The notes beneath the pieces were generated by a model. It was not told the origin of the DNA. It was given only the letters and a program-made list of their open reading frames with translations, and ran no database searches. Position numbers and translations under genes: made by a program. 64,000 nucleotides of DNA, taken from an uncultured Gammaproteobacteria bacterium (lineage in GTDB: Bacteria > Patescibacteriota > Microgenomatia > Levybacterales > UBA12049). The first letter of the stretch is position 1, and the number at the start of each line of letters is the position of its first letter. Shown one piece after another: positions 1 to 64,000 of this stretch. The DNA lies in contig CAYOZJ010000001.1 in assembly GCA_964408485.1 (NCBI GenBank), forward strand, positions 92,366 through 156,365. Direction: 5' to 3'.

Positions 1-141
1 TGTATCCATAACAGGACCAACTGGAACAGTTGGATCTACTGGTGCAACTGGTGCTGGATCTGTTGGAACAGTTCCTGGCGTTGGAATTACTTGGTCCAAA
101 GGACCATTTGGTTGTGGCGTTGTTTGTGTATTATCATCCAT
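1..141 (-). CDS. Partial CDS, N-terminal fragment of a Pro/Thr-rich hypothetical protein. It runs off the window start. ATG at 141..139 on the minus strand.
   Basis: Minus-strand translation MDDNTQTTPQPNGPLDQVIPTPGTVPTDPAPVAPVDP... is open to the window edge. A perfect Shine-Dalgarno (AGGAGGTGA) lies 6 nt upstream. Confidence 0.4.
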   Translation of the reverse strand, partial: MDDNTQTTPQPNGPLDQVIPTPGTVPTDPAPVAPVDPTVPVGPVMDT

Positions 142-216
142 GACACTCACCTCCTCTCATTTTAAAAAATAGGTATACATCCATTAAATCGAAAAGTGAA
201 AGGGGTTGTCAATGTA

Positions 217-1557
217 TCAGTTTGCAGTTGTAACCGGAGTAGTATCTTGTCTCCTGTCCATACTGTAGAATTTAATTCTGTCTCCTCTAAATAGCAGGTT
301 AATTTCTCCTGTTGGGCCGTTACGATGCTTTGCAATAAGTAAATTAATAGGTAACGGTGATCCTGTTGCGTCTGGGTCTGCACGATACAAAAACATAACC
401 ACATCCGCATCCTGCTCGATTGCGCCGGATTCTCGAAGATCTGCAAGTTGTGGCTTTGCTTCCCCTCTATGCTCCACTGCACGAGAAAGCTGAGATAACG
501 CAAGGATTGGAATCTTTAACTCTCTTGCTAAATTCTTGAGTGATTGAGAAACAATAGAAACTTCCTGCACACGTGATTCTACTTTTCGTCCTGGGTTGAC
601 AAGCTGTAAATAGTCAACAACAATAAGTCCAACATTATGCTCTAACTGAAGCCTTCTGGCTTTTGTCCGCATTTCAGAAATAGTAATACCCGGTGTATCG
701 TCAATAAAAATTGGCGCATCAGCAAGTTGTCCCATGGCTTCGGATAACTTCGTAAAGTCCTGCTCTGACAATTTTCCTGTCTTTAATCTCCATGCATCAA
801 CATCTGCTTGACCAACAAGAAGTCTGTCAACCAATTCTTCTTGAGACATTTCTAAAGAAAAAATGCCAATTGGTGTTTTGTTATCTACTGCAATTTGCTG
901 TGCAATATTCATTGCCATTGCTGTTTTTCCTGTACCCGGGCGGGCCGCAAGAATAAGTAAGTTAGACGCCTGCATACCGGACAGCATATTATCTAAATCG
1001 GCAAACCCTGTCCTAACACCACGAAGTCCCTCTCCTTTTTTATGCAACTCATCAATTCTGTCAAAACTTGCTGCCAAGCTTTGTTTAATTGGAATAAAAC
1101 CTTTGGTAGTATTTCCCTGGGAAATAGAAAAAATACCAGATTCTGCTTTTTCTATTGTGTCACGCAATTCTCTTTCTTGATTAAATGAGTCTTCGGTAAT
1201 TTCTGCTGAGAGATGAATGAGACGCCTCTTTGTTGCACCGTCTTTAATAAGCCTCGCATATTGCTCAACATTACTTGCTGTTGGAACACTATTTACCAAC
1301 TCAGTAAGATACGCGCTTGTTATTCCGTCTGATGCTTTTAGCTTTTTAAGCTCTGATGAAAGAGTAACAATATCTATTGGACTTCTATTTTCATACAACG
1401 CAAGCATTGCATTAAAAATAGTGCCATTTTTATTGTCGTAAAAATCTCCTGGTCCTAAAATTTCTGACGCAATATTGATTGCATCTTTGTCTATAAGAAT
1501 TGCGCCCAAAACAGAAATTTCTGCTTCTAAATTATGTGGAGGAACTTTTGGTTTCAT
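217..1557 (-). CDS. dnaB: Replicative DNA helicase DnaB
   Basis: 446 aa. N-terminal DnaB motif NLEAEISVLGAIL, Walker A GARPGTGKTA, and RecA-like C-terminal motifs (IVVDYLQL, QLSR). Confidence 0.95.
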   Translation of the reverse strand: MKPKVPPHNLEAEISVLGAILIDKDAINIASEILGPGDFYDNKNGTIFNAMLALYENRSPIDIVTLSSELKKLKASDGITSAYLTELVNSVPTASNVEQYARLIKDGATKRRLIHLSAEITEDSFNQERELRDTIEKAESGIFSISQGNTTKGFIPIKQSLAASFDRIDELHKKGEGLRGVRTGFADLDNMLSGMQASNLLILAARPGTGKTAMAMNIAQQIAVDNKTPIGIFSLEMSQEELVDRLLVGQADVDAWRLKTGKLSEQDFTKLSEAMGQLADAPIFIDDTPGITISEMRTKARRLQLEHNVGLIVVDYLQLVNPGRKVESRVQEVSIVSQSLKNLARELKIPILALSQLSRAVEHRGEAKPQLADLRESGAIEQDADVVMFLYRADPDATGSPLPINLLIAKHRNGPTGEINLLFRGDRIKFYSMDRRQDTTPVTTAN

Positions 1558-1659
1558 ACAGGTTCAATCATAGTATACCAAACGATGTGAAAAGCAAGGG
1601 GAAAAAGATAATAAAAAAGACTTTACATTTCTTTTGATGTATTATATACTATAAGTTAT

Positions 1660-2028
1660 ATGTCGGCTGATATACCCGTAAATTGTTTTAGCTACGCAGT
1701 TGAGGAGGCACTACGTGAGGGAAAGGAAGAATTTATTGCTCCGGATGATATCGTGTATGTTCTTGGCAATCGCTTTGTACTTGTACAAAGCATAAATGAA
1801 GCAACTACGGCAGTTGCTATTGAATATCCCGATACCGCAGGGGATCCAAGAAGAGTTAAAGCGATTCATGCCGCAGCGATTGTACCGGGAACAACACTTG
1901 TTACAGAAAGACAACACGCTGGAGCAGATGTATGCCCTCCCAAGCCAATTGCTGAAGCAATGAAAGGATATCGATTTATTCGATATTATAGACCACGAGA
2001 ACTTCCACCGGTTAGCCCAAGAAGATAA
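1660..2028 (+). CDS. Hypothetical protein, 122 aa. A Cys9...His72 arrangement hints at a papain/NlpC-like fold, unconfirmed.
   Basis: ORF preceded by a TTTACA-17-TATACT promoter 9 nt from the ATG. No confident family match by eye. Confidence 0.35.
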   Translation: MSADIPVNCFSYAVEEALREGKEEFIAPDDIVYVLGNRFVLVQSINEATTAVAIEYPDTAGDPRRVKAIHAAAIVPGTTLVTERQHAGADVCPPKPIAEAMKGYRFIRYYRPRELPPVSPRR

Positions 2029-2530
2029 ATTCTGTTTCTTGGGGTAATTTATCTTTTGTTACAACGTATTTCCCAACAATTGCATGCGGCTTATCAAATG
2101 CTTTTGCATTCTCCTCTGCTTTTTCTCCAACAAATATAAGTACCCGCGCGTTAATTACTCCCATAACTGTTTGGCTAAGTACATCATTGGCAAAAAGCAC
2201 TGCAACATCATGTTCGTGCAATTTCTCTTTAAACATTACAGCAGAGGTTACATTGCCAACAAAAACAGCCATACCTTCCATAGTAACGGTATACATTACT
2301 TCTTCATCGATTTTAAATCCGGTAATTTTTGTCCCCTTCACTTCGTATTCGCCAGGTCCTTGAAAAATAATTCCTGATTCTTCTGTAAAAAATTCCTTTG
2401 ATTGCTCCGTACCCAATAGAAGGGATCCATCTGCTGGGGTTTTACTTTTCCCTGCTGGAAGATTGGTGACAAGCGTTACTTGTTTACCTTTTATTCTAAC
2501 GTTTGTAGGAGTTATGTATGAAATTTCCAT
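2012..2530 (-). CDS. MBL-fold metal-dependent hydrolase-like protein (Lactamase_B_3-like)
   Basis: 172 aa. Pattern resembles the small beta-lactamase-fold hydrolases common in streamlined genomes. 3' end overlaps the convergent upstream ORF by 17 nt. Confidence 0.45.
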   Translation of the reverse strand: MEISYITPTNVRIKGKQVTLVTNLPAGKSKTPADGSLLLGTEQSKEFFTEESGIIFQGPGEYEVKGTKITGFKIDEEVMYTVTMEGMAVFVGNVTSAVMFKEKLHEHDVAVLFANDVLSQTVMGVINARVLIFVGEKAEENAKAFDKPHAIVGKYVVTKDKLPQETEFIFLG

Positions 2531-2621
2531 TTTTCCATAGTATCAAACTACAATTGAATTGACAAGTCAACATGAGTATCGTATTATTCAATACACTTGA
2601 GCGTCCCCTGTCCTTTTTGTT

Positions 2622-3044
2622 ATGCGAATTGAGAAAATTATTTTAGCCGTGGCCGGAATTTTTGCAGGACTTTTTGTTGCGGGAATTGCATTTTACATTT
2701 ACCAAACAACCAAAACAATTTCGCCAAGTAGCATTAAGACTATTACATTGCAAAAACCCACACCTGCAGGAAATCTGGTCCCGCTTGTTATTTCTAGTCC
2801 GACCGATGAGAGTGTCATCACTTCACGGGTAGTGCAAATAAATGGCAAAACAAGCCCTCAGGCAACTGTTATTGTGACAACCGATGGAACAGATACGATT
2901 GTTAATCCAAGCAGTGATGGTAATTTTTCGCTCAGTATGACTGTTGATAGCGGCGAAGATAGACTAACCATTACTGCAATTATGCCTGACGGATCTGAGT
3001 CACAAAAGCAAATAACAATTAACGTAACAAGTGAAGATTTCTAA
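2622..3044 (+). CDS. Membrane-anchored exported protein with an Ig-like beta-rich domain, hypothetical
   Basis: N-terminal TM helix followed by a Thr/Ser/Val-rich beta-strand-like region. Confidence 0.45.
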   Translation: MRIEKIILAVAGIFAGLFVAGIAFYIYQTTKTISPSSIKTITLQKPTPAGNLVPLVISSPTDESVITSRVVQINGKTSPQATVIVTTDGTDTIVNPSSDGNFSLSMTVDSGEDRLTITAIMPDGSESQKQITINVTSEDF

Positions 3045-3071
3045 TACATTCGACAAGCTCAGTATACTATT

Positions 3072-3854
3072 ATGAAACGATATTTTTTTCTTTTATTTTT
3101 ACTTCTTACAATACTATTGTTGCCTAAGGTAAGTTGGGCTGCAACAACTCCAACCCCGATTAAATCGGGGCCGACCCCAACAGGTAATCAAATCGAACAA
3201 CAAATTAATAATTTAAAGGATAGAATTGCCAGTCGTGTTGCGCAATTAAATCTTGTTGAAAAAAAAGGATTTATCGGTAGCGTTACAGATATTTCTGAAA
3301 CGCAAATTACTATTCAGGATTTACAAGGTAACACACGAATTATTGACGTTGACGAGCTAACAAAATTCTCTTCTCCCTCTGCAAAATCCAGCTTTGGCAT
3401 TTCTGACATTGCGAAAGGTACAACAATTGGCGTAATTGGACTATACAATAAAGATTCCAGGCGCCTCTTGGCACGTTTTGTTGACGTTGTCCAATTACCA
3501 CAAATTTTCTCAGGAGGAATAGTAGGTATAGATAAAGATAACTTTACCTTTACTATGGCAACGGAAAAAAGCCAATCAGTAAATATCGACATTGAAAGTA
3601 TTACTAAAACAACAAGCTATACCAAAACAGATGGGTCTGTTAAAGCAGGATTCTCAAAATTAGCAATAGGACAACGAGTCTTGGTTATTGGTTTTCCAGA
3701 TGCGCGAAATAAAAACCTTACTATTGCATCACGTGTTATTGTTTTTCCTGACCTACCGGTAAATCCAAAAATTCCTCTTATTAATCCAACAGATCTTGCA
3801 CCAATTACGCCGTCCACAGGGAGCGGCAAAACACTGACCCCCATTAAAAAGTGA
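3072..3854 (+). CDS. Secreted hypothetical protein (signal peptide). Contains the PIKSGP palindrome insert.
   Basis: Signal peptide MKRYFFLLFLLLTILLLPKVSWA. Contains TPTPIKSGPTP encoded by the palindrome CCCCGATTAAATCGGGG at 3154-3170. Confidence 0.5.
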   Translation: MKRYFFLLFLLLTILLLPKVSWAATTPTPIKSGPTPTGNQIEQQINNLKDRIASRVAQLNLVEKKGFIGSVTDISETQITIQDLQGNTRIIDVDELTKFSSPSAKSSFGISDIAKGTTIGVIGLYNKDSRRLLARFVDVVQLPQIFSGGIVGIDKDNFTFTMATEKSQSVNIDIESITKTTSYTKTDGSVKAGFSKLAIGQRVLVIGFPDARNKNLTIASRVIVFPDLPVNPKIPLINPTDLAPITPSTGSGKTLTPIKK

Positions 3855-3957
3855 GCGTTAAGGGTATAGCGTCAAGCGTTAAGAAAGTTTTCTCTAAAAA
3901 ACTCATATTCTTTACCCTTCGCTTTACGCTTTCCCCTAGCTATGAGATAATAGCTCC

Positions 3958-5118
3958 ATGAAGTCCCGTCTTAACCATCTCCAGCAAATCATGTCAGCGG
4001 CAGCTGTCGATGGATTTCTTATCTCTTCAAGTAGTAATATTTTTTATCTGTCCGGATTTAATAGATTTTTAGAAGATCACGACGGATTTCTCCTTGTTAC
4101 CAAAAAGGATCACTATCTTATTACTAGTCCCCTCTATACAGAAGCAGTAAAAAAATTTACGCCAGATTTACAGATTCTGGAAACATCTCCTGATGCATGG
4201 TATGCGCAAATGGTAAAACAAGTTGCAGAAAAGCAAAATATAAAAGTGATTGGTTTTGAAGAAAAAGATTTACGTGTCGCAGAATTTTTTGATTTAGAGG
4301 AGCAGAAAATAGAACTAAAAAGCGTATCTCTACGCAACTTACGACTTCAAAAAGATGCTAAGGAAATTAGTGCAATTTCCAAAGCATGCATACTCACCGA
4401 TAAGGCGTTTGAGCATATTCTTCCATTTATTAAAGAAGGCGTAACCGAACTCGATTTAGCAAATAAGATGCAAGAATTTTTAAAGAAAAATAATTCCGAC
4501 ATGGGCTTTCCTGCGATAGTTGCTTTTGGCAGACACTCTGCTGTCCCCCACCATATGACGAGTGAGGAAAAGCTGATAAAAAACAGTTTTGTTTTATTTG
4601 ATTTTGGCGTAAAAGTAGATAGTTACCTCTCCGATATGAGTCGTACTGTTTTTTACGGTGTACCAAGTACTGGACAAATCAAATTATATGAAACAGTTAA
4701 AAAGTCCCAACAAGCAGCAATAGACTATATTGAAAAAAAGCTTCAAACTGTCATTCTGGGGAACGAGGAACGAGTGACACCAGAATCTCGTTCAAAGATA
4801 GATTCTGGACAAGCCAGAATGACGATACCCGACATTTTTACTAAAGACGTGGATGCTCTTTCCCGAAAAGTAATTGAAGACGCAAAATTTACAGCCTACC
4901 CTCACGCGCTAGGACATGGTATAGGACTCGAAGTCCATGAAGCGCCAACCCTCTCTTTGTATTCACCAGAGAAATTATTGGATGGAATGGTATTCACTCT
5001 TGAACCAGGAATCTACGAACCCTCAATGGGTGGAGTCAGAATTGAAGACATGTATGTAATCAGGAATCAGAAACTTGAACAATTGACTCACGCATCCAAA
5101 GAACTTATTGTAATATAG
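3958..5118 (+). CDS. pepP: Xaa-Pro aminopeptidase / M24 family metallopeptidase
   Basis: 386 aa. M24 metal-ligand motifs (HGIGLEVHEAP; C-terminal E...E). N-terminal creatinase-like domain. Confidence 0.85.
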   Translation: MKSRLNHLQQIMSAAAVDGFLISSSSNIFYLSGFNRFLEDHDGFLLVTKKDHYLITSPLYTEAVKKFTPDLQILETSPDAWYAQMVKQVAEKQNIKVIGFEEKDLRVAEFFDLEEQKIELKSVSLRNLRLQKDAKEISAISKACILTDKAFEHILPFIKEGVTELDLANKMQEFLKKNNSDMGFPAIVAFGRHSAVPHHMTSEEKLIKNSFVLFDFGVKVDSYLSDMSRTVFYGVPSTGQIKLYETVKKSQQAAIDYIEKKLQTVILGNEERVTPESRSKIDSGQARMTIPDIFTKDVDALSRKVIEDAKFTAYPHALGHGIGLEVHEAPTLSLYSPEKLLDGMVFTLEPGIYEPSMGGVRIEDMYVIRNQKLEQLTHASKELIVI

Positions 5119-5230
5119 TACCTTTGTTTTCCTCTACTAAAAATTCTTGAATTGTTATATTATTAAATTGTTATATTGTTTGAATAATTTTAGCAATTTA
5201 GCAATTCAACAATGTAGCAATGTATATCTT

Positions 5231-6232
5231 ATGCTCGAAGAATTCAAAAAACAATCCACCTTACTCAAAACCTTTCTTATTTTAGCATCCATTGCTCTCG
5301 GCATATATCTTTTTCAAATGCTCTGGGGAGTTTTGGGATTTTTCTCTGATGTACTGATTATCCTTTTTTCCGCTTGGATTGTTAGCTTTATTTTAGGACC
5401 AGCAGTAGGATTTTTAGAAAAGCGTCTTAAAATGCCAAAGATTGTTGCAGCACTTGTTGTGTATGTATTGTTTTTTGCGCTTTTTGCCGTTGCGATTATT
5501 AACTTTATTCCTGTTGTCACATCACAATATTTTGCTTTAGTTAAGGTACTACCAAAATATCAACATACCTTCCCTTATTATGTTAATCGTGCAACACAAG
5601 TTGCACTTACTACCGTTGGTAATTCTCTTACGCTTATCCCCGCAATTGGAAGCTTTTTTGTAGGACTTATTATGGTCCTTATTGCCTCCTTTTATTTTGT
5701 TGTTGATAAAGAGCGGATTAGTAAAGAAATATTTTTCCTTATCCCCAAAAAATATCATGATCAAGCATTGTATGTCCAAGAGCTTATCGATAACACGTTT
5801 GGGTCGTTTATTCGTGTGCAAATTATTTTTGGCATTATTGCAGGACTTGCAACGTGGTTGATTATGACAATTTTTGGTGTTGGCTTTGCTGCTTCCACTG
5901 CTCTTGTTGCTGGAATTTTAACAATTGTCCCTATTGTTGGCGGCCTTTTTGCACTTGTCCCCCCTGTTGCAATTGCTCTTCTTGCAGACCCATGGAAAGC
6001 ACTTTTTGTCTTAATCTCTCTTGTTGTCATGCAGCAAATAATATTCAATATTATCTTTCCCCGCGTTGTTGGTAATGCGCTAAAGCTACATCCTGTCGTT
6101 GTTATTTTTTCATTCTTTATTGGATATAAAATTGCAGGATCGTTTGGCGTTATTTTTGCCGTACCATTTATTGCTGTTATTTTTGTTATTCTCCACAGAC
6201 TCTCCCATCACTTCTTGGAAAAACAAGGCTAA
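5231..6232 (+). CDS. AI-2E family transporter (PerM/UPF0118)
   Basis: Multi-TM protein with the conserved AI-2E core. Start trimmed to the internal ATG (MLEEFKK...); the ORF-track start at 5147 is an extension. Confidence 0.8.
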   Translation: MLEEFKKQSTLLKTFLILASIALGIYLFQMLWGVLGFFSDVLIILFSAWIVSFILGPAVGFLEKRLKMPKIVAALVVYVLFFALFAVAIINFIPVVTSQYFALVKVLPKYQHTFPYYVNRATQVALTTVGNSLTLIPAIGSFFVGLIMVLIASFYFVVDKERISKEIFFLIPKKYHDQALYVQELIDNTFGSFIRVQIIFGIIAGLATWLIMTIFGVGFAASTALVAGILTIVPIVGGLFALVPPVAIALLADPWKALFVLISLVVMQQIIFNIIFPRVVGNALKLHPVVVIFSFFIGYKIAGSFGVIFAVPFIAVIFVILHRLSHHFLEKQG

Positions 6233-6284
6233 ATTTACCTCTTGACCCGATTTACTCCGATTAAATCGGAGTTAAAATCGGGGC

Positions 6285-6313
6285 TTGACTTTAGTTAAGT
6301 AAAGTACTATACT
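6285..6313 (+). promoter_or_regulatory. Sigma70-like promoter, TTGACT-17-TATACT
   Basis: Near-consensus -35/-10 with 17-nt spacer, 23 nt upstream of the ATG at 6337. Confidence 0.5.
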
Positions 6314-6336
6314 CTACACTAGAGTTAGTAATCTGT

Positions 6337-6657
6337 ATGGATTATTTGCATACGAAAGACACAAAAGAATTATTCAAAGCAATCTTACTTTTAAAAACAG
6401 AGGAAGATTGCAGACGATTCTTGCGAGACTTGCTCACCGAAGCAGAAATAAAAGAGTTTGCTAATCGGTGGAAAGTTGTTCGGATGTTGGATATTAAAAC
6501 GCCATACGAGACAATAACCAGCCAAACAGGCATGAGCAGCACAACAATTGCGCGAATTGCCAAATGGCTACACGGTAAAGTTGGAGGATATACATTTATG
6601 TTAAAACGAATAAAAAATGAAAAAGCAAGTCATCACGCTCCCCTAGCAGCGGCGTGA
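6337..6657 (+). CDS. TrpR-like YerC/YecD family DNA-binding protein
   Basis: 106 aa. A conserved YerC/YecD core (FLRDLLTEAEIKEFANRWKV...TGMSSTTIARIAKWL) with an HTH. Confidence 0.7.
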   Translation: MDYLHTKDTKELFKAILLLKTEEDCRRFLRDLLTEAEIKEFANRWKVVRMLDIKTPYETITSQTGMSSTTIARIAKWLHGKVGGYTFMLKRIKNEKASHHAPLAAA

Positions 6658-6679
6658 TTTGATGTGTTAGAAAAATAAA

Positions 6680-6705
6680 TCACCCGCCAGAGAGCGGGTT
6701 TTTTA
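6680..6705 (+). terminator. Rho-independent terminator
   Basis: Hairpin ACCCGC-CAGAGA-GCGGGT followed by TTTTTT, immediately downstream of the stop at 6657. Confidence 0.65.
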
Positions 6706-6727
6706 GTGATAATGGGAGCAAAAAAAT

Positions 6728-7876
6728 ATGAAAAAACAACAAGATTTAATAATTATTGGAGGAGGCATTATGGGCCTCATGACAGCGTATTTTGCTTCAC
6801 AGTTTGTGAAGAATATTACTGTGCTTGAAAAATTAACCATTGGTAATAAAGAGTCAGCATCATTTAGTTTTACGAGATCAATGCGTAGTGACTACTTAGA
6901 TCCTGAGTATTCCCGTCTTGCGTATGAATCACAACAGATCTGGAAGCAAATCCAAAAAAAGGTGAAAAAACAGTTTCTCTTTTCTTGCGGATGCATGAAT
7001 ATTGCCAAAAAATCTGTTACCCCTGATTTTGCTAACACATATGCGCAGATTGCATATAACAATGAGCTGTCCGTGAATCTCCCAACAAAAAAGTTCACAA
7101 AATCTACATTAAAAAAAGTTTTCCCTCAATTTAGTGCAGATATGGCTTGCCTTGATATCGAGGCAGGATTTTTGTATCAACCGGTAATCAATGAATTTAT
7201 TCTTAGAACTCTTCAGGAGAGAAACGTAACTATTATTGAAAACGTTACTACAGAAAAAATTGTAGACAAAGATAGTGTAACAATTACAACAAACAAAGGT
7301 ACCTTTATAGCAAAGAAATTAGTTATTACTGCTGCATTAGGAACAAATAATGTCATTCAAAAAATTCAAGGAAATACAATCCAATTCCCTATATATCCTG
7401 ATAAACCTCAGGAATGCAAATATATCTACATTCCAAAGCGATTGCAAAAATTATTCTCTCCTAAAAATTTTCCTGTTTTTGCTTATTTAGATGTAGGTAT
7501 TTACGGACACCCTATTTTTGATGCCAAGAAACAATGCATTAAAGTTGGATTTTATAATCCACCAGACGTATCAAAGAAATTGAATAAAAGAATAAATTCT
7601 ATTGATTCATTCATTACTGAATGCTTGCCGTTACTTAAAGATGCAAAAAGAGAGTTGGTAAAAGATGCTGATCAGTGCTCGTATGACTTGGTTAAAGACG
7701 ATAATTTTATTTTAGGTAAATTACCAAAGTTTAAAAATATTCTTGTTGGATGCGGATGGCGTGGAACAGGATATAAATATGCTCCTCTTATTGGAAAAAT
7801 TCTTATGCAAGAAGCGCTGCAAAAAGGAACTGTTTATAACATTACGCGTTTTTCGCCGGAAAGGTTTGCAAAATGA
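6728..7876 (+). CDS. FAD-dependent oxidoreductase of the sarcosine oxidase / N-methyltryptophan oxidase (MSOX) family
   Basis: N-terminal Rossmann FAD motif IIIGGGIMGLMTAYFAS. C-terminal block CGWRGTGYKYAPLIGKILMQ resembles MSOX GFSGHGFKF...G. Confidence 0.7.
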   Translation: MKKQQDLIIIGGGIMGLMTAYFASQFVKNITVLEKLTIGNKESASFSFTRSMRSDYLDPEYSRLAYESQQIWKQIQKKVKKQFLFSCGCMNIAKKSVTPDFANTYAQIAYNNELSVNLPTKKFTKSTLKKVFPQFSADMACLDIEAGFLYQPVINEFILRTLQERNVTIIENVTTEKIVDKDSVTITTNKGTFIAKKLVITAALGTNNVIQKIQGNTIQFPIYPDKPQECKYIYIPKRLQKLFSPKNFPVFAYLDVGIYGHPIFDAKKQCIKVGFYNPPDVSKKLNKRINSIDSFITECLPLLKDAKRELVKDADQCSYDLVKDDNFILGKLPKFKNILVGCGWRGTGYKYAPLIGKILMQEALQKGTVYNITRFSPERFAK

Positions 7877-8897
7877 AAAAAGGAATTCTTGAACGATTGC
7901 AAAAAGGGGTTGTTTTAGGGGCGGAAGGATATGTTTTTGAACTTGAATGCAGGGGGATATTAAAGCAGGTCCGTATGTACCTGAAGTGGTATTGGACGCA
8001 CCAAATGCAGTCAGAGAATTAAGCAATGAATTCCTGCGTGCTGGGGCAGAAGTAATTGTTGCACTTACCTACTACGCCAACAGAAATAAATTAAAAGATG
8101 TAGGACGGGAAGGAGATCTAGAGACATTAAATAGACAAGCAGTCAGAATTGCTAATCAGGTTGCCAAAAAAGGCAACGCGCTTGTTGCAGGAAATATCTG
8201 CAATACCTGGATGTACGATCCAAATGATAAAGAAAAAAGTGGCAAGGTTGTCAGGAAAATTTATCGCGAGCAACTACAATGGGCCATGCAGGAAGGAATA
8301 GATTTTGTTATCTCAGAAACAAATGATTACTTGGAAGAAGCGCTTATTGGACTACAGGAAATAAAACGCCTTGGTTTGCCTAGCATGGTTACCTTGGCTA
8401 CTATCCAAAAAGACAAAACAGCAGATGGATATGATTATATAGAAGCATGTAAAATTCTTGAAAAAAATGGAGCAGATATCGTTGGGCTTAACTGTGATAG
8501 AGGACCAGCAACCATGCTCCCCCTTTTGAAAAAAATTAGGAAAGCAGTAAAATGTTTTGTTGCTGCACAACCTGCACCATACCGAACAACACAGCAACAA
8601 TTTACTTTCGAATCACTCAAAAAAAATGGACAGCGCATTTTCCCTCTTGGACTCGATCCTTTTCTCCTTACTCGATTCGAAATGGCAGAATTTGCTAAAA
8701 AAGCAAAAGCAATCGGTATTAACTACATCGGCAGTTGCTGTGGAACAAACCCATCTATGACACGAGCCATGGCTGAGGCTTTGGGTCGAACGGTACCTGC
8801 AAGTAAATACTCGCCTGTTTTAGATTTACACCCTGTTATTGGCAATACTATTCAAACAGACAACAAAGAATTCATTGCAGATTGGAGAGATGACTAA
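7873..8897 (+). CDS. Betaine/homocysteine S-methyltransferase (BHMT-like, Pfam S-methyl_trans) with an apparent +1 frameshift at a G5 run (7951-7955)
   Basis: Frame A from the ATG at 7873 gives [28 protein letters not shown], which matches the BHMT N-terminus ([28 protein letters not shown]). Frame B from 7947 continues (Y/D)IKAGPYVPEVVLDAPNAVRE...QVAKKGNALVAGNICNT...NCDRG...IGSCCG, which also matches BHMT. The start overlaps the upstream gene as ATGA. Confidence 0.8.
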
Positions 8898-8898
8898 T

Positions 8899-9021
8899 AT
8901 GGAAATTGCACTCATTACTACCATTGTATTTTTTACTGTTAAAGGAATTATTTCTTTACTCGGAATTATCTGGGTTGGGAAAAAAGTTAAGAAATATATC
9001 AGAAGGGAAAATGAAAAATGA
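8899..9021 (+). CDS. Possible 40-aa single-TM micro-protein
   Basis: MEIALITTIVFFTVKGIISLLGIIWVGKKVKKYIRRENEK, one hydrophobic helix plus a basic tail. Weak evidence. Confidence 0.25.
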   Translation: MEIALITTIVFFTVKGIISLLGIIWVGKKVKKYIRRENEK

Positions 9022-9500
9022 AAAAGCAGACTGCCCAAACTTTTCCATTTGATTTAGAATTAATCTTAGGGGAACAAAGGGATAAATATGTGGACTTTAA
9101 TTTACCAATTTACAAAGTTTTTCGTGGTTGGGAAAGATTAAATCCGTATCTCGAACAAGATAACTATTTTGTTGTATTTGAGTCAAAAAGAAAAAGGTAC
9201 CCTTTCTTAGACCAATTACTCGATTTTGCAGATTACTTTGCATATCGGGAAGCAAAGAAGATGCCTGGATTCCGAGGGTACTACCGAGGTGAATTGGACA
9301 AAGAAACACACCTCTGCCGATCTTTTTGCGTTTGGGATAAAAAAGAATCTGCTAGGAATAGCGCAAGACAACCTAAACACAGGAAGGCAATGCTTATGAC
9401 AAAGGTTGCTTTTGACCTGTACAGAGTCAAAAGATATATTGTCCAAAAAAGAAAAGATAAAATCCTTTTCCAAGAATATATCCCGGAAAGGAGTAATTAA
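9018..9500 (+). CDS. Hypothetical protein, 160 aa, translationally coupled to hisS
   Basis: Stop/start overlap TAATG with hisS. AAGGAG Shine-Dalgarno for hisS lies inside its 3' end. Confidence 0.5.
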   Translation: MKKQTAQTFPFDLELILGEQRDKYVDFNLPIYKVFRGWERLNPYLEQDNYFVVFESKRKRYPFLDQLLDFADYFAYREAKKMPGFRGYYRGELDKETHLCRSFCVWDKKESARNSARQPKHRKAMLMTKVAFDLYRVKRYIVQKRKDKILFQEYIPERSN

Positions 9501-10753
9501 TGAAAACGAATAAGAATTCTGATATCATTACAAGTATGCAAGTACAAACACTAAAAGGATTCAGGGATTTTTTGGGAGCTGAAGCTCGAAAAAGAAAATA
9601 TGTTATGGACACTTTCAAAAGAGTGTTTGAGTCCTATGGATTTGAGCCACTTGAAACTCCTGTAATGGAATATGAGGAGATTCTTATGGGTAAATATGGT
9701 GAAGAGGGTGATAAATTAATGTATCGGTTTGAGGATAATGGGCAAAGACGTGTTGCACTTAGATACGACCAAACTGTTCCTAGTTCCCGATTTGTTGCAC
9801 AATACCTGAATACTCTTCCCATGCCTTTCAAGAGGTATCAAATGCAAAATGTATACCGCGCCGAGAATACACAAAAAGGACGGTATCGAGAGTTTTTACA
9901 ATGTGATATTGATATTTTTGGCATTGATTCTGCATTGGCAGATACAGAAATTATTCTTACCATGATAGCGAGTTATAAAGCGCTTGGTTTTAAGAATTTT
10001 AAGATTCTTCTTAACGACAGATCTAACTTTGAAGGACTTACTACAGAAACAATTATCGTAATTGATAAGCTTAAAAAAATTGGCGAGGACGGAGTCTGTC
10101 AAGAAATGGTTGATAAAGGAATTACGAAAACTAAAGAAGAAGCGTATAACTTACTCCAATCCGTGGTTGAAAAAAAACTAACAGAAAGACTAACTGAAGT
10201 GTTTGCTCTTCTTGAAAAAGAAGGAATCGATAAAGAGACTATTGTCTTCTCCCCTACTCTAGCTCGTGGACTTGATTACTACACAGGAATGATTATAGAA
10301 ATAGAAAGTCCTGATTATCCAGTTGGATCTCTCGCAGGGGGTGGACGATTTAATAATCTTATTGGCATGTTTGCAAACAAACAAATCCCAGCAGTTGGAA
10401 TTGCAGTTGGGTTTGATAGAACAATGGAAGCAATGGAAGCATTAGATTTATTTCCAAAAAATTTAAGCGAAGCATCAGCAAAAGTATTGGTAACAATCTT
10501 TAATAAAGAATTAGAAAAAAAATCATTGGAAATAAGTTCTCGCTTACGCTCGAACAATATAAATACTGAGGTCTACCTATCTGATTCTAAAATGGAAAAG
10601 CAGTTAAAATATGCTGATCAAAAAGGAATCCCGTATGTTGTGATTATTGGTCCAGAAGAACTAGATAAAAATGTTGTAACACTTAAGGATTTAAAAAATA
10701 GAACACAAGAACAAATGACTTTAGAAAACGTTATAAAAAAGCTTAATCAATAA
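9500..10753 (+). CDS. hisS: Histidine--tRNA ligase
   Basis: Class II aaRS motifs and HisRS signatures (GFRDFLG, RYDQTVP, QCDIDIFG, GGGRFNNL). C-terminal anticodon-binding domain. Confidence 0.95.
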   Translation: MKTNKNSDIITSMQVQTLKGFRDFLGAEARKRKYVMDTFKRVFESYGFEPLETPVMEYEEILMGKYGEEGDKLMYRFEDNGQRRVALRYDQTVPSSRFVAQYLNTLPMPFKRYQMQNVYRAENTQKGRYREFLQCDIDIFGIDSALADTEIILTMIASYKALGFKNFKILLNDRSNFEGLTTETIIVIDKLKKIGEDGVCQEMVDKGITKTKEEAYNLLQSVVEKKLTERLTEVFALLEKEGIDKETIVFSPTLARGLDYYTGMIIEIESPDYPVGSLAGGGRFNNLIGMFANKQIPAVGIAVGFDRTMEAMEALDLFPKNLSEASAKVLVTIFNKELEKKSLEISSRLRSNNINTEVYLSDSKMEKQLKYADQKGIPYVVIIGPEELDKNVVTLKDLKNRTQEQMTLENVIKKLNQ

Positions 10754-10798
10754 ATTCTGGATGCATCGCCTAAACGACTTACCAGAATGACCATGTCG

Positions 10799-11704
10799 TC
10801 ACTTCCCTATTAAAACAACTCCAACAAATGCAACAACTGCAGCAATAAGTTTTTTCCATAAATGGGATGTTTCTTTAAGTATAATAACAGCAAGTAAGAC
10901 GGTTAAAATAGTTGAAATTTGCGATATTGCAATGAGCTCTGCTGCATTTCGCGCAACTGCATAGGCTGAATAGATTGCAAACGCTGCTACTGCATATAAT
11001 GAAGAAAATAAAAACATTTTTAAAAAGGTTGGTCCATGGAAAAATTTTTTCATATGTTTTGTTGACTTTGGATAAATAATCCACGTAGCAAGAGCCGGCA
11101 GCAAGAATCCAAGCACTTCATATGAAGCAACATCACTGCCTCGGACAACATACGCATCATTGACAAATGCTATCCCTGTTGCTGCAGCGGCAATAAGTCC
11201 CCACCATGTCCCTTTATTAAATACAAATTTTCCTTCTCTATAACTCACCATCACAACGCTGAACAAAACAAGAAATGTACCAACAAATTGTAGAGGGAGA
11301 AAATGTTCGCCCAAAAAAGCGAATGCTGTAAAAATTGTCCAAAGCGATCGTGTCGCATACAAAATAATAAATTCAGATGCTTCGATGAAATGAATAGATT
11401 TAAACGAGAAGACTCCTGCAATAGTATATAGAATAATCATGACAATAAAGTTTGGCCAATAGTGAGCAATATTCGGCATATGAAAACCGGCAAACAAGGT
11501 ATAGATACCAATAATTATTGCGACTAAACCCTGGAATACAATGGAGTACGCAACAGGATCCGATTCATCATCTTTTAGAAGTATTTTTTGGACAAGTGTA
11601 GCTACAGCAACGCTCACCAAACTAATACTGACTAAGAATTGCCAGGAAGAAAAAGAGCCATGTTCTGATTGTACGGAAAAGTTATGAAAAAACACAAGAG
11701 ACAC
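10799..11704 (-). CDS. EamA/DMT family transporter
   Basis: Ten predicted TM helices in two EamA-like repeats. Confidence 0.75.
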   Translation of the reverse strand: MSLVFFHNFSVQSEHGSFSSWQFLVSISLVSVAVATLVQKILLKDDESDPVAYSIVFQGLVAIIIGIYTLFAGFHMPNIAHYWPNFIVMIILYTIAGVFSFKSIHFIEASEFIILYATRSLWTIFTAFAFLGEHFLPLQFVGTFLVLFSVVMVSYREGKFVFNKGTWWGLIAAAATGIAFVNDAYVVRGSDVASYEVLGFLLPALATWIIYPKSTKHMKKFFHGPTFLKMFLFSSLYAVAAFAIYSAYAVARNAAELIAISQISTILTVLLAVIILKETSHLWKKLIAAVVAFVGVVLIGK

Positions 11705-11749
11705 TTCCCTCTTGCGTAGTATTAAGAAATGCTTTCATAATAGATTTAT

Positions 11750-11818
11750 CGTCATTGCGAGCAAAACGCGAAGCAATCTTATAAGATCGCCACGGGAATT
11801 CCTGTTCCCTCGCGATGA
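11750..11818. repeat. Intergenic copy of the ~70-bp palindromic element (TIR GTCATTGCGAG...CTCGCGATGAC)
   Basis: Same terminal inverted repeats as the in-frame copies inside nadE, nadD and dnaX. Confidence 0.7.
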
Positions 11819-11822
11819 CAAA

Positions 11823-11861
11823 AAGAGATCCTTCGACTCTGTTTCACTTCGCTCAGGATGA
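11823..11861. repeat. Short repeat of the family GAGATCCTTCG...GCTCAGGATGAC
   Basis: Related copies at 43975-44008, 48205-48232, 60555-60625 and 63003-63032, plus a hairpin variant at 58490-58545. Confidence 0.65.
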
Positions 11862-11870
11862 CAACAGTAT

Positions 11871-12779
11871 ATGAAAAAGGCGAAACTTGGAATTCTTGCT
11901 CTTATCGTTGCAACTATTATCTGGGGAGCTGGTGCGCCAATTTTTAAATGGGCGCTTGTTGGAATTGCTCCCGAGCTCTTGGCATTTTTCCGTTTTGTCA
12001 TTCCGGTTATTCTTTTACTACCGTTTGCAAAGCATATCCAAAAAGTAAGACCTAAAGATTTGCCATTTATGCTAAGTCTTGGGATTGTTAATTGTGTTTT
12101 TAACATAGGACTCTATTTCTTAGGCCTATCTTTTGCACCAAGCATTAATCAATCAATTATTGCTTGCGCTGGACCTATTTTTATTATTATTGGATCCAGT
12201 ATTTTCCTTAAAGACAGGGCAACAAAGAAAATTTTGCTTGGTAATATTATTGGTCTGACTGGTGTCTTATTTATTGTTTTTCAACCAGTCAGAGGAATTA
12301 GTACACCCCTCGCACTTTTAGGCAATACACTTTTTATTCTATCTACTTTTTCCGCATCTATGGGTACCATACTGTCGCGAAAATTGGCTGAGCGCTATAA
12401 CCCGATAACGCTTATTTTCTGGAGCTTTTTAGTTGCAAGCATCTGCATGTCTCCATTTTTCTTTCATTCCCTTGCCAACAACACACTCATGAGTAGCATC
12501 AACACAAGAAGCCTGGTTGGCATCTTTTTTGGAGGGATTTTCTCTTCATTTACAGCATACTTATTATTCTATTTCGGGCTTCATTACATAAAGGCATCAG
12601 AAATCACCATTTTTACCTATATTGACCCTGTGGTAACTGTCCTTATTGCAGCTCCTCTTCTTCATGAATATCCTAATCTCATCTTTATTTTGGGCGCATT
12701 TTTGGTCTTTTTTGGCATTTTTGTGGCTGAAGGACGCATTCATTACCATCCGATACACAAGCTTTTTACCAAAGCTTGA
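11871..12779 (+). CDS. EamA/DMT family transporter (divergent paralogue of the upstream gene)
   Basis: Ten TM helices and EamA repeats. Divergently arranged with 10799..11704. Confidence 0.75.
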   Translation: MKKAKLGILALIVATIIWGAGAPIFKWALVGIAPELLAFFRFVIPVILLLPFAKHIQKVRPKDLPFMLSLGIVNCVFNIGLYFLGLSFAPSINQSIIACAGPIFIIIGSSIFLKDRATKKILLGNIIGLTGVLFIVFQPVRGISTPLALLGNTLFILSTFSASMGTILSRKLAERYNPITLIFWSFLVASICMSPFFFHSLANNTLMSSINTRSLVGIFFGGIFSSFTAYLLFYFGLHYIKASEITIFTYIDPVVTVLIAAPLLHEYPNLIFILGAFLVFFGIFVAEGRIHYHPIHKLFTKA

Positions 12780-12830
12780 ATTTCTAATTTCTAATTCCTA
12801 ATTTTTAATCAATTCCCAAATTTTCAATAC
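12780..12830. repeat. Partial copy of the TAATTAGGT-arm intergenic element
   Basis: TTTCTAATTTCTAATTCCTAATTTTTAATCAATTCCCAAATTTTCAATAC is near-identical to the left half of the element at 53375-53500. Confidence 0.55.
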
Positions 12831-12858
12831 AAAATAGCCTATATCGTAACGTAAGTAA

Positions 12859-13012
12859 AGGCCATGCGAACCGAAATAAAACTGAATCAAAAGTTGCTTG
12901 TGTGCATTATGATATCAGACTGGTAAGCAACTTTTGCTTAGCGAAGTTGGAATGGCTGTTGAAACCTAGAAAACCAAACTAAGCGTCATGTTTTATTTTG
13001 GTAAACATGGCC
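12859..13012. other. Structured intergenic element (candidate sRNA or MITE) with nested perfect stems
   Basis: Outer 10-bp inverted repeat AAAGGCCATG/CATGGCCTTT encloses an inner perfect 12-bp stem CAAAAGTTGCTT/AAGCAACTTTTG with a 24-nt loop. Sits just upstream of the rpmE promoter. Confidence 0.35.
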
Positions 13013-13027
13013 TTTTAGCCTTAATTA

Positions 13028-13056
13028 TTGCCTTTTCCACCTCTTTTTGCTATACT
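13028..13056 (+). promoter_or_regulatory. Sigma70-like promoter TTGCCT-17-TATACT, 7 nt upstream of the rpmE ATG
   Basis: Consensus spacing. Implies a leaderless or near-leaderless rpmE mRNA. Confidence 0.5.
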
Positions 13057-13063
13057 ATTACCT

Positions 13064-13363
13064 ATGAAACAAGGAATTCACCCACAATTTTTCCAAGCAA
13101 CCGTAACATGCTCTTCTTGTGGTACAAAATTTACCATAGGCTCAACTCAAGAAACATTCCATATTGAGCTTTGCTCTCATTGCCACCCATTCTACACAGG
13201 CGAAGAGAGATTTGTTGATACAGCATCCAAAATTGATAAGTTTAATAAAGCCAGAGATTTGGCACAGCAAATTAAAGCTAAAATGGTTGCTAAGAAAGAA
13301 GAGCAAGTACGAAAAGATAACGCTCCAAAGACACTAGCTGAAATGCTTGCTGCAGCAAAGTAG
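13064..13363 (+). CDS. rpmE: 50S ribosomal protein L31
   Basis: MKQGIHPQF..CSSCG...CSHCHPFYTG matches the L31 CxxC...CxxC signature. Lys-rich C-terminal extension. Confidence 0.85.
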   Translation: MKQGIHPQFFQATVTCSSCGTKFTIGSTQETFHIELCSHCHPFYTGEERFVDTASKIDKFNKARDLAQQIKAKMVAKKEEQVRKDNAPKTLAEMLAAAK

Positions 13364-13462
13364 CAGTCCTCATTTAACCTCGCAGTATGCCGTATGAATC
13401 ATGCAATACGCAATGTTATAATAAGCATAATTCATGTTGCATAGTGCATAATTCATAAACTT

Positions 13463-14371
13463 ATGGAAGACTACCGACTTGTACAAATTAAAGAGCTCGA
13501 AGATAAAATTGCCGAGACACAAAAACTCCTGGGAGACCCTGATATGGCTGAAATGGCACAGGATGAAATTAATCAATTAGAGCAAGAGAAAGCTGCTATC
13601 GAAGAAACAATGAAGCCTGAGCCAATTGAAGACACTCTCAACGAACGGAATGTTATTTTGGAGGTAAATGGCGCAGCAGGAGGAGAAGAGGCTAAGATTT
13701 GGGCAGATGAGTTGCTTCGTATGTACCAACGCTATGCAATCGAACATGGCTTTAAGGTTGAAGGCGTAGACGAAAATGTTATTACTATTTCGGGACACAA
13801 TGCATTTGGAACCTTTAAATACGAAGCAGGCGTCCATAGAGTGCAAAGAATCCCAGAGACCGAGAAAAAAGGCAGACTCCACACATCCACAGCAACTATT
13901 TATATTCTTCCAGAGCTGGAAGATATTGATTTACATATTGATCCACAAGATGTCACCTTTGAAGCATTTAGAGCAGGCGGACACGGTGGACAAAATGTCA
14001 ACAAAGTGAGTACTGCAGTACGACTTAAGCATATCCCTAGTGGCATTGTTGTAGTGAGTCGATCTGAAAGATTTCAAGGACAAAACAGAGAGATTGCCAT
14101 GGAAATGCTCAGAGCCAAACTCTGGGAAAAAGCACTGGAAGAGCAAAATGCAGAAGTTGGAGCACTTCGTTCAACCCAAGTTGGACGTGGCATGCGAAGT
14201 GAAAAAATCAGGACATATAATTTTCCGCAAGATAGACTAACAGATCATAGACTTGGTGAATCCTGGCATAATCTGCCAATACGTATGGAGGGACAAATTG
14301 ATGACATTATTAAAGACATGCAAAAGCTAGAAACCCAAGACGCCCTCCCCCCTACTTCCAATGAAGAATAA
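13463..14371 (+). CDS. prfA: Peptide chain release factor 1
   Basis: GGQ motif ([11 protein letters not shown]) and a PET tripeptide in the RF1 PxT position ([13 protein letters not shown]). Confidence 0.9.
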
Positions 14372-15352
14372 TCAGGAGTTTTGTAGTATTCTAATTTTCT
14401 TAAAGTTTTTGCCTATTTCATTCAAGCCGTCTATTTGAATATCTTCGAAATCAAACTTCGCTTCTTCTAACTGCTTTGGACTAAGCACCAATTCCGCAAA
14501 TGAATCTCCTTCTTTTTGCAATGCTCCCACTCCTGCCCAAAATTTTGCGTATGATCTCTTTGTACTGCCTGTTACAATAAGTCCATCATATTTCCCAGGA
14601 CATGTTGGAATAAGTCGTGGATCTTCCAAATATTTTAAAAGTGTAGGTGTATTAAAAATTGCTTGATGCTCCCATTCTACTTTCTCCATCCACTGCGAAT
14701 CGCTATCTTGATTTGGTCGAAGCTTTACATTTAACTGCGTTGCTAATTTCATCTTCTCATCCATTTCTGGATATTTACCGTTATTCTTCTTAAGTAATTC
14801 TTGTTTGGCTACTTCCAGTTCTTGATCGTATTCTGAAAGATCTTTAAATTCCTCTGCATGACGTCTATAGGTAACAGTTACGCCGTTAGGAATATACTGC
14901 TTAAGAAAACCAAGCATTTTTCTAAAACTTTCGGAATATTTATCTGTTTCACTGCGGGGAACGTTATTAAGAGACTCTATAGAAACGTCTTGTGAGTAAT
15001 AATCAAACCGCGCACCGTATTCATACACAGAAGCAATCCCCTTCATCCATTCAAGAAAGTAGGTTGCGCTAAATAATTCTGCCCAGTCAACTTCTGGTGC
15101 TTCATCAAACCGCCATAATTTATTTCCACCAAACAAGCTACTAATTGTAATGGGTTGCTTTTCTTCCACTGCCAAGTGAATTGCCTTTTTTGCAATGGCA
15201 ACAATCAGATCGTCAGCTTTAAGTTTTCTGAATTTTTTAGACATGACCTTTGCGTAGATAGCATCTTCTAGTGGAGTGCTACCAATGTCTTCCTCTTTTA
15301 CTGGCTCTTTCAGATGCTTAAGTGTAGATAGAATATATTCTTTAGGTGTCAT
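14372..15352 (-). CDS. Hypothetical protein, 326 aa, acidic and cytoplasmic
   Basis: Long ORF with no recognisable motifs. Convergent with prfA; the two stop codons abut. Confidence 0.45.
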   Translation of the reverse strand: MTPKEYILSTLKHLKEPVKEEDIGSTPLEDAIYAKVMSKKFRKLKADDLIVAIAKKAIHLAVEEKQPITISSLFGGNKLWRFDEAPEVDWAELFSATYFLEWMKGIASVYEYGARFDYYSQDVSIESLNNVPRSETDKYSESFRKMLGFLKQYIPNGVTVTYRRHAEEFKDLSEYDQELEVAKQELLKKNNGKYPEMDEKMKLATQLNVKLRPNQDSDSQWMEKVEWEHQAIFNTPTLLKYLEDPRLIPTCPGKYDGLIVTGSTKRSYAKFWAGVGALQKEGDSFAELVLSPKQLEEAKFDFEDIQIDGLNEIGKNFKKIRILQNS

Positions 15353-15473
15353 TTTGGAGATGCGGGGAGGAATTAAACCTCCGTCTTTTGTCTTGCGGAC
15401 AAACGCCTTAACACTTGACTACCGCATCACAAGCATTATACCAAGAATATAGCTATTTGCCCATAAAAGATTT

Positions 15474-16673
15474 TTGTGTAACAATTATTTCATGCCCATC
15501 CTTAAGCATCCGAAATTCCCCATAGCGCTATTTGTCCCCCGTCTTCTTACTGTTTTGCTTTTGCTCACAGTAGGAGTAGGAATTATTTTGGGTGTTAGGT
15601 TTTATCAGGAAAACCAAAACAAAAATTCTTTATCTAAACAATTACAGCTCACGCAAAAAGAATTAACTGCTCTTAAAAATGTTGACCAGTATAAAAGAAA
15701 TAATGATCTGCAAACAACAATCTCTGCTATTCAAAAAACATTTTCCCAAACAGTAGATAGCTATCAAGATTTAGTAGATCTCAAACCAAACCTTAAAGAC
15801 TCATCCGATTTTGACACTCTCTTTGCACAGGTTTTAAAGTATCTTTCAGATAAAAATTATGCGTCAGGAGCTGCAAGCTTGGACAAGCTGAATAAACAAA
15901 TTACTGCAGAAAAAGCAAAAATAGCAGCAGCTTCTATCCCATCAGTCCCACAAAATGCTCCTGCAAATAATGCAGCTCCGGGAAATGGATACAGTCGACA
16001 ATCTGTCTCAACACCGAATGGTAATTTTGTTGTCGATATTATTGCCGGAGACATAGGATCGACTCGTGTTGTTGTTGATACTGCTAGTGATGGAGATTGC
16101 GGAAATAATTGCCCAACCCTTCCCCTCTCTACCTATGTAAGTAGGAGCGGCGCATATGCAGGAATTAATGGATCATTTTTTTGTCCTACAGAATATCCAT
16201 CATGTGCGGGCAAAACAGGATCTTTTGATTTGCTTGTAATGAATAAAAATAAAGTCTACTTCAACTCATCTAATAACGTATACAGTACTAATCCTGCAGT
16301 GATTTTTGGCAGCGGATTTGTTCGTTTTGTTGGGCAAGCGTTGCAATGGGGACGAGACACAGGTGTTGATGGAGTACTATCTAATTTCCCTATGCTTGTG
16401 TCAGGAGGAGGAGTTGTTTTCTCAGGAAGTGATGATCCAAAATTTGGCAGTAAGGGAGCACGAGGATTTGTTGCCAATAAAGGTAATACGGTCTATATTG
16501 GTGATGTTTATAACGCAACCATGTCAGACAGCGCAGTTGTTATGAAGGCATTGGGAATGGATAATGCAATGAATTTAGACGAAGGTGGATCTACAGCACT
16601 TATGTTTAATGGAAGTTACTTAGCAGGACCCGGAAGAAACATTCCAAATGCAATTTTATTTTTACATAGGTAG
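15474..16673 (+). CDS. Phosphodiester glycosidase family protein (NAGPA-like), membrane-anchored
   Basis: N-terminal TM helix. C-terminal DEGGSTAL...GPGRNIPNAI block is typical of the phosphodiester glycosidase domain. Confidence 0.5.
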   Translation: MCNNYFMPILKHPKFPIALFVPRLLTVLLLLTVGVGIILGVRFYQENQNKNSLSKQLQLTQKELTALKNVDQYKRNNDLQTTISAIQKTFSQTVDSYQDLVDLKPNLKDSSDFDTLFAQVLKYLSDKNYASGAASLDKLNKQITAEKAKIAAASIPSVPQNAPANNAAPGNGYSRQSVSTPNGNFVVDIIAGDIGSTRVVVDTASDGDCGNNCPTLPLSTYVSRSGAYAGINGSFFCPTEYPSCAGKTGSFDLLVMNKNKVYFNSSNNVYSTNPAVIFGSGFVRFVGQALQWGRDTGVDGVLSNFPMLVSGGGVVFSGSDDPKFGSKGARGFVANKGNTVYIGDVYNATMSDSAVVMKALGMDNAMNLDEGGSTALMFNGSYLAGPGRNIPNAILFLHR

Positions 16674-16674
16674 A

Positions 16675-16938
16675 TTAATGAGTGTGTGCTGCTTGTTCTA
16701 ATTTGATAATTCTTTCCGTGTGATCTTGAATATCGTGTTTTATAAAATCCTGATCTTCTCTCATTTGCTCTAGTGACGAAAAATATTTATCCATTCTCGT
16801 TAGCACTTCGTCCTTATATTCATCAAACTTTTCAAGTAAAAAATTTGTCTGATGCTCCAATGCGTTTTTAAGCTTACTTTCTGTTACAATCGGATCGAGA
16901 ACTTTATTCTTCATATTTTTACTATAATGAAGAACCAC
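16675..16938 (-). CDS. Hypothetical coiled-coil protein
   Basis: Charged, helical composition. Confidence 0.35.
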   Translation of the reverse strand: MVLHYSKNMKNKVLDPIVTESKLKNALEHQTNFLLEKFDEYKDEVLTRMDKYFSSLEQMREDQDFIKHDIQDHTERIIKLEQAAHTH

Positions 16939-16956
16939 TAGTCTGTCAACAAAACC

Positions 16957-17343
16957 TTAGAACAGATTCATTCTATTGAATGCCCAGAGAATAATAATTC
17001 CCAATGCTAAGGAAATAAATGAATACGAAACAAGTGGTGTCGCATCAAAAATGCCTGTTAAACCCCGCCATACCAAAACAACACCTGCAGTAATGATAAG
17101 AGGAAATAGCAATTTGTGATGTTTGGCTTTGGTAATAAGATTTTGCTGTACCATACTAATGGATTCAACCTTTTCAAATTGTTCTTCCACTTCTTTTCCT
17201 TCTTTCTCCTCAACAACTACCTGCTCTAGGATAACATTCTGCTTTTCTGCTAAATCTTTTTGCTGATCAATAACCGTATCAACTTTACTCAGAAGCTCTT
17301 CTACTTTTTTATCTACTTTTTGGGCAATTTTTGGATCATCCAT
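16957..17343 (-). CDS. Hypothetical protein with C-terminal TM anchor
   Basis: Acidic coiled-coil N-terminus and two C-terminal hydrophobic helices. Confidence 0.4.
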   Translation of the reverse strand: MDDPKIAQKVDKKVEELLSKVDTVIDQQKDLAEKQNVILEQVVVEEKEGKEVEEQFEKVESISMVQQNLITKAKHHKLLFPLIITAGVVLVWRGLTGIFDATPLVSYSFISLALGIIILWAFNRMNLF

Positions 17344-17405
17344 GTAGTATCTAGGATATCTAATTTTGAGGGTATTTGCAAGAAATGATAATTATAATGG
17401 AGGTT

Positions 17406-17720
17406 TTATACATTGGGCTCGTGCACAATTCTTATACGACGTCCATCCTGATCAGTACCAGATGCTTCCTGTTTGTCAAATGATGTTCGCCTATTACCAA
17501 GTCCATTCCCTCTTGCATATCCTCTTCCATCAGTGTCACGGACTGAGATCTTATCTAACATTTCTGTCCCACTAGTAACCTGTCCTACTTTTTTACCATC
17601 AATATAAAGAGTTGTTTTTAATTGAGGATACACAGAAACATGATCCAATCGAGGATAACCCCATGGACGAGCGTTGTGTCCTGAAGCAACTTTTCTATTT
17701 GGCATATTTCTTTCTACCAT
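17406..17720 (-). CDS. Small basic Gly/Arg-rich hypothetical protein
   Basis: 104-aa ORF, disordered composition. Confidence 0.3.
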   Translation of the reverse strand: MVERNMPNRKVASGHNARPWGYPRLDHVSVYPQLKTTLYIDGKKVGQVTSGTEMLDKISVRDTDGRGYARGNGLGNRRTSFDKQEASGTDQDGRRIRIVHEPNV

Positions 17721-17877
17721 GGAGATATTTTAGCACTATATACCCTTTTGTGCTTGACTAAATTTTGACTGGATCCTGACTGTAATTCTGTAAGGAACTT
17801 ACTAGATAGCTTGAGCGGAGGCGAAAACATATACAGCAGAATTTCCTGGTATCACGAAGTGATAAATTCTACTAATT

Positions 17878-18597
17878 TTATCTGTGGTCTTTATACTGTT
17901 GGTGAAGAGGCTTGTGGCGGACAACTTCGGAAACAAAGTTAAATCCATATTTTGCAGCTGTTCGCAACACTCCTTCTGCTTCTATTCTTCGTCCGGAGCT
18001 ATCTACCAAAGACCTGCGGAGGAATTTTACTTTACCGATTTTATGAAGTCTCCTGGCAATATCGGTATCTTCGCCGTAAAACTCGATATTTTGGTCAAAT
18101 CCACCAATTTTTAGAAGTACAGACCGCTTGGCGACAAAATTTGCCCCTAAAATCATATATTGCATAAGCAGCTTGTATGTTGGGTATGCGAGAAAATTCC
18201 ACCACGACCAAACCAAAACGCGCTTCCACTTGGACACATCATACAGATTATACGGCGCAGACAGACATACCAGCCTCGGATTTTTTTCAAATTCCCTAAG
18301 TACGCGATGAAACCATCCGGGCTTTACATGGGTATCTGCATCAATATAGGCAACCAAATCCCCTTTTGCAGCCATAAGTCCTGCCTGACGAGCACGGGTA
18401 AGTCCCTTTCTTTTTTCGTGAACAACTTTTACTCCCTTGTATTTTTTAGCTATTGTCGAGGTCTTATCTGTTGAGGCATTATCGACAACAATAATTTCAA
18501 AAATATCATCTCCTGCCTGAGTGATGAGCTCTTCCAAACACGCACCAATATATTTTTCTTCATTGTAGGCTGGAATGACAACAGACAATTTCATCAT
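17878..18597 (-). CDS. Family 2 glycosyltransferase
   Basis: MKLSVVIPAYNEE...VVDNASTDKT...DAD motif. Start trimmed from the ORF-track extension, which would overlap the NUDIX gene. Confidence 0.8.
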   Translation of the reverse strand: MMKLSVVIPAYNEEKYIGACLEELITQAGDDIFEIIVVDNASTDKTSTIAKKYKGVKVVHEKRKGLTRARQAGLMAAKGDLVAYIDADTHVKPGWFHRVLREFEKNPRLVCLSAPYNLYDVSKWKRVLVWSWWNFLAYPTYKLLMQYMILGANFVAKRSVLLKIGGFDQNIEFYGEDTDIARRLHKIGKVKFLRRSLVDSSGRRIEAEGVLRTAAKYGFNFVSEVVRHKPLHQQYKDHR

Positions 18598-18622
18598 ATA
18601 TTCATTATAGCAAAGTGCGCAT

Positions 18623-19138
18623 CTATAAACCCAATTCCTTAGCAAAGTAACGTTTTAAAGCAATCACCATAATAGGGTGAAGTCTGTCTTTTTCTTCATC
18701 AATCATACGACGCATTACTTCCCAACTAACAAACTGAACAGCATCCACTTCTTCCGTATGCTCCTCTATTGGTCCATCAAAAACAGTTGTATATATCTTA
18801 TAAATAACAGGAGCGCCTGATTGCTCTACATGTGCTCCTTCACCGCGAAAGATAAAATCTTTTTCTTCAAATATAACGCCAATTTCTTCTTTTCCCTCTC
18901 TTACCAACCCTTTTTGATATGATTCCCCTTTTCTCACATGTCCTCCAAAAGAAAATGACCAATGAGAAGGATAGGCGCTTTTGCTGGCTGAGCGAAGTTG
19001 AAGAAGTATTTCTCCTCCCTCATTGGAAAGCATACAGACGACTACATGATGCCTAAGCTTTTCTTGATGGACTTTTTCATATGAAGCGCTACCTATAACT
19101 TCATCTTTCTCGTTGATAATATCTAATATTTCTCTCAT
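18623..19138 (-). CDS. NUDIX hydrolase
   Basis: Nudix box GGHVRKGESYQKGLVREGKEEIG. Confidence 0.8.
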   Translation of the reverse strand: MREILDIINEKDEVIGSASYEKVHQEKLRHHVVVCMLSNEGGEILLQLRSASKSAYPSHWSFSFGGHVRKGESYQKGLVREGKEEIGVIFEEKDFIFRGEGAHVEQSGAPVIYKIYTTVFDGPIEEHTEEVDAVQFVSWEVMRRMIDEEKDRLHPIMVIALKRYFAKELGL

Positions 19139-19274
19139 AGTTCTCGACTTCCCGACTCGGTACTAGTGCTCGATTCAGCATTTTCCTCGCCGAGGTGGCG
19201 TTCGCCAAACTGTCGCACACGTTCGCTCGAACAATAAACCTTTCTTTACGCTTTACGCTTTACCATTTACGCTT

Positions 19275-20159
19275 TTAAAATTCTCCCACAAAACTAATTT
19301 CTGGTTCCATTTCTAAACGCAGCTGGTCTCGTACAGTCTGGATTACTAAAGTAATAAGTGCTCTTACATCCGCTGCGGTAGCATTCCCTAAATTCACAAT
19401 AAAATTTGCGTGAGTCAGAGAAATCTGAGCACCTCCAATTATTTTTCCTTTAAGTCCTACTTTTTCAATAAGTCTCCCTGCCCCATACCCTTCTATTTTT
19501 TTAAAAATTGACCCTGCACTGCATTGTGTGGCATTTTTGGGATGTTTTTCTGCTCTCCATGCAACATTGTCATCAATTGTCTTTTGGATTGTTTCTTTCG
19601 TACTTGGTGTCAGACGAAATGTTGCTGATAAAACAATATCGCCACTAGTATGCAAAATGCTTTTATCGTATTCAAATGCAAAATAACCTTTTGTTACAAT
19701 ATCTGTCGTGCCATCTTTAAAAAGGAGACTTGCGCTATCCAAAATATCGGCAATATAGAGTGTTTTACTTCTATCAGGACTTAAAAAATGAAGATTTTGC
19801 CATAGCGCACCTCCAACGGTTGATGGAATCCCAGCAAAATGCTCGAGTCCTGAAAGACTCTGCTCTTTTGAAGCTTCAATTAAATTTTCTATTGTCGCGC
19901 CTGATTGAGCAATGAGAAGATTCCCAGCAAACTCATATTCTTTTGCTTCATTTTTAATTACTAGTCCTCGAAACCCTTTATCACTCACCAAAATATTTGC
20001 ACCACTTCCAAGAACAAAAACTTGTTGGTTATTCTTTTTAGCGAAGGAAAGCGCCTCTTTTAACTCGTCTAGTGTAGTTGTTGTGACAAAATAATCTGCA
20101 GGACCACCAATGTGAAATGTTGTGTATTGGGCAAGAGGAATATTTTGCTGCATTTGCAT
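19275..20159 (-). CDS. murB: UDP-N-acetylenolpyruvoylglucosamine reductase
   Basis: FAD-binding PCMH domain at the N-terminus (TTFHIGGPADYF...VLGSGANIL). Conserved MurB C-terminal domain. Confidence 0.9.
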   Translation of the reverse strand: MQMQQNIPLAQYTTFHIGGPADYFVTTTTLDELKEALSFAKKNNQQVFVLGSGANILVSDKGFRGLVIKNEAKEYEFAGNLLIAQSGATIENLIEASKEQSLSGLEHFAGIPSTVGGALWQNLHFLSPDRSKTLYIADILDSASLLFKDGTTDIVTKGYFAFEYDKSILHTSGDIVLSATFRLTPSTKETIQKTIDDNVAWRAEKHPKNATQCSAGSIFKKIEGYGAGRLIEKVGLKGKIIGGAQISLTHANFIVNLGNATAADVRALITLVIQTVRDQLRLEMEPEISFVGEF

Positions 20160-20196
20160 AGGAGTATTATCTCACACACACAGAAGGATTTACAGC

Positions 20197-22725
20197 TTAT
20201 TGGTCAGGAGTTGTTGTATTGTTAGTTTCATTTGTAAGATCGTACGCATTCTCCATACGCTTTGCAATGTGTTGTAAATTAAAAGGCAAACTATATAACC
20301 CTAAGTCATATATATCTTCAGCAGAAAGTTCTTGATTAGTTTCTAGCTTGGCATGTAAGCTCTGCACCCTCTTAAGAGCCTCTTCCCTATTTCCAAAAAG
20401 CTGTTCTATTCTTTCCTGCGGAAATGCATTCGGCACCTGTTGATTGAGATTGGTAAAATAATTGCCAATTTGCGGGACTGCATCGGGATACTGCTGATAC
20501 ATACTACTAACTTGTCCAAAAAGGTTTCTCACCAACCTTGCTTGATGAGTCGGATGAACAGTTGCTTCGTACACGTATGAAAAAAGTGTATTTGGCCCAT
20601 GATACGAAGACTCTAACTGATTGAAAGAAAATTGCGAAAGAGTATTATCTTCTCTCACCCGCGCAATAAAGGAATTTGGAATCATATTATACAATATACT
20701 AGAACGTGAGTCTGTTTCTCCAATAGTAAATAAACCTAATTCTCCACGATTGTCTGTTACTTCAAAATGCTCAATATCTTCGTTAAGAGAAATTGGACTC
20801 ATAAGCGACGGGTCAACAACAGCAAAGTCGCCCTCTCGGCGTGGTAACGTACCTTCAGAGACAGGTGTTTTAGTTGGATCATCCAATTGTTCAAAAAGAC
20901 TTGTAAGTGTTATGGATTTGGGTAATTCCACAACTTCTGGCATTGCTGCAGTAGCTTGCTCAACAACTTCTTGCTCGACAACTGGAGCTTCGACTTGCAT
21001 CGGAAGTATTATTTCCTCTCCCTTAAGCATTTCCATGACCTTTTTAATATCAACACTATGTCCTAAAAATTCAATTTGGCGAATTTGCTCGGGAGTAAGA
21101 GTAAGTGGATCTATTTTCAGAACTTCTTCCAATGCTTTTCTTCTTTCAGGCCATACAGCGAGAGTCTGCTCGGTGTTAACTGTATAAGGAAAAAGTTCGT
21201 CTACAACTACCTCTTCATTAATGGTTGGCTCAACGGAATCAATAGCAACAAGCCTATTAGGAGTAGATACATCATGAAGTATTGCTTGTTCTTTTTGAAT
21301 AAATGGAACAAGTTGTTCTTCAATAAAATCCTGCTCCTCTGAAGAGAGATTTTCTTGCAACCCCGCATATTCTCTATGAAACTGTTGTTGAAAGGCAATC
21401 TGTATTACCTGACCCTCTTCATTATTATTTCCGATCAGTTGTGGTTCTATAACTTGCAAATCATGAAATGCAAATTGCCTTAATGAGTCTGGTGTTTGAG
21501 CTTCAAAAAATTCTTGAAGAAGCTGTGGATTAACCTCATGAACACGCAGAATTGTCTCCCCTATTTGTTGATAAAGCATTGCTTGCTCTTCGGGGCTTTC
21601 TGCAGATGCAGCAGCTAAAGCAAATGTACCAGAGTCATTGTCGGTTAATGCTTCTGCATTTTTAAAACGCTTATTTTCTTCTAAAACACGGGCTGGTGGA
21701 AAAACTTCCTCATTGGGGAAGAGATGTTCTCCATCAGGTTCAAGAACAAAGAAATTTTTACGAAGCTGTAATTCTTTTAGTTGCTCAAATGTAAGATTTT
21801 GCGCAAAATCCACAGGAACACCTTTTTCTAGCCAATAAGGATTGCCAGGTTGTGCAGGTGGTTGAAGACGTGCTAAAACATCTTTCACATTATGAGGCTT
21901 CCCTTTTTCTAATGCCTGCGGTCTTTCAGCTTGTTCTCTATGCTTCTGCAACCATTCCCATGCAGTGCTCTCGTCTTCATTCAATGTTGCGTCAGGTGTG
22001 ACTTGCTCTAATGCTTGCTGATCATGTAATGCTCGGGTTTTTGCAACAAGGAGAGCACCCAGTGCATGCTGCGCTTTCTCACCTGCAACTTGCAAAAGAG
22101 GAGCAACTCTTTGAAGATTATCAATAATTTTTTCAGGATCTCCATTACTTTCTCGACTTGCTGCCTCGACCAGAGTATCAATAAGCTTTTTTGTATCATT
22201 TCCGCTTTTGTCTGTAGGACTTAGGTAAGTAGCATAGAAAATAAGCATACGAGCAAAATCATTGTCGATACTTTCCTGAGATAAGGGACGTTCGCCTCCT
22301 ATAGCCTGCAAGTCATTATTTATAGTGGCTATAAGAGAAATTACTTTTGGGTCCTGTAATTCTTGTTGTGTTTGGTCTATTGACCCATGGAGACCAACAG
22401 CCTGCAATATATGTATAACATCTATGTCTGTTTGCTTAGCAACCCACTGACGAATTCCAGGTTTTTCTCTATCTCCTGCAATCCATGTAATCAATTCTTG
22501 CCCAAAATTTAACTTTTTCCCCTGGGATTGTTGTTCTTGCCAATACCCATCCCTATCTGAAAGGGATCCTCCCTGAAAAGCAGCAAGTACATCTGCAGGA
22601 ATGTCTTGACCAAGTGGATGAGATCCTTCTTGCGTAAGAATTCTCTTACTCACGTTTACAGAGTATCGAGAAAGTAAAAGTCGACGTTTCTTCTCCTCTT
22701 CAGGAGTACGTCTTCGTTCAATCAT
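20197..22725 (-). CDS. Large acidic hypothetical protein, 842 aa, no TM and no recognisable domain
   Basis: Uninterrupted 2.5-kb ORF rich in E/Q/L. Co-oriented between ctpA and murB with two small P/G-rich ORFs upstream. Confidence 0.55.
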   Translation of the reverse strand: MIERRRTPEEEKKRRLLLSRYSVNVSKRILTQEGSHPLGQDIPADVLAAFQGGSLSDRDGYWQEQQSQGKKLNFGQELITWIAGDREKPGIRQWVAKQTDIDVIHILQAVGLHGSIDQTQQELQDPKVISLIATINNDLQAIGGERPLSQESIDNDFARMLIFYATYLSPTDKSGNDTKKLIDTLVEAASRESNGDPEKIIDNLQRVAPLLQVAGEKAQHALGALLVAKTRALHDQQALEQVTPDATLNEDESTAWEWLQKHREQAERPQALEKGKPHNVKDVLARLQPPAQPGNPYWLEKGVPVDFAQNLTFEQLKELQLRKNFFVLEPDGEHLFPNEEVFPPARVLEENKRFKNAEALTDNDSGTFALAAASAESPEEQAMLYQQIGETILRVHEVNPQLLQEFFEAQTPDSLRQFAFHDLQVIEPQLIGNNNEEGQVIQIAFQQQFHREYAGLQENLSSEEQDFIEEQLVPFIQKEQAILHDVSTPNRLVAIDSVEPTINEEVVVDELFPYTVNTEQTLAVWPERRKALEEVLKIDPLTLTPEQIRQIEFLGHSVDIKKVMEMLKGEEIILPMQVEAPVVEQEVVEQATAAMPEVVELPKSITLTSLFEQLDDPTKTPVSEGTLPRREGDFAVVDPSLMSPISLNEDIEHFEVTDNRGELGLFTIGETDSRSSILYNMIPNSFIARVREDNTLSQFSFNQLESSYHGPNTLFSYVYEATVHPTHQARLVRNLFGQVSSMYQQYPDAVPQIGNYFTNLNQQVPNAFPQERIEQLFGNREEALKRVQSLHAKLETNQELSAEDIYDLGLYSLPFNLQHIAKRMENAYDLTNETNNTTTPDQ

Positions 22726-22774
22726 ACTATTTTTAGTGTACTAAGAATTGGAGAAAATGAAAAGGAAGAAGAAA

Positions 22775-23137
22775 CTATTTGCCCTGACCTTGAGGACCAC
22801 TTTGTCCCCCCGAACGATCCTGTAAACCAATTGGTCGCCCAGGCTGAGTTCCCGGCATGTCACTTAATTTTTTAAGTTTACTCGGAGGTACAGACGAAAG
22901 TGGTTGCGTCACTCTCTCTTCTTCATCAAGACCTATTCCGCCAATGCTTCCTCTTACTGTTGGGCGAACACCAGAATCACCAGGAAACTGAACGCGGTCA
23001 TATGGCCTTGTATCTCCTAGTTGATGTGTGACAATTGGAACACTTGGATTTGTCTCTGCTGAATCTGCTGGATTTGTACCTGTTTTATTCAATTGTTCAA
23101 TTCTATCAGGTCTAACAGAATCTCCATTGTCTATCAT
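22775..23137 (-). CDS. Pro/Gly-rich low-complexity hypothetical protein
   Basis: 120-aa ORF in operon-like arrangement. Confidence 0.35.
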   Translation of the reverse strand: MIDNGDSVRPDRIEQLNKTGTNPADSAETNPSVPIVTHQLGDTRPYDRVQFPGDSGVRPTVRGSIGGIGLDEEERVTQPLSSVPPSKLKKLSDMPGTQPGRPIGLQDRSGGQSGPQGQGK

Positions 23138-23180
23138 AATCTAACTTAATCAAATTCCTATAAGCTTTGCAAGAGGAAAC

Positions 23181-23498
23181 TTATTTACCCCCACCATTGG
23201 TTGGCTTTTCGCCACCAGAAGTATTAGAACCCGCAGATCCCTTATCTTTAAATTGAGGTCTAAGAATTTTTGCTTTTGTAAGAGGAGTTGTCGGCTTACT
23301 TTGTAACTGTTCTAGAAAATAGTCACCATCTGTATTAAGAGGAGCATTTCGAGGAGCGGTAAGATCTGGAGCGCCGGGGTTATTTGGTATTCCCTTTACG
23401 GAAGGCTTCTCTGGATACTCAGGATCAGGGGCACCTCCTTCAAAAAGATCAGTTGGGCGTTCAGGCATATTACCTTCATTCATATCACCAGCATACAA
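23181..23498 (-). CDS. Pro/Gly-rich low-complexity hypothetical protein
   Basis: 105-aa ORF in operon-like arrangement. Confidence 0.35.
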   Translation of the reverse strand: MYAGDMNEGNMPERPTDLFEGGAPDPEYPEKPSVKGIPNNPGAPDLTAPRNAPLNTDGDYFLEQLQSKPTTPLTKAKILRPQFKDKGSAGSNTSGGEKPTNGGGK

Positions 23499-23522
23499 AG
23501 AACTTTTTTAAGAGTCAAGACT

Positions 23523-24797
23523 CTACTGTAGCACTGTTTGAATTGCTTTTTCTAGCTGCGTGTCATGTGTTGGATCTTTATCGTCCAGACTCACTTGCAC
23601 ATCTGGCGTAAGGCCTATTCCATTTACTCCCTTACCAACCCATGTACCATTTGGTGTAAGCCATTTGGCAATTGTTACATGAAGTCCTGCTCCTCCACCC
23701 AAATCCAATGCTTCTTGTACTGTCCCTTTTCCAAAAGATACTTCTCCTACCAACTTTGCCCGCTTGTTGTCTCGAAGAGCACCACTCACAATCTCTGCAG
23801 CAGATGCTGAGCCTTTATTAATAAGGACTACGAGTGGGACTTTGTTTACCAATAGACCGTTCCGCGTAACAGAGAGTGTTGTTCTGTTACCACTTGCCTC
23901 TTCTTCCATAACAACTGGTGTTCCTTGAGACAAGAATTCTCCTGCAATAAATGTTGCATCAGTTAAGTATCCTCCAGGATTATTACGAAGGTCTAAAATA
24001 ATTCCCTTTACTGTCCCATCTTTTACTTTTCCACTAAGTGAATTCACTAAATTCTGCCAATCAACATTGGTATTATCTCCAAACTGTGAAAGTCTTAGAT
24101 ACATAACAGACGTATCTGCAAGTGGGCTGTCTTTCAGATTAATCGCATCAACATCTTTTACTTTCTTTACCCATCCTGCAACACTTTTTACGGTAATCGT
24201 GTCACGAGTTATATTCATTGTTACAGGTGACTTTGCATCTTTGTGTAAAATACCAAGCGCTACACTGCTTCCTTTTGGTCCACGGATAGTATTAACTGCC
24301 TTATCCAGTGTCCACCCATCCGTTGACATATCATTAACACTTACAATCATATCCCCTGCCTTTATCCCTGACTTTTGCGCAGGACTCCCATCCAGAGGCG
24401 CTACAATAACAATTTTTCCATCTTTTAGTCCCAATTCTGCTCCAATACCACTAAATTGTCCTGCCATTTGTTGTTGAAAAGATGTTTGCTGAGCTGGTGG
24501 AAGAAAAAGTGTATAGGGATCACCAACAGACGCAACCATTCCAGAAATTGCACCATACAGCAATTTTTGCGGATCAACTGCTTTTTGGTCGTAGTAATTG
24601 CTCGTTAACTTAGCCCAAACATTCCAGAATAAATTAAAGTCCACCAAAGACGCATTGCTTGGCGGCTCTTTATTAACAACAGTAATATTTGGTTTGTAAT
24701 TCTTCCAATCAAGATTTACTTTCGCTGTACCCACATAAAATCCAATTAAAAATACGATAAGAAGAATAACAAGGTAACGAATTTTTCCTGGGGTCAT
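23523..24797 (-). CDS. ctpA: C-terminal processing peptidase (S41 family, tail-specific protease)
   Basis: N-terminal TM anchor, PDZ domain (GDMIVSVND) and S41 catalytic region (GSASAAEIVSGALRD...K). Confidence 0.9.
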   Translation of the reverse strand: MTPGKIRYLVILLIVFLIGFYVGTAKVNLDWKNYKPNITVVNKEPPSNASLVDFNLFWNVWAKLTSNYYDQKAVDPQKLLYGAISGMVASVGDPYTLFLPPAQQTSFQQQMAGQFSGIGAELGLKDGKIVIVAPLDGSPAQKSGIKAGDMIVSVNDMSTDGWTLDKAVNTIRGPKGSSVALGILHKDAKSPVTMNITRDTITVKSVAGWVKKVKDVDAINLKDSPLADTSVMYLRLSQFGDNTNVDWQNLVNSLSGKVKDGTVKGIILDLRNNPGGYLTDATFIAGEFLSQGTPVVMEEEASGNRTTLSVTRNGLLVNKVPLVVLINKGSASAAEIVSGALRDNKRAKLVGEVSFGKGTVQEALDLGGGAGLHVTIAKWLTPNGTWVGKGVNGIGLTPDVQVSLDDKDPTHDTQLEKAIQTVLQ

Positions 24798-24927
24798 AAA
24801 GAACAGTTTACTAGAGTTTTAAAAGAGTGTCCAGGAGAAAATTGAAGAAAATTACTGCGACTTCGCGCTAGCGAAGAATAAAGATAACTAAACTCCTATG
24901 CAGCAAGACAAGGATTTATCCTTTGTC

Positions 24928-25176
24928 TTATACTCGTAAAACAAAAGGAAGAAGGGCTAAATGTCTTGCATGTTTAACTGCAGTAGTGACTCTTCTTTGA
25001 TGAAGTGCACAAAGACCTGTGCGTGCACCACTAATAATCTTGCCTCGCTCGGTAATATATTTTTCGAGTGACTTACTATCCAAGAAATTTGGATTAGTCC
25101 CATCTTTACAGAAAGGGCAATTTCTTGGCACTACTATTTTCTTCATTTTTGATCGTGATTGTTGTTTTTTTGGCAT
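24928..25176 (-). CDS. rpsR: 30S ribosomal protein S18
   Basis: KYITERGKII..RTGLCA..QRRVTTAVKHARHLALLP matches the S18 core. Confidence 0.85.
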   Translation of the reverse strand: MPKKQQSRSKMKKIVVPRNCPFCKDGTNPNFLDSKSLEKYITERGKIISGARTGLCALHQRRVTTAVKHARHLALLPFVLRV

Positions 25177-25189
25177 ATAATTTTACTCC

Positions 25190-25705
25190 TTAAAACGGTA
25201 TATCATCTGCAACGTCATCTGCGCTCATTCCCTGATCTTGTGCTGAGCTTGCCGAAGCATCTGCTTCTTTTTTTACTTCTTTTACTTTTGGCGTTGGCGC
25301 TTCTGTCACTTGCCCTGAGCTAGCCGAACGGGTTGGTTCTACAGAACTTTCAAAATTCCCAGTTCCCTCACGTCTACTATCCAAAACCATCATATCATCG
25401 ATGACGATTTCTGTTGAGTCTTTTTCTACGCCGTCTTTATTCGTATACTTCCTATACGCAATTCTACCCTCAACATATACTTTTCGTCCTTTTGAAAGTA
25501 ACTGGCTACACAGCTCGCCCAACTTATTCCAGGCAACGATTTTATGAAACTCTGTCTCCTCTTTCTTCTCACCTGTATCAGTTGTCCAACTTCTATTGGT
25601 TGCTAAACCAAATGTGGCAACTGCTGTCCCTGTTGGTGTATATCGCAATTCCGGATCTCGTGTTAAATTTCCAATCAACTGTACGCGATTTAAACTTCGT
25701 GCCAT
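25190..25705 (-). CDS. ssb: Single-stranded DNA-binding protein
   Basis: OB-fold N-terminus (VQLIGNLTRDPELRYTPTG), disordered linker, acidic tail ending DDIPF. Confidence 0.92.
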   Translation of the reverse strand: MARSLNRVQLIGNLTRDPELRYTPTGTAVATFGLATNRSWTTDTGEKKEETEFHKIVAWNKLGELCSQLLSKGRKVYVEGRIAYRKYTNKDGVEKDSTEIVIDDMMVLDSRREGTGNFESSVEPTRSASSGQVTEAPTPKVKEVKKEADASASSAQDQGMSADDVADDIPF

Positions 25706-25789
25706 AAGTAATTATTTATTTATTATTTATTAACGAGTTTTGCGAGTTAACGGGTTTCTCAACTCATTAACGCGTTAACCCATTAATAG

Positions 25790-26062
25790 CTAATTAGATC
25801 GTAATACCAACTGCCTTAGGATTTCATCATTTTCCATAAGTTTTCGCTCAAAATCGGAAGGCATTGTCTCTGCCTCAACTGTTAACTCATAAAAATGCCC
25901 TGAAAGCTCGTGCTTAATTTTATATGCTAAAGCCTTACTTCCTAAATCTTCCTCTTTTGTGATTTTTACGCCTTTCAGAAGGTCTTTTACCCATCCAACG
26001 GTTTTCTTGCGAGCATCATCAGACCCAGTTTTAACAACCAAAACAACTTGATAACTTCTCAT
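25790..26062 (-). CDS. rpsF: 30S ribosomal protein S6
   Basis: MRSYQVVLVV... with S6 fold signature. Sits in the conserved rpsF-ssb-rpsR order. Confidence 0.85.
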   Translation of the reverse strand: MRSYQVVLVVKTGSDDARKKTVGWVKDLLKGVKITKEEDLGSKALAYKIKHELSGHFYELTVEAETMPSDFERKLMENDEILRQLVLRSN

Positions 26063-26124
26063 GTTGTCCTATTTTACTCAATTTTGAGGCACAAAACAAG
26101 AGGCAGGTTACTAAAACCATTACC

Positions 26125-26153
26125 TTGACAGAAGAAAAACTTTCCATTACATT
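26125..26153 (+). promoter_or_regulatory. Sigma70 promoter TTGACA-17-TACATT, 6 nt upstream of the ATG at 26160
   Basis: Consensus -35 at 26125-26130. Effectively leaderless. Confidence 0.5.
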
Positions 26154-26159
26154 CTAGTC

Positions 26160-26444
26160 ATGGCAGCAGACAGAGAGACAGATATACAACAGGCGGTTGA
26201 GCAATGGCTTATTGAAACAAGACGTCTCAGAGCTCCAAAAGCTCCAGGGAAAACACACGAGGCTTGGTTAGCTCCAACAGAAACTGTAGTAGAGCCACCA
26301 CAAGCAACTCCCCCAGTTGGTGCTCCCTCACTTCACCCAGACAGATATTTTAGAGATTCCACCGGTCTAAGACATATAGACAATCCGTCTCCGCGAGGAT
26401 CAAGTCGGGTGAGAGGTCCCCGCGAACGTGGCAACAGAAGCTAA
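26160..26444 (+). CDS. Small basic/Pro-rich disordered hypothetical protein
   Basis: 94-aa ORF with its own consensus promoter. Composition is locally GC-richer. Confidence 0.35.
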   Translation: MAADRETDIQQAVEQWLIETRRLRAPKAPGKTHEAWLAPTETVVEPPQATPPVGAPSLHPDRYFRDSTGLRHIDNPSPRGSSRVRGPRERGNRS

Positions 26445-26451
26445 AAGTCTC

Positions 26452-26480
26452 TTGACATAACTACGCTGATTCTGTACAAA
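26452..26480 (+). promoter_or_regulatory. Sigma70 promoter TTGACA-17-TACAAA, 8 nt upstream of the ATG at 26489
   Basis: Consensus -35 at 26452-26457. Confidence 0.5.
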
Positions 26481-26488
26481 TAGTAGCT

Positions 26489-26791
26489 ATGGGAAAACAC
26501 AAGAAAGGTAGCCCTGCAACAAGTAAGCTCGCAAAAGACCATGCATACTCCGATACAAGGGATGCTCCTCGTCTTCACTCTAATAGACTAGGCAAACGTC
26601 CTCCAGAAACCGACATGTCTCAGGAGGGAGAAAGCAATGACTCAACAAAAAGAGAAACACCAGGTTTGCGATTTGTACAAGCACCACCAATAACAAGAAG
26701 ACCATCGTCTATTAGACCAAAGCCTGAAACAGAAAGAAGTGCGTACAAAGATATGGTAGATGAGTGGAATGGGAATAAGGAAGAAAAATAA
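26489..26791 (+). CDS. Small basic disordered hypothetical protein
   Basis: 100-aa ORF with its own promoter. Confidence 0.35.
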   Translation: MGKHKKGSPATSKLAKDHAYSDTRDAPRLHSNRLGKRPPETDMSQEGESNDSTKRETPGLRFVQAPPITRRPSSIRPKPETERSAYKDMVDEWNGNKEEK

Positions 26792-26796
26792 AAAAA

Positions 26797-27942
26797 TTAG
26801 CTCCCTATTTTAAATTCAACTACGTCGCCGTCTTTCATTATGTAATCTTTTCCTTCGAGCCGTGCTTTTCCTTTTTCTCTAGACCCCTTCCAACCATTTT
26901 GATCAACAAAGTCCTCATACCCAACAACTTCTGCTTTAATAAATTTCTTTATAAAATCTGTATGAATCTCCCCTGCTGCTTCTGGCGCACTACTTCCTTT
27001 TCGTATTGTCCAAGCCCGCACTTCTTTTTCCCCACAAGTCAAAAAACTTATTAGACCTAACTGCGTATAGGCTTTTTGTATCAAACGCTCTAAGCCCGAC
27101 GCGCTAAGCCCTAAGCCGGCAAGGTATTCTTTTTGCTCATCATCCGAAAGACCTGCTAATTCAGATTCAATTTGCGCACAGATGACAACAATATTGTCTA
27201 CCCCAATGTCATTCCCGCGCAGGCGGGAATCTAGGGAACTGGATCCCTGATCGGAGTCAGGGATGACAGCAGAAAGTAATGAACGATACTCTCTCGTTAC
27301 TTTTTCAATTCCTTCAGGATTATATTGTGATTCACTCACGTTTAGGACAACTAACTCAGGCTTTGAGCTTAGCAGGAATAGCTCTCTTATTGCTTCCCTT
27401 TCTTCCTCGCTAAGATCCATTGCCCTCACCGGTACCCCTTGTTCTAATAGCTTTTGGACTTTCTCATGATTTGCGTTTTTTACTTTGCGATTTACATTCT
27501 GCAGAGTCTGCAGGTCAGCAAGCATAAGCTCAGTATTAATGACTTCATAGTCAGATTTTGGATCTACAGCACCTTCCTTAATAACATTCTCGTCTTCAAA
27601 CGCTCTGACAACATGCGCAACAACCGACACTTCTTTAATGTGCCCTAGGAATTTATTGCCAAGTCCTGCTCCCTCTGATGCACCTTTCACAAGTCCTGCA
27701 ATATCGACAAATTCAACAGTTGCAGGCTTGAGTGGTGGCAATTCACTCATCTTTTCTTCTTCTTTGGTAATCTCAGCAAGCTTGTTAAGTCGCGGATCTG
27801 GCACGGCAACAATCCCTACATTTGGCTCAATAGTTGCAAAAGGATAATTTGCAGCTAACGCTTGCTGCTTTTTAAGAAGCGCATTAAACAATGTAGATTT
27901 TCCTACATTCGGAAGACCGACAATCCCAACACTCAAGTTCAT
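26797..27942 (-). CDS. ychF: Ribosome-binding ATPase YchF (Obg-family GTPase)
   Basis: G1 motif GIVGLPNVGKSTLFNAL. TGS domain C-terminus (DFIKKFIKAEVVGYEDF...VVEFK). Carries an in-frame 60-bp repeat insert. Confidence 0.92.
   Translation of the reverse strand: MNLSVGIVGLPNVGKSTLFNALLKKQQALAANYPFATIEPNVGIVAVPDPRLNKLAEITKEEEKMSELPPLKPATVEFVDIAGLVKGASEGAGLGNKFLGHIKEVSVVAHVVRAFEDENVIKEGAVDPKSDYEVINTELMLADLQTLQNVNRKVKNANHEKVQKLLEQGVPVRAMDLSEEEREAIRELFLLSSKPELVVLNVSESQYNPEGIEKVTREYRSLLSAVIPDSDQGSSSLDSRLRGNDIGVDNIVVICAQIESELAGLSDDEQKEYLAGLGLSASGLERLIQKAYTQLGLISFLTCGEKEVRAWTIRKGSSAPEAAGEIHTDFIKKFIKAEVVGYEDFVDQNGWKGSREKGKARLEGKDYIMKDGDVVEFKIGS
27208..27267. repeat. In-frame 60-bp hairpin-rich insert within ychF (TIR GTCATTCCC...GGGATGAC)
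   Basis: Encodes DSDQGSSSLDSRLRGNDIGV on the minus strand. Contains hairpins CCCGCGCAGGCGGG and CCCTGATCGGAGTCAGGG. The termini are inverted repeats related to the other GATGAC-ended elements. Confidence 0.7.
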
Positions 27943-27956
27943 AGAGGAATTATAGA

Positions 27957-28265
27957 TTAGTTGTCTTTACTTTGGTATACCCAAGCTTCTTTTCCACTTA
28001 ATAACACAACCTTTGCTCTTTTATAGGCAGACTCATACACATCAATTTTTGCTAACTCTTCTGAAGTAACAGAAAGAATCTTTCCTTCAATAGTCCCCTC
28101 TCCCTCAGAAATAATAGGATATGTTTTGCCATCAACTTTAATAGTCGATTTACTGAATCCAGGTAATGCGTCTGGTACGCCGCTAACAAACCGGCCAATA
28201 ATACGCTGCTGAACTTCCGGAATTAGTAATGTTCCATAACTAAAAATTTGCTCTGATGGATTCAT
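27957..28265 (-). CDS. Gamma-glutamylcyclotransferase-like (GGCT/AIG2 family) protein
   Basis: N-terminal FSYGTLL motif and a conserved Glu region typical of AIG2/GGCT folds. Confidence 0.6.
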   Translation of the reverse strand: MNPSEQIFSYGTLLIPEVQQRIIGRFVSGVPDALPGFSKSTIKVDGKTYPIISEGEGTIEGKILSVTSEELAKIDVYESAYKRAKVVLLSGKEAWVYQSKDN

Positions 28266-28309
28266 GAGGCTAATTATAGCAGAAGATTGTTTTCTGTTAT
28301 ACTTTTTCT

Positions 28310-28696
28310 ATGGTTACTCCTTTAGATAAAGCACGAGAGCTTATTCTCAAACAATCTACACCTGAGGACGCAAAGAAAAAAATTGAACTATTAAAAAATA
28401 TTTCTGAGGAAGAATTACAAGAAGCGCTTATTCAATATTTTGACACTGCCGAACCCTTGGCATATTCAGGAAACGTACAAGCAATTAGCACCATGCTTCG
28501 AGTACTCGAACATTTTGGAGATAAGTCTCATGATCGAATGCTTCTTCACTATATTGCGCAGGCTGCAGCAAATAACGCTCTCTCAGAACTGAAGTCTGAA
28601 TCTCATCCACATCATGTAAATATGGTTACAGCTCTAACTCTTATTTCCGAGGCTTTTGCCGATGCAGACCAGATAAATGATAGTAAGACTTCTTAG
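28310..28696 (+). CDS. Hypothetical protein, 128 aa, helical
   Basis: ORF only. Confidence 0.35.
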   Translation: MVTPLDKARELILKQSTPEDAKKKIELLKNISEEELQEALIQYFDTAEPLAYSGNVQAISTMLRVLEHFGDKSHDRMLLHYIAQAAANNALSELKSESHPHHVNMVTALTLISEAFADADQINDSKTS

Positions 28697-28733
28697 ATAA
28701 CTTGCAGGACTACTTATCCTTTAGGGGAAAGCC

Positions 28734-30560
28734 CTAGCGCACAGGGCTTCCTGGATTAAACGAGATTGTTGGAGTAGCTGTTGGTTTTGTTGTCGGTGTT
28801 GGCGTAATAGTAGGAATAGATGTAGGAATGGGAGTTATGGTAGCAGTAACAGTTGAAACAGATGTTGGTACAATAACTGTTGGTGTTGCAGAAAGTGTTT
28901 GAGTAATTTGTGCAACAGCTGCACTAGCAGAAACATTAGAAAGCCTCGTTATAGAATATGGAGGTAATTGTAGAAGAGTTGGTGGCACTTGACCTGAAAT
29001 ACTTGTTGTCAAAAATGAACTATCTCCTGTTGAAAGAGCTGAGGGAGTTGCGCTTAATTGATTATAAAATTGGGCATTCAGATTTGGAGACAATGAAATT
29101 GTATACGCTGTTGATGAAAGATTGAAAATAATTGCTTGCTTGTATTGTCCACCAGAGAAAAGATACCCAACAAGAGATGGAAAACTGCCAGCGCGTCCAG
29201 AAAGCTGTGGATTGGATGAAAACTGAAGAGAAGCAAATGTTTTTTGTCCATACATCCCTCTCATTACTTCAGTCAAAACAAGTCCTGCAGAACTTAATCC
29301 ATCTTGAATAGTTGTTGGAGCATTTGTACAACCGCTTCGATGGGTATATGCGTCTGTTGTCTTAAAAATGAGTGAAAAATTTGCATTTGCCCATAACGTA
29401 TAGTTAGTAGCTAAATTAATTCTACTGTCAGAAAGCATGCTTGTCAGGAATATTCCATCAAAAAGGCCACTTCCCCAACTTCCATCAATAGCATTATACG
29501 GATCGGAGTAGTTGTATTCTGTAAACCAAAACTTTCCATTTCCCCATGTTTGTAATTGATTCAAAAATGGTTTAATTCCATTTTTCTCATAAAGATATGC
29601 TTGACTCAATAAATCTTTTACACCCTGATCTGTCTGAAGATGTGCATATTCTGATTGCTGCTTCTGGCAATATGTTGTGCCTGTTACTGCCATATTCGGC
29701 GCGGGATATGGATGAATCGTGAGATAATAATTTTTTCCTTTGAGTGCTGTAATAAGCTGGCTATTCCATGTACTATTCGTCCCAAAAACTGCATTTACTC
29801 CCACCTGAACTGTACCATCCCATGCATGAATTCCGTCAATCCATCGCTTGGCAATATTTCCATACGAAGTACCACTTGGAAAAATGCATGTTTCATCTGG
29901 ACTAGAGTTTGGTTGATTTTTATATACCTCATTCCCAAGTTCTACATATTTTACCGATATTCCCATTTGTCTTGCAGCTTTCAGGAAATTTAGTTGATCG
30001 GTTAACACACTTTGCCATTTGCTATCCCATACTTCATTGCATTTCAGATTTATTCCATTGGTTGGTGTAATAAGATTTAATACAAAGATAGGAGTCCCAT
30101 GTGTTTTATCAACCATAGTCTTAAGATCGGTGAGTGTTTGGGTGTAATGAGTGAGATAATATGGATACCCATTTACATACGTCGAACTATATTTTGGTCC
30201 ATGAAGATTCCAGAAAGTTCCATCGTGCCAATTATAATAATTAGCCACTCCCGATGGAAAACGAAAAACAGTTGGTAAGAGATTTCCCAGATTTTGTCCA
30301 AGTGTCCCACCAAGACGTGAGGGATCAATACCATCTATATCTACTCCTGCAAAAGGACCATGAAGCGAAGATTGACTACCAATGCTTACAGAAATTGTAC
30401 CCGTTGATGCTCCTAGTACATTTGACTTAGTCAATATAAGCACTCCAATTAGTACTATGGCCATAAGAAGTGAAAAAGAAATACCAATATATTTAAGATT
30501 AAAAAATGATTTATGCTTCTTATGCCTTACAACCTTTTTAACAACTTTCTTTTTCTTCAC
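28734..30560 (-). CDS. Membrane-anchored exported putative glycoside hydrolase (clan GH-A-like TIM barrel) with a Thr/Pro-rich C-terminal tail
   Basis: Basic N-terminus plus TM helix. VELGNEVY resembles the NEP acid/base motif of clan A glycosidases. C-terminal TPT/IPT repeats. Confidence 0.4.
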   Translation of the reverse strand: MKKKKVVKKVVRHKKHKSFFNLKYIGISFSLLMAIVLIGVLILTKSNVLGASTGTISVSIGSQSSLHGPFAGVDIDGIDPSRLGGTLGQNLGNLLPTVFRFPSGVANYYNWHDGTFWNLHGPKYSSTYVNGYPYYLTHYTQTLTDLKTMVDKTHGTPIFVLNLITPTNGINLKCNEVWDSKWQSVLTDQLNFLKAARQMGISVKYVELGNEVYKNQPNSSPDETCIFPSGTSYGNIAKRWIDGIHAWDGTVQVGVNAVFGTNSTWNSQLITALKGKNYYLTIHPYPAPNMAVTGTTYCQKQQSEYAHLQTDQGVKDLLSQAYLYEKNGIKPFLNQLQTWGNGKFWFTEYNYSDPYNAIDGSWGSGLFDGIFLTSMLSDSRINLATNYTLWANANFSLIFKTTDAYTHRSGCTNAPTTIQDGLSSAGLVLTEVMRGMYGQKTFASLQFSSNPQLSGRAGSFPSLVGYLFSGGQYKQAIIFNLSSTAYTISLSPNLNAQFYNQLSATPSALSTGDSSFLTTSISGQVPPTLLQLPPYSITRLSNVSASAAVAQITQTLSATPTVIVPTSVSTVTATITPIPTSIPTITPTPTTKPTATPTISFNPGSPVR

Positions 30561-30650
30561 ATAAGTAGTGTGAGGTATTTATTTTTTTTCGTCAAGGACT
30601 GAGAAGCTTATGAAGATAAAAGTGATAAAAAAGAATAATTTTTAAAAAAC

Positions 30651-31589
30651 CTATAAAATACTTATTACTACTTTCCCTCTGGGGTGAATATCTTCTTGAT
30701 ACGTAAATGCTTCTTTTGCTTGATCTAATGGATACACTTTATCTACTTGGATTTTTATATGTCCTTCGTCAACTAATTTTGCCAATTCTATTAGTCTTTT
30801 TGTTGTTGTCCGTGTCTGTTGACCAATACTTGTAATGCCCAATTCTTTTGCTTTTTCAGGATTGACTTGCCCAAGCATTGATACAATGATTCCTCCCTTT
30901 TTCAAAACACCAAGAGATTTCTCTCCAGTCTCTCCACCAACCGTATCAAAGACAGCATCCATATCTTTAACGATTGTTTCAAAATGCTGTGTTTTGTAAT
31001 CTATAACTTCATCTGCTCCAAGACCTTTAACAAAATCTATATCTTCTGTCTTAACTGTTGTCACAACATATGCACCCAGAGATTTTGCTAACTGAATTGC
31101 TGTACTCCCAATTCCCCCTGCTCCTCCATGAATGAGAATTTTTTGTCCAGATGAGAGATGCATTTCTTCAGTGAGTGCCTGCAATGCGCTTACGCCAACC
31201 AAAGGTAATGCAGCTGCTTCTGTCCAATTTGCTTTGGCAGGTTTTTTGGCTATACTGGTAATTGGCGCTAAAACGTATTCTGCCATAGATCCACTTCCTC
31301 CTCCTAAAATAATTGCACTGCCATAGACTTCATCTCCTTTAGCAAATTCTGCAACACCATCAAGTACTTCGGTAACTACTCCTGCAAAATCTCCACCCAA
31401 AGTTACGGGAAATTGGAGGGGTACATTTTTAGAAAGCATACCTTCTGAGATTTTCCAATCAATTGCATTAATACCTGCTGCATGGACTTGGACTACAATT
31501 TTACCTTCTGTTGCTTGAGACATGGGAGCATTGGGATTTACCTGAATAACATCAGGCTTTCCGTAGGAATTAATCTGCACTGCTTTCAT
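30651..31589 (-). CDS. NADPH:quinone oxidoreductase / zinc-type alcohol dehydrogenase-like (MDR superfamily)
   Basis: GroES-like N-terminus and Rossmann GGAGGIGS motif. Confidence 0.85.
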   Translation of the reverse strand: MKAVQINSYGKPDVIQVNPNAPMSQATEGKIVVQVHAAGINAIDWKISEGMLSKNVPLQFPVTLGGDFAGVVTEVLDGVAEFAKGDEVYGSAIILGGGSGSMAEYVLAPITSIAKKPAKANWTEAAALPLVGVSALQALTEEMHLSSGQKILIHGGAGGIGSTAIQLAKSLGAYVVTTVKTEDIDFVKGLGADEVIDYKTQHFETIVKDMDAVFDTVGGETGEKSLGVLKKGGIIVSMLGQVNPEKAKELGITSIGQQTRTTTKRLIELAKLVDEGHIKIQVDKVYPLDQAKEAFTYQEDIHPRGKVVISIL

Positions 31590-31658
31590 ACAAACAGCAT
31601 AGCACTATTTATTAAAATCAGTAAAGTAGTTACAAAAAATAAAGTAAGAGAAGTAAAT

Positions 31659-32315
31659 TTAACCTATATGAGCAGATTTTGCTATTATATTTGCGAGCAA
31701 GTTTATACCTAAATCTTTACCTAATCCCAATGCAAAAATAGTCCATTTTTTAATTGTTTCCCAATTCGGATTTCCTTTCTCTATTTCTTCTTGTATTTTT
31801 CTTATTTCTCTTACAATTTCTTCTTTATTTTCTTCGTCAGATTTCTCTATGCTTTCTATAAGAACATTAAAATTACTTACATTATACTTAACAGCAACAT
31901 TATTTTTATTTTCATTAACCTGTATTATTTGGAACAGTGTGTCCTTTTTCTCAAACACAGGAGGTTTCTCTTCTAGAATACTTCCGTCTGTATAACCTTT
32001 TTTAACGGCATTTAATATTCCTATGCCTTGCTTAAGATTATGTTCTGTTGAATTAGATCCACAATTATGCTCAAATTCTTTAACATACGTACTGTGATTT
32101 CCTAAAAAATTCTTGAGATTTGCTAACGATTCCATTCTCCAACTTGGATATAAGTCACTATTCACAGTTGTGAAGTATACAATTTGTGGTTTACTTGCAG
32201 AAAAAGGATCGTATGAATAATCATGTTGCTCATAAGACTCATGCATGACCAAACTCTGCCCTTCACCAATAAGGGTTTCTAACTTATTGACTCTTTCTTG
32301 CTTAGATAAAAGCAT
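31659..32315 (-). CDS. Hypothetical protein, 218 aa
   Basis: ORF only. Acidic Lys/Glu-rich C-terminus. Confidence 0.35.
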   Translation of the reverse strand: MLLSKQERVNKLETLIGEGQSLVMHESYEQHDYSYDPFSASKPQIVYFTTVNSDLYPSWRMESLANLKNFLGNHSTYVKEFEHNCGSNSTEHNLKQGIGILNAVKKGYTDGSILEEKPPVFEKKDTLFQIIQVNENKNNVAVKYNVSNFNVLIESIEKSDEENKEEIVREIRKIQEEIEKGNPNWETIKKWTIFALGLGKDLGINLLANIIAKSAHIG

Positions 32316-32334
32316 AAAAAATTATATTAGAATG

Positions 32335-32697
32335 TTATATCGCAAAATTAAAATACTTACTTTCTCCATAATCATATAAAGAAATTGCATTTCCACTTAC
32401 TGCTCCAGAAAAATGTTTTCCCGTATGATAATCGTAACCATCAAAAGTATTTTGATTAATCGCTAAGTTTATGTATGCACTATTTCCGTAGTGATAAAGC
32501 GAAAAGGTTCCGTTTGATCCAGAACCAGAGATATGTTTTTGGAGAACATAATCAAAAACAGCTATACTCTCCTCTTCCACATTACCATTGATGCTGAGAT
32601 GCTTTGACTGAGAATAATCGTAAACAGCGGAAACGTTTTGCTTAGATATAATTCTTGCTGCAATATATGCAACAGCGTATCTTGTATGTGTTTTCAT
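32335..32697 (-). CDS. Small tandem-repeat protein with three ~35-aa YDY...SG.SGN..SLY.YG.S.Y.N.AI repeats
   Basis: Internal repeats are visible in translation: VYDYSQSKHLSINGNV / VFDYVLQKHISGSGSNGTFSLYHYGNSAYINLAIN / YDYHTGKHFSGAVSGNAISLYDYGESKYFNFAI. Confidence 0.4.
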   Translation of the reverse strand: MKTHTRYAVAYIAARIISKQNVSAVYDYSQSKHLSINGNVEEESIAVFDYVLQKHISGSGSNGTFSLYHYGNSAYINLAINQNTFDGYDYHTGKHFSGAVSGNAISLYDYGESKYFNFAI

Positions 32698-32861
32698 ATT
32701 TTCACCTCCTTTCTTAGAGTTAAAAAAAGGGTAAATGAGTTATTCGTGGGTGTAGCTGATCTGAGGTGGGCAGATAGTTTCTTCACGTAGCTCTCGCCTA
32801 AAGAACAGCATAAACATATCAAACTATGCAAGAAAAATCAACATATGAAAGTTTTATAGGA

Positions 32862-33353
32862 TTATTTTTTATTCCTCAGTAGCACAAAATGGTCAACTTT
32901 TTCACCTCCCAAATGTTTTACTATTTTTTCAATATTTTTTATAAGGGTTTCGTTAGTTTTTATATTGTGCAGATATCTATTAATTTCTTTTTGACGAGAA
33001 GGAGGATATTTTTCAAAAGTGTCTTTTGCTTTCTTATTTTGCGCTAATGCTTTTTGAAGAAGCGGATGTATAGATACTTCGCGAGAAGATTTATCTACAA
33101 AAATTTCAAACTCTGCCCTATCACCTACTTTTACTTTTGTTGCTTTTACCATTATCCCATTTACATATAATCTCCATGCACCCTGATACTTTATTAAAGT
33201 CTGCACAAAATCTTTTCCATTAATTTTTCCAATGACCGGAATTGGACCACGATCTTTACCAAAAGATTTAAATAATTCGGAAAGAACTTTTTCCGGAAGT
33301 AAAACATAAGGATTTACGCCAATAATTTCAATTTCTGCAGAAAAAGTAAGCAT
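32862..33353 (-). CDS. DUF1905 / YdeI-OmpD-associated family protein
   Basis: N-terminal DUF1905-like beta region (PYVLLP...GKINGKDFVQTLIKYQGAWRLYVN) and C-terminal YdeI-like helical region (PPSRQKEINRYL). Confidence 0.6.
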   Translation of the reverse strand: MLTFSAEIEIIGVNPYVLLPEKVLSELFKSFGKDRGPIPVIGKINGKDFVQTLIKYQGAWRLYVNGIMVKATKVKVGDRAEFEIFVDKSSREVSIHPLLQKALAQNKKAKDTFEKYPPSRQKEINRYLHNIKTNETLIKNIEKIVKHLGGEKVDHFVLLRNKK

Positions 33354-33356
33354 TTC

Positions 33357-33977
33357 TTATTTGGATTTATTTAACTTTGCAAGAAAAAGAAGCGTGTTAC
33401 CTACTAAAAATGCTCCTACCAAAATCCCTAGTGTCCATTCCCCTACTCCTCTATACCCAACAATAGTTGGATTAAGGAAAGGATACGGATACCAATGCAC
33501 AAATACTCCACGAAAAAGTGTATACACAACAAATGTCAAAGGAAATATAAGCCACATTGCAACGCTTTTCCATGTATACGTCTTTATTGGAAACACAACC
33601 CACCCAACAACTACCGCAATTGGCATAAGCCCGTGAAGGACCAGCGTTATCCATTCAACGTCTGTTGTTAATTGCTTGCCTCCATGCAAAATTGTCCAGT
33701 ACACAATGCCTGTTATGCACATATATAAAACAGCAGGACCATAACAGTTTTGAATAAACATGTTCTTTTTCAGAGTTTTTAAAGGAGATGCTCCAAGAGT
33801 AAGAAAAACTACAGTAATGAGTATATTGCTAAGAATTGTGAAATAACTAAAGTAATCAACAATAACAGTAAGTGACAATAATAATGCAACCCCAAGCGCA
33901 AGTAAATTAATGAGTCCGAAGAGTAAAAAATACCATCGCATATACTCAGCATAGAGCAAATCTTCTTGTGAATGCAA
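33357..33977 (-). CDS. Integral membrane protein (possibly Pr6Pr family)
   Basis: Six predicted TM helices. HWYPYPFLNP motif. Confidence 0.45.
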   Translation of the reverse strand: MHSQEDLLYAEYMRWYFLLFGLINLLALGVALLLSLTVIVDYFSYFTILSNILITVVFLTLGASPLKTLKKNMFIQNCYGPAVLYMCITGIVYWTILHGGKQLTTDVEWITLVLHGLMPIAVVVGWVVFPIKTYTWKSVAMWLIFPLTFVVYTLFRGVFVHWYPYPFLNPTIVGYRGVGEWTLGILVGAFLVGNTLLFLAKLNKSK

Positions 33978-34000
33978 TGGATTTGTGAAATAGTAACAGT

Positions 34001-34873
34001 ATGAAGAAAGTTTGGCTCACTGTCATTGCAGTTTTGCTTCTTCTTATTGCAGGACTTGTTTTTTACAAACTCCATATCCAACCCAAACCTGCAGACCTTT
34101 CCAAAACACCAGAGACTGCTCTTCTTGCACAAGTTGCCCTTTGGTATCCATCTGCCGGCTGGTCTTCTCCAAAGATAGATAAACAAACAACACTATACGG
34201 CTCCTTTACTGGAGAAAGTATGCAGGCAACGATAAAAAGCGATAAAGCATTTATGGAGCATTACGAAAATGCAGATACGCTCAAGCAAATGGGATTTTTG
34301 CCTGATACCAATCTTTCTGCAGATGGACCAGGGTCGTCTAGTTGGGGATATTCCAATATAACAAGTAACTCCAAACAATTAATTATTTTTTCGTACCGCA
34401 CCAAGCCAACCAATACTAATCCCAACGAACCTGCTCAATTTACCTGCCCTTGTGATAAAACAATTTCTGTTTTTGTAAGTCTCTCCTCTACCCCAACACA
34501 AGCTACTCACGTTAGCACAACGCCAACCCTGAGTTCCTCCGGTTCAACCGGAGTTCAATCGGGGCCAACACTTGCCAATCCTGCATCGGTCAACTGCACC
34601 AACAAAGGCGGAACCTTACTTATTAAAAAGCGCGGAGACGGCGGTGAATATGGACTATGTGATTTTGGTGATAATATGCAATGCGAAGAATGGGCTCTTT
34701 TCCGAGGAGATTGCCCAGTTGGAGGCAGAAAAACAACAGGATTTGATACGATCGATCAAAAATACTGTGCGTGGCTTGGAGGATCTACCTATGCTGTAGA
34801 AAATGCTACATGCCAATTACCCAACGGCCACAATTGCCTAGATACAGATTTGTATAACGGGACGTGTCAGTAA
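34001..34873 (+). CDS. Exported protein with tandem C-terminal DUF333 (putative hemolysin-like) domains
   Basis: NPASVNCTNKGGTLLIKKRGDGGEYGLCDFGDNMQCEEWALFRGDC matches the DUF333 consensus (NPASVYC..GG......G..Y..C.F.DG..CEEWA..RGEC). A second degenerate copy follows. Confidence 0.65.
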   Translation: MKKVWLTVIAVLLLLIAGLVFYKLHIQPKPADLSKTPETALLAQVALWYPSAGWSSPKIDKQTTLYGSFTGESMQATIKSDKAFMEHYENADTLKQMGFLPDTNLSADGPGSSSWGYSNITSNSKQLIIFSYRTKPTNTNPNEPAQFTCPCDKTISVFVSLSSTPTQATHVSTTPTLSSSGSTGVQSGPTLANPASVNCTNKGGTLLIKKRGDGGEYGLCDFGDNMQCEEWALFRGDCPVGGRKTTGFDTIDQKYCAWLGGSTYAVENATCQLPNGHNCLDTDLYNGTCQ

Positions 34874-34874
34874 A

Positions 34875-35603
34875 TTACTTCGTTAGTTTAAATGTAGAAA
34901 GAAATAGTGCAAAATTATTCAATTCCTCAGGCGTTGTGTAGCTATTAGAAATCATATAAATATTTCCATTTGATTTTACATATACTCGATGCTGCTTGTA
35001 TGTACCTGTTGCCACCTCAATAGTCAGGGCTGATTGTCCATTTACTATCGTATCAGGAAGTTTGGTAAATGTTGCTCCTCCACTTGTTGTACTCTGACCA
35101 TTTTGCATTGTTGAGAAAAGATTTATGAAGTCACTAGACATATAGTTGTAGACTGCAATATCTTTTGCATTAAACGTGTCAGAGATAACTGCTGTAAGAA
35201 AGGTTGGCAGTACAGGTTCGTTACTAGGCGTTTTAAAATCCACATAATGGTAATACGTATTGTCCTCATGGGTCGTGAGAGCAGATGGATACTTAACGCT
35301 GTATCCGTATTTATCATTTGTATATGTTGACCAGCTTGCTGTTGGATCTGGAGTTGGTGTTGCTGTTGGGACTAGGGTAACAATGGGCTTTGCAGATTGC
35401 TGCATAGAGGAATTGCTTTGTTTGGTTCCTAAATAGTATCCTCCACAACCAACTCCAGCAATAAGAATAACAACTACAAGAGCAAGAAGGATTTTATTAA
35501 ATGTATTTCCTGATTTTTTCTCTGGAGCTGTTGGTTGTTGTGCAACAATAACAGGCTGTTGTGCTATCGATTGTGACACTGGTTGATTAGGTAATGGATC
35601 CAT
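34875..35603 (-). CDS. Membrane-anchored exported hypothetical protein
   Basis: Gln/Pro-rich N-terminus, a TM helix, then a beta-rich domain. Confidence 0.4.
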   Translation of the reverse strand: MDPLPNQPVSQSIAQQPVIVAQQPTAPEKKSGNTFNKILLALVVVILIAGVGCGGYYLGTKQSNSSMQQSAKPIVTLVPTATPTPDPTASWSTYTNDKYGYSVKYPSALTTHEDNTYYHYVDFKTPSNEPVLPTFLTAVISDTFNAKDIAVYNYMSSDFINLFSTMQNGQSTTSGGATFTKLPDTIVNGQSALTIEVATGTYKQHRVYVKSNGNIYMISNSYTTPEELNNFALFLSTFKLTK

Positions 35604-35621
35604 AAGATAAGTATAGCAAAT

Positions 35622-36275
35622 TTACTCTTCAAACTTCTGTTTCACTATTTCTTCAACTTCTTTGAATGAATTTGCTACCGCATCTGCCTTTTCAGTCTGC
35701 AAGTACCCTTCCCGAAGAAGCGGTGTAAATCCAATAACAAAAGCGCCAGTAGCATTTGCTGACTTAATTCCATTATTGGAATCTTCAAGAATAATTGTTG
35801 TCTCTGGTACAACACCAAGATCCTTCATTGCGTGAAGATATCCTTCAGGACTTGGCTTTGATAAGAGTCCTTCTTCATTGAGTGAAATTGTATAATCAAA
35901 AAGCGTTTTATCCTCTATTTTATCCAAAACCATTTGTATCCATGACCTGCGAGACGAACTAACAATACCAACAATAAATCCTAAATTCTTAAGGGAGGAA
36001 ATAAGATCTTTTAATCCGTCTGTTATAACTGCTTTTTCATACATTTTTTCCGCCTGAACGTCATATTGATGATAGTATTCATTAAGGTCCATTGAAAAAC
36101 CATGCGCTTTTGCAATTGCGTATTCATGATCAAGACTTGTTCCGGTCGTATCCCCCATTGCATCAACAATCTTGTCTCCATAGAGTTTTCTAGCAAAATC
36201 TGCACCGTAAGTTTGCCACTTTTTTTCACTATCAACAATAACCCCATCCAAATCAAAGAGAAATGCGCGTTTCAT
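35622..36275 (-). CDS. HAD-IA family hydrolase (beta-phosphoglucomutase-like)
   Basis: Motif I FLFDLDGVIVDS, motif II S/T, C-terminal EDSNNGI...D. Confidence 0.85.
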   Translation of the reverse strand: MKRAFLFDLDGVIVDSEKKWQTYGADFARKLYGDKIVDAMGDTTGTSLDHEYAIAKAHGFSMDLNEYYHQYDVQAEKMYEKAVITDGLKDLISSLKNLGFIVGIVSSSRRSWIQMVLDKIEDKTLFDYTISLNEEGLLSKPSPEGYLHAMKDLGVVPETTIILEDSNNGIKSANATGAFVIGFTPLLREGYLQTEKADAVANSFKEVEEIVKQKFEE

Positions 36276-36296
36276 GGAGTAATTATACCAAACGTA

Positions 36297-36971
36297 TTAT
36301 AAAGAAGCTTTTTCTACTTCAGAAAGTTTTTTTCGGTGAAACACATTGTTTAGAATAACTATTCCAACCACGATAAAAATCCATGAGAGCGGAGCAAGAA
36401 CCGGATGAATAGAGATAAGTGGAATAGACATCGTAAAAACAACCGGCGCAATGAGCATTCGCATTGTATAGTAACGAATATCTCTCTCGCTCATGTGCGT
36501 ATCTACCAATCTATTATGATGACTAGCATACACCCAAATGGCTGCTAAAAAATAACCCACAACTGCCAAGCTTGCACTATAAAACACCACGATAACAGGT
36601 GTCATAAAGAAATCTCCATACAAATCAACAGGAAATGGTAAAAAGGATAAAAAGATAAGAAATACTAAATTCAACCACACAAGAGAACCGTTATACTTTT
36701 TAACCATACTAAAAATAGCATGATGGTTAAGCCAATAGTACCCAATAACAAGAAAGCTAATAATATTTGCTAAATATTGCGGCCAAAGTATAGTAAATGC
36801 AGATAAAAATTGTGTACTTACTTGTTGTCTAACAATTTGGGGTAAGTCAATTTTTAACACAAGGAGTGTTGCAGCAAAAGCAAAAACAGCATCGGAAAAT
36901 CCTAATACCCTGTCTTCGCTAATAAGATTTCCTACTTCACCGGCAATCTTTTTCTCCTCTTTGTCTTCCAT
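36297..36971 (-). CDS. TMEM175/DUF1211 family potassium channel-like membrane protein
   Basis: Signature RVLGFSDAVFAFAATLLVLKI in TM1 and a six-TM architecture. Confidence 0.7.
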   Translation of the reverse strand: MEDKEEKKIAGEVGNLISEDRVLGFSDAVFAFAATLLVLKIDLPQIVRQQVSTQFLSAFTILWPQYLANIISFLVIGYYWLNHHAIFSMVKKYNGSLVWLNLVFLIFLSFLPFPVDLYGDFFMTPVIVVFYSASLAVVGYFLAAIWVYASHHNRLVDTHMSERDIRYYTMRMLIAPVVFTMSIPLISIHPVLAPLSWIFIVVGIVILNNVFHRKKLSEVEKASL

Positions 36972-37021
36972 GAATTTAGTATAGCATTAACCCTTCGACC
37001 TAGCTCAGGGTTTCGCTTCGC

Positions 37022-38206
37022 TCAAAATGCAGTTTCTTTTGGCTCGACATGACTAATAACCCGAAGAGACAAGAAGTAACAAACAAGCACTAATACACTT
37101 CCAACAAGAAATGGCAAAGGTACAGAAATTGTAGCGACAATTCCTCCCAAGATGGGACCAACAATCATACCAATACTTTGATATGACGCATTAAGTCCCA
37201 TGATAGATCCTTGAGATTTAGCATCTGCTTCCTGCGAGAGAATTGCTGGAATAAGCGTCTGCGCAACGCTATTCACAAATCCCAGAAGAAGTGATATAGC
37301 AACAAACAAATACAATGAGTGTGCAAAAAACATCGCAAAGAAAACAATTGCGGTAAAAAGAAAGCTAAGAGAAAATGCTTTCTTCATACCAAACATTTTA
37401 GAGAATCTCTGAACAAGAAACGTCTGAGAAATAAGCCCAACGATTCCAAAAAGTGTAAAAAGGATTGCATTTTGCTGGGAGGTGACTTTTAGAATATTAA
37501 TGGTGAAGGGCTGAAATCCATAAATAATTGCGCACGAAAATGCAAGGAAGTAAATAAGTGAAATGATAAATGTTGCTCCAAGATTTGGGTCAAATAATGT
37601 ATGCCACAAATGAGAAAAATCGAATAACGACTTCTTCTCTACCTCACCCATATGCTTGTTGGTCTCTGGCAAGTAAAGAGCTGTCAAAACAATTGCAAGA
37701 ATAGTAATTGCCGCTGCGATAAGGAAAGGGACACTCAGGCCAAACCCAACAGTGAGCGCTGAAATTGCAGGACCAAAGACAAATCCAAAGCTAAAAGCCG
37801 CACCGACCAAACCAAATGCTTTTGGCCTTTCTTGTGGCTCTGTCGAATCAGAAATAACTGCAAAAGCAACAGGAATATTACCTGCAGTAATTCCGTCCAA
37901 CATTCGTGCTAAAAAGAGAAATAGTGCATTTGGCGCAAATGCCATAAGGAGAAATGACAATGCTGTACCGGTAATAGATATAAGGAGCAACGGCTTTCTT
38001 CCATATTTATCAGATAGTCTCCCAATAATTGGTGTTGAAATAAATTGGCAAATCGAAAATGACGCAAATAATAATCCATTTTGAAAATCCGATAACCCAA
38101 AATGCTTTGAGTAAGAATACAAAATAGGAATAACAATGCCATAACCAAGCATATTCACGAGTGCAATGAGTGCAATAATTAAAAAGTTGCGGTTTTTGTG
38201 TAACAT
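37022..38206 (-). CDS. MFS transporter
   Basis: 12 TM helices. MFS motif GRLSDKYGRKP between TM2 and TM3. Confidence 0.85.
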   Translation of the reverse strand: MLHKNRNFLIIALIALVNMLGYGIVIPILYSYSKHFGLSDFQNGLLFASFSICQFISTPIIGRLSDKYGRKPLLLISITGTALSFLLMAFAPNALFLFLARMLDGITAGNIPVAFAVISDSTEPQERPKAFGLVGAAFSFGFVFGPAISALTVGFGLSVPFLIAAAITILAIVLTALYLPETNKHMGEVEKKSLFDFSHLWHTLFDPNLGATFIISLIYFLAFSCAIIYGFQPFTINILKVTSQQNAILFTLFGIVGLISQTFLVQRFSKMFGMKKAFSLSFLFTAIVFFAMFFAHSLYLFVAISLLLGFVNSVAQTLIPAILSQEADAKSQGSIMGLNASYQSIGMIVGPILGGIVATISVPLPFLVGSVLVLVCYFLSLRVISHVEPKETAF

Positions 38207-38343
38207 GTATAGCCCATTGTATCAACACACCAAAGACCAAACAACCCAGCAAATTTGCTACGGGCTATTTGACTGCTTCTTTGCAACACAAAGCATAACG
38301 ATACATTTCCTTAACAGCAAATCTAAGCATTTATGCCTTAGAT

Positions 38344-38769
38344 TTGACAGATGATTGTATCCATGATTTGATGAATATAATGCATCTTCCTGAAAGGACT
38401 AAACAAATTATTCTCGCCTGTGTTGTTAGTATTGTTGTTGTCGGACTTGGGCTTTTTGCATCAACCCAATCAGTTACCTATTCCGGCACTCTTCCCTGCG
38501 CTGACTGTGTCGGCATCAAGACAACGCTTACTCTTTACGCCAATCAGACCTACCAATTAAAGTCTCTTTATATCGATAAGGGAGCGCCATTTACCGAAAA
38601 AGGGTCATGGCAAGAAGAGTGGAAAAATAATATGCAGGTGTATGTACTAAAAAGTAACGGAATGCCTAGTTATTACCAAATCATTACCTCAACGACAATA
38701 AAAATGCTTGATGGAGATGGCAATCAAATTCAGGCGCCTTTTAACCAGATACTCAGACGCGTAGATTAG
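38344..38769 (+). CDS. NlpE N-terminal domain (copper-resistance lipoprotein-like) protein
   Basis: YSGTLPCADCVGIKTTLTLYANQTYQL matches the NlpE_N CXXC region. N-terminal TM/signal anchor. Confidence 0.65.
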   Translation: MTDDCIHDLMNIMHLPERTKQIILACVVSIVVVGLGLFASTQSVTYSGTLPCADCVGIKTTLTLYANQTYQLKSLYIDKGAPFTEKGSWQEEWKNNMQVYVLKSNGMPSYYQIITSTTIKMLDGDGNQIQAPFNQILRRVD

Positions 38770-39140
38770 TGAACTACTTTTTGTGCGTGGTTTTTTATCT
38801 TCGTAAGTAATTCTTCCATATCAAATGGTTTTGCAATATAGTCATCAAAGACAGCACGAGCTGCATTTTTCTTAATTTCACTATTTGCTGAGACTAAAAT
38901 AACAGGAAGATTTTTCATTTCCTTATTTCTTCTAATTTCATTGCATACATCAACCCCATTTACTCCCGACATCCACAAGTCGAGAAGAAGTAAGTCTGGC
39001 TTAGTGTCTCGTATCCGTGAAATAACCTTCTTCCCTTCTCTCACCACATCAACATCGTAATCTGCAATTTGTAACATAAGTTGTATTGCATCAAGAATGC
39101 CCTGGTCGTCATCTGCAATAAGGATTTTCGGTTTTACCAT
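38766..39140 (-). CDS. Stand-alone response regulator receiver domain (CheY-like)
   Basis: ILIADDD...D52-like LLLLDLWMSG...K. No output domain. Confidence 0.85.
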   Translation of the reverse strand: MVKPKILIADDDQGILDAIQLMLQIADYDVDVVREGKKVISRIRDTKPDLLLLDLWMSGVNGVDVCNEIRRNKEMKNLPVILVSANSEIKKNAARAVFDDYIAKPFDMEELLTKIKNHAQKVVH

Positions 39141-39181
39141 GGCTATAAGTGTAAAGTATACGTATAAGAATCATGTAAGAA

Positions 39182-41104
39182 TTACATTATTCTTCTTTTC
39201 TGGATAGGAACGCTCATGTGAAATGTTGAGCCTTTTCCTTCACTACTGTCTACCCAAATTTCTCCACCTAACCGCTTCATAATTTCGCTAGAGATATACA
39301 ACCCTAGCCCAAGACCGGGGAATGTTTCTGTACTTGGTCCGCTTACCCTAAAAAATTGCCTAAAGACACTTTTTTGTTTTTTCTTTGGTATCCCAATGCC
39401 AAAATCTCTAACAGCAATTTCTACACTGGATTTCTTTACCTTTGCAGTTATGATAATTTCTTTTGCATTTGGTGAGTACTTAATTGCATTAGAGAGGAGA
39501 TTAATGATAACTTGCTCAGTCCTCTCTTTGTCTCCATATACTTCTCTTTTAATATTTCCCTGAAGTACAATTTCATGTTTTTCTGTTGTTAACTGCATTG
39601 ACTCAACAGTATCTCGAAGCATGCTATCAAAATCAAAAAAATCAACATTTAATGGAAGCTGCCCTGATTGCATTTTTGTAATATCAAGCAAATCGCCAAT
39701 CAAATTAGTAAGCTTGGTTAGCTGTCCATTCATTTTATCTAAAAGCTGTAAGGATTTTTCATCCCCTCGACGCTGCGCAAAAACGTGTAATACGTGAGTA
39801 AATCCCTTAAGCGATGTGAGAGGCGTTTTTAGCTCATGCGATGCGGTTGCAATAAAGTTATCTTTTTGTTTTTCTAATTCTTTCTGTCCTGTGATATCTC
39901 GAGTAATATTGGAAACCCCAATGACCTCACCCTTATTATTCGTAACAGGAGAAATACTCATCGAGACAGGAATAGTTTGCTTATTCTTTTTTAACCGCAA
40001 TGTTTCTATGTGTTCTATGCTTTTCCCTTTACCAATTTGTTGAATAATTTCCCCTTCTTGTTGACGTAAATTTTTCGGAATAATAAGATTAATGGACTGC
40101 CCAACAGCCTCTTTACTTGTGTATCCGAGAAGTTTCTCCGCACCTTTATTCCATGTTGTAATAATTCCTTCCAATGTTTTACCCATAATTGCATCTTCTG
40201 ACGATTCAACAAGCGCAGCTAAACGGTACTTTGCTTCCTCCTCCTGCTTTTTTTCAGTAATGTCATCTATCGTGGAAACAGCAGCAATAATCTGATTTTT
40301 GGCATTTTTAATTGGCGCAGCACTGACACGAAGAAAAACGTGCTTTTTGTCTTTCCTCACATATTCTATTTCTTCAGAGCTAATTGTTTCACCTTTCGTC
40401 AGAGCCCTCGTAATTGGCCAATCTTTTGCCTCCAAAAATAGATTTCCCCGCAAAGCACTCGAAGACTTACCATCCTTTCGCAAGCTTGTTTTTATTTCCT
40501 TTCCCAAAAAAGAAATCAGCTGCTTATTTCCTTCTACTCTTCTTTTCTTATCTACAATGAGTACCCCTATGGGCAACTGCTGCATAATCGCAGAAAGTCG
40601 TCTCTCATTTTCCTCGGCTAGTATACGTGCTTCCATTTCTCGACCTATCAAAATGTCTATTGCGTGCTTAAGATACGCAATGACTGTAGACATACCAAGA
40701 TATACAATTCCCAGAAGGATTGTTGTTTGAATCCCTGAATACAGTTGACTTCCTGAGTACTGCTTGGAAAGAATAATAAAGAGGTAATACAACACTGTCA
40801 TTCCAACGGTAGTAAAGCCTCCCACAAAAGCATCGCGAAAAGAAAAATACAGAATAAGCGTGATAGACATTACGATAACAATGCCACTGTATAAACCGTT
40901 GTTATGAAGAATAAAAAAGGATAAAACTTCAATAGCAATGAATACAATAAGACTTACTAAAAACGGGAAACCAAATGAGTACCTTTGCACACCTAATCTA
41001 CTAAATGGATTGATGTAATAGGAAAAATTTCGCAAAAGCGATTTGTGTAATTTTTCTTCTATTCGCTGTTCTATTCTATTAAGAAGGGTCACGTGAGCCA
41101 GCAA
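39182..41104 (-). CDS. Sensor histidine kinase with membrane N-terminus and PAS domains
   Basis: H-box HELKTPLTSL, N/G1/G2 boxes (NLLSNAIKY, DFGIGIP, GLGLGLYIS). About 5 N-terminal TM helices and two PAS-like segments. Confidence 0.9.
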   Translation of the reverse strand: MLAHVTLLNRIEQRIEEKLHKSLLRNFSYYINPFSRLGVQRYSFGFPFLVSLIVFIAIEVLSFFILHNNGLYSGIVIVMSITLILYFSFRDAFVGGFTTVGMTVLYYLFIILSKQYSGSQLYSGIQTTILLGIVYLGMSTVIAYLKHAIDILIGREMEARILAEENERRLSAIMQQLPIGVLIVDKKRRVEGNKQLISFLGKEIKTSLRKDGKSSSALRGNLFLEAKDWPITRALTKGETISSEEIEYVRKDKKHVFLRVSAAPIKNAKNQIIAAVSTIDDITEKKQEEEAKYRLAALVESSEDAIMGKTLEGIITTWNKGAEKLLGYTSKEAVGQSINLIIPKNLRQQEGEIIQQIGKGKSIEHIETLRLKKNKQTIPVSMSISPVTNNKGEVIGVSNITRDITGQKELEKQKDNFIATASHELKTPLTSLKGFTHVLHVFAQRRGDEKSLQLLDKMNGQLTKLTNLIGDLLDITKMQSGQLPLNVDFFDFDSMLRDTVESMQLTTEKHEIVLQGNIKREVYGDKERTEQVIINLLSNAIKYSPNAKEIIITAKVKKSSVEIAVRDFGIGIPKKKQKSVFRQFFRVSGPSTETFPGLGLGLYISSEIMKRLGGEIWVDSSEGKGSTFHMSVPIQKRRIM

Positions 41105-41128
41105 ATTATAGCATATGTATGCAAGAAG

Positions 41129-42658
41129 TTAGACAAATCCTGGAAAGAAATCTTTCTTTATGTGGAATTGAGAAATACCAATTTCCTTAAGCGTTTTTTC
41201 AAATCCCACAACCATACCATGTGGACCGGACAGATAAAAGAGTCTCTCTGTAAAATCTGGAATTTCTTTTCGTATCATATCAGGAGTAATTCTCCCAACC
41301 TGCCCTTTCCAATTTTTTGGCACACTGTCTATATCGGTAAGTGTGTAGATTGTTTTTACTCCAATTTTTTCGCCAATTTGGAAAACATTTTTATACATTA
41401 TTTCCGAATCCGCTTTATTGGAATACATAAGGATAATATCTCGCTTTTCGTCACTATCTATACAATATTTAATCATGCTTCTGAAAGGTGTTATTCCTAT
41501 ACCACCGGCTATAAAGACAAGCTTTTTCTCTAACGACTTTGGCAATGTAAACTCACCACCAAGACTTCCCACTGTAATACTGTCTTTGTCTGAGAGATGG
41601 TGCAAAGCGCGCTTAAAACTACTCCCATTTTCATAAAATTTTACTCCCAAATGAATTGCATTTTCTGTTGGAGAAGATGCAACAGTAAAATACCGCCTGT
41701 TTCCCCTGCTGTCAGTGCTCGGGTGCTTAAGTGTCCACTCCATGTATTGTCCTGGCATAAAGTGAAGCTTTTCTTGAGACGCAAAAACAAATTCCACTTC
41801 GTCTGCACCATATTGTGTTTTTTCTTTCAAATGCAACAGAAGCTTTTGTTTAGGACTTACAATATACGAAAAAATATTTGCAACAACTAATGTTAGCTCT
41901 GGTGAAGAATAAAAAGCGCCAACATGGATATGTGGATCAATAAGCAAAACAACTATTGTCCCGTATACTACTTGTAACAATTTTGTTGGTGGAGATGTAA
42001 GTGGTTCTGTTAACATAACAGTTGCAAAAAATACAATTGCAGAATCTAAGAAAAGTGAAGTAACACTGCTATACATAGGTGTCCCCTGCCAAATTGCAAA
42101 GAGAATAGTTATACCAATAACTCCGAGAAGAAATACAGAAATAAGAATAACTTTTTGAAGTTTTTTAAGGATAAGAAATCCGCCAATAGCGACAAACGGC
42201 AACATAACCGCAGTTCCAATCCACCAACTTGCATATCTCCCTAAAATAAATGCTGTTAAAACAACAGCAATTGCCGCGGGATTAAAAAGATGCTTTTTTT
42301 TGATTGCTAAAATATATTTTGACGCCATGGCAAAAACGCCAGCAAAAATAAAAAATGGAATATCCCTGACAGAAGTCATGGGAGTAATAATAAAAGTGAG
42401 AATAAGTGCGGTAATGTATACAGATTCTACATTCGTTGGCGCTTTAAAAAGGAATGCAAGTATCTTATTGCTTATCCAACAAACAATTGTCAAGAAAAGT
42501 GAAGAAAGTATGAGCGCACCTGGTGAGTAGGAGAGTAATCCACCATATGAAAGGATTGCTGCACACGCTACCCAACCAATTAAAACATACAGCACTACAC
42601 GGTACATGGTAATTCTGTCTAAAAAATTATCTAAAAGATTCAACATAAAAATCGTCAT
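41129..42658 (-). CDS. Fusion protein: RnfD/NqrB-like polytopic membrane domain plus C-terminal FNR-like FAD/NAD(P)-binding oxidoreductase domain
   Basis: N-terminus has KHLFNPAAIAVVL and MLTEPLTSPP, resembling the RnfD/NqrB FNPA and TDPVT motifs. C-terminus has FNR motifs RRYFTVASSP (RxYS), GGIGITP and SGPHGMV. Confidence 0.65.
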   Translation of the reverse strand: MTIFMLNLLDNFLDRITMYRVVLYVLIGWVACAAILSYGGLLSYSPGALILSSLFLTIVCWISNKILAFLFKAPTNVESVYITALILTFIITPMTSVRDIPFFIFAGVFAMASKYILAIKKKHLFNPAAIAVVLTAFILGRYASWWIGTAVMLPFVAIGGFLILKKLQKVILISVFLLGVIGITILFAIWQGTPMYSSVTSLFLDSAIVFFATVMLTEPLTSPPTKLLQVVYGTIVVLLIDPHIHVGAFYSSPELTLVVANIFSYIVSPKQKLLLHLKEKTQYGADEVEFVFASQEKLHFMPGQYMEWTLKHPSTDSRGNRRYFTVASSPTENAIHLGVKFYENGSSFKRALHHLSDKDSITVGSLGGEFTLPKSLEKKLVFIAGGIGITPFRSMIKYCIDSDEKRDIILMYSNKADSEIMYKNVFQIGEKIGVKTIYTLTDIDSVPKNWKGQVGRITPDMIRKEIPDFTERLFYLSGPHGMVVGFEKTLKEIGISQFHIKKDFFPGFV

Positions 42659-42725
42659 TCTGGCTTGTCCAGAATCTGATCATACAGAAAGATCCTGGAT
42701 GCGCTCCGCTTACCAGGATGACAGT

Positions 42726-43469
42726 TTAAACAACATATTTCTCAAATCCACTTGTCATGGTTGCAATACCATTCGTATCTATCATATATCCTTCAAGTCC
42801 CTTTTGTCTTTCAAGAAATTGTACGCTCATTTTCTGCATAGCAAAACAAGCAGTTGCAAACCTGTCTGCTTCATAAATATTTGGACCTATTACTGTCAAA
42901 CTAACGATAGTTTGTAACGGAGCACTCGGTGCAAAAGGATTATACACATGTTGGCCACGTACATATGTGCCAGTTGTTGCAATACCTTCTGTTGCCAAGC
43001 AAACACGTTTGATAATTTCTGATTGATTGAATGGATTTCTTATCCCAACTGTCCATTTTTCTCCTTTTCCATTTTCCCCTGCTACTTGTATATCCCCTCC
43101 CGCATCAATAAAAAAGTTTTTAAATCCATCACGTGTTAGTTGCTGTGCAGCTTGCCAAATTGCCCATCCTTTAACCATACCTGATGGATCAATGAGTCCA
43201 TTTAATTTTTTAATATCAAAGTAACCATTTGTTTCTTGCTTAGTCAGTTCTGATAAATGTAAAACTTCTTTCATTTCTTTTGAAAGATCTTTTTCCTTTA
43301 TTTCGTGACGGTTAAGCTTTGAGATTTCGCTATTTTCTTTATAGGTGCTAAATCTGTTATCTATTTCTTGAAAATAGGCAAAGATTGCATCGATATCTTT
43401 TTGAGATGCTTTTCTATCAACAATCTCAACGGTTATGGGCATACCCATGAGAAGTCTTGTCTCATGCAT
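42726..43469 (-). CDS. apbE: FAD:protein FMN transferase (ApbE family)
   Basis: RLLMGMPITVEIV N-terminus, IDAGGDIQVAG motif and the conserved ApbE C-terminal Mg/FAD-binding region. Confidence 0.8.
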   Translation of the reverse strand: MHETRLLMGMPITVEIVDRKASQKDIDAIFAYFQEIDNRFSTYKENSEISKLNRHEIKEKDLSKEMKEVLHLSELTKQETNGYFDIKKLNGLIDPSGMVKGWAIWQAAQQLTRDGFKNFFIDAGGDIQVAGENGKGEKWTVGIRNPFNQSEIIKRVCLATEGIATTGTYVRGQHVYNPFAPSAPLQTIVSLTVIGPNIYEADRFATACFAMQKMSVQFLERQKGLEGYMIDTNGIATMTSGFEKYVV

Positions 43470-43475
43470 AGAAGA

Positions 43476-43922
43476 TTAATTTGCTTGTGCTAAGGCGGAT
43501 GCTAAAGATTTTTGAAACGCTTCTGTATCTTGTGTTGCACCACTGACAATGTCTACCTGAGAACTTTGTACAGCAATCGCCTCCTGCTTAAGAAGAGGTT
43601 TTGCAAAATCAGTTACTTCCTGTGTATGTCCAAATCCCTCTCCAGGCATCTGAAGGAAAATAACATCAGTCAATTTTCCCCCACTAATTACTGCTTTTAC
43701 CTGAATTGGTCCATATCCCCTGTCTGCCTGCACTGTGTTGCCTGTATACGTACCGTCCTTATACGTTGTCGAACTAGAAGAAGGGGTTGGTGTATTCCCA
43801 GAAGAGTTACCAGGTGTTGGAGTCGGAGTCCCCATCATATCTTGATCACCTTTTTTCAAATAAAAGAATGCGCCACCACCAATAATAAGTAAGATAACAG
43901 CAGCAAGTAAAACTTTTTTCAT
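43476..43922 (-). CDS. FMN-binding domain (FMN_bind, NqrC/RnfG-like) exported protein with SGAT flavinylation motif
   Basis: Signal anchor, a Thr/Pro/Ser linker, then YKDGTYTG...GGKLTDV...VDIVSGATQDTEAF. The Thr in SGAT is the canonical ApbE flavinylation site. Confidence 0.75.
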   Translation of the reverse strand: MKKVLLAAVILLIIGGGAFFYLKKGDQDMMGTPTPTPGNSSGNTPTPSSSSTTYKDGTYTGNTVQADRGYGPIQVKAVISGGKLTDVIFLQMPGEGFGHTQEVTDFAKPLLKQEAIAVQSSQVDIVSGATQDTEAFQKSLASALAQAN

Positions 43923-44033
43923 GTTGTTCCATTATTCTAAAAATCCTTTATGAATGCAAGATGAAAAATGAAGATGAGATCCTTCGTTATCGCTCAGGAT
44001 GACAAAAGAATTTTAAAATTATAAATCCTTTTG

Positions 44034-44495
44034 TCAATTTTGACTTTGCGTCATTCCATTAGGAAGAGTTTGTGATTGGGATTGACTATCACTATCTTGA
44101 TTTTGTGACTGACTGCCTTGTGAATTAGAACTACTTTGTGATTGATAATACCAAACAGTCGGTTGAGTTGTATATGTTGTTGTAGTTGTCGTTGTTGTCG
44201 TATTTACTCCACCTTTTGTTGTGCTTCCTTTTTGAAAGGACGGTGTTGGCCCCGATTTAATCGGGGTTGGTGTTGGAGTTGATGCAACAAATCCATATGG
44301 TGTTGGTGTTGGGGAAATTGTTGGAAAAGATGAAGGCTGTGTTACTACTGGCTTTTTATTAAAAAATAATCCTCGAATAACAAAAAATAGGATAAATATA
44401 ACAACGATTACTGCCACAATTCCTAAGATAAGTCGTCCGCGTGATCCTTCTTCTTCCATGACCGGTAGTATAGCACTTCCGAGGCTAATTGACAA
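44034..44495 (-). CDS. Membrane-anchored Thr/Ser/Gln-rich low-complexity protein. Contains the PIKSGP palindrome insert.
   Basis: TM helix plus a TPTPTPIKSGPTPS segment encoded by CCCCGATTTAATCGGGG (44250-44266). Poly-Thr and SQSQ repeats. Confidence 0.4.
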   Translation of the reverse strand: MSISLGSAILPVMEEEGSRGRLILGIVAVIVVIFILFFVIRGLFFNKKPVVTQPSSFPTISPTPTPYGFVASTPTPTPIKSGPTPSFQKGSTTKGGVNTTTTTTTTTYTTQPTVWYYQSQSSSNSQGSQSQNQDSDSQSQSQTLPNGMTQSQN

Positions 44496-44524
44496 TATAG
44501 GACGCTCCAGGACTAGTTTTGAGG

Positions 44525-44929
44525 CTATTTTTTACTTTCAGGCTGGAGAAGACCAAAGATATTTCCTTCTGTATCCAGACACATTGCATTCATTCCAACG
44601 CCTGGAATATTTTGAGGTTGGCTTGTCGACTTACCCCCATTCGCTTTTACTTTTTCTAAAATGTCTGTCAAGTTTTCTACCTGAATTGTGCAGACATACC
44701 CATTACTTGCCTCGCCACGCGGTACTGCTCCTTTCCCTTTTCGTGGAAATAACCCACCATTAATTCCGCCACCTGGTTTGTTACTTCCCCATTCAGGCGC
44801 CCCAGTACTTACCATCCAATATTCTTGATCTCCCCACTGTTTTAATTCCCATCCAAAAACAGATTCATAAAACTTCTTTGCGCGAGCTGGGTCATCTGCT
44901 TGAATTTCAAAGTGAACAACAAGATTCAT
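44525..44929 (-). CDS. VOC family (glyoxalase/bleomycin-resistance fold) protein
   Basis: HFEIQADDPARAKKFYESVFGW N-terminus with the typical VOC beta-alpha-beta-beta-beta pattern. Confidence 0.65.
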   Translation of the reverse strand: MNLVVHFEIQADDPARAKKFYESVFGWELKQWGDQEYWMVSTGAPEWGSNKPGGGINGGLFPRKGKGAVPRGEASNGYVCTIQVENLTDILEKVKANGGKSTSQPQNIPGVGMNAMCLDTEGNIFGLLQPESKK

Positions 44930-44967
44930 TATTTTTTACTGTATACTACTTTTAGGGAATTTTCAAT

Positions 44968-45555
44968 ATGAATATACTACAAATTTTAGGAATCTCTGCG
45001 GGAATTATTAGCACAATCGGAGGAATCCCCTACATCATAGATATTTTCAAACGAAAAACAAAACCCGAGCGCGCAACATGGTTTATTTGGTCAATACTTG
45101 GAGGAATTGCATTTTTCTCGCAACTTGCAAAAGGAGCAACAAACTCTTTATGGATTACAGGATTTGAATCTGTTGGCCAGGTTATTATTTTCATATTGTC
45201 CCTGCGATATGGATACGGAAAATTTAAGAAAAAAGATGGCATTACCCTTTTTATTGCACTGATAGGACTTATTATTTGGTTTGTAACCAAAGAAGCAGTA
45301 TACGCGCTCTACATTATTATGACAATAGATTTTATTGGATCTATTTTAACTATTCAAAAGTCATACCAGGATCCAGAAAGTGAAACACTCAGCACATGGG
45401 TGCTATCAACTATCGCAGGATTTCTATCAATTCTATCTGTAGGGAAATTAAATATTTTTCTCTTAAGTTATCCTGTATTTATATTTGTCATAAATGGGAC
45501 AATAGCTCTGGCAGTTATTTTTGGAAGGAAAAATCAAAAAAAAATTAAGAAGTAG
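44968..45555 (+). CDS. Integral membrane protein, hypothetical (~6 TM)
   Basis: Hydrophobic helices throughout. Confidence 0.45.
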   Translation: MNILQILGISAGIISTIGGIPYIIDIFKRKTKPERATWFIWSILGGIAFFSQLAKGATNSLWITGFESVGQVIIFILSLRYGYGKFKKKDGITLFIALIGLIIWFVTKEAVYALYIIMTIDFIGSILTIQKSYQDPESETLSTWVLSTIAGFLSILSVGKLNIFLLSYPVFIFVINGTIALAVIFGRKNQKKIKK

Positions 45556-45783
45556 ACTTATCTTGTTTGTGTGTTCTAATTAATCCTTCTTGTATAAGTG
45601 ATGCTATTACTTCTTGTGCTTGAGCCTGAGTTATTCCACCTAAAACTTGTGTATTAGGATCTATTATTTTTCTCATTCTCCTCTCCACTTTTCTCCTACC
45701 CCTTTCTGGTTTTGGTGGAAACTGAACAACTTCTCCAGTCATAAAGGTATTATAGGATAAATTTTCTCTTGTGTCGAGCAGGT

Positions 45784-46338
45784 TCAATGTGCAGAAGATG
45801 AAGCAGTAGGAGCTGCTGTTGGCGACCCTGTATACGTAAATGTCCTCGTAAGGGTTTTCTGATCCGAGCTAACAGTGCTATTTACCCGCAAGTTAAATTG
45901 CACTTGTCCACTTGGCAAATTATAGAGACACGGGCTAGAGTTACCAAAATCAGACCATGCCCCTCCATTAATTCGATACGACCACACAACCGAACAATAC
46001 GTTGCGTCTGAGTATTGAATTGTTATACAGACTGGATTATCACTCACGCTGTCCCCTTCTTGCGGAGATGTAATACTAATAGGTCCTACTGTTTTTTGGC
46101 ATGACGGAGAAGATGTTGGCTGATTAGATGCATTTTGCGGAACAATAATAACCTGAGGTGATGGAGAAGCAGAAGGTGTTACCGCTTTATTTTGATGAGT
46201 AAGACTTGTCCAATTAAGGATAATTGCTGTAACAAGAACAGGAATAGAAAGAATACCAATCAACCAATCTAAATGTATTTTTTGAAGTCGCACTCTGGCA
46301 AACCTCTGCCAAGCTCGTTGCATTTTTGCAATATTCAT
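45784..46338 (-). CDS. Membrane-anchored exported hypothetical protein
   Basis: TM helix near the N-terminus, then a Ser/Thr/Pro-rich and Cys-containing ectodomain. Confidence 0.4.
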   Translation of the reverse strand: MNIAKMQRAWQRFARVRLQKIHLDWLIGILSIPVLVTAIILNWTSLTHQNKAVTPSASPSPQVIIVPQNASNQPTSSPSCQKTVGPISITSPQEGDSVSDNPVCITIQYSDATYCSVVWSYRINGGAWSDFGNSSPCLYNLPSGQVQFNLRVNSTVSSDQKTLTRTFTYTGSPTAAPTASSSAH

Positions 46339-46401
46339 ACCTAATTCTTAGTATATATCTTAAATACAAACTTGGAAACCCTTAAGAAAACTATTCGAAG
46401 A

Positions 46402-47022
46402 TTAGTATCCGGTTGGAGCACCATATTGTTGCATCATTTGCTTTACTTGCTCTTGAGACATACCTGTTGGAGCACCGGACGGCATTGCTTTCATCATTTC
46501 AGACATATCGGTAAATTTTACGTCAGTTGGAGGTACAAAAAGCTCATCATCAACTACTGCGACCTTACAGGAATCCTTGAATTTTTCAAGCATAGAGAGT
46601 GCATTTGAGCCTTGATTTTGCGCAGATTCCGTTGACTTCACTGCCGAACTCGTTGGCATAGGAGTAACCGTAATGCTGGGAATAGTCATAACACTTCCTG
46701 TTTTACTGCTTACCTGCCAAAAATAGATTTTTTTGTCCTTCATTATCATGCTTTGTGCATCAGGCTTTTGTGGGTTGGTATCTACGCGTACTGCTCCTGA
46801 CTTTATGTAGGCTGTTGTTGCTGTCCCATTGTCTGCAGTAAATTGACACTGCAAAGAAAGATTGCGTGTTAACGCATCTTGAATAGTATTAAAAACTCCC
46901 CCGTGCTCTTCTCCGGCCATACTCGGTGATTTCACACTATGTGCAAATTTATAATATGCAAGACTACCTGCAGCAATGAGGAGTAAAACAATAACCAGAA
47001 GTCCCCACATCCACTTTTTCAT
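46402..47022 (-). CDS. Secreted hypothetical protein
   Basis: Signal peptide MKKWMWGLLVIVLLLIAAGSLA. Confidence 0.45.
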   Translation of the reverse strand: MKKWMWGLLVIVLLLIAAGSLAYYKFAHSVKSPSMAGEEHGGVFNTIQDALTRNLSLQCQFTADNGTATTAYIKSGAVRVDTNPQKPDAQSMIMKDKKIYFWQVSSKTGSVMTIPSITVTPMPTSSAVKSTESAQNQGSNALSMLEKFKDSCKVAVVDDELFVPPTDVKFTDMSEMMKAMPSGAPTGMSQEQVKQMMQQYGAPTGY

Positions 47023-47082
47023 TTCATAATGAGCGTAGTAAAATTTTTATTCCTTGTCAATACATGCTACACTTTTATTGTC

Positions 47083-47385
47083 ATGGAAGAATCAACATCT
47101 CGAAAAAAAGAAATTCTAGAACTTCGTTACGAAGTACTTCGGAAAAGAAAAGAAATCATGCCAAGTATTTGGCTTTTTATTGGACTTTTGTGGGGACTTC
47201 TTCTTAATTTGTTAGCCAATATTATTCACGATATGTTTAAGTCGCTCAATTACTGGCTGTATGTAGAAATAGTTTTTGGACTTACTGTCTTAACACTCAT
47301 TATCTTTTTGTGGTTTTTAAATAAATATTATTTTGCCCCAATAGAAAAAGATCGTGAAGAGATTAGAAAATTAGAAGAATTGTAA
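47083..47385 (+). CDS. Small membrane protein, hypothetical
   Basis: Two predicted TM helices. Start trimmed to MEESTS. Confidence 0.3.
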   Translation: MEESTSRKKEILELRYEVLRKRKEIMPSIWLFIGLLWGLLLNLLANIIHDMFKSLNYWLYVEIVFGLTVLTLIIFLWFLNKYYFAPIEKDREEIRKLEEL

Positions 47386-47386
47386 C

Positions 47387-48037
47387 CTACTTATCGTCGA
47401 AGATATGAGACGTTGACATTATTACTGCACCAACTGTCACTCCATTACTATCTTTAACTGGTACTACTACTTCATCTACTCCTGCTGGATAATCTGGACT
47501 TTTTTCTGTAAATCGTCTTGGCTTGCCGTCTTTTATGGTCTGTAAATCTGCATTTCCACCATTGGTATACATTTTCCCAACATTTGCAGGAAGTGTATCT
47601 GCCAAAACAAATTGATGCGTATCTTCGACAACAATGTCACGTCCTGTTTGGTGAGATAAAAGTGAAACTAGTTTTTGCAGACTCTCTTTATCTGTCCACA
47701 ACACCTTTCCTGTGGGTACATTTACAATAGTTGTTGCAAGCATCTGAGCATCCTCTGTTGCATCTGCTCCAATATATTGCTGCTTACTTGCCATTGCCGC
47801 TTGCTGAGCAAAGAAATACATTGCACCCTTTAACTTTTCATGCTTGAATACTAAAACAACTACAGCCAAAACCAAAACAACGCAAAAAAGAAGAACAACT
47901 GCATTAAGAAAAATATGAAGCTCTGGTCCAACCTTCTTTATAACTTTGTGTAACATTATATATCTATCATGCACACAAATATTTTTATCTGTCAAGGGCT
48001 TCTTGGTTCTTATTCGCCAATCTGCTGTTTTGTGCAT
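47387..48037 (-). CDS. Membrane-anchored hypothetical protein
   Basis: One TM helix (residues ~45-65) followed by a soluble domain. Confidence 0.4.
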   Translation of the reverse strand: MHKTADWRIRTKKPLTDKNICVHDRYIMLHKVIKKVGPELHIFLNAVVLLFCVVLVLAVVVLVFKHEKLKGAMYFFAQQAAMASKQQYIGADATEDAQMLATTIVNVPTGKVLWTDKESLQKLVSLLSHQTGRDIVVEDTHQFVLADTLPANVGKMYTNGGNADLQTIKDGKPRRFTEKSPDYPAGVDEVVVPVKDSNGVTVGAVIMSTSHIFDDK

Positions 48038-48226
48038 GAAGAGTGAATAAATGACTCAGGGGGATTCCTCGCAAACTTGTCGAGGAAGGGGTGAAATCCC
48101 CCGAGGAATGAGTGAACGATGAAAGCACAAAACGAGGCTTGGCAGGAGGCTTTGGTACTTTCGCCGGAACGAAAGTACGGAAAAAGAAAATTATTTAAGT
48201 CTTTATATCCTTCGACTCTGCTCAGG

Positions 48227-48640
48227 ATGACAAAATATACTGTTTTAGATATAATCATACCCATGACAATTGATGAAATTAGACATGCATTTGGGGGCAG
48301 GTTGGTTGGGACAAAGATTCTGAAAGAAAATGTTTGCGAGGTTGTTGCCCTTCTTCCCCAGGATTTACAGGAATATGTAACAGAATATGTGTGGTTTGTG
48401 GGATCTATGGAGGATGCATGGGGATACACCTTTACCGGCAATGATCTAGCAGACCAACATTTAATTTTCTTGGGCGACGATCTACTCCGAGAGGACAAAG
48501 ATCAAATTCACTGGTCTATTGCTCATGAAATAGGACATGTTGTCCTAGGACACAAAAATAATATTTTTGTAAAACAAAGTAAGGTTGCTATTGGTCATCA
48601 GGAAGAAGAAGCAGATGAATTTGCCAGTAAGTACGCGTAA
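48227..48640 (+). CDS. ImmA/IrrE family (DUF955/COG2856) zinc metallopeptidase-like protein
   Basis: HEIGHVVLGH followed by E..EADEFASKYA matches HExxH...E..A..FA. Start trimmed to the ATG inside the upstream repeat copy (MTKYTVLD...). Confidence 0.55.
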   Translation: MTKYTVLDIIIPMTIDEIRHAFGGRLVGTKILKENVCEVVALLPQDLQEYVTEYVWFVGSMEDAWGYTFTGNDLADQHLIFLGDDLLREDKDQIHWSIAHEIGHVVLGHKNNIFVKQSKVAIGHQEEEADEFASKYA

Positions 48641-48641
48641 C

Positions 48642-49484
48642 TTATTTCCTTATTCGCACATCCTGAACATTCCCCGTAAAAGTCTCTTTTCTTTGCACTT
48701 CTAATCGTTTTCTCTCTCCTCTTCCTCGTAATCGATCCAACGCATTTTGTATGCCAAAATTCTTAATTCCTCGAAACGCTGCAAGAAAATGATGTGATGA
48801 TATACTTTCTTCCATATACGCGCGAGATGCTGCGCTTTTTCTATCTTTTCCGCCAACACCTGAAGACATAACTTGATTGTATCCTTCTCGAAGCTGAGAA
48901 AACTGGGGTTTTTCTTCCTGTGTAATTGGTTGTTGATCTCTCGGCACTTGTTGTAACATTCTTTGTGATTGAAAACGCTCCATTTTTGCAAGTCCTTCTG
49001 CCGAACTTCCTTCTTCAGAAAGCGTAATTGCCTGATTGAATGCGGTAATAGCATCTGCTAAAAAAATCGGATTACCGGTAAGAGAAAATATCGCTATATT
49101 CAGCTTTCCTTCATCGCGTTTCATTTCTGGGGGCAAGTGGTAGGGATCTTCTCTGTCAAGCGTTTGCAGCTGACTATCGTAACGTATTCTTTCCTGAAAA
49201 GGATCATATTTGTTACGGATTACCTCAGCGGCTCTCGCAAAGTTTTCTGCAGCTTTATTACCATTCTCTTGCCTATTTCCTTGACTTGTCTCACTAACTG
49301 TCTCATCTCTCCATAATTTTGCTTTATCTCGCAGTATTGTCGGGTCTTCTGCTGCAATGGAACTTATTGCACCATGCTCCTTGGCTAGACGAATTGCCTC
49401 TGAATAATCTCCTGTTTTATTTCCCTCAAGTCGCGCCTCTTCTGCCTTTTGCAACTCTTCTGATATATCAGATTGTTCGTTCAT
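48642..49484 (-). CDS. Hypothetical protein, 280 aa
   Basis: ORF only. Confidence 0.4.
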   Translation of the reverse strand: MNEQSDISEELQKAEEARLEGNKTGDYSEAIRLAKEHGAISSIAAEDPTILRDKAKLWRDETVSETSQGNRQENGNKAAENFARAAEVIRNKYDPFQERIRYDSQLQTLDREDPYHLPPEMKRDEGKLNIAIFSLTGNPIFLADAITAFNQAITLSEEGSSAEGLAKMERFQSQRMLQQVPRDQQPITQEEKPQFSQLREGYNQVMSSGVGGKDRKSAASRAYMEESISSHHFLAAFRGIKNFGIQNALDRLRGRGERKRLEVQRKETFTGNVQDVRIRK

Positions 49485-49561
49485 AGCTATAATTTAATAC
49501 AATATATGAAAACAATCAAATTCTCTTGTCCATCTCTTAAAAATTCTTTATACTATTCTTC

Positions 49562-49849
49562 ATGACCAAATCACAGCAATATTTTCAAGATATGGTGGAA
49601 AATCATAAAGATCTTTTTGATGCATTTAAAGTGGTTCATGACCAATATGTGCTAGACGCTAAAAAATACCAACAGCAATTAAACGAACTCGGAGAAGACG
49701 TATTAAAAATTATTCGTCGTTATGAAAATATGCTCTGCTCAGAGTCAGAGGGTGGAAAATTTGGTAAATTTAGCAGTAAAACAGCAGATAAATTCTGGGA
49801 ATATGTGCGTGGATTTCTTCCAAAAATTGATTCAGTAGGTCTTAAGTAA
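49562..49849 (+). CDS. Hypothetical protein, 95 aa
   Basis: ORF only. Confidence 0.3.
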   Translation: MTKSQQYFQDMVENHKDLFDAFKVVHDQYVLDAKKYQQQLNELGEDVLKIIRRYENMLCSESEGGKFGKFSSKTADKFWEYVRGFLPKIDSVGLK

Positions 49850-50155
49850 ATATATTGTTCGAATGCAGTGAGAACTAAAACTTCTCGCTTTGCTCGAAGA
49901 ATAAATATTTTACTTTTGTACAGATTGGCTTTTCTCCAACTGAACCGGAGTCGGGGTTGGAGTAATTGAAGATAAAACAGTCAGATATTTTTGATTAAAA
50001 AGCATACCTGCATAAAACGCAACTCCTAAGAAAGCCAAAACAAGAAGAAGGGCTAGCATTTTAGAAAACGCAGTAACTTTGGTAAGTGATTTAGGAAGTT
50101 TGACCATACATCTACTTTCCTACAAAAACCAGAAAAAATCAAGTCGATTTCGTGC

Positions 50156-50184
50156 TTGACAGATAATAAAGGGCTCTCTATAAT
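50156..50184 (+). promoter_or_regulatory. Sigma70 promoter TTGACA-17-TATAAT, 7 nt upstream of the ATG at 50192
   Basis: Perfect consensus hexamers. The ORF-track TTG start is actually the -35 box. Confidence 0.6.
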
Positions 50185-50191
50185 TTTGGCC

Positions 50192-50485
50192 ATGAGACAC
50201 ACTTTAGAAGTAAGCGAGCCAGGAGGAGCAAGAATCTGGACAAATGAAGGCACACCAATCACTTATGGTGCAGAAACTCGCGACGGAGTGGTCGGAGACG
50301 AAGTCCCCCTAAGAACCGTTGGAGTTGCTTCTGCAAGAATCCATGGAAGCTTAGAGTATAAAAGGATTGCTCGGCCACATTTTGGTGAAGAACCTACAAG
50401 AACACGAAATAGAGCTGGTCATTATGTTACTCAAACGCTGGCAGATGCAATCGTTGCAGCTCATAATACAAGAAAAAACTCATAA
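50192..50485 (+). CDS. Small basic hypothetical protein, paralogue A
   Basis: MRHTLEVSEPGG...TYGAETRDGVV...VGVASARIHGSL, homologous to the downstream gene. Confidence 0.4.
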   Translation: MRHTLEVSEPGGARIWTNEGTPITYGAETRDGVVGDEVPLRTVGVASARIHGSLEYKRIARPHFGEEPTRTRNRAGHYVTQTLADAIVAAHNTRKNS

Positions 50486-50515
50486 CACTTCTAAAAAAAT
50501 CATCCAATTTCGTGC

Positions 50516-50545
50516 TTGACAAGTAATATAGGTCTAATTTATAAT
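50516..50545 (+). promoter_or_regulatory. Duplicated sigma70 promoter TTGACA-18-TATAAT, 6 nt upstream of the ATG at 50552
   Basis: The upstream context ATTTCGTGCTTGACA is shared with the promoter at 50156. Confidence 0.6.
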
Positions 50546-50551
50546 TTGACT

Positions 50552-50788
50552 ATGGCTGACAGAATTCGCTCAAATTCAGGTTCAGAAATTATAAGAGACA
50601 CTGATTCTTACACGTATGGTGCAGTCTCAGAAAGGGTAGTTATTTTTGGTTTTTCACAAAGGGATGTAGCAAGTGCTCGTGCGAGAGTTAGAAAAGAGCT
50701 AGATGAAGATAAGGCTATTGATGAGCAGGCACAAATTCTCGCTAGACGCGGGTTACGTATGATGGAAGAAAGAAATCAATGGAATTAG
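50552..50788 (+). CDS. Small basic hypothetical protein, paralogue B
   Basis: MADRIRSNSGSE...TYGAVSERVVI...DVASARARVRKEL aligns with paralogue A. Confidence 0.4.
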   Translation: MADRIRSNSGSEIIRDTDSYTYGAVSERVVIFGFSQRDVASARARVRKELDEDKAIDEQAQILARRGLRMMEERNQWN

Positions 50789-50790
50789 TT

Positions 50791-51126
50791 TCATAACCCC
50801 AAATTTGAATAGCTATTCATCTGATTTTGTACTCCCTGCAAAAATGCTCCCATTGTCCACAATGTTAGGATAACTGCCAGAATAGTCAAAACTAAAGCTA
50901 TCCATCCAATTCTTTTTGCTTTTGAATCACTGGATCTAAGATATTTCCATGTCCAGATAAGTCCAAGTGGCGGAAGAAAAAAACTAACAAAGTAAATCCA
51001 GACCTGCTTCCCTGTCCCAATAGTTGGCGTGTGATTTGTCAATTTTGCACCACAATGACTACAAAATGTATCATCAGGAGCAGTTATGCTTCCGCAATTT
51101 GGACAGATAAATTGAGAATTATCCAT
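50791..51126 (-). CDS. Zinc-ribbon domain membrane protein
   Basis: CPNCG...CSHCG zinc ribbon followed by two TM helices. Confidence 0.5.
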   Translation of the reverse strand: MDNSQFICPNCGSITAPDDTFCSHCGAKLTNHTPTIGTGKQVWIYFVSFFLPPLGLIWTWKYLRSSDSKAKRIGWIALVLTILAVILTLWTMGAFLQGVQNQMNSYSNLGL

Positions 51127-51244
51127 AATGTATTCTCCCTGAGCGATTCATTCTTCTTCGAGTGAGTCCGAAGGATGAATCGAGAAGTTTTGTTCTAAAC
51201 TTATTTAAAGTTCTCGACTCATTTTATTCGCTCGAACAAGAATA

Positions 51245-52645
51245 TTATTTTTTATTTACCCTCGGACCATCTTTACCGTCCATAACATCAAAGCCTAAGT
51301 CGCTTATTTTCTTTCTCAGCTCGTCAGATGCCTTATAATCCCCTGCTTTTCGAAAAGTCTCTCTTTCTTTGAGTAAGTCCTCAACATTCTTTGGTATCTT
51401 TACGCTTTCCGCTTTACGCTTTCCGCTTGCGAGGCCTAAGCCTAAAATGCGATCCATTTCCAAAAGCGTTGCCTTTTTTTCGCCAGGATTAATAATGCGC
51501 TTTGTCATATCCCACACAATACTCAATGCTTTTGCTGTATTTAAGTCGTCGTTAAGAGCTTCCATAAATTGCTCTATCCAAAAAAGATTTGGTGAAGCAG
51601 TAGGATCATTGGTAATATGAGATCGTAATTTCTTAAGACTACTTGCTGCAGCGTCCAAACTTTCCCAGGTAAAATTCATTTCTTGTCTATAATGCGTTTG
51701 TAAATATAAATAACGAAGGCTGAGTGGGTCATACCCTTTTGCAACAACATCCTCCACTGTATAAAAATTACCCAATGACTTACTCATTTTCTGACCTCCA
51801 ACAACCAGAAAATTATGGTGCACCCAGTAATTAACAAATTTCTTGCCCGTTGCAGCCTCAGATTGCGCTATTTCATTTGAATGATGAATTGCAATATGAT
51901 CGATTCCACCTGTGTGAATATCGAGCGTTGGCCCAAGCGCTTTCATGGACATTGCACTACATTCTATATGCCACCCTGGGAAACCCACTCCCCACGGACT
52001 ATCCCATTCCATTTGACGCTTTCCTTGCCCTGAGCCTGCCGAAGGGTCATCTTTGGGAGAAAACTTCCAAAGAGCAAAATCACTAGCATTTTTTTTGCCT
52101 TCAATAAAATCTACTCGTGCTCCTTTTTGCAATTCATCTGGATTTTGCCTGGACAATGCAAAGTAATTTTTAAATTTTGATGTATCAAAATAAATTCCAT
52201 CAGACAAACGGTATGTATATCCTTTCTCTTCTAATTCCTGCACTAATTTAATTTGTTCTTTAATATAATCTGTTGCATGCATGAGATCTTTAGGTAAATC
52301 TATATTAAGCAACTTGCATGAATCTTTAAACTGCTCTTCAAACATTTTTGCAACATCCCACACAGACTTACCAAATTTCTTCGCACCTTTTTCCATTTTA
52401 TCCTCCCCTGTGTCACTATCACTTACTAAGTGACCAACATCGGTAATATTCATTACATGGTGTACTGAATACCCATTTGCTTCCAAAACCCGAATAAGGA
52501 TATCGTCCCAAACGTAACGCCTCATATGCCCAATATGCTGATAGTCATAGACTGTTGGCCCGCAAGAATACATAGCCACTTGTAGTGGCTTTAGTGACTT
52601 AAATTCCTCAACGCTTCTTGTTAATGTGTTATAAATTCGTAACAT
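51245..52645 (-). CDS. cysS: Cysteine--tRNA ligase
   Basis: HIGH (HIGHMRRYV) and KMSKS motifs, and Zn-binding Cys residues. Class I aaRS. Confidence 0.95.
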   Translation of the reverse strand: MLRIYNTLTRSVEEFKSLKPLQVAMYSCGPTVYDYQHIGHMRRYVWDDILIRVLEANGYSVHHVMNITDVGHLVSDSDTGEDKMEKGAKKFGKSVWDVAKMFEEQFKDSCKLLNIDLPKDLMHATDYIKEQIKLVQELEEKGYTYRLSDGIYFDTSKFKNYFALSRQNPDELQKGARVDFIEGKKNASDFALWKFSPKDDPSAGSGQGKRQMEWDSPWGVGFPGWHIECSAMSMKALGPTLDIHTGGIDHIAIHHSNEIAQSEAATGKKFVNYWVHHNFLVVGGQKMSKSLGNFYTVEDVVAKGYDPLSLRYLYLQTHYRQEMNFTWESLDAAASSLKKLRSHITNDPTASPNLFWIEQFMEALNDDLNTAKALSIVWDMTKRIINPGEKKATLLEMDRILGLGLASGKRKAESVKIPKNVEDLLKERETFRKAGDYKASDELRKKISDLGFDVMDGKDGPRVNKK

Positions 52646-52728
52646 AGTTTTTTTGAATTATGAATAATGAATTATGCAGTATGCTTTCTTAGGTGCTTTA
52701 TTCATATTGCATATTGCCTATCGCAATA

Positions 52729-53316
52729 TTACCCTATTCCTCCTCCTTTATTTTCTGTTGCGCGCTGTGCTTTTAGCAAATTATCATCTTGTTGTTTTTT
52801 CTCTTCTTTTTTCTGCATATCTTGGAATTTTTCCTCCTGCTTATCTTGCTCTTTTTCGTTATTTTCAACGACAGTCTTTCTGTCTCGTCCTTCTGCTTTT
52901 GCTAAAAAGTCCTGATAATACTCTTGGTGAAGACTCCTAAGTTCTTGCTCGATTTTCTGAATCTTTTCTATATCCTCTGGCGACTTACTCCCAGGATCTG
53001 CAACCAATTGTTGACCTGCTTTTGTAAGCATTTGCGGAGCTTGACCTTGTCCTTGTTGCTTTTGCTTACCACCAGCTGCATCCGGACTAAATAAGTCTCC
53101 TCCTTGTAGCGTATTTGCCCCGATTGAATCGGGGTTAAATGATCCATTTTGGGGCTGCTGCTTAGGAGGAGTAAAACTACCACTTATCCCGCCGCTTCCT
53201 TTTACTTGACCTGCTACAGATTTAGTAAAGTCAGCAATTGTCCCACCAATTGCCTGTTTTGTATTTGCTGTTAAATCCTCTAATGCTTCACCAAATCCAT
53301 TTGATCCATCTGACAT
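52729..53316 (-). CDS. Gln/Lys/Glu-rich low-complexity hypothetical protein. Contains a palindrome variant.
   Basis: Encodes NPDSIGAN from CCCCGATTCAATCGGGG (53118-53134). Confidence 0.35.
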   Translation of the reverse strand: MSDGSNGFGEALEDLTANTKQAIGGTIADFTKSVAGQVKGSGGISGSFTPPKQQPQNGSFNPDSIGANTLQGGDLFSPDAAGGKQKQQGQGQAPQMLTKAGQQLVADPGSKSPEDIEKIQKIEQELRSLHQEYYQDFLAKAEGRDRKTVVENNEKEQDKQEEKFQDMQKKEEKKQQDDNLLKAQRATENKGGGIG

Positions 53317-53374
53317 ATTGAGTCTAGTTTAACACAGAATGAGACCAATATCATTGTCGTTTGTAAAATCGATG

Positions 53375-53500
53375 AAAAATTTCTAATTTCTAATTACCTA
53401 ATTAACCTAAAGAAATCCCAAATTCCAATTTCTAACATTTTGTCATTGGTGCTTTTTTAGAAATTAGGGTAATTAGGTAAATTAGGTTAATTTTCTTTAA
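53375..53500. repeat. Intergenic ~120-bp element with TAATTAGGT-rich inverted-repeat arms
   Basis: Arms CTAATTACCTAATTAACCTAA / TTAGGGTAATTAGGTAAATTAGGTTAATT. Its core is homologous, in inverted orientation, to the element at 57437-57555. Confidence 0.65.
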
Positions 53501-54308
53501 TGTAAGGCACATGATGTTTAAAGTTATTTTTATCAACAAATCCTAAGACTTTTTTAACGATCTTTTCATCAATTCCTGATGCAACAATTTCTCCATTCGT
53601 CATCCCTTCATCAAACGCACGGTACAAAATTTTGTCTGCTTCTGCATAAGAAAATCCAAATTCATTTTCATCTGCTTGCGAATCCCAGAGCCCTGCAGAA
53701 GGAGCTTTTTCTACAATTTCTTTCGGCACACCTAAATATTTTGCCATTTCCCATACCTGCGTCTTATACAACCCTCGTATTGGCTCAATATCTGATGCCT
53801 CATCTCCAAAACGTGTAAAGTACCCTAAATAGTGCTCACTCTTATTTTCTGTCCCAACTACGAGTGCTTCCAGCTGCTTTGCCAAATCAAATAGATAAAT
53901 CATGCGGACACGTGCCATCATATTGCCTTTGCGCACAGCAAATATGTCATTGCGAGGAGCTTGCGACGCGGCAATCTCTTCATTTGTATTAGATTGCTTC
54001 GTTTCACTCGCAATGACGTCAACTGCACTTTTAATATCCCTCACAAAAATATGATCTTCTTTAAGACCAGCAGCCTCCACTACCATTTGTCCATGCTGGG
54101 AAGACTTTTGACTCATTTCCCCATAGGGCAAAAGTACGGCATAGACATTTTCTTTTCCTAATGCCTTTACTGCCAAGAAAAGTGATGTTGCACTATCCAC
54201 TCCACCTGACACAGCAAGAATAACACGGGAAAAACCCGCAGTTACTACTGTTTGACGAATCCAGGCAATAATCTCCTCTGATTTATTTTTGTAATCAAGA
54301 TCGTTCAT
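53487..54308 (-). CDS. nadE: NH3-dependent NAD+ synthetase, carrying an in-frame repeat insert
   Basis: PP-loop SGGVDSA and the conserved NadE core. 24-aa insert VIASETKQSNTNEEIAASQAPRND. Confidence 0.9.
   Translation of the reverse strand: MNDLDYKNKSEEIIAWIRQTVVTAGFSRVILAVSGGVDSATSLFLAVKALGKENVYAVLLPYGEMSQKSSQHGQMVVEAAGLKEDHIFVRDIKSAVDVIASETKQSNTNEEIAASQAPRNDIFAVRKGNMMARVRMIYLFDLAKQLEALVVGTENKSEHYLGYFTRFGDEASDIEPIRGLYKTQVWEMAKYLGVPKEIVEKAPSAGLWDSQADENEFGFSYAEADKILYRAFDEGMTNGEIVASGIDEKIVKKVLGFVDKNNFKHHVPYIKEN
53946..54017. repeat. 72-bp palindromic element in-frame within nadE
   Basis: TIR GTCATTGCGAG/CTCGCAATGAC. Internal sequence is identical to the copy in nadD and ~90% identical to the copy in dnaX. 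Confidence 0.85.
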
Positions 54309-54358
54309 TGTTAAATGATTAAATTCTTAAATTATTAGCAATATAGCAATTTAGCAAT

Positions 54359-54994
54359 TTAAGAATATAGCTTGTGCTCTATTATATACTTTTCTACACT
54401 TTCAGGCACAAGTCCTGTGATTGATTGACGATCTTTGATTAGATCCCGAATCCGTGTTGCACTATCTTCGAGTGGCACATAATTTGGATCTGTAATAACC
54501 GTTGCATTGCTGGGTGCATTTTCTACAGAAGAGCCTTTGCGAGCAACGACAAGAAAATGTACTTCTTTAAGAAGCTCTTCCCAGTGTGTCCACTTGTGAA
54601 ATACATTCATATTGTCTGACCCCACAACAAAAACAAACTCATGCTCTGGGTATTTCTGACGTAATCTTCGAACAACGGCTATTGTTTCTGTCGCTCCTCC
54701 TATTTCTACTGGTGTCATATCCACCTTCAAAGTGTCATTGCGAGGAGCTTGCGACGCGGCAATCTCTTCATTTGTATTAGATTGCTTCGCTTTGCTCGCA
54801 ATGACGGAAGAAATTGCCAACTCAGCCATTGCTTTTCTGTCTTTTGCAGATGCAACAATTGGCCGCCATTGATGCTGATTCTCTACGCTAAGCCATACCT
54901 CATCTGCCAAACCAATTTTAAGAACCTCTTTTGCAACAGCCAAGTGACCATTATGGATAGGGTCAAATCGTCCACCAAAAATCGCGACCTTCAT
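54359..54994 (-). CDS. nadD: Nicotinate-nucleotide adenylyltransferase, carrying an in-frame repeat insert
   Basis: MKVAIFGGRFDPIHNGH (the HxGH nucleotidyltransferase motif). Insert IASKAKQSNTNEEIAASQAPRND. Start trimmed to MKVAIF. Confidence 0.85.
   Translation of the reverse strand: MKVAIFGGRFDPIHNGHLAVAKEVLKIGLADEVWLSVENQHQWRPIVASAKDRKAMAELAISSVIASKAKQSNTNEEIAASQAPRNDTLKVDMTPVEIGGATETIAVVRRLRQKYPEHEFVFVVGSDNMNVFHKWTHWEELLKEVHFLVVARKGSSVENAPSNATVITDPNYVPLEDSATRIRDLIKDRQSITGLVPESVEKYIIEHKLYS
54734..54805. repeat. 72-bp palindromic element in-frame within nadD
   Basis: Same TIRs and core as 53946-54017. Confidence 0.85.
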
Positions 54995-55182
54995 GAGGAG
55001 TATTTTAGTATTATTGTTCGAGCTTGTCGAGAACTTATTAGGAGAAAAACCGATATCGAATGATACTTGGCCACATCCACCGTATGTTCGCACTTAGCTT
55101 TTCAATACTATTCGTATACGCCTCGTGCCAACATTATTGGTGGATTATGTACTATTTATACTTTAGCTATGGAACATAAAAA

Positions 55183-55207
55183 AACTCCCTTTCAGGAGTT
55201 CTTTAAT
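55183..55207 (-). terminator. Rho-independent terminator on the minus strand
   Basis: Minus-strand hairpin AACTCC-TGAAAG-GGAGTT followed by TTTTTTT, downstream of the 55221..56168 gene. Confidence 0.55.
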
Positions 55208-55220
55208 CCAATCTTAAATC

Positions 55221-56168
55221 TTATCTAATAAATCCAGGTGAAGTTGGTTTTCTTCTTGATCTTCCTACACCATTTCCACCATTATCTGCTACAGGTTCAT
55301 CTGTACCAACCATATGATCATACAGACCCAAAACTCTTACAGTCTGCTCTACAATATTTGCCTCTCGAGGCTGTGTATTTCTTCCATTAGATACCCTTGG
55401 ATCTCGAGGAGTTAAAGGTTGAGATGCATCTCGTTGTGCTGGCTGTCTATCCCCATTTCTTGCTGCTCTTACAACCTCTTCCACTGTCTGCCTACTAGGT
55501 GCACCTGTAAACTGTTCTACTGCCGATCCCTTCACTCTTTCATGGGTATTTACTATTTGATGGGCAAGGGCTGCTGTTGCTTTATTCGCAAGATATGTTT
55601 TTGCAAATCTCCATGGATGTACCTTACCCTTTGCATCAACTGCAGCATCTGCTGCTGCTCGCAAGCTGGATTCTGCTTCAATTTGCGCACGCTCTGCATC
55701 AGACAAGGCTGCTTGTTCTGCGTGCATTCGTTGTCCAGCAACGTCTGCAACAGCTCTTGGATGAATACCATGTCGGAAAATAGCTCCCTGTGTGGCGTCA
55801 CTGTGTGCACCAAGTGTTTTAGCCCATCCCTCCACTTGTTCTGCTCGCTCTGCAACTTCTCCTGCTACATCAAATAGCATTTCTTCTACCCCTTCTACTC
55901 CTCTATCACGAACTGTTCTTACTAATCCACCAACTAATGCTCCAAAGAAATTCTCTCTTTGTGGAACATATGACTCTGGTGCTTGTACAGGTTCTACTGC
56001 TCGTTGCTGTGGTTGTGGCTGTCTTGGTGCTCTTCCACCTCTTACTGAAGGCATATCACTTGCTTCAACACCAGGATATACTGGATCTTGTTGTCTTTCT
56101 GGTCTTGCAAGTGGAACTCGTGGTGCTCCCTTTGCTCTACTTCTATCTCTTTGTTCTGCTTTTCCCAT
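55221..56168 (-). CDS. Ala/Arg/Glu/Gln-rich hypothetical protein, 315 aa, compositionally atypical for this genome
   Basis: Long ORF driven by a perfect consensus promoter; the antisense plus-strand ORFs are Cys-rich junk. Confidence 0.5.
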   Translation of the reverse strand: MGKAEQRDRSRAKGAPRVPLARPERQQDPVYPGVEASDMPSVRGGRAPRQPQPQQRAVEPVQAPESYVPQRENFFGALVGGLVRTVRDRGVEGVEEMLFDVAGEVAERAEQVEGWAKTLGAHSDATQGAIFRHGIHPRAVADVAGQRMHAEQAALSDAERAQIEAESSLRAAADAAVDAKGKVHPWRFAKTYLANKATAALAHQIVNTHERVKGSAVEQFTGAPSRQTVEEVVRAARNGDRQPAQRDASQPLTPRDPRVSNGRNTQPREANIVEQTVRVLGLYDHMVGTDEPVADNGGNGVGRSRRKPTSPGFIR

Positions 56169-56180
56169 ATTATTGTTGTC

Positions 56181-56209
56181 ATTATAAATATACTATATTA
56201 AGTTGTCAA
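56181..56209 (-). promoter_or_regulatory. Perfect sigma70 promoter TTGACA-17-TATAAT on the minus strand, 12 nt upstream of the ATG at 56168
   Basis: -35 is the reverse complement of 56204-56209; -10 is the reverse complement of 56181-56186. Confidence 0.6.
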
Positions 56210-56350
56210 TAGGGTATTTTTATCTTCTTTATATTTGATATTGTAAGAGAATGATATATTTATGCAGTCTATACACTCTTTTATTAAAAATCACTATTTA
56301 GCCCTATAACCTTCAGTTATGAGATAATTTCTAAATTCCACTTTCCCCTC

Positions 56351-56379
56351 TTGACAAGACCGTACTACTGCTATTATTA
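56351..56379 (+). promoter_or_regulatory. Sigma70 promoter TTGACA-17-TTATTA, ~9 nt upstream of the ATG at 56389. Divergent partner of the minus-strand promoter.
   Basis: Consensus -35 with an AT-rich -10. Confidence 0.5.
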
Positions 56380-56388
56380 TGCGGGTAT

Positions 56389-56805
56389 ATGTCAATCGCA
56401 GTAAAACCAGGTACATCGGCTCGAATAAGAAGAGGGAGAGGAATCACTATTCCTACTGATATTAGTATTTCAGTTGAAGGTATTAAAACAACTGCGGTAG
56501 AACCATCTACTCAGACTGCTTCAGAACCTCGAAAAGGAAGAGCTGCAAAGCGCCTTGATTTAGCTTCTTTGGATCCGCAGATCTCAGTGGGACTTGTTGG
56601 TCATAGAGAAACATATCCAGCAGGTGTATTAAATCGTAGAAAAGCTACTGATAGTCCTGTGGCAAGGGAACCTCGCCAAAACGAAGAACCTCGTGTAGAC
56701 AAGGTAGTAACACCAAAAAGAAAACATGGAACACCAGGTACAGATTTGGGTGATGTAAAACTTCCTGATTGGGTTTTGAGAGAAGCTCATTTGCCACGTT
56801 CTTAA
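56389..56805 (+). CDS. Small basic disordered hypothetical protein, 138 aa
   Basis: Arg/Lys/Pro/Thr-rich ORF with its own promoter. Confidence 0.4.
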   Translation: MSIAVKPGTSARIRRGRGITIPTDISISVEGIKTTAVEPSTQTASEPRKGRAAKRLDLASLDPQISVGLVGHRETYPAGVLNRRKATDSPVAREPRQNEEPRVDKVVTPKRKHGTPGTDLGDVKLPDWVLREAHLPRS

Positions 56806-56831
56806 TTCATTTTCAGAATCATTGACTATAC

Positions 56832-57437
56832 TTATACTTCGCTTCTTCCTTCCATTGCACGTTGTAATGTAACTTCATCTGCGTACTCTAAATCTGCACC
56901 TACTGGCAAACCTCGACCTATACGAGTAATTCGCAGTTCGTGGTTCATAGTTCGTAGTTGTTTGGAGATATACATTGCCGTTGCTTCCCCTTCCATCGTT
57001 GGATTGGTTGCTAAGATAACTTCCTTGACCTCGTCATTATCCTTAAGCCTTTCAAAAAGCTTTCCTACATATATCTCATCTGGACCTAAATTATTTAATG
57101 GATCAATTCTGCCATGAAGCACGTGATAGATTCCCCTGTATTTGCCTGATTTTTCTAACGCCAAGACATCTAATGGCTGCTCAACAACGCAAATAGTACT
57201 GTGATCCCGTTGATTATCACTACAAATTGAGCAAGGGTCTGTCTCGTCAATGGACATACAGATAGAGCAAAGCTTGGTACCCGTTTTAAGACCCGTTAGC
57301 GCATTGGCAAAATTATCGAGCTCGGGTTGGGGTACATGAAGCAGATAAAACGTAAGACGCTGAGCTGATTTTGGCCCTACACCGGGTAATTTTTCAAAAG
57401 ACTCAATAAGAGACTGAACAGCTTTGGGTATACGCAT
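56832..57437 (-). CDS. recR: Recombination protein RecR
   Basis: HhH (LPGVGPKSAQRL), C4 zinc finger (C..C...C..C) and Toprim domain. Confidence 0.92.
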   Translation of the reverse strand: MRIPKAVQSLIESFEKLPGVGPKSAQRLTFYLLHVPQPELDNFANALTGLKTGTKLCSICMSIDETDPCSICSDNQRDHSTICVVEQPLDVLALEKSGKYRGIYHVLHGRIDPLNNLGPDEIYVGKLFERLKDNDEVKEVILATNPTMEGEATAMYISKQLRTMNHELRITRIGRGLPVGADLEYADEVTLQRAMEGRSEV

Positions 57438-57555
57438 AATGAATTGACCTAATTACTCTAATTGATCTAATTAACCTAATCAAGCACCAATTTAAAAATT
57501 TTGTCATTAGGATTTCTTTAGAATAATTAGAAATTAGGTGAATTAGGTTAATTGT
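57437..57555. repeat. Intergenic ~120-bp element with TAATTAGGT-rich inverted-repeat arms (second full copy)
   Basis: Arms CCTAATTACTCTAATTGATCTAATTAACCTAAT / ATTAGAAATTAGGTGAATTAGGTTAATTG. Core GCACCAAT...TTTTGTCATT..GGATTTCTTTAG is shared with the 53375-53500 copy. Confidence 0.65.
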
Positions 57556-58451
57556 ATTGCCTCTGCTAACAGTGACGCTACAGATAAAACAGTGAGTTTG
57601 GAAAACAACTTTTCCTTAGGTAAAACAACCGTGTCTGTTACAAAAACACTAGAGATAAAAGACTTTTCAAGAGCGCTTGGTGCATCTTCGGAAAAGATTG
57701 CATGCGTTGCCATAACAATTACTTCTGTTATACCATGGCTTTTAAGAAAATCACTGCCTAAGATAATTGTCTTACCTGATGAAATAAGGTCATCCACCAT
57801 AATTGCCCGTTTTTTACCTTTAATTGACCCTTCTTTAACACCTGTTATTTTTACTTCCCCTGTTTCTAGATCCCTATCCTTTTCCAAGGCAACATATGGC
57901 ATATCATCTAAAAGCTCTGAAAGTTTTTTGATTCTGGCTATGCCTCCCATGTCTGGAGAAACAAGCACCGTATCTTCGGTATTCCAATTATTTTTTCTTA
58001 TTTCCTCAGCAAAAAGAGGCAGAGCACTCACATGCTTAACTGGAATATGAAAAAGGCTAGGAATTCTAATAGAATGCATATCCACACTAACCAACTTGTC
58101 TATTCCTAAATTTTCTAATATGCGGATAACTACTTCCAACGATACTGCTTCCCCATCTCGAAAAATATGGTCTTGTCTCTGGTATCCAAAATACGGGACA
58201 ACTGCAGTAACAAACTCTGCACCGCTGCGCTTTAGCGCGTCTATAAGGAAGAATAATTCCATATAGTTAGTATCAACAGGAGGATATGCAGACTGAACCA
58301 CCACGACAGAATCACTAACAACTGCTTCATTTACCCTAACTCGCCTTTCCCCATCTGGGAAAATATGTTGGTCAACTGGTAACTCCTTTACACCTAAAAC
58401 CTTACCCATTTTCTGGGCTAAGTCCTGACTTGCTGTGCCACCAAAGAGTTT
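57543..58451 (-). CDS. prs: Ribose-phosphate pyrophosphokinase
   Basis: MKLFGGTASQDLAQKMGK N-terminus and a PRPP-binding loop (MVDDLISSGKT). Start trimmed to MKLF. Confidence 0.9.
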   Translation of the reverse strand, partial: KLFGGTASQDLAQKMGKVLGVKELPVDQHIFPDGERRVRVNEAVVSDSVVVVQSAYPPVDTNYMELFFLIDALKRSGAEFVTAVVPYFGYQRQDHIFRDGEAVSLEVVIRILENLGIDKLVSVDMHSIRIPSLFHIPVKHVSALPLFAEEIRKNNWNTEDTVLVSPDMGGIARIKKLSELLDDMPYVALEKDRDLETGEVKITGVKEGSIKGKKRAIMVDDLISSGKTIILGSDFLKSHGITEVIVMATHAIFSEDAPSALEKSFISSVFVTDTVVLPKEKLFSKLTVLSVASLLAEAIQLT

Positions 58452-58533
58452 CATATGTAAAACAAATTTCCTTCGACGCACTACGTTTGCTCAGGAAAAA
58501 TTTATCCCTGAGCGAAGTCGAAGGGTCTCCAAT

Positions 58534-58815
58534 TTACTGTCCTCCCATAAGGCCTCCTAAGCCTCCTCCCATTTGAGAAAGTTTTTTGGCTGCGATTTCT
58601 TGAGATTTTTTAATTGCTTCATTGATACAATCTTTAACATCGTTGTCAGACCTACCATTGGTATTAATACTTACAACTTTCTGGTCTCCTGTCATAACAA
58701 CAGTAACTCCTGATTTTTCAACGGTTATTTGCTCAGCTTGCAACGCTTTTTGAATTTGCATTGCCTGATCTCGCATTTTCTTTAAATCTCCTAATTGTTG
58801 AAATGGATTTAACAT
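58534..58815 (-). CDS. ybaB: Nucleoid-associated protein YbaB/EbfC
   Basis: 93 aa with the conserved YbaB core and a Gly-rich C-terminus. Sits in the canonical dnaX-ybaB-recR order. Confidence 0.85.
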   Translation of the reverse strand: MLNPFQQLGDLKKMRDQAMQIQKALQAEQITVEKSGVTVVMTGDQKVVSINTNGRSDNDVKDCINEAIKKSQEIAAKKLSQMGGGLGGLMGGQ

Positions 58816-58956
58816 ATATCTTACATCACCCCACCTTCTGTTTTAAATGTCATTCTAAATTTTATTCAAAATCTATTCAAAAAATATATTGCTACATTGC
58901 TAAATTGCTAAATGACTAAAGACAACAATTTAATAATTTAAGAATATAACAATTAT

Positions 58957-60453
58957 TTACTTCTTTAATTCTACCACCACACGAAGCTGTTTGCCAGTTA
59001 TCTCCCGTACTACTTTTTCTAGAATCTCAACTATTTGTGCTTCTCCAAGTTTTTCTTTATGAAATGCGTATGCTGTCTGGAGTACCAACTGAGTATCGGT
59101 AAGAGATTTTACCGTGCAACCTCTGAGTACTCCTGCAACAGAATGATTGTAAGGCTTTACCTTATAAATAAGATTCTCAAGCAAAACGCTCGTATCTTTA
59201 ATATCTTTTGGTAAATCTGTTTGAGTACTTGTTGACTCCTCCTTTTTGGGAGCAACCGGCTTTACACCGCTTAATACTTGCTTTACTTTAAGATTCTGCT
59301 CTTTTTTAAGCATGTCTTTCATGGTATTCCGGTCATTGTGAGGAGCTAAAGGCGACGCGGCAATCTCTTTATCCGTATTAGATTGCTTCGTTTCACTCGC
59401 AATGACAGCGCCTTGCTGACACCACACAACCACAGCTAATTCTAAAGGAAGGGATGGAATAGGGGCATATTTGGTACCTTGATACGCCTCCTCAAATAAG
59501 GGAATGAGTATTTGCATATCTGAAAGAGAAATTTTTATATCGCCCGTGCTATTTGTATTTCCTATTTCCCTTAGTAGTCTCTTATGCAAGTCTGACAAAA
59601 TTTGATAGAGGAAGAATTTTACATCTGTTCCTTCTTCAACAACTTGACTGACTACCTGAAGCGTAGCCTTTGCATCTTTTTTAAGAAAGTTTTCCATAAA
59701 ATCATGAAGATGAGGAAGAATATTCGTTGTTTTAAATGAAGTTTCAAAAACCTCTTTCGTAATCTTTTTTCCATTTGATAATGCAACAACTTCTTCTAAA
59801 ATTTTGGTTGTATCTCTGTATCCCCCATCTCCCATTTCTGCTATTAACCCAAGCGCTTCATCATCTATATCTATTTTTTCCTCTTTTACAATTCTTTTTA
59901 ATGCATGAGTTAGCTCTTCTTTGCTTGCTCTATTTAGAGAAATATGAAAACATCTGGAGATAATGGTTGCGGGGACTTTTTGCGGCTCTGTTGTTGCAAA
60001 AATAAAAACCACATGTGCTGGGGGCTCTTCAATTGTCTTAAGAAGTGCATTAAATGCTTCGTTGGTAAGCATATGCACTTCATCGATAATATAAACTTTT
60101 TTCCGACTAGCGCTTGGTGCTAGATTAACCCGTTCGCGAAGCTCTCTAATTTCATCGATGCCTCTATTGGATGCACCGTCAATTTCCAAAACATCAATGT
60201 TTGATCCATTGGTAATACTTACACATTGGTCACACTCATTACATGGTTCTATACCGTTACGCTTAGAACTTGTACAGTTGAGGACTTTGGCAATGATTCT
60301 GGCAGTTGATGTCTTCCCAAGTCCCTTGGGACCGGTAAATAGAAAGGCATGAGGGATTTCTTTTTGAGACAAAACTGCTGTTAGGGTCTCTCTGAGCTTT
60401 GGACTATCTAACTCTGCAATTGTTTGGGGACGGTATTTTCTGTAGTAAACCAT
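58957..60453 (-). CDS. dnaX: DNA polymerase III subunit gamma/tau, carrying an in-frame repeat insert
   Basis: AAA+ Walker A GPKGLGKTS, zinc module CNECDQC, SRC/sensor motifs. Insert VIASETKQSNTDKEIAASPLAPHNDRN between domain III and the C-terminus. Confidence 0.92.
   Translation of the reverse strand: MVYYRKYRPQTIAELDSPKLRETLTAVLSQKEIPHAFLFTGPKGLGKTSTARIIAKVLNCTSSKRNGIEPCNECDQCVSITNGSNIDVLEIDGASNRGIDEIRELRERVNLAPSASRKKVYIIDEVHMLTNEAFNALLKTIEEPPAHVVFIFATTEPQKVPATIISRCFHISLNRASKEELTHALKRIVKEEKIDIDDEALGLIAEMGDGGYRDTTKILEEVVALSNGKKITKEVFETSFKTTNILPHLHDFMENFLKKDAKATLQVVSQVVEEGTDVKFFLYQILSDLHKRLLREIGNTNSTGDIKISLSDMQILIPLFEEAYQGTKYAPIPSLPLELAVVVWCQQGAVIASETKQSNTDKEIAASPLAPHNDRNTMKDMLKKEQNLKVKQVLSGVKPVAPKKEESTSTQTDLPKDIKDTSVLLENLIYKVKPYNHSVAGVLRGCTVKSLTDTQLVLQTAYAFHKEKLGEAQIVEILEKVVREITGKQLRVVVELKK
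59332..59406. repeat. 75-bp palindromic element in-frame within dnaX
   Basis: TIR GTCATTGTGAG/CTCGCAATGAC. About 90% identical to the nadE and nadD copies. Confidence 0.85.
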
Positions 60454-60682
60454 AGTAATTTGTCATTCTGGGTTTTTCATTTTGTCATCCCGGACTTGAT
60501 CCGGGATCCACTCCTTTTTCTGGATTCCTGCTTTCGCAGGAATGACGCTTAATGAGATCCTTCACTCGACTCAGTATTTGCTTCACCGAAACGGCACACT
60601 TCGTTCAGGATGACAGAGACGAAGCATGATTTAGGATACTACAAAAGGAGGGGTATTAAAAGATTGCAAAGTGTATCGAAAA
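60454..60682. repeat. Cluster of at least four hairpin/MITE-like repeat units upstream of dnaX
   Basis: TTGTCATTCTGGG; TTGTCATCCCGGACTTGATCCGGGAT hairpin; ATTCCTGCTTTCGCAGGAATGAC hairpin; GAGATCCTTC...TTCAGGATGACAGAGACGAAG hairpin. Confidence 0.65.
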
Positions 60683-60994
60683 TTAGGTTCTCGGGGAATT
60701 AGGTCTTTGTCTTGAGCCAGAAGTTCGTCTTTTTGGTCTTGCTGCATCATATCCCCTAGCAATAGCCGCATCTACAGCAGCAACATCAAATGGTTGACCA
60801 GCATCTTGATATGCGGCCTCTGCTGCATATCGTGCTTCCCAAAGGCGCTTTGAACTTTCAACTGCTTCCTGACCCGCTCTCCGAGCAGCAGGCGTATTTC
60901 TTATCCCAACCTTGTTAAATCTTCTATGCCATCTTTCTGAAGCTTCCGCAGCTTCCGTGAGTCTTTCTAATGCGCCTTCAACCATAGAATGCAC
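60683..60994 (-). CDS. Ala/Arg-rich small hypothetical protein, 103 aa
   Basis: ORF in an operon-like array downstream of ybeY. Confidence 0.35.
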   Translation of the reverse strand: MHSMVEGALERLTEAAEASERWHRRFNKVGIRNTPAARRAGQEAVESSKRLWEARYAAEAAYQDAGQPFDVAAVDAAIARGYDAARPKRRTSGSRQRPNSPRT

Positions 60995-61039
60995 TATAAC
61001 AGATTTTTATGGGATGTCAAGAAAAAAAGCGTAACGGAG

Positions 61040-61255
61040 TTAATGAAGAGTAGCATTTCTCGCCCGAGCACGTGCCTGATGTACTCTACTATGTGCAACT
61101 TCGACGGGAACACCTTCTCTTTCCACGTTCGCAAATGCACTATGAAATGTTATCTTTGCTAAAGAATGACCAGGTCCTTTCGGTTTCCAGCCTACTGCTG
61201 CATTTTCTAATTTTCCCAATGCCTCTTCCTGTTCGGGACTTAGTTCAAAATTCAT
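61040..61255 (-). CDS. Small hypothetical protein, 71 aa
   Basis: ORF only. Confidence 0.3.
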   Translation of the reverse strand: MNFELSPEQEEALGKLENAAVGWKPKGPGHSLAKITFHSAFANVEREGVPVEVAHSRVHQARARARNATLH

Positions 61256-61301
61256 ACCGGATTATTATATAACTCTTACATGAGGTTTCAAGAGGAATCT
61301 T

Positions 61302-61595
61302 TTATACCACGTTTTTGAGTAACGATGTGTATCTTCTTTTCCACTCTGTATATTCTTTCTGCGCAGTGATTCCTGAATACATCCACTCCCTTGCTACACC
61401 CACCGGAATAACACCAATATCAACCTTTCTTTGGAGAGCTTGCTGTCTATTTCTCATTATAGCGTTGTGATGCTTTCTTAAGGGGTCAGAGGTGGGCATT
61501 TCACGCGTTTGCTCCCAATGTCTACCAAACTCAAATGCTTCGCGTTGAAGTTGAGAACCTATTTCGTAAGCCAATAATCTATAATTTGCTACCAT
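61302..61595 (-). CDS. Small hypothetical protein, 97 aa, start overlapping the ybeY stop
   Basis: 4-nt overlap with ybeY suggests translational coupling. Confidence 0.4.
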   Translation of the reverse strand: MVANYRLLAYEIGSQLQREAFEFGRHWEQTREMPTSDPLRKHHNAIMRNRQQALQRKVDIGVIPVGVAREWMYSGITAQKEYTEWKRRYTSLLKNVV

Positions 61596-61598
61596 AAG

Positions 61599-61985
61599 TT
61601 ATTCGTGGTGGATTCCAAGAAGATGATTCATACCATGCTCAACAAGCATATCCATGCGGTCGTCTACTAATTCTTCTTCCCTTGCTGCTTCGGTAATAAG
61701 CACAGGATACGAAATAACAATGTCACCTAAGCGTAATTTGTCTGTTGGCAGCACTGTTGCCTCACCTTCTGAGAGAGAAAAGCTAAGAATATTTCGCGTT
61801 TTATCCTCGCCTTTGTATTTACGGGACAATTCACGCATTTTGCGATCTCCAACAATGGCAAGAGATACTTCAACCGGTCCTGAGACATTTTGCTCACGAA
61901 TTACCTTTTCAACGGCTTTTTTAATGCGCTTGCGATTGACTTTGTATCTACTTTCTACAAAAAGTAAGACAGTGACGTCATTCAT
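61599..61985 (-). CDS. ybeY: Endoribonuclease YbeY (rRNA maturation factor)
   Basis: C-terminal H..H.....H zinc motif HGMNHLLGIHHE. Start overlaps the rpsU stop. Confidence 0.7.
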   Translation of the reverse strand: MNDVTVLLFVESRYKVNRKRIKKAVEKVIREQNVSGPVEVSLAIVGDRKMRELSRKYKGEDKTRNILSFSLSEGEATVLPTDKLRLGDIVISYPVLITEAAREEELVDDRMDMLVEHGMNHLLGIHHE

Positions 61986-62188
61986 TATATTGTTGGTTGC
62001 AGGGATCTTTTCAGAAGTCTGGCTTTTCTTTTATCTTGCTTCTTCTGGGCACGAGCCGCAGATGGCTTTAGGTAAAATTGGCGTCTTTTTGCTTCCTGAA
62101 CAATACCGGCATCTTGTACTTTTCTGGTAAAATCGCGAATAACTTTGTCATCGCTATCACCTGGTTTTTTCTTAACAATTAATGTCAT
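61985..62188 (-). CDS. rpsU: 30S ribosomal protein S21
   Basis: MTLIVKKKPGDSDDKVIRDFTRKVQDAGIV..KRRQFYLKPS...RKAR resembles S21. Start trimmed to MTLIV. Confidence 0.8.
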   Translation of the reverse strand: MTLIVKKKPGDSDDKVIRDFTRKVQDAGIVQEAKRRQFYLKPSAARAQKKQDKRKARLLKRSLQPTI

Positions 62189-62371
62189 AAATATTACACC
62201 TCCCCCGTTAGATAGTCCCGTTAGGACATCTAACGGGGCCACATGAGATGTCTCAAGACTATCTCATTGTGGCTAAAATCTATCCTTTTTGAAGCTTGAA
62301 TTGCCTTATTATAGCATATGAATGTGGAAAACTAAACGTTCTTAACGCTTGACGCTTTACCCTTTGCGCTT

Positions 62372-62695
62372 TTATACTGCTTTTCCCATTGGTCCCATTA
62401 AATGGACATGAAAATGATCGATTTGCTGTCCCCCTCCACCATTTGTTGAAAGCCTAAATCCTGTCTCAACAAGATTAAATTCTCTTACCATGTTTTGGGC
62501 AACCTCACGGATTTTGTTCCAAATCATTTCCTCATCCAATGCTAAAAGATCGATAAAATGCTTTTTGGGGACAATAAGTAAATGTGTTGGCTTAAGTGGA
62601 TGAGTATCTGGGAAAACCATAATATCCTCGTCTTCGTAGGTAAAATCTTTTGGTTCTATGTGGTTGGCTATTTTGCAAAAAATACAGTCATCCAT
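62372..62695 (-). CDS. HIT family (histidine triad) hydrolase
   Basis: C-terminal HFHVHLMGP histidine-triad motif. Confidence 0.85.
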   Translation of the reverse strand: MDDCIFCKIANHIEPKDFTYEDEDIMVFPDTHPLKPTHLLIVPKKHFIDLLALDEEMIWNKIREVAQNMVREFNLVETGFRLSTNGGGGQQIDHFHVHLMGPMGKAV

Positions 62696-62816
62696 AAGTA
62701 ATTTTTCCCTTTTTCTCTCCTTCTCCTTTCAGGAGAAGGTTGGGATGAGGTTCGCTGATTTTCTGCTCCTCAACCTCACCCTGGCCCTCTCCTCGCAGGA
62801 GAGGGAAATAATATGG
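62696..62816. repeat. Paired intergenic hairpin repeats
   Basis: CTCCTTCTCCTTTCAGGAGAAGG and CCCTCTCCTCGCAGGAGAGGG, related to the CGCAGG-loop hairpins in ychF and at 60520. Confidence 0.5.
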
Positions 62817-63770
62817 TCAAGTCTTTTCCAAGACTTTTACGATTTCGTCTAGACTCAATCGTGTTGGAACCATTTTGGGATTTTTTGGTGTACCATTTAA
62901 AAGCATTTTATTAGACACGTGTAAAAACCATGTTGCCTCAGGATCCATTTTTTCAAGCTGATCTCTTACTAAAGACAAATTAATATCAGGGACATTGTCA
63001 AACAAATGAGATCCTTCGCTTCGCTCAGGATGACGAGGGGGTGCGGGCACTGCTTTTATACGCACATACCCTTTTCGTGGATCGCGTCTTATAACCACTA
63101 CATATCCCATCTTTTGCGCAAGCTTAATAACGCTATCGTTAATTGTTTCTAGCGCAAGTCCTTTTCCCCATTTTGTTGTAAATTCTCTGCCTTTGTCTAT
63201 TTCTTTCTCTGCCCAAATGCGACTTTCAAATCTCTTAAGCATTGCGTCTAAAATCTCCATTCCCCAGCTTACAAAAAATTCGTCATTATCTGGATGGAGT
63301 CCTTTCATTCCCTCTAGAATTCCATATAGACTAAATTCATGAATATCAGATCCTGCATCTGGCCAAAAAATCTCCTGAAAATGATCAAGACTTACAATAT
63401 AACTAACAATGCGCTCCATGGCAGCAATTTTATCTTCTCTTTTGCCATCTGACGTTGTTGCGTGAAGCGCTGGATTTTCTTTAACAACATACTCCCAGCA
63501 TCTACTTGTACTGCAAATATTGGTGTCATAAATTTGATGATGATCAAGAGGTGTAAGACCAGTATCGACGTGGATTATTTTGGTATCGTCTGACTCAACA
63601 ATGATTTGTGTATCTGCTTCTTTTTCTTTTCGCAAAACTCGTGGACTTCTCTGTCCTGCTGGGACAAATTCTACTTTTGCATTATCCCATCCAGGTAAAA
63701 ATCTTTTAAGAATCCAGACCGATCCAATGGCATCCCAATCAGGAGATGCGTGTGCAATGATAACGTGCAT
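62817..63770 (-). CDS. DHH family phosphoesterase (NrnA-like nanoRNase/pAp phosphatase), with an in-frame short repeat insert
   Basis: Motif I HASPDWDAIGS and motif III IIHVDTGLTPLDHH. The repeat GAGATCCTTCGCTTCGCTCAGGATGAC (63003-63032) encodes PERSEGS inside the ORF. Confidence 0.75.
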   Translation of the reverse strand: MHVIIAHASPDWDAIGSVWILKRFLPGWDNAKVEFVPAGQRSPRVLRKEKEADTQIIVESDDTKIIHVDTGLTPLDHHQIYDTNICSTSRCWEYVVKENPALHATTSDGKREDKIAAMERIVSYIVSLDHFQEIFWPDAGSDIHEFSLYGILEGMKGLHPDNDEFFVSWGMEILDAMLKRFESRIWAEKEIDKGREFTTKWGKGLALETINDSVIKLAQKMGYVVVIRRDPRKGYVRIKAVPAPPRHPERSEGSHLFDNVPDINLSLVRDQLEKMDPEATWFLHVSNKMLLNGTPKNPKMVPTRLSLDEIVKVLEKT

Positions 63771-63822
63771 AGAGGTAGTATAGCGATTTTAGAAATGAAT
63801 TAAAAGACAATACGTAAAATTA

Positions 63823-64000
63823 TCAAGAAGAACGCTGTGGTGTCTGAGGTTGTACTTTTGAATTGGGTTGAACTTTTCTCATAGCTCGTTTTCTATTTCT
63901 TCTATGTTGGTCTATTTCATCTATTCTTTCCCCAAAATCCTGCATTTGCTCTATATCACCTCTTAACGTAGGTTCGGGTCCTGCAACAGGATACAAACGC
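63823..64000 (-). CDS. Partial CDS (C-terminal end) of a hypothetical protein running off the window end
   Basis: Minus-strand frame ...GDIEQMQDFGERIDEIDQHRRNRKRAMRKVQPNSKVQPQTPQRSS* is open to the window edge. Confidence 0.3.
   Translation of the reverse strand, partial: RLYPVAGPEPTLRGDIEQMQDFGERIDEIDQHRRNRKRAMRKVQPNSKVQPQTPQRSS

Follow-up and report, generated by a model that had tools for sequence, protein, structure and literature searches.

In-frame palindromic repeats of probable CGTC REP type in housekeeping genes of a CPR genome

Palindromes and host genes in the window

The 64-kb window, meaning the whole stretch of DNA analysed, encodes nadE, nadD and dnaX, identified by near full-length Pfam matches, and each contains one copy of a palindrome here denoted A-type. 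A fourth copy is intergenic (Table 1). The four copies are 69-75 bp long, with the ends GTCATTGCGAG/CTCGCAATGAC. The preliminary description had reported palindromic elements surviving in frame in these conserved genes, whose products otherwise keep their expected architecture, and both points were borne out. Its coordinates hold for the genic copies and were off by one for the intergenic copy. The 11-bp termini, described as perfect in all copies, are so in nadE and nadD, but the dnaX copy (GTCATTGTGAG) and the intergenic copy (GTCATCGCGAG) have one mismatch each, and the core of the latter is unlike the near-identical core of the others. The terminal 11-mer, allowing at most one mismatch, occurs 8 times in the window against 0.74 expected, a count reached in 0 of 100 shuffles, and nhmmer detected no A-type copy in the window beyond the four. 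Each of the three genic copies has a length divisible by 3, and all three run the same way and in the same frame with respect to their minus-strand genes. The nadE and nadD copies, 717 bp apart, match at 69/72 positions.

Table 1. Host genes and REP-type features in the window
Feature	Position	Strand	Description
nadE, NH3-dependent NAD+ synthetase, 273 aa	53487..54308	-	Pfam NAD_synthase 3-242/242
nadD-like nucleotidyltransferase, 211 aa from MKVAIFGG	54359..54994	-	Pfam CTP_transf_like 1-132/133
dnaX, 498 aa	58957..60453	-	Pfam DNA_pol3_delta2 and DnaX ATPase lid
ychF, 381 aa	26797..27942	-	
M24 Xaa-Pro peptidase gene, 386 aa	3958..5118	+	
A-type inverted REP dimer (ATTGCGAG type), 72 bp	53946..54017	-	in frame in nadE; peptide VIASETKQSNTNEEIAASQAPRND, NadE residues 98-121
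A-type dimer, 72 bp	54734..54805	-	in frame in nadD; peptide VIASKAKQSNTNEEIAASQAPRND
A-type dimer, 75 bp	59332..59406	-	in frame, dnaX linker after domain III; peptide VIASETKQSNTDKEIAASPLAPHND
Intergenic dimer, 69 bp	11751..11819	.	A-type termini (one mismatch), different core
Partial unit	11820-11862		directly after the 69-bp intergenic dimer; ends in CTCAGGATGAC
60-bp heterodimer, two canonical CGTC-type units	27208..27267	-	in frame in ychF; units ATTCCCGC-GCAG-GCGGGAAT and ATCCCTGA-CTCCGA-TCAGGGAT-CCA; peptide VIPDSDQGSSSLDSRLRGND
74-bp dimer (GTCATTCTGG...CCAGAATGAC type)	4750..4823	+	in frame in M24 Xaa-Pro peptidase; peptide VILGNEERVTPESRSKIDSGQARMT
Single CGTC unit (CGTC-ATCCT-GAGCGAAGCGAA-GGAT-CTC)	63006..63034	-	in ORF with weak DHH-family match
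Intergenic REP cluster	60484..60614	.	directly upstream of dnaX start
Canonical heterodimer in the cluster	60484-60546		8-bp stems, CTTGA and GAAA loops, CCA tails; further unit ending at 60614
69-bp intergenic dimer (ATTCTGG/ATCCTGG type)	42654..42722	.	between two minus-strand genes
Single unit (GTC-ATTCTGG...CCAGAAT)	10754..10791	-	in 45-bp gap between convergent genes

Folded as RNA, every dimer forms a single long hairpin, with energies of -21 to -30 kcal/mol and z-scores of -2.9 to -5.4. Single ATTGCGAG-type units, with a 5-bp basal stem and a purine-rich interior of 12-17 nt, fold no better than shuffled sequence; as a subfamily the A-type is better likened to a single long hairpin bounded by terminal inverted repeats.

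The preliminary description counted three genes hit, but the window holds at least six with in-frame units (nadE, nadD, dnaX, ychF, the M24 peptidase gene and the DHH-family ORF), that is, six of ~75-79 ORFs in 64 kb, and the coding density of the host genome is ~89%. Each host protein thereby gains a floppy loop of ~10-25 residues. Canonical units with 8-bp stems and 4-6-nt loops occur in ychF and upstream of dnaX, in the same window as the A-type, and the unit in the DHH-family ORF is read in a different frame, giving RHPERSEGS. In the convergent gap around the unit at 10754, the stop of a hisS-like gene lies at 10753 and that of its neighbour at 10799.

The inserts are absent from PDB homologues of NadE, NadD, YchF and the M24 peptidase: solved NadE structures lack the 24 residues, PDB NadD alignments are interrupted at the insert, and E. 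coli YchF is without the ychF insert. AF2 models of NadE and YchF have low-confidence protrusions at the inserts; in NadE the flanking helix is lengthened and the tip has pLDDT <50 (residues 109-116), and in YchF the insert is modelled as coil with pLDDT <50 at residues 232-244. As modelled, the inserts map to disordered loops or linkers absent from solved homologues, in line with the surface-loop placement expected beforehand.

Relation to known repeat families

In the ~72-bp elements two CGTC-tagged REP-type units form an inverted dimer with the tags facing outward. They belong to a non-autonomous superfamily of hairpin repeats that is widespread in bacteria and includes Rickettsia RPE-4/-6. 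Among the matches listed, 124 genomic copies provided 248 element ends. GTC is preceded by C in 73% and by T in 22% of these ends, hence a CGTC/TGTC tag; stems begin with AT, the tail after the inner GCAATC is CCA in 59%, and GCAATC itself is present in 116/124 of these copies, though the search pattern left it free. In the published survey (Di Nocera, De Gregorio & Rocco 2013, BMC Genomics 14:522; PMC3733652), the tag of CGTC REPs is CGTC or a TGTC variant, positions 1-2 of the stem are AT and the tail is CCA; the repeats are mostly inverted dimers, have no transposase, and encode 20-30 aa where intragenic dimers occur. The window elements share the (C/T)GTC tag, the AT-started stem and the CCA-type tail, and they too are mostly inverted dimers foldable into one large hairpin and have no dedicated transposase. 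The published unit geometry, an 8-9 bp stem and a 4-5 nt loop, is matched by the 8-bp stems of the dnaX-upstream and ychF units, and DSRLRGND, encoded within ychF, is in the published list. The ATTGCGAG-type units, in contrast, depart from this geometry in their short basal stem and long purine-rich interior, and their peptide was not found in two of the three parts of the published intragenic CGTC list; we liken them to CGTC REPs at the superfamily level rather than to any one of the four CGTC families.

The same survey records in-frame intragenic REP dimers in several phyla, often in replication/repair genes, and states that several families may share one genome (PMC3733652). The earlier view that no such elements were known in organisms of this type stands in part: the kind of element is known, but Patescibacteria, to which the window host belongs, are outside the five phyla listed there for CGTC repeats, and intragenic CGTC-type REPs in this group seem undescribed in the literature searched. 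The window's intragenic share is also high relative to the published CGTC REP system. The novelty lies in dynamics, in the density and turnover of elements at the same loop regions in tiny CPR genomes, which is not described in the literature searched.

The likeness to Rickettsia palindromic elements, proposed in the preliminary description, holds at the superfamily level, through RPE-4/-6: the survey equates the short intragenic R. conorii RPE-4/-6 with CGTC-1/-4 REPs and gives RPE sequences as ending in CGTC (PMC3733652). In both systems palindromic repeats lie in frame within unrelated housekeeping genes. DSRLRGND and DSRFRGND are among the R. conorii CGTC-1 peptides listed there, and peptides such as VIPAKAGI and DSRFRGND recur in CPR orthologues (NadE of P0033) and the window YchF. 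R. conorii CGTC-1 units are shown there in all three frames (VIPAKAGI, SFPRKRES, CHSRESGNP), whereas dimers in the CPR orthologue sets nearly always begin with GTC read as Val. Classic RPE-1, compared by size alone, is ~150 bp against 69-75 bp for the A-type.

REPIN/RAYT systems resemble the window elements in that two inverted hairpin units form a long hairpin, copies are dispersed and target-site duplications are lacking, and they offer a model for recognition of tag plus hairpin on single-stranded DNA (PMC3733652). They are, however, GTAG-tagged doublets moved by REP-associated tyrosine transposases, whereas the window tag is CGTC and no RAYT-like gene lies near any copy: across 269 loci totalling 2.3 Mb, a RAYT/Y1 HMM matched a single, unlinked ORF, with no match in the window or in any CPR locus. 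Coxiella QMITE and ERIC, as intragenic MITEs, are likewise small palindromic repeats with occasional in-frame fusions, but they are typically longer and are defined by having both terminal inverted and direct repeats; in-frame insertion in the middle of a core enzyme is exceptional among them, and QMITE2 lies mostly in 3' UTRs.

A-type termini with the inner GCAATC stem were found in Bradyrhizobium, sphingomonads, Bacteroidota, Chloroflexota, Planctomycetota, cyanobacteria, Rickettsiales, Patescibacteria and viral contigs (at least 120 loci in the genome scan and at least 120 in the viral scan), including finished genomes of cultured bacteria. Judged from these matches, the A-type terminal sequence is pan-bacterial.

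Turnover at shared loops in CPR orthologues

A syntenic sister genome, whose NadE is 73% identical to that of the window, is occupied at both the nadE and the nadD insert sites. Its nadE carries the A-type family as in the window, and its nadD, dnaX and ychF sites hold other families or mosaics; at nadD a single right unit of the A-type family lies next to a 54-bp dimer of another family. Between window and sister the nadE element is identical at 67/72 positions (93%) and at 22/24 third codon positions (92%), compared with 72% of nucleotides and 54% of third positions in the remainder of the gene, and the insert peptide is 83% conserved. The sister nadE copy matches the window nadE and nadD copies at 67-68/72 positions.

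Among CPR orthologues, 55/120 have an expanded NadE loop and 33/120 an expanded YchF loop. In the NadE set at least 36 REP peptides are recognisable and fall into six classes, and the two loop regions carry peptides from at least five to six REP families. Three junction offsets from a fixed landmark in NadE (0, 4 and 5 residues) recur, each in several families. On a neighbour-joining tree of this short protein, with peptide classes assigned by regular expression, insert presence and absence is scattered, with ~36 changes. Perfect single units (ATCCTGAA-NCAAG-TTCAGGAT-GACG, read ILKQVQDD) sit in NadE loops of normal length in two further lineages; they are one base apart, and their flanks differ widely by eye. 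In a related genome segment (L124, 20.8 kb) no dimer was detected, and nadE, nadD and dnaX are without a recognisable one; ILKQVEDD in the NadE loop there may be what remains of a single unit after decay. The orthologue sequences show that several REP families have used the same loop regions. In the CGTC survey, occupancy of one site by different REPs is mentioned only for Xanthomonas recB (PMC3733652), whereas in the present material such sharing is the norm at the nadD, dnaX, ychF and NadE-loop sites.

Origin and persistence of the inserts

We consider it probable that these are CGTC-type REP inverted dimers in a CPR genome, persisting in permissive loops of housekeeping proteins. Copies would land in, or be re-copied at, permissive surface loops or linkers. 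We infer that spread would proceed through a single-strand hairpin or template-switch process recognising the conserved (C/T)GTC-AT foot. Existing REP sites would attract replacement units, so that families switch in situ, and the insert peptide would be neutral baggage rather than functional.

The high DNA conservation of the element could instead reflect function. Intragenic copies might be kept for a useful DNA or RNA hairpin, which could bind a nucleoid or topology protein, stabilise the mRNA or make translation pause, and with very little intergenic space (the coding density given above) such elements would have to occupy permissive protein loops. The excess of element over host-gene identity, the perfect palindromic units kept in divergent NadE lineages, the termini and inner stem conserved across phyla, and the REP roles in supercoiling, termination and mRNA stability proposed in published work (PMC3733652) all favour this. 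Re-copying from a genomic pool would, however, give equal conservation without function, families are interchangeable at one site, L124 has no recognisable dimer in the three genes, and presence on the NadE tree is scattered; the same source takes uneven REP distribution as an argument against a general function. We regard selection for the hairpin as unlikely. A recent local event between the neighbouring genes nadE and nadD, by transposition or gene conversion, was suggested by the preliminary description and by the mere 3/72 differences between their copies. It is less plausible still, because both sites are occupied in the sister genome, whose nadE copy resembles the window copies nearly as closely as these resemble one another.

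In their small size, their near-perfect 11-bp terminal inverted repeats and their occurrence as several dispersed copies, the elements recall a classical MITE, which would derive from an insertion sequence by deletion and be mobilised in trans by a DDE transposase recognising the termini. Target-site duplications were found neither at the four window copies nor in the 124 copies among the matches listed, where flanking direct duplications numbered 4 against 7.75 expected (k=2), 2 against 1.9 (k=3) and 0 against 0.5 (k=4). A full-length parent was not seen, the termini correspond to the tag and stem of hairpin units that are found singly as well, and the survey reports REP-transposase gene associations only at chance level (PMC3733652), making a MITE very improbable. 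An ancestral or functional 24-aa protein module could explain the peptide conservation in NadE and the frequency of some form of insert in CPR NadE and YchF, but we give it hardly any weight: the same peptide occurs in unrelated proteins, its DNA is a palindrome also found between genes, orthologues have unrelated peptides or none at the loop, solved homologues lack the insert, and it is predicted to be disordered. Chimeric repeats from assembly or sequencing have nothing specific in their favour beyond a source that is probably a metagenome-assembled genome, and can practically be discarded, as the same sites are filled by the same elements in independent assemblies (NCBI, Logan, ENA, JGI), reading frames are preserved, and finished genomes also carry the elements.

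For REP dimers persisting in permissive loops, the element is predicted to be read into mRNA and protein along with the rest of the host ORF, and survivors would be stop-free copies whose peptide is hydrophilic, disordered and tolerated by the fold. Of the six A-type reading frames four are open; that the nadE, nadD and dnaX copies nevertheless share one frame and orientation favours a filter at the level of translation. Among ATTGCGAG-type peptides recognised by eye in the NadE and YchF orthologue sets, all but one start VIA(S/N)..KQS, the sole exception (P0109) being read in a different frame. The A-type peptide also occurs in proteins as unrelated as NadE, NadD, DnaX, a GalE-like epimerase, a class-V aminotransferase and a 1144-aa ORF. 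This last ORF resembles Mfd, by eye only.

In-frame palindromes in nadE, nadD and dnaX

The preliminary description reported palindromes of about 72 bp lying in frame within nadE, nadD and dnaX, together with a fourth, intergenic copy. A search of the window for the 11-mer GTCATTGCGAG, allowing at most one mismatch, found eight occurrences, 0.74 being expected, and these form four inverted pairs, which bears out the four copies. The three genic copies constitute a subfamily, here denoted the ATTGCGAG type, of which nhmmer detected no additional copy over the window. The intergenic copy is present, one base away from the coordinates first assigned to it, and its core differs. All three genic copies lie in minus-strand ORFs and share one orientation and frame, and the host products match the Pfam models for NAD synthase, the NadD-type cytidylyltransferase fold and DnaX over nearly their full length. 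The element could be read through without a stop in four of its six frames, and the frame in use specifies the most hydrophilic peptide, VIAS(E/K)(T/A)KQSNT..EIAAS..P(R/H)ND; the tryptic peptides predicted to span its junctions include ...SAVDVIASETK and QSNTNEEIAASQAPR. Each copy was predicted to fold into a single long hairpin.

In NadE, NadD, YchF and the M24 peptidase, the sequence flanking the insert on either side aligns with solved homologues, which lack the insert itself. In the AlphaFold model of NadE (mean pLDDT 88), residues 98-121 prolong the flanking helix, with a tip below pLDDT 50; in that of YchF (mean pLDDT 83), the insert is a coil below pLDDT 50 between helix 209-224 and strand 251-254. 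The missing segments and these low-confidence parts of the models argue for the loop location proposed for the inserts. The dnaX insert lies in the variable linker that follows domain III; in an uninserted relative the linker there is unrelated and about as long.

As the dnaX hairpin stands just after domain III, we asked whether it could stimulate programmed frameshifting, as at the tau/gamma site of E. coli. No slippery X XXY YYZ heptamer was recognised by eye in the 24 nt upstream of it (GTTGTGTGGTGTCAGCAAGGCGCT), and a different element stands at the same place in the sister genome (GCA_035457005.1, whose loci L121 and L269 are syntenic with the window). This role was rejected.

A scan of the window for GTC-AT hairpin units found 15, compared with 3.9 in shuffled sequences. 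They include further in-frame elements as well as intergenic copies (see table). The coding density is about 89%, with roughly 75-79 ORFs, and about 8% of the genes carry an in-frame unit. An additional single unit, GTC-ATTGCGT...ACGCAAT, inside a histidine-kinase-like ORF could represent a seventh intragenic unit, or could match by chance.

Positions of REP units, dimers and neighbouring regions (window coordinates unless a retrieved locus is named)
Feature	Position	Length	Properties
ATTGCGAG-type copy in nadE	53946-54017	72 bp	inverted pair of GTCATTGCGAG; outer tags TGTC/CGTC
ATTGCGAG-type copy in nadD	54734-54805	72 bp	inverted pair of GTCATTGCGAG; outer tags TGTC/CGTC
ATTGCGAG-type copy in dnaX	59332-59406	75 bp	inverted pair of GTCATTGCGAG; outer tags GGTC/TGTC
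In-frame element, M24 Xaa-Pro peptidase	4750-4823		encodes VILGNEERVTPESRSKIDSGQARMT
In-frame element, ychF	27208-27267	60 bp	encodes VIPDSDQGSSSLDSRLRGND; CGTC-1-type heterodimer
Canonical unit	27208-27230		8-bp stem, GCAG loop
Unit	27243-27267		8-bp stem, 6-nt loop, just beyond the published 4-5 nt
Single in-frame unit, ORF with weak DHH match	63006-63034		encodes RHPERSEGS
Single unit, histidine-kinase-like ORF (39182-41104, 640 aa)	40659-40684		7-bp stem
Intergenic copy	10754-10791
Intergenic copy	11751-11862
Intergenic dimer	11751-11819	69 bp	inverted pair of GTCATTGCGAG; outer tags CGTC/TGTC
Intergenic copy, dimer	42654-42722	69 bp
Intergenic cluster	60484-60614		directly upstream of dnaX
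Intergenic dimer	60484-60546	63 bp
Canonical unit	60484-60507		8-bp stem, CTTGA loop
Canonical unit	60524-60546		8-bp stem, GAAA loop
Intergenic dimer, sister locus L121	3110-3184	75 bp
Intergenic dimer, sister locus L121	10830-10952	123 bp
Single unit in NadE gene, locus L270	~6280-6310		8-bp stem, 5-nt loop, GACG tag
Copy in Mfd-like ORF (by eye), locus L137 (UOEB01000286.1)	7344-7415	72 bp	in frame; ORF of 1144 aa
nadD-recR region	55221-56805
ORF in that region	55221-56168	315 aa	minus strand; R/A/Q/E/P-rich; no Pfam match
ORF in that region	56389-56805		no Pfam match
dnaX-ybeY gap	60454-61598	~1.15 kb	possible partial unit from ~60461
Three small ORFs in that gap	60683-60994; 61040-61255; 61302-61595		Ala/Arg/Glu-rich; no Pfam match

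The lengths of the intergenic dimers counted in the window and in L121 are all divisible by three (five of five). Pan-bacterial copies showed such lengths in only slight excess (50/124 among the matches listed). This may be chance, or the copy pool of this lineage may pass through coding regions.

Probable membership of the CGTC-tagged REP superfamily

Di Nocera, De Gregorio & Rocco (2013; PMC3733652) define CGTC REPs by a CGTC tag (with TGTC and CCTC variants), AT-initiated stems and CCA tails, the units having stems of 8-9 bp and loops of 4-5 nt. Most are inverted dimers able to form one large hairpin, they have no dedicated transposase, and the intragenic dimers, which are frequent in genes for replication and repair, encode 20-30 aa. 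RPE-4 and RPE-6 of Rickettsia conorii are equated with CGTC REPs in the same survey.

The elements described here share most of these features. In the 124 copies among the matches listed in a pattern scan (GTCATTGCGAG-N35-65-CTCGCAATGAC, one genome per species), position -1 is C in 182 of 248 ends (73%) and T in 54 (22%). All units open with GTC|AT and close with AT. Among the same listed copies, inner GCAATC is present in 116/124 and the matching GATTGC in 107/124, neither being part of the search termini, and CCA follows the inner GCAAT in 69 of 116, with CTC and CTT next in frequency; the ATTGCGAG-type copies of the window have CTC or CTA. The window holds eight dimers, all with their tags outward, compared with about three single units. 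The exception is the geometry of the nadE, nadD and dnaX units, which have a 5-bp basal stem (ATTGC/GCAAT) around a purine-rich interior of 12-17 nt; folded singly as DNA they reach -2.2 to -3.4 kcal/mol, no better than shuffles, and the dimer of this type folds as one hairpin (z -4.7). The published geometry is found in other window units, with 8-bp stems, loops of 4-6 nt (one, of 6 nt, just beyond the range) and a CCA tail in three of four, and in units with an 8-bp stem and a 5-nt loop in the NadE loop of two further loci, L270 and L271.

The preliminary description had compared the elements with Rickettsia palindromic elements (RPEs) and had stated that none such were known in organisms of this type. 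The GCAATC/CCA and C/TGTC sequences and the lack of flanking duplications are features of CGTC REPs as given in the survey, and the comparison is thus good at the level of the superfamily, through the published identity of RPE-4 and RPE-6 with CGTC REPs, the sole RPE comparison used. The same match contradicts novelty of kind: the element belongs to a kind already known, although its host lineage is new and its intragenic density unusually high. The ATTGCGAG type is placed at superfamily level, and the DSRLRGND of the window ychF is a CGTC-1 peptide that the survey lists for R. conorii. Altogether, the observation made in the preliminary description was correct and its interpretation partly so; the elements are probably in-frame CGTC-type REP dimers tolerated in loops.

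Two other known systems share palindromic termini or repeat architecture. An IS-derived MITE carries a target-site duplication beside its terminal inverted repeats, whereas none was seen at the window copies, and direct duplications of 2-5 bp beside the element were at or below chance in the 124 copies among the matches listed; this origin is very unlikely. No full-length parent IS with the same termini was found in the retrieved loci, by a pattern search that does not span kilobase gaps. The REPs of REPIN/RAYT systems are tagged GTAG and flank a RAYT gene, whereas the tags here are CGTC/TGTC and neither the window nor the loci from Patescibacteria (candidate phyla radiation, CPR) contain a RAYT. 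An HMM built from the RAYT/TIRYT alignment in PMC3733652, which covers Y1/RAYT-type transposases only, matched one ORF in 269 loci (2.3 Mb), about 3.8 kb from the element of that locus and unlinked to it; the failure to find a linked Y1/RAYT transposase agrees with the published survey. An Rfam 15 cmscan of 53000-60500 at E values up to 10 gave chance-level matches only, none on the elements. The papers searchable here yielded none on REPs in Patescibacteria, and searches of the literature by element sequence strings and peptides returned nothing relevant, only PCR primers and unrelated matches.

Site reuse and conservation in related genomes

Its closest relatives place the organism of the window in the Patescibacteria. 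NadE of the sister genome is 73% identical to that of the window (74% over aligned residues outside the insert), and its gene carries the same 72-bp element in the same loop. At the nadD site the sister has a dimer from a different family (54 bp) and, next after it, one right-hand ATTGCGAG-type unit, and at the dnaX site a degenerate peptide, VVPGDQ...SQDD, which on the peptide alone may represent a third family. In ychF, the sister has a 63-bp ATTGCGAG-type dimer after LLSG, and the window has its CGTC-1-type heterodimer at the matching position, after LLSA. Since the nadE and nadD sites are already occupied in the sister, the insertions are old and give no argument for the recent local transposition between these adjacent genes suggested in the preliminary description. 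The copies in window nadE and nadD are identical at 69/72 positions, and each matches the sister nadE copy at 67-68/72; recent transposition was accordingly rejected.

The loop of NadE normally has 12-14 residues and is longer in 55 of 120 orthologues. At least 36 of the orthologues contain recognisable REP peptides, in six classes (VIAS..PRND, VILS..QND, VIPAKAGIQ, VIPDL.., VILG..ARMT and ..AVQDD). On a neighbour-joining tree their distribution is patchy and requires about 36 parsimony changes. The REP peptides start at three recurrent offsets (0, 4 and 5 residues) from a fixed NadE landmark, several families at each. The same YchF loop is expanded in 33 of 120 orthologues, and a second, weaker hot spot near residue 62 bears REP-like peptides in 10/120 (EILKQVQDDK, ..SDSGQARMT and EIASPAKGGLAMT); near residue 119, four orthologues including that of the sister genome have DPSA(S/G)SGQAP or a close variant. 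Occupancy is limited to stop-free, hydrophilic readings in loops, and the same sites are reused by different families. The DNA of three further loci showed a 90-bp dimer, a 60-bp CGTC-1 heterodimer and, throughout the 20.8 kb of the related syntenic locus L124 (GCA_964474445.1), no detected REP dimer, nadE, nadD and dnaX all lacking a recognisable one. Related CPR lineages thus have very different REP contents, and a mobilising enzyme could feasibly be sought by phyletic profiling.

At the DNA level, the nadE element is 93% identical between window and sister, with 22/24 third codon positions the same, compared with 72% and 54% of third positions for the remainder of the gene. Moreover, a perfect single unit, ATCCTGAA-(G/A)CAAG-TTCAGGAT-GACG, reading ILKQVQDD, occurs in the normal-length loops of two more distant NadE genes (L270 and L271); the two units are one loop base apart, and by eye their flanks are widely different. 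The NadE loop of L124 has a decayed version, ILKQVEDD, and the CPR NadE consensus loop, K-I-L-K-Q-V-x-D-D, may itself be REP-derived.

Under neutral decay the intragenic units should have lost their palindromes long ago, so that either the hairpin is selected or the units are repeatedly re-copied from a genomic pool. In a stronger reading, somewhat less likely than not, intragenic CPR REP sites act as long-lived 'landing pads'. Units at the same loops of core proteins would then undergo repeated re-copying, exchange of one family for another and growth or shrinkage, their DNA staying near-perfect, and some normal-length loops, such as the ILKQVQDD of NadE, would be domesticated single units. 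More generally, the inferred route of spread is a process of single-strand hairpins or template switching that acts at the (C/T)GTC-AT foot, with existing REP sites preferred and families replaced in situ, translation and protein folding then selecting the surviving copies. As the chief rival to this view, or a complement of it, the hairpin may be selected for a function as DNA or RNA, in genomes that have hardly any intergenic space; the long-kept palindromes would fit it equally, and we consider it unlikely. If the landing-pad reading is true, active copying by hairpins or micro-homology needs no transposase, which would account for the propagation of CGTC REPs, whose mobilising enzyme has never been found, and essential proteins would steadily gain new loop sequence from them.

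The patterns of site reuse and conservation are the parts worth following. Reuse of loop regions, family switching in the sister and element DNA more conserved than its host gene offer a system for studying REP spread without a transposase, equally suited to testing palindromic repeats as seeds of new protein segments, an idea reportedly put forward by Claverie and Ogata. For annotation, CPR protein families can be expected to show lineage-specific 'insertions' that consist of repeat DNA and not of functional domains.

Distribution beyond the lineage and adjoining islands

The pattern scan retrieved at least 120 loci; the matches listed include Bradyrhizobium, sphingomonads, Pedobacter, Mucilaginibacter, Chloroflexota, Planctomycetota, Microcoleus, delta- and gammaproteobacteria, Rickettsiales, Coxiellaceae, Berkelbacteria and other Patescibacteria. 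The host range of CGTC REPs and short RPEs, which are pan-bacterial and mechanistically unexplained, now reaches the candidate phyla radiation, in whose compact genomes a large share of copies lies inside conserved genes; the extragenic picture of REPs fails here. At least 120 loci with the same terminal pattern were also found in contigs catalogued as viral in IMG/VR (L149-L268), with three copies each in L184, L195 and L207, and phages or prophage-flanking DNA could carry the family between phyla.

Two genes whose identity Pfam confirms, for a GalE-like epimerase and a class-V aminotransferase, carry the subfamily core in frame, and so do two ORFs assigned by eye, the Mfd-like ORF of 1144 aa and a PHP-like ORF with no Pfam match. 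The left 27 bases of the copy in the Mfd-like ORF are identical to those of the window nadE copy; if its contig is not CPR, a REP arm is nearly identical across phyla. Orientation is strictly biased in the CPR sets, but among the metagenome matches to the subfamily four distinct ORFs have the same orientation and two the opposite, and a general rule was rejected.

A phmmer search of 1.84 billion representatives, with 30 aa spanning the insert as query, had a single match, a translated REP array, and provided no catalogue of host proteins; a 49-aa tandem of two insert peptides found no candidates in the protein database. The predicted 439-aa protein P0242 of the representatives library is made up of VIASEARQS...DCHGLRPRND repeated in tandem about 15 times. 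Its sequence is a translated ATTGCGAG-type REP array, so that some genome must have large arrays that are annotated as protein-coding; some 'hypothetical proteins' are of this nature.

Two regions beside the host genes also drew attention. The gap between dnaX and ybeY opens with the REP cluster and contains three small ORFs; in the syntenic L121 and L124, ybeY lies about 60-90 bp from dnaX and this stretch is absent; the gap could represent a small inserted island with REPs at its boundaries. Between nadD and recR, ORFs run in four frames at once and the top strand is pyrimidine-rich. In the sister locus the matching region has two ORFs that differ in length from these (122 and 157 aa), and in L124 it has five; it is a hypervariable intergenic island.

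Follow-up and report, generated by a model that had tools for sequence, protein, structure and literature searches.

The repeats in the 64-kb stretch of DNA analysed here (the window) are likely to be oriented single-stranded DNA (ssDNA) hairpin elements of the Ssn-related kind represented by the NTS repeats of Neisseria. About 24 oriented hairpin units were found at 13 loci of the window, and all follow one plan: GTC, a stem half AT-NNN, a variable core, the matching half N'N'N'-AT, and C. A preliminary description had seen one subfamily of these repeats, and every copy that it cited is present, within about 5 nt of where it had been placed. The hairpin architecture, the wider superfamily and five other in-gene insertions had been missed.

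The following members of the first-described subfamily lie in the window:

63008..63034, minus strand: the reported copy, a solo hairpin unit GTCATCCTGA-GCGAAGC-GAAGGATC(TC) in the DHH phosphoesterase gene
60554..60614, minus strand: same subfamily with a 41-nt core (GTCATCCTGAAC...GTGAAGGATC), unit 3 of a three-hairpin cluster upstream of dnaX
48204..48231, minus strand: same subfamily, degenerate (GGATA end, not GGATC), at the 5' end of an ImmA-like ORF
43976..44003, minus strand: same subfamily, intergenic, in the spacer between the FMN_bind gene and its upstream neighbour
11825..11862, minus strand: same subfamily with an 18-nt core; an EamA transporter gene follows, its ATG 9 nt past the end of the unit
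58490..58545, no strand assigned: degenerate head-to-head pair of the same subfamily in the ybaB/prs spacer, GTCAT ends lost

The exact 12-mer GCTCAGGATGAC matched four times in the window, always on the plus strand (11851, 43992, 48220 and 63023), and was absent from 100 shuffles; the bipartite pattern ATCCTTC-N5-35-TCAGGATGAC also gave four matches against none in shuffles. The site at 58490-58545 holds a sixth copy, a degenerate inverted pair. The copy at 60554-60614 is a fifth, diverged one with one mismatch per arm and a longer core. At 48204-48231 the 5' arm is degenerate and the ATGACA end occupies the position of a -35-like hexamer; its ATG at 48227 shares the reading frame of the ImmA-like ORF, and the preliminary description took the repeat to supply that gene's start. 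Since the ORF is also open upstream to 48119 and a promoter-like match overlaps the site, the repeat is only a candidate source of the start codon. The copy in the DHH gene had been said to encode HPERSEGS in frame, and ORF 62817-63770 on the minus strand indeed reads RHPERSEGSH there. The intergenic copies do adjoin gene starts or ends, yet this closeness is trivial, the spacers being so short that an element takes up almost the whole of one. Beyond the window, the subfamily was found in more than 15 phyla and in viral contigs, and in other genomes it lay inside long ORFs in only 1 of 27 cases.

The wider set was defined by its stem. A generic scan for GTC, a stem of at least 7 bp and C found 13 sites in the window versus 9.9 in shuffles; since this was no better than shuffles, the rule GTCAT-N3...N3'-ATC was adopted. 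Twenty strict units of this form occur in the window versus 2.55 (maximum 8) in shuffles, degenerate copies being extra. Units that extend the family beyond the first-described subfamily include:

60521..60546, minus strand: perfect 8-bp-stem hairpin GTCATTCCTGCGAAAGCAGGAATCCA of the NTS class (DNA fold -7.8 kcal/mol, z -3.9)
60483..60511, plus strand: perfect-stem hairpin GTCATCCCGGACTTGATCCGGGATCCA, which fits the published SRM search pattern
11783..11819, minus strand: related unit GTCATCGCGAG...GTGGCGATC, second of the three units in its cluster
11751..11780, plus strand: related unit GTCATTGCGAGCAAAACGCGAAGCAATC
42654..42722, no strand assigned: head-to-head pair that fills the gap from apbE to the following gene, with a GTCAT end that overlaps the ATG of the latter ORF
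10751..10791, minus strand: degenerate solo unit (AATT end, not AATC) between two convergent genes

GTC stands directly 5' of the palindrome in all 21 well-formed units and is preceded by T or C in 20 of them. Directly 3' of the stem, C is found in 20/21, and the next base is a pyrimidine in every unit (T in 18); the degenerate copies at 48204 and 10751 are without the 3' C. Eight of the nine solo units lie on the G-rich strand. Most solo copies are sense to the surrounding operons, and copies in divergent spacers occur in either orientation.

That the arms pair is supported by covariation. Among 149 distinct GTCAT-N3-GA...GA-N3-ATC sequences, collected without demanding pairing, the N3 arms were complementary in 125, with at least 10 triplet types, whereas after shuffling of partners 21 were complementary on average and 37 at most. 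Units with perfect stems fold at -8 to -9 kcal/mol (z -4 to -5). Nearest-neighbour folding gave the solo units -1.5 to -2.7 kcal/mol (z about 0.3), no better than shuffles, so their structure rests on covariation and on the literature of G·A pairs and mini-hairpins. In the first-described subfamily, five Watson-Crick pairs are followed by tandem G·A mismatches and by a GCGNAGC core or a longer insert. GCGNAGC forms an unusually stable DNA mini-hairpin (Hirao; review PMC13037366). It is a structural motif and not a repeat family; here it is set in a longer stem with conserved flanks, and in many copies it is replaced by the longer insert. Between 35 and 43% of the distinct cores fit GCG(N1-2)AGC, and the core of the 63008-63034 copy is exactly GCGAAGC.

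Six loci lie in frame within genes for an M24 peptidase, YchF, NadE, NadD, DnaX and the DHH phosphoesterase, to which they add 9-24 residues. These are the host of the first-described copy and five head-to-head pairs:

62817..63770, minus strand: host gene, DHH-family phosphoesterase of 317 aa; among relatives, the loop that carries the insertion is hypervariable
53946..54017, no strand assigned: 72-nt head-to-head pair (GTCATTGCGAG...ATC, spacer, GAT...CTCGCAATGAC) that keeps the NadE reading frame and encodes VIASETKQSNTNEEIAASQAPRND
54734..54805, no strand assigned: 96%-identical copy of the NadE pair, in frame in a NadD-like gene
59334..59406, no strand assigned: diverged copy (77%) of the NadE pair, in frame in dnaX
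27207..27267, no strand assigned: head-to-head pair in frame in ychF, with the left unit TGTCATTCCCGCGCAGGCGGGAATCTAG
4750..4823, no strand assigned: head-to-head pair in frame in the M24 (Xaa-Pro) peptidase gene

The inserts appear as gaps in alignments with solved homologues and with orthologues. In-gene hairpins survive where loops of the housekeeping enzymes tolerate them. About half of the window loci are of this type, a habit that is atypical compared with Neisseria and other genomes.

The closest known system is that of the NTS/SRM hairpins, which include the Neisseria dRS3 repeat; Ssn, a small GIY-YIG nuclease, binds and cuts them only when they are single-stranded DNA (Chenal 2025, PMC11893778). 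In that study the GTC was critical for cleavage and the 3' C for binding, Ssn did not bind RNA, and Ssn-driven transposition was put forward as a hypothesis (PMC11893778); the published biochemistry concerns Ssn/hairpin pairs of Neisseria and Wolbachia only. The window units share with NTS/SRM an oriented hairpin that has GTC directly before it and C directly after it. In both cases a nuclease gene of about 95 aa stands between hairpins whose GTCAT ends point outward (here in other genomes), and in both there are hundreds of orphan copies, often clustered, in many phyla. Of the 28 positions of the Neisseria NTS consensus, the left unit of the ychF pair (27207-27234) matches 27. The published SRM search pattern, HGTCWYN(0-2)YYVSBRHN(0-5)WNVSBRGN(0-2)RNCYNB, which is an operational tool and not a biological definition, is matched by 2 of the about 24 window units (27207-27234 and 60483-60511; 0.06 expected) and by none of the five copies of the first-described subfamily. 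That subfamily differs from NTS/SRM in its five Watson-Crick pairs with G·A mismatches and in having K/R, not W, in its partner nucleases. NTS are rarely intragenic in Neisseria, 2% in N. meningitidis (PMC11893778), as against about half of the loci here, and no nuclease gene lies within the 64-kb window.

Ssn-like genes do stand beside these hairpins in other genomes. In three of them (L114, L009 and L092), small GIY-YIG genes are bracketed by hairpins of the first-described subfamily. At 80 metagenomic loci with Ssn-like genes, hairpins were present within 150 bp in 66 and on both sides in 48, and their density was 6.13/kb near the gene versus 0.31/kb farther off. The outward-GTCAT arrangement was seen in 35 of the 48 both-side loci, and the exact first-described subfamily in 14. 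Partner proteins of 93-115 aa matched Pfam PF01541, and some members of the same protein set were flanked by canonical NTS hairpins (L155, L161 and L200). The partners are therefore candidate members of the Ssn family cd10448, whose proteins consist of one GIY-YIG domain of about 90-100 aa. In the C-terminal RxWK motif, partners of the first-described subfamily carry K/R where those of the NTS class carry W, a perfect split (W in 12/12 versus 0/46). Overall protein identity barely differed with hairpin class (0.593 versus 0.579); the single-residue split alone is clear, and the correlation could be a mere clade marker. Within the window itself, no Ssn-like ORF was detected (best E = 0.33 with the family HMM; none by regular expression), and no small ORF near the repeats was assigned to GIY-YIG by Pfam, these ORFs being YbeY, HIT, YbaB, FMN_bind and ApbE. 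Hairpins of the same kind might also bracket four-helix-bundle (23S IVS) and GxxExxY genes, but none stood out between hairpin pairs in a partial look at the fetched loci.

Comparison with close relatives showed the copies to be polymorphic in presence and absence, several of the six in-gene ones being missing from such relatives. DHH orthologues at 81-84% identity are without the 63008-63034 insert, and in two relatives a small GIY-YIG gene sits beside the same DHH locus, at a place that would correspond to 1-2 kb past window position 64000. The gene of L203 is intact, has a hairpin on each side and matches an Ssn-like profile at E = 6e-35; in L327 the upstream hairpin is cut by the contig end. 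L202 lacks the three-hairpin cluster upstream of dnaX, differs in sequence from the 58490-58545 pair in its ybaB/prs spacer, and keeps one half of the 59334-59406 pair at the orthologous site in dnaX. One NadE loop holds three different hairpin classes across L325, L326 and L327, and two 74-nt copies in neighbouring genes of the window are 96% identical. The preliminary description had proposed either mobile mini-elements or promoter- or terminator-associated modules. The former proposal is supported by the polymorphism between close relatives, by the near-identical copies in neighbouring genes and by the nuclease gene bracketed elsewhere in a layout like that of an insertion sequence.

REP/BIME elements, made and moved by an IS200/IS605-family REP-associated tyrosine transposase (RAYT), are likewise short oriented hairpins that act as ssDNA, form clusters of alternating orientation and flank the gene of their presumed enzyme. 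The bias of the solo units towards one strand would suit such elements, and the Ssn paper itself draws the analogy (PMC11893778). However, REP/BIME elements are lineage-specific and extragenic, and their enzyme is a Y1 (HUH-type) transposase, not a GIY-YIG protein. The bracketed gene encodes GIY-YIG in 66 of the 80 loci and in L203, and inspection of neighbours revealed no Y1 transposase adjoining the elements examined. The 5' tetranucleotide of REPs, as described by Nunvar in 2010, is reportedly GTAG or GTGG, whereas the window units carry GTCAT. We therefore regard a REP/BIME origin as very improbable.

A role as transcription modules (intrinsic terminators, attenuators or parts of promoters), as the preliminary description had also suggested, has a similarly small chance of being correct. 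The elements do stand in short spacers by gene starts and ends; an 11/12 promoter-like match at 48227-48255, formed by the ATGACA end and a TATAAT 17 nt downstream, overlaps the 48227 ATG site of the ImmA-like ORF, and one of the about 24 units was flagged as terminator-like. Against this, no T-tract follows the stems, the solo stems are weak, and neither terminator-like sites (18 versus 14.1±4.2) nor promoter-like sites (65 versus 53.3±6.8) are enriched. Six loci fall inside ORFs, and these sequences recur in more than 15 phyla, whose promoter types differ.

The covarying stem, the sense orientation of most solo copies and a core that resembles a GNRA-like loop might instead indicate a structured RNA motif in transcripts, such as a processing or stability signal. 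This seems highly unlikely, as an Rfam search of the whole window at the gathering threshold matched tRNA-Cys alone, head-to-head pairs place one unit antisense, and copies in divergent spacers take either orientation; moreover, the tight link is with the gene of a DNA nuclease, and Ssn does not bind RNA (PMC11893778). A hammerhead-like reading of CUGAGC...CGAA was also considered and was rejected by eye, the core positions not fitting.

Ordinary MITEs derived from a DDE-transposase insertion sequence, with the hairpins as terminal inverted repeats, are just as hard to credit. Like prokaryotic MITEs (Correia, ERIC), the units are small non-autonomous repeats with inverted ends and are occasionally intragenic in frame, and the ends of the 60-74-nt pairs are perfect inverted repeats (GTCATTGCGAG/CTCGCAATGAC). 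Unlike MITEs, they have no DDE-transposase parent: the full-length form carries a GIY-YIG gene of 90-100 aa and no transposase. Single arms occur alone, are themselves hairpins and look functional by themselves, and no direct repeat indicating a target-site duplication flanks any pair in the window. Finally, the view that low-complexity sequences resemble each other here by chance, or that the assembly is at fault, is already refuted: the 12-mer with up to two mismatches is only weakly enriched (8 matches versus 3.4 expected), but the exact and bipartite matches were absent from shuffles, at least 120 stretches from genomes and at least 120 viral ones contain the same 25-mer, and an independent Logan assembly of the same sample (L121) holds the identical in-gene copy.

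Given the likeness to the Ssn system, a working model can be put forward for the hairpin elements. Wherever replication, transformation or the entry of phage DNA leaves the DNA single-stranded, the GTCAT strand would fold, and a one-domain GIY-YIG nuclease (Ssn) would bind the folded hairpin and cut a few bases upstream. Hairpin–ssn–hairpin cassettes exist, but nuclease-less solos and head-to-head pairs are far commoner; these solos and pairs are most likely non-autonomous derivatives. The units also fill spacers between the genes of this compact Patescibacteria genome. Ssn may recognise and cut the first-described subfamily, Ssn or another agent may mobilise the units, and the host might draw some benefit from them.

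The in-frame copies resemble Rickettsia palindromic elements (RPE), which (Ogata 2000, as summarised in PMC10969869) are palindromic repeats inserted in frame in unrelated housekeeping genes of a reduced genome and add peptide segments without destroying the proteins. RPE are about 100-150 bp and were described in Rickettsia (PMC10969869), whereas the window units measure 25-74 nt and extend across phyla. The RPE descriptions consulted record no nuclease partner, and a search for literature joining palindromic in-frame elements with GIY-YIG returned nothing relevant beyond the Ssn paper. We tentatively suggest, while holding it somewhat doubtful, that Ssn-type hairpins are a pan-bacterial counterpart of RPE that repeatedly colonises, in frame, the same permissive loops of essential enzymes in Patescibacteria, as with the NadE loop and its at least three unrelated hairpin classes in different relatives. 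If so, insertion would be targeted at existing hairpins or ssDNA-prone sites and would not reflect one old, drifted insertion, and the G·A/mini-hairpin class would form a separate Ssn specificity class, marked by K/R in place of W in RxWK.

Peptides such as VILSEAKDL, HPERSEGS and RSFASLRMT clutter the predicted proteins of many metagenomes; their source can now be named and given a candidate enzyme partner. The Ssn/hairpin system is thereby widened to the candidate phyla radiation, as well as to a sequence class missed by the published pattern. Should Ssn recognise this class, its mini-hairpin core, together with the K/R-versus-W residue of the nuclease, would give handles on specificity, useful for ssDNA tools, and the mobility of hairpin–ssn–hairpin cassettes, left open by the source paper, becomes testable. 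The in-frame copies show that loops derived from repeats are tolerated by essential enzymes even in ultra-small genomes, which affects annotation, the alignment of orthologues and views on protein evolution.

The reported repeat is a real feature, and it is a previously undescribed sequence variant of a kind of hairpin described in 2025. The motif sites of the preliminary description were confirmed in the window, offset by only a few bases. The exact 12-mer GCTCAGGATGAC had four matches in the window, on the + strand only, and none in 100 dinucleotide-preserving shuffles; the bipartite pattern ATCCTTC-N5-35-TCAGGATGAC matched the window four times versus zero in shuffles. Individual copies of this subfamily, whose units have CCT/AGG stems with tandem G·A mismatches, include the following.

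48204-48231: copy with a decayed 5' arm
58490-58545: decayed inverted pair
60554-60614: fifth copy, one mismatch per arm, core of 41 nt
63008-63034: in-gene copy, inside the DHH ORF 62817-63770 (minus strand)

The last of these translates as RHPERSEGSH, in agreement with the claim of an in-frame copy within the DHH phosphoesterase gene. At 48227-48255 (+) lies a promoter-like ATGACA-17-TATAAT (11/12 match), to which the repeat copy contributes its ATGACA end as the -35 hexamer. Were this match a working promoter, the start codon of the ImmA-like gene would be the ATG at 48263, not that at 48227 or 48119.

On the opposite strand, every copy of the subfamily reads GTC–AT-CCT–GAGC...GA–AGG-AT–C. 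When any three stem bases were allowed in this skeleton, 20 strict units were found in the window versus 2.55 (maximum 8) in 200 shuffles, and the total reached about 24 units at 13 loci once a few decayed copies were added. The stems vary by subfamily (TGC/GCA, CCT/AGG, CGC/GCG, TCT/AGA, TCC/GGA, CCC/GGG) and the flanks are constant; the base preceding GTC is a pyrimidine in 20/21 units, the base directly 3' of the stem is C in 20/21, and the position after this C is a pyrimidine in 21/21 (T in 18). The units occur solo, in clusters of three, or paired head to head over 60-74 nt, GTCAT ends facing out. The 74-nt repeat D1 is a head-to-head pair, and two of its copies are 96% identical.

11751-11862: three-unit cluster
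60484-60614: three-unit cluster

Eight of the nine solo units carry GTCAT on the minus strand (10751, 11783, 11825, 43976, 48204, 60521, 60554, 63008), the sole + strand unit being that at 11751. The minus strand is G-rich across the whole window (cumulative GC skew declines steadily) and also carries most genes, and replication-strand and transcription-strand effects on this bias are inseparable in the window.

Full-text searching with the sequence pointed to Chenal et al. 2025 (PMC11893778), where the Neisseria hairpin NTS is given as CGTCATTCCCGCGMAVGCGGGAATCYRG, includes the older dRS3 repeat, and is generalised as the Ssn-related motif (SRM). SsnA, a 94-aa GIY-YIG nuclease, binds and cuts these hairpins in ssDNA only and on one strand only; cutting depends most on the GTC upstream of the palindrome, and binding on the C just 3' of it (PMC11893778). 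The motifs typically lie on both sides of ssn genes, and the authors remarked on a likeness to insertion sequences and REP/RAYT systems, mobility not being demonstrated (PMC11893778). In the window, the unit at 27207-27234, within ychF, equals the NTS consensus at 27/28 positions. The published degenerate SRM pattern matches only two window units and had no match to the CCT/AGG subfamily in the window.

Standard DNA folding gave solo units of this subfamily no advantage over shuffles (-1.5 to -2.7 kcal/mol, z ~0.3); strong folds were obtained for the 72-nt pair and for perfect-stem units (z -3.9 to -5.5). Covariation was assessed in a set gathered with GTCAT-N3-GA...GA-N3-ATC, which does not require pairing. 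The N3 arms were fully complementary in 125 of 149 distinct sequences, with at least 10 triplet types, against an average of 21, and never more than 37, when partners were shuffled. The canonical core of the subfamily is GA–GCGAAGC–GA, and 5'-GA/3'-AG mismatches beside the core form stable sheared pairs. GCGNAGC is a "mini-hairpin" DNA that melts at 76.5 °C, a stability which standard thermodynamic models fail to reproduce (PMC13037366). GCG(N1-2)AGC accounts for 35-43% of the distinct cores, and the core closing pair covaries, since the most frequent 7-nt cores are GCGNAGC and ACGNAGT. Despite the weak folding, the stem covariation and the mini-hairpin core support a predicted hairpin in the solo units.

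When one genome per species was scanned with GTCATCCTGAGC-N3-33-GAAGGATC, at least 120 stretches matched, covering more than 15 phyla among the matches listed, five Patescibacteria included. Only three small GIY-YIG genes were present among the listed stretches, and all three abut such hairpins.

L114: small GIY-YIG gene, hairpins on both sides, PF01541 by Pfam
L009: small GIY-YIG gene, hairpins on both sides
L092: small GIY-YIG gene, hairpin on one side, PF01541 by Pfam

A metagenome scan with two of these proteins yielded 80 loci. A GTCWY-hairpin-C unit lay within 150 bp of the Ssn-like gene at 66/80 loci and on both sides at 48, of which 35 had the outward-GTCAT layout; hairpin density was 6.13 per kb near the gene versus 0.31 per kb beyond 300 bp. 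The exact CCT/AGG subfamily was present at 14 of the 80 loci. The most frequent stems were ATTCTGAG and ATCCTGAG, and some further proteins of this set had the canonical NTS stem ATTCCCGC beside their genes. One residue of these proteins, that before the final K of the C-terminal-proximal RE[KR]xxKx[WF]xRxXK (L122-L201), splits with the hairpin class: genes flanked by perfect-stem (NTS-class) hairpins had RxWK in 12/12, and those beside the G·A-loop class, which includes the reported subfamily, had W in 0/46 and K or R in 46/46. This residue may be a specificity determinant or merely a clade marker.

The DHH and NadE homologues place the window in Patescibacteria. No Ssn-like ORF was detected in the 64-kb window (best HMM E = 0.33 versus 1e-25 to 1e-44 for positive controls). 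In two relatives, the proS–DHH locus has a small GIY-YIG gene next to it, and the equivalent position here is just beyond base 64000.

L203, 8267-8554: 95 aa, Ssn-like profile E = 6e-35, bracketed by GTCATCTCGAG... and GTCATTTCGAAC... hairpins
L327, 33-308: 91 aa, upstream flank cut by the contig end

The gene is absent from this DHH-adjacent place in relatives L202 and L325.

Six loci lie inside Pfam-supported genes (M24 peptidase, YchF, NadE, NadD-like, DnaX, DHH). The elements in YchF, NadE, M24 peptidase and NadD form extra unaligned segments relative to solved homologues, and the DnaX copy sits beyond the conserved part aligned to its homologue. Comparison with close relatives revealed polymorphism in presence and absence. 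DHH orthologues (81-84% identity, 305 aa) are without the inserted segment; the site spans 55 nt here versus 19 nt in relatives, and there is therefore no clean cut-and-paste footprint. L202 is without the three-hairpin cluster upstream of dnaX; of the insert within dnaX, it retains half at the orthologous position. Among the 120 closest homologues of NadE, about half have an insert-free loop, and the rest carry peptides of different hairpin classes (e.g. VIASETKQS...AASQAPRND, VILNESEGS...DSSQAQND, VILSETKD, VIPAKAGIQ). Hairpin pairs of three classes were confirmed at the DNA level in relatives.

Window, 53946-54017: NadE insert
L325, 10304-10375: NadE loop, GTCATTGCGA... pair
L326, 3954-4013: NadE loop, NTS-class pair
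L327, 9019-9126: NadE loop, GTCATCCTGAAC... pair

These comparisons point to the NadE surface loop as a putative insertion hotspot, or a site of rapid turnover, in Patescibacteria.

Read by eye, four of the six frames through the reported unit are open and two contain TGA, and the ATGAC end of the unit supplies an ATG; this partly accounts for the in-frame survival and for the seeming link with gene ends. In other genomes, the subfamily lay inside a long ORF in 1/27 cases (low-GC loci), and 2% of Neisseria NTS are intragenic (PMC11893778). The in-gene habit thus looks particular to this compact genome. In L008, a Rickettsiales MAG, a long ORF (~4083-5375) starts with the hairpin-derived segment VIPNAQAEGSKDSSPMARND; judged by eye, it is a putative phenylalanyl-tRNA synthetase beta subunit. 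In-frame copies therefore occur in a Rickettsiales genome too, which is relevant to the comparison with Rickettsia palindromic elements, the closest precedent for the in-gene habit (PMC10969869). The habit is like that of these elements, and it is unusual, in a candidate-phyla-radiation genome.

The same hairpin pattern was present on at least 120 viral contigs (IMG/VR, L205-L324), a set of which part may be prophage or host DNA. Among the matches listed, 18 of 22 multi-copy viral loci had a single orientation throughout; L279 (927-3780) has six copies, all +, and L281 (6263-13885) has five, all -. Phages could be a vehicle for cross-phylum spread.

Short tandem arrays of 7-9-nt units also recur at several window sites, mostly in spacers by gene ends, and AGAAATT repeats lie upstream of dnaX in L202. 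The sole RNA gene in the window by Rfam and ARAGORN is a tRNA.

19244-19275, 51398-51428, 62341-62372: CTTTACG arrays
5189-5221, 54336-54371, 58888-58913: TAGCAAT(T/A)/ATTGCTAA arrays
53462-53492, 57532-57553: AATTAGGT(T/G) arrays
12779-12809, 53378-53395: AATTTCT arrays
15355-15428 (minus strand): tRNA-Cys (GCA)

Several other explanations were considered. A REP/RAYT system, a MITE, a structured RNA and chance are each contradicted by one or more direct tests. The same holds for terminator or promoter modules, which the preliminary description had suggested alongside mobile mini-elements. It had also allowed for chance similarity, with copies limited to the window and ends not conserved; the at least 120 stretches elsewhere and the zero matches in shuffles speak otherwise. 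We consider it probable that the repeats belong to an Ssn-related ssDNA hairpin family, represented here by nuclease-less solo units and pairs that spread, now or formerly, from hairpin–ssn–hairpin cassettes, which would be their source. We infer that an Ssn would recognise and cut the CCT/AGG subfamily, and that it may mobilise the units. Such an enzyme partner renders several open questions testable.
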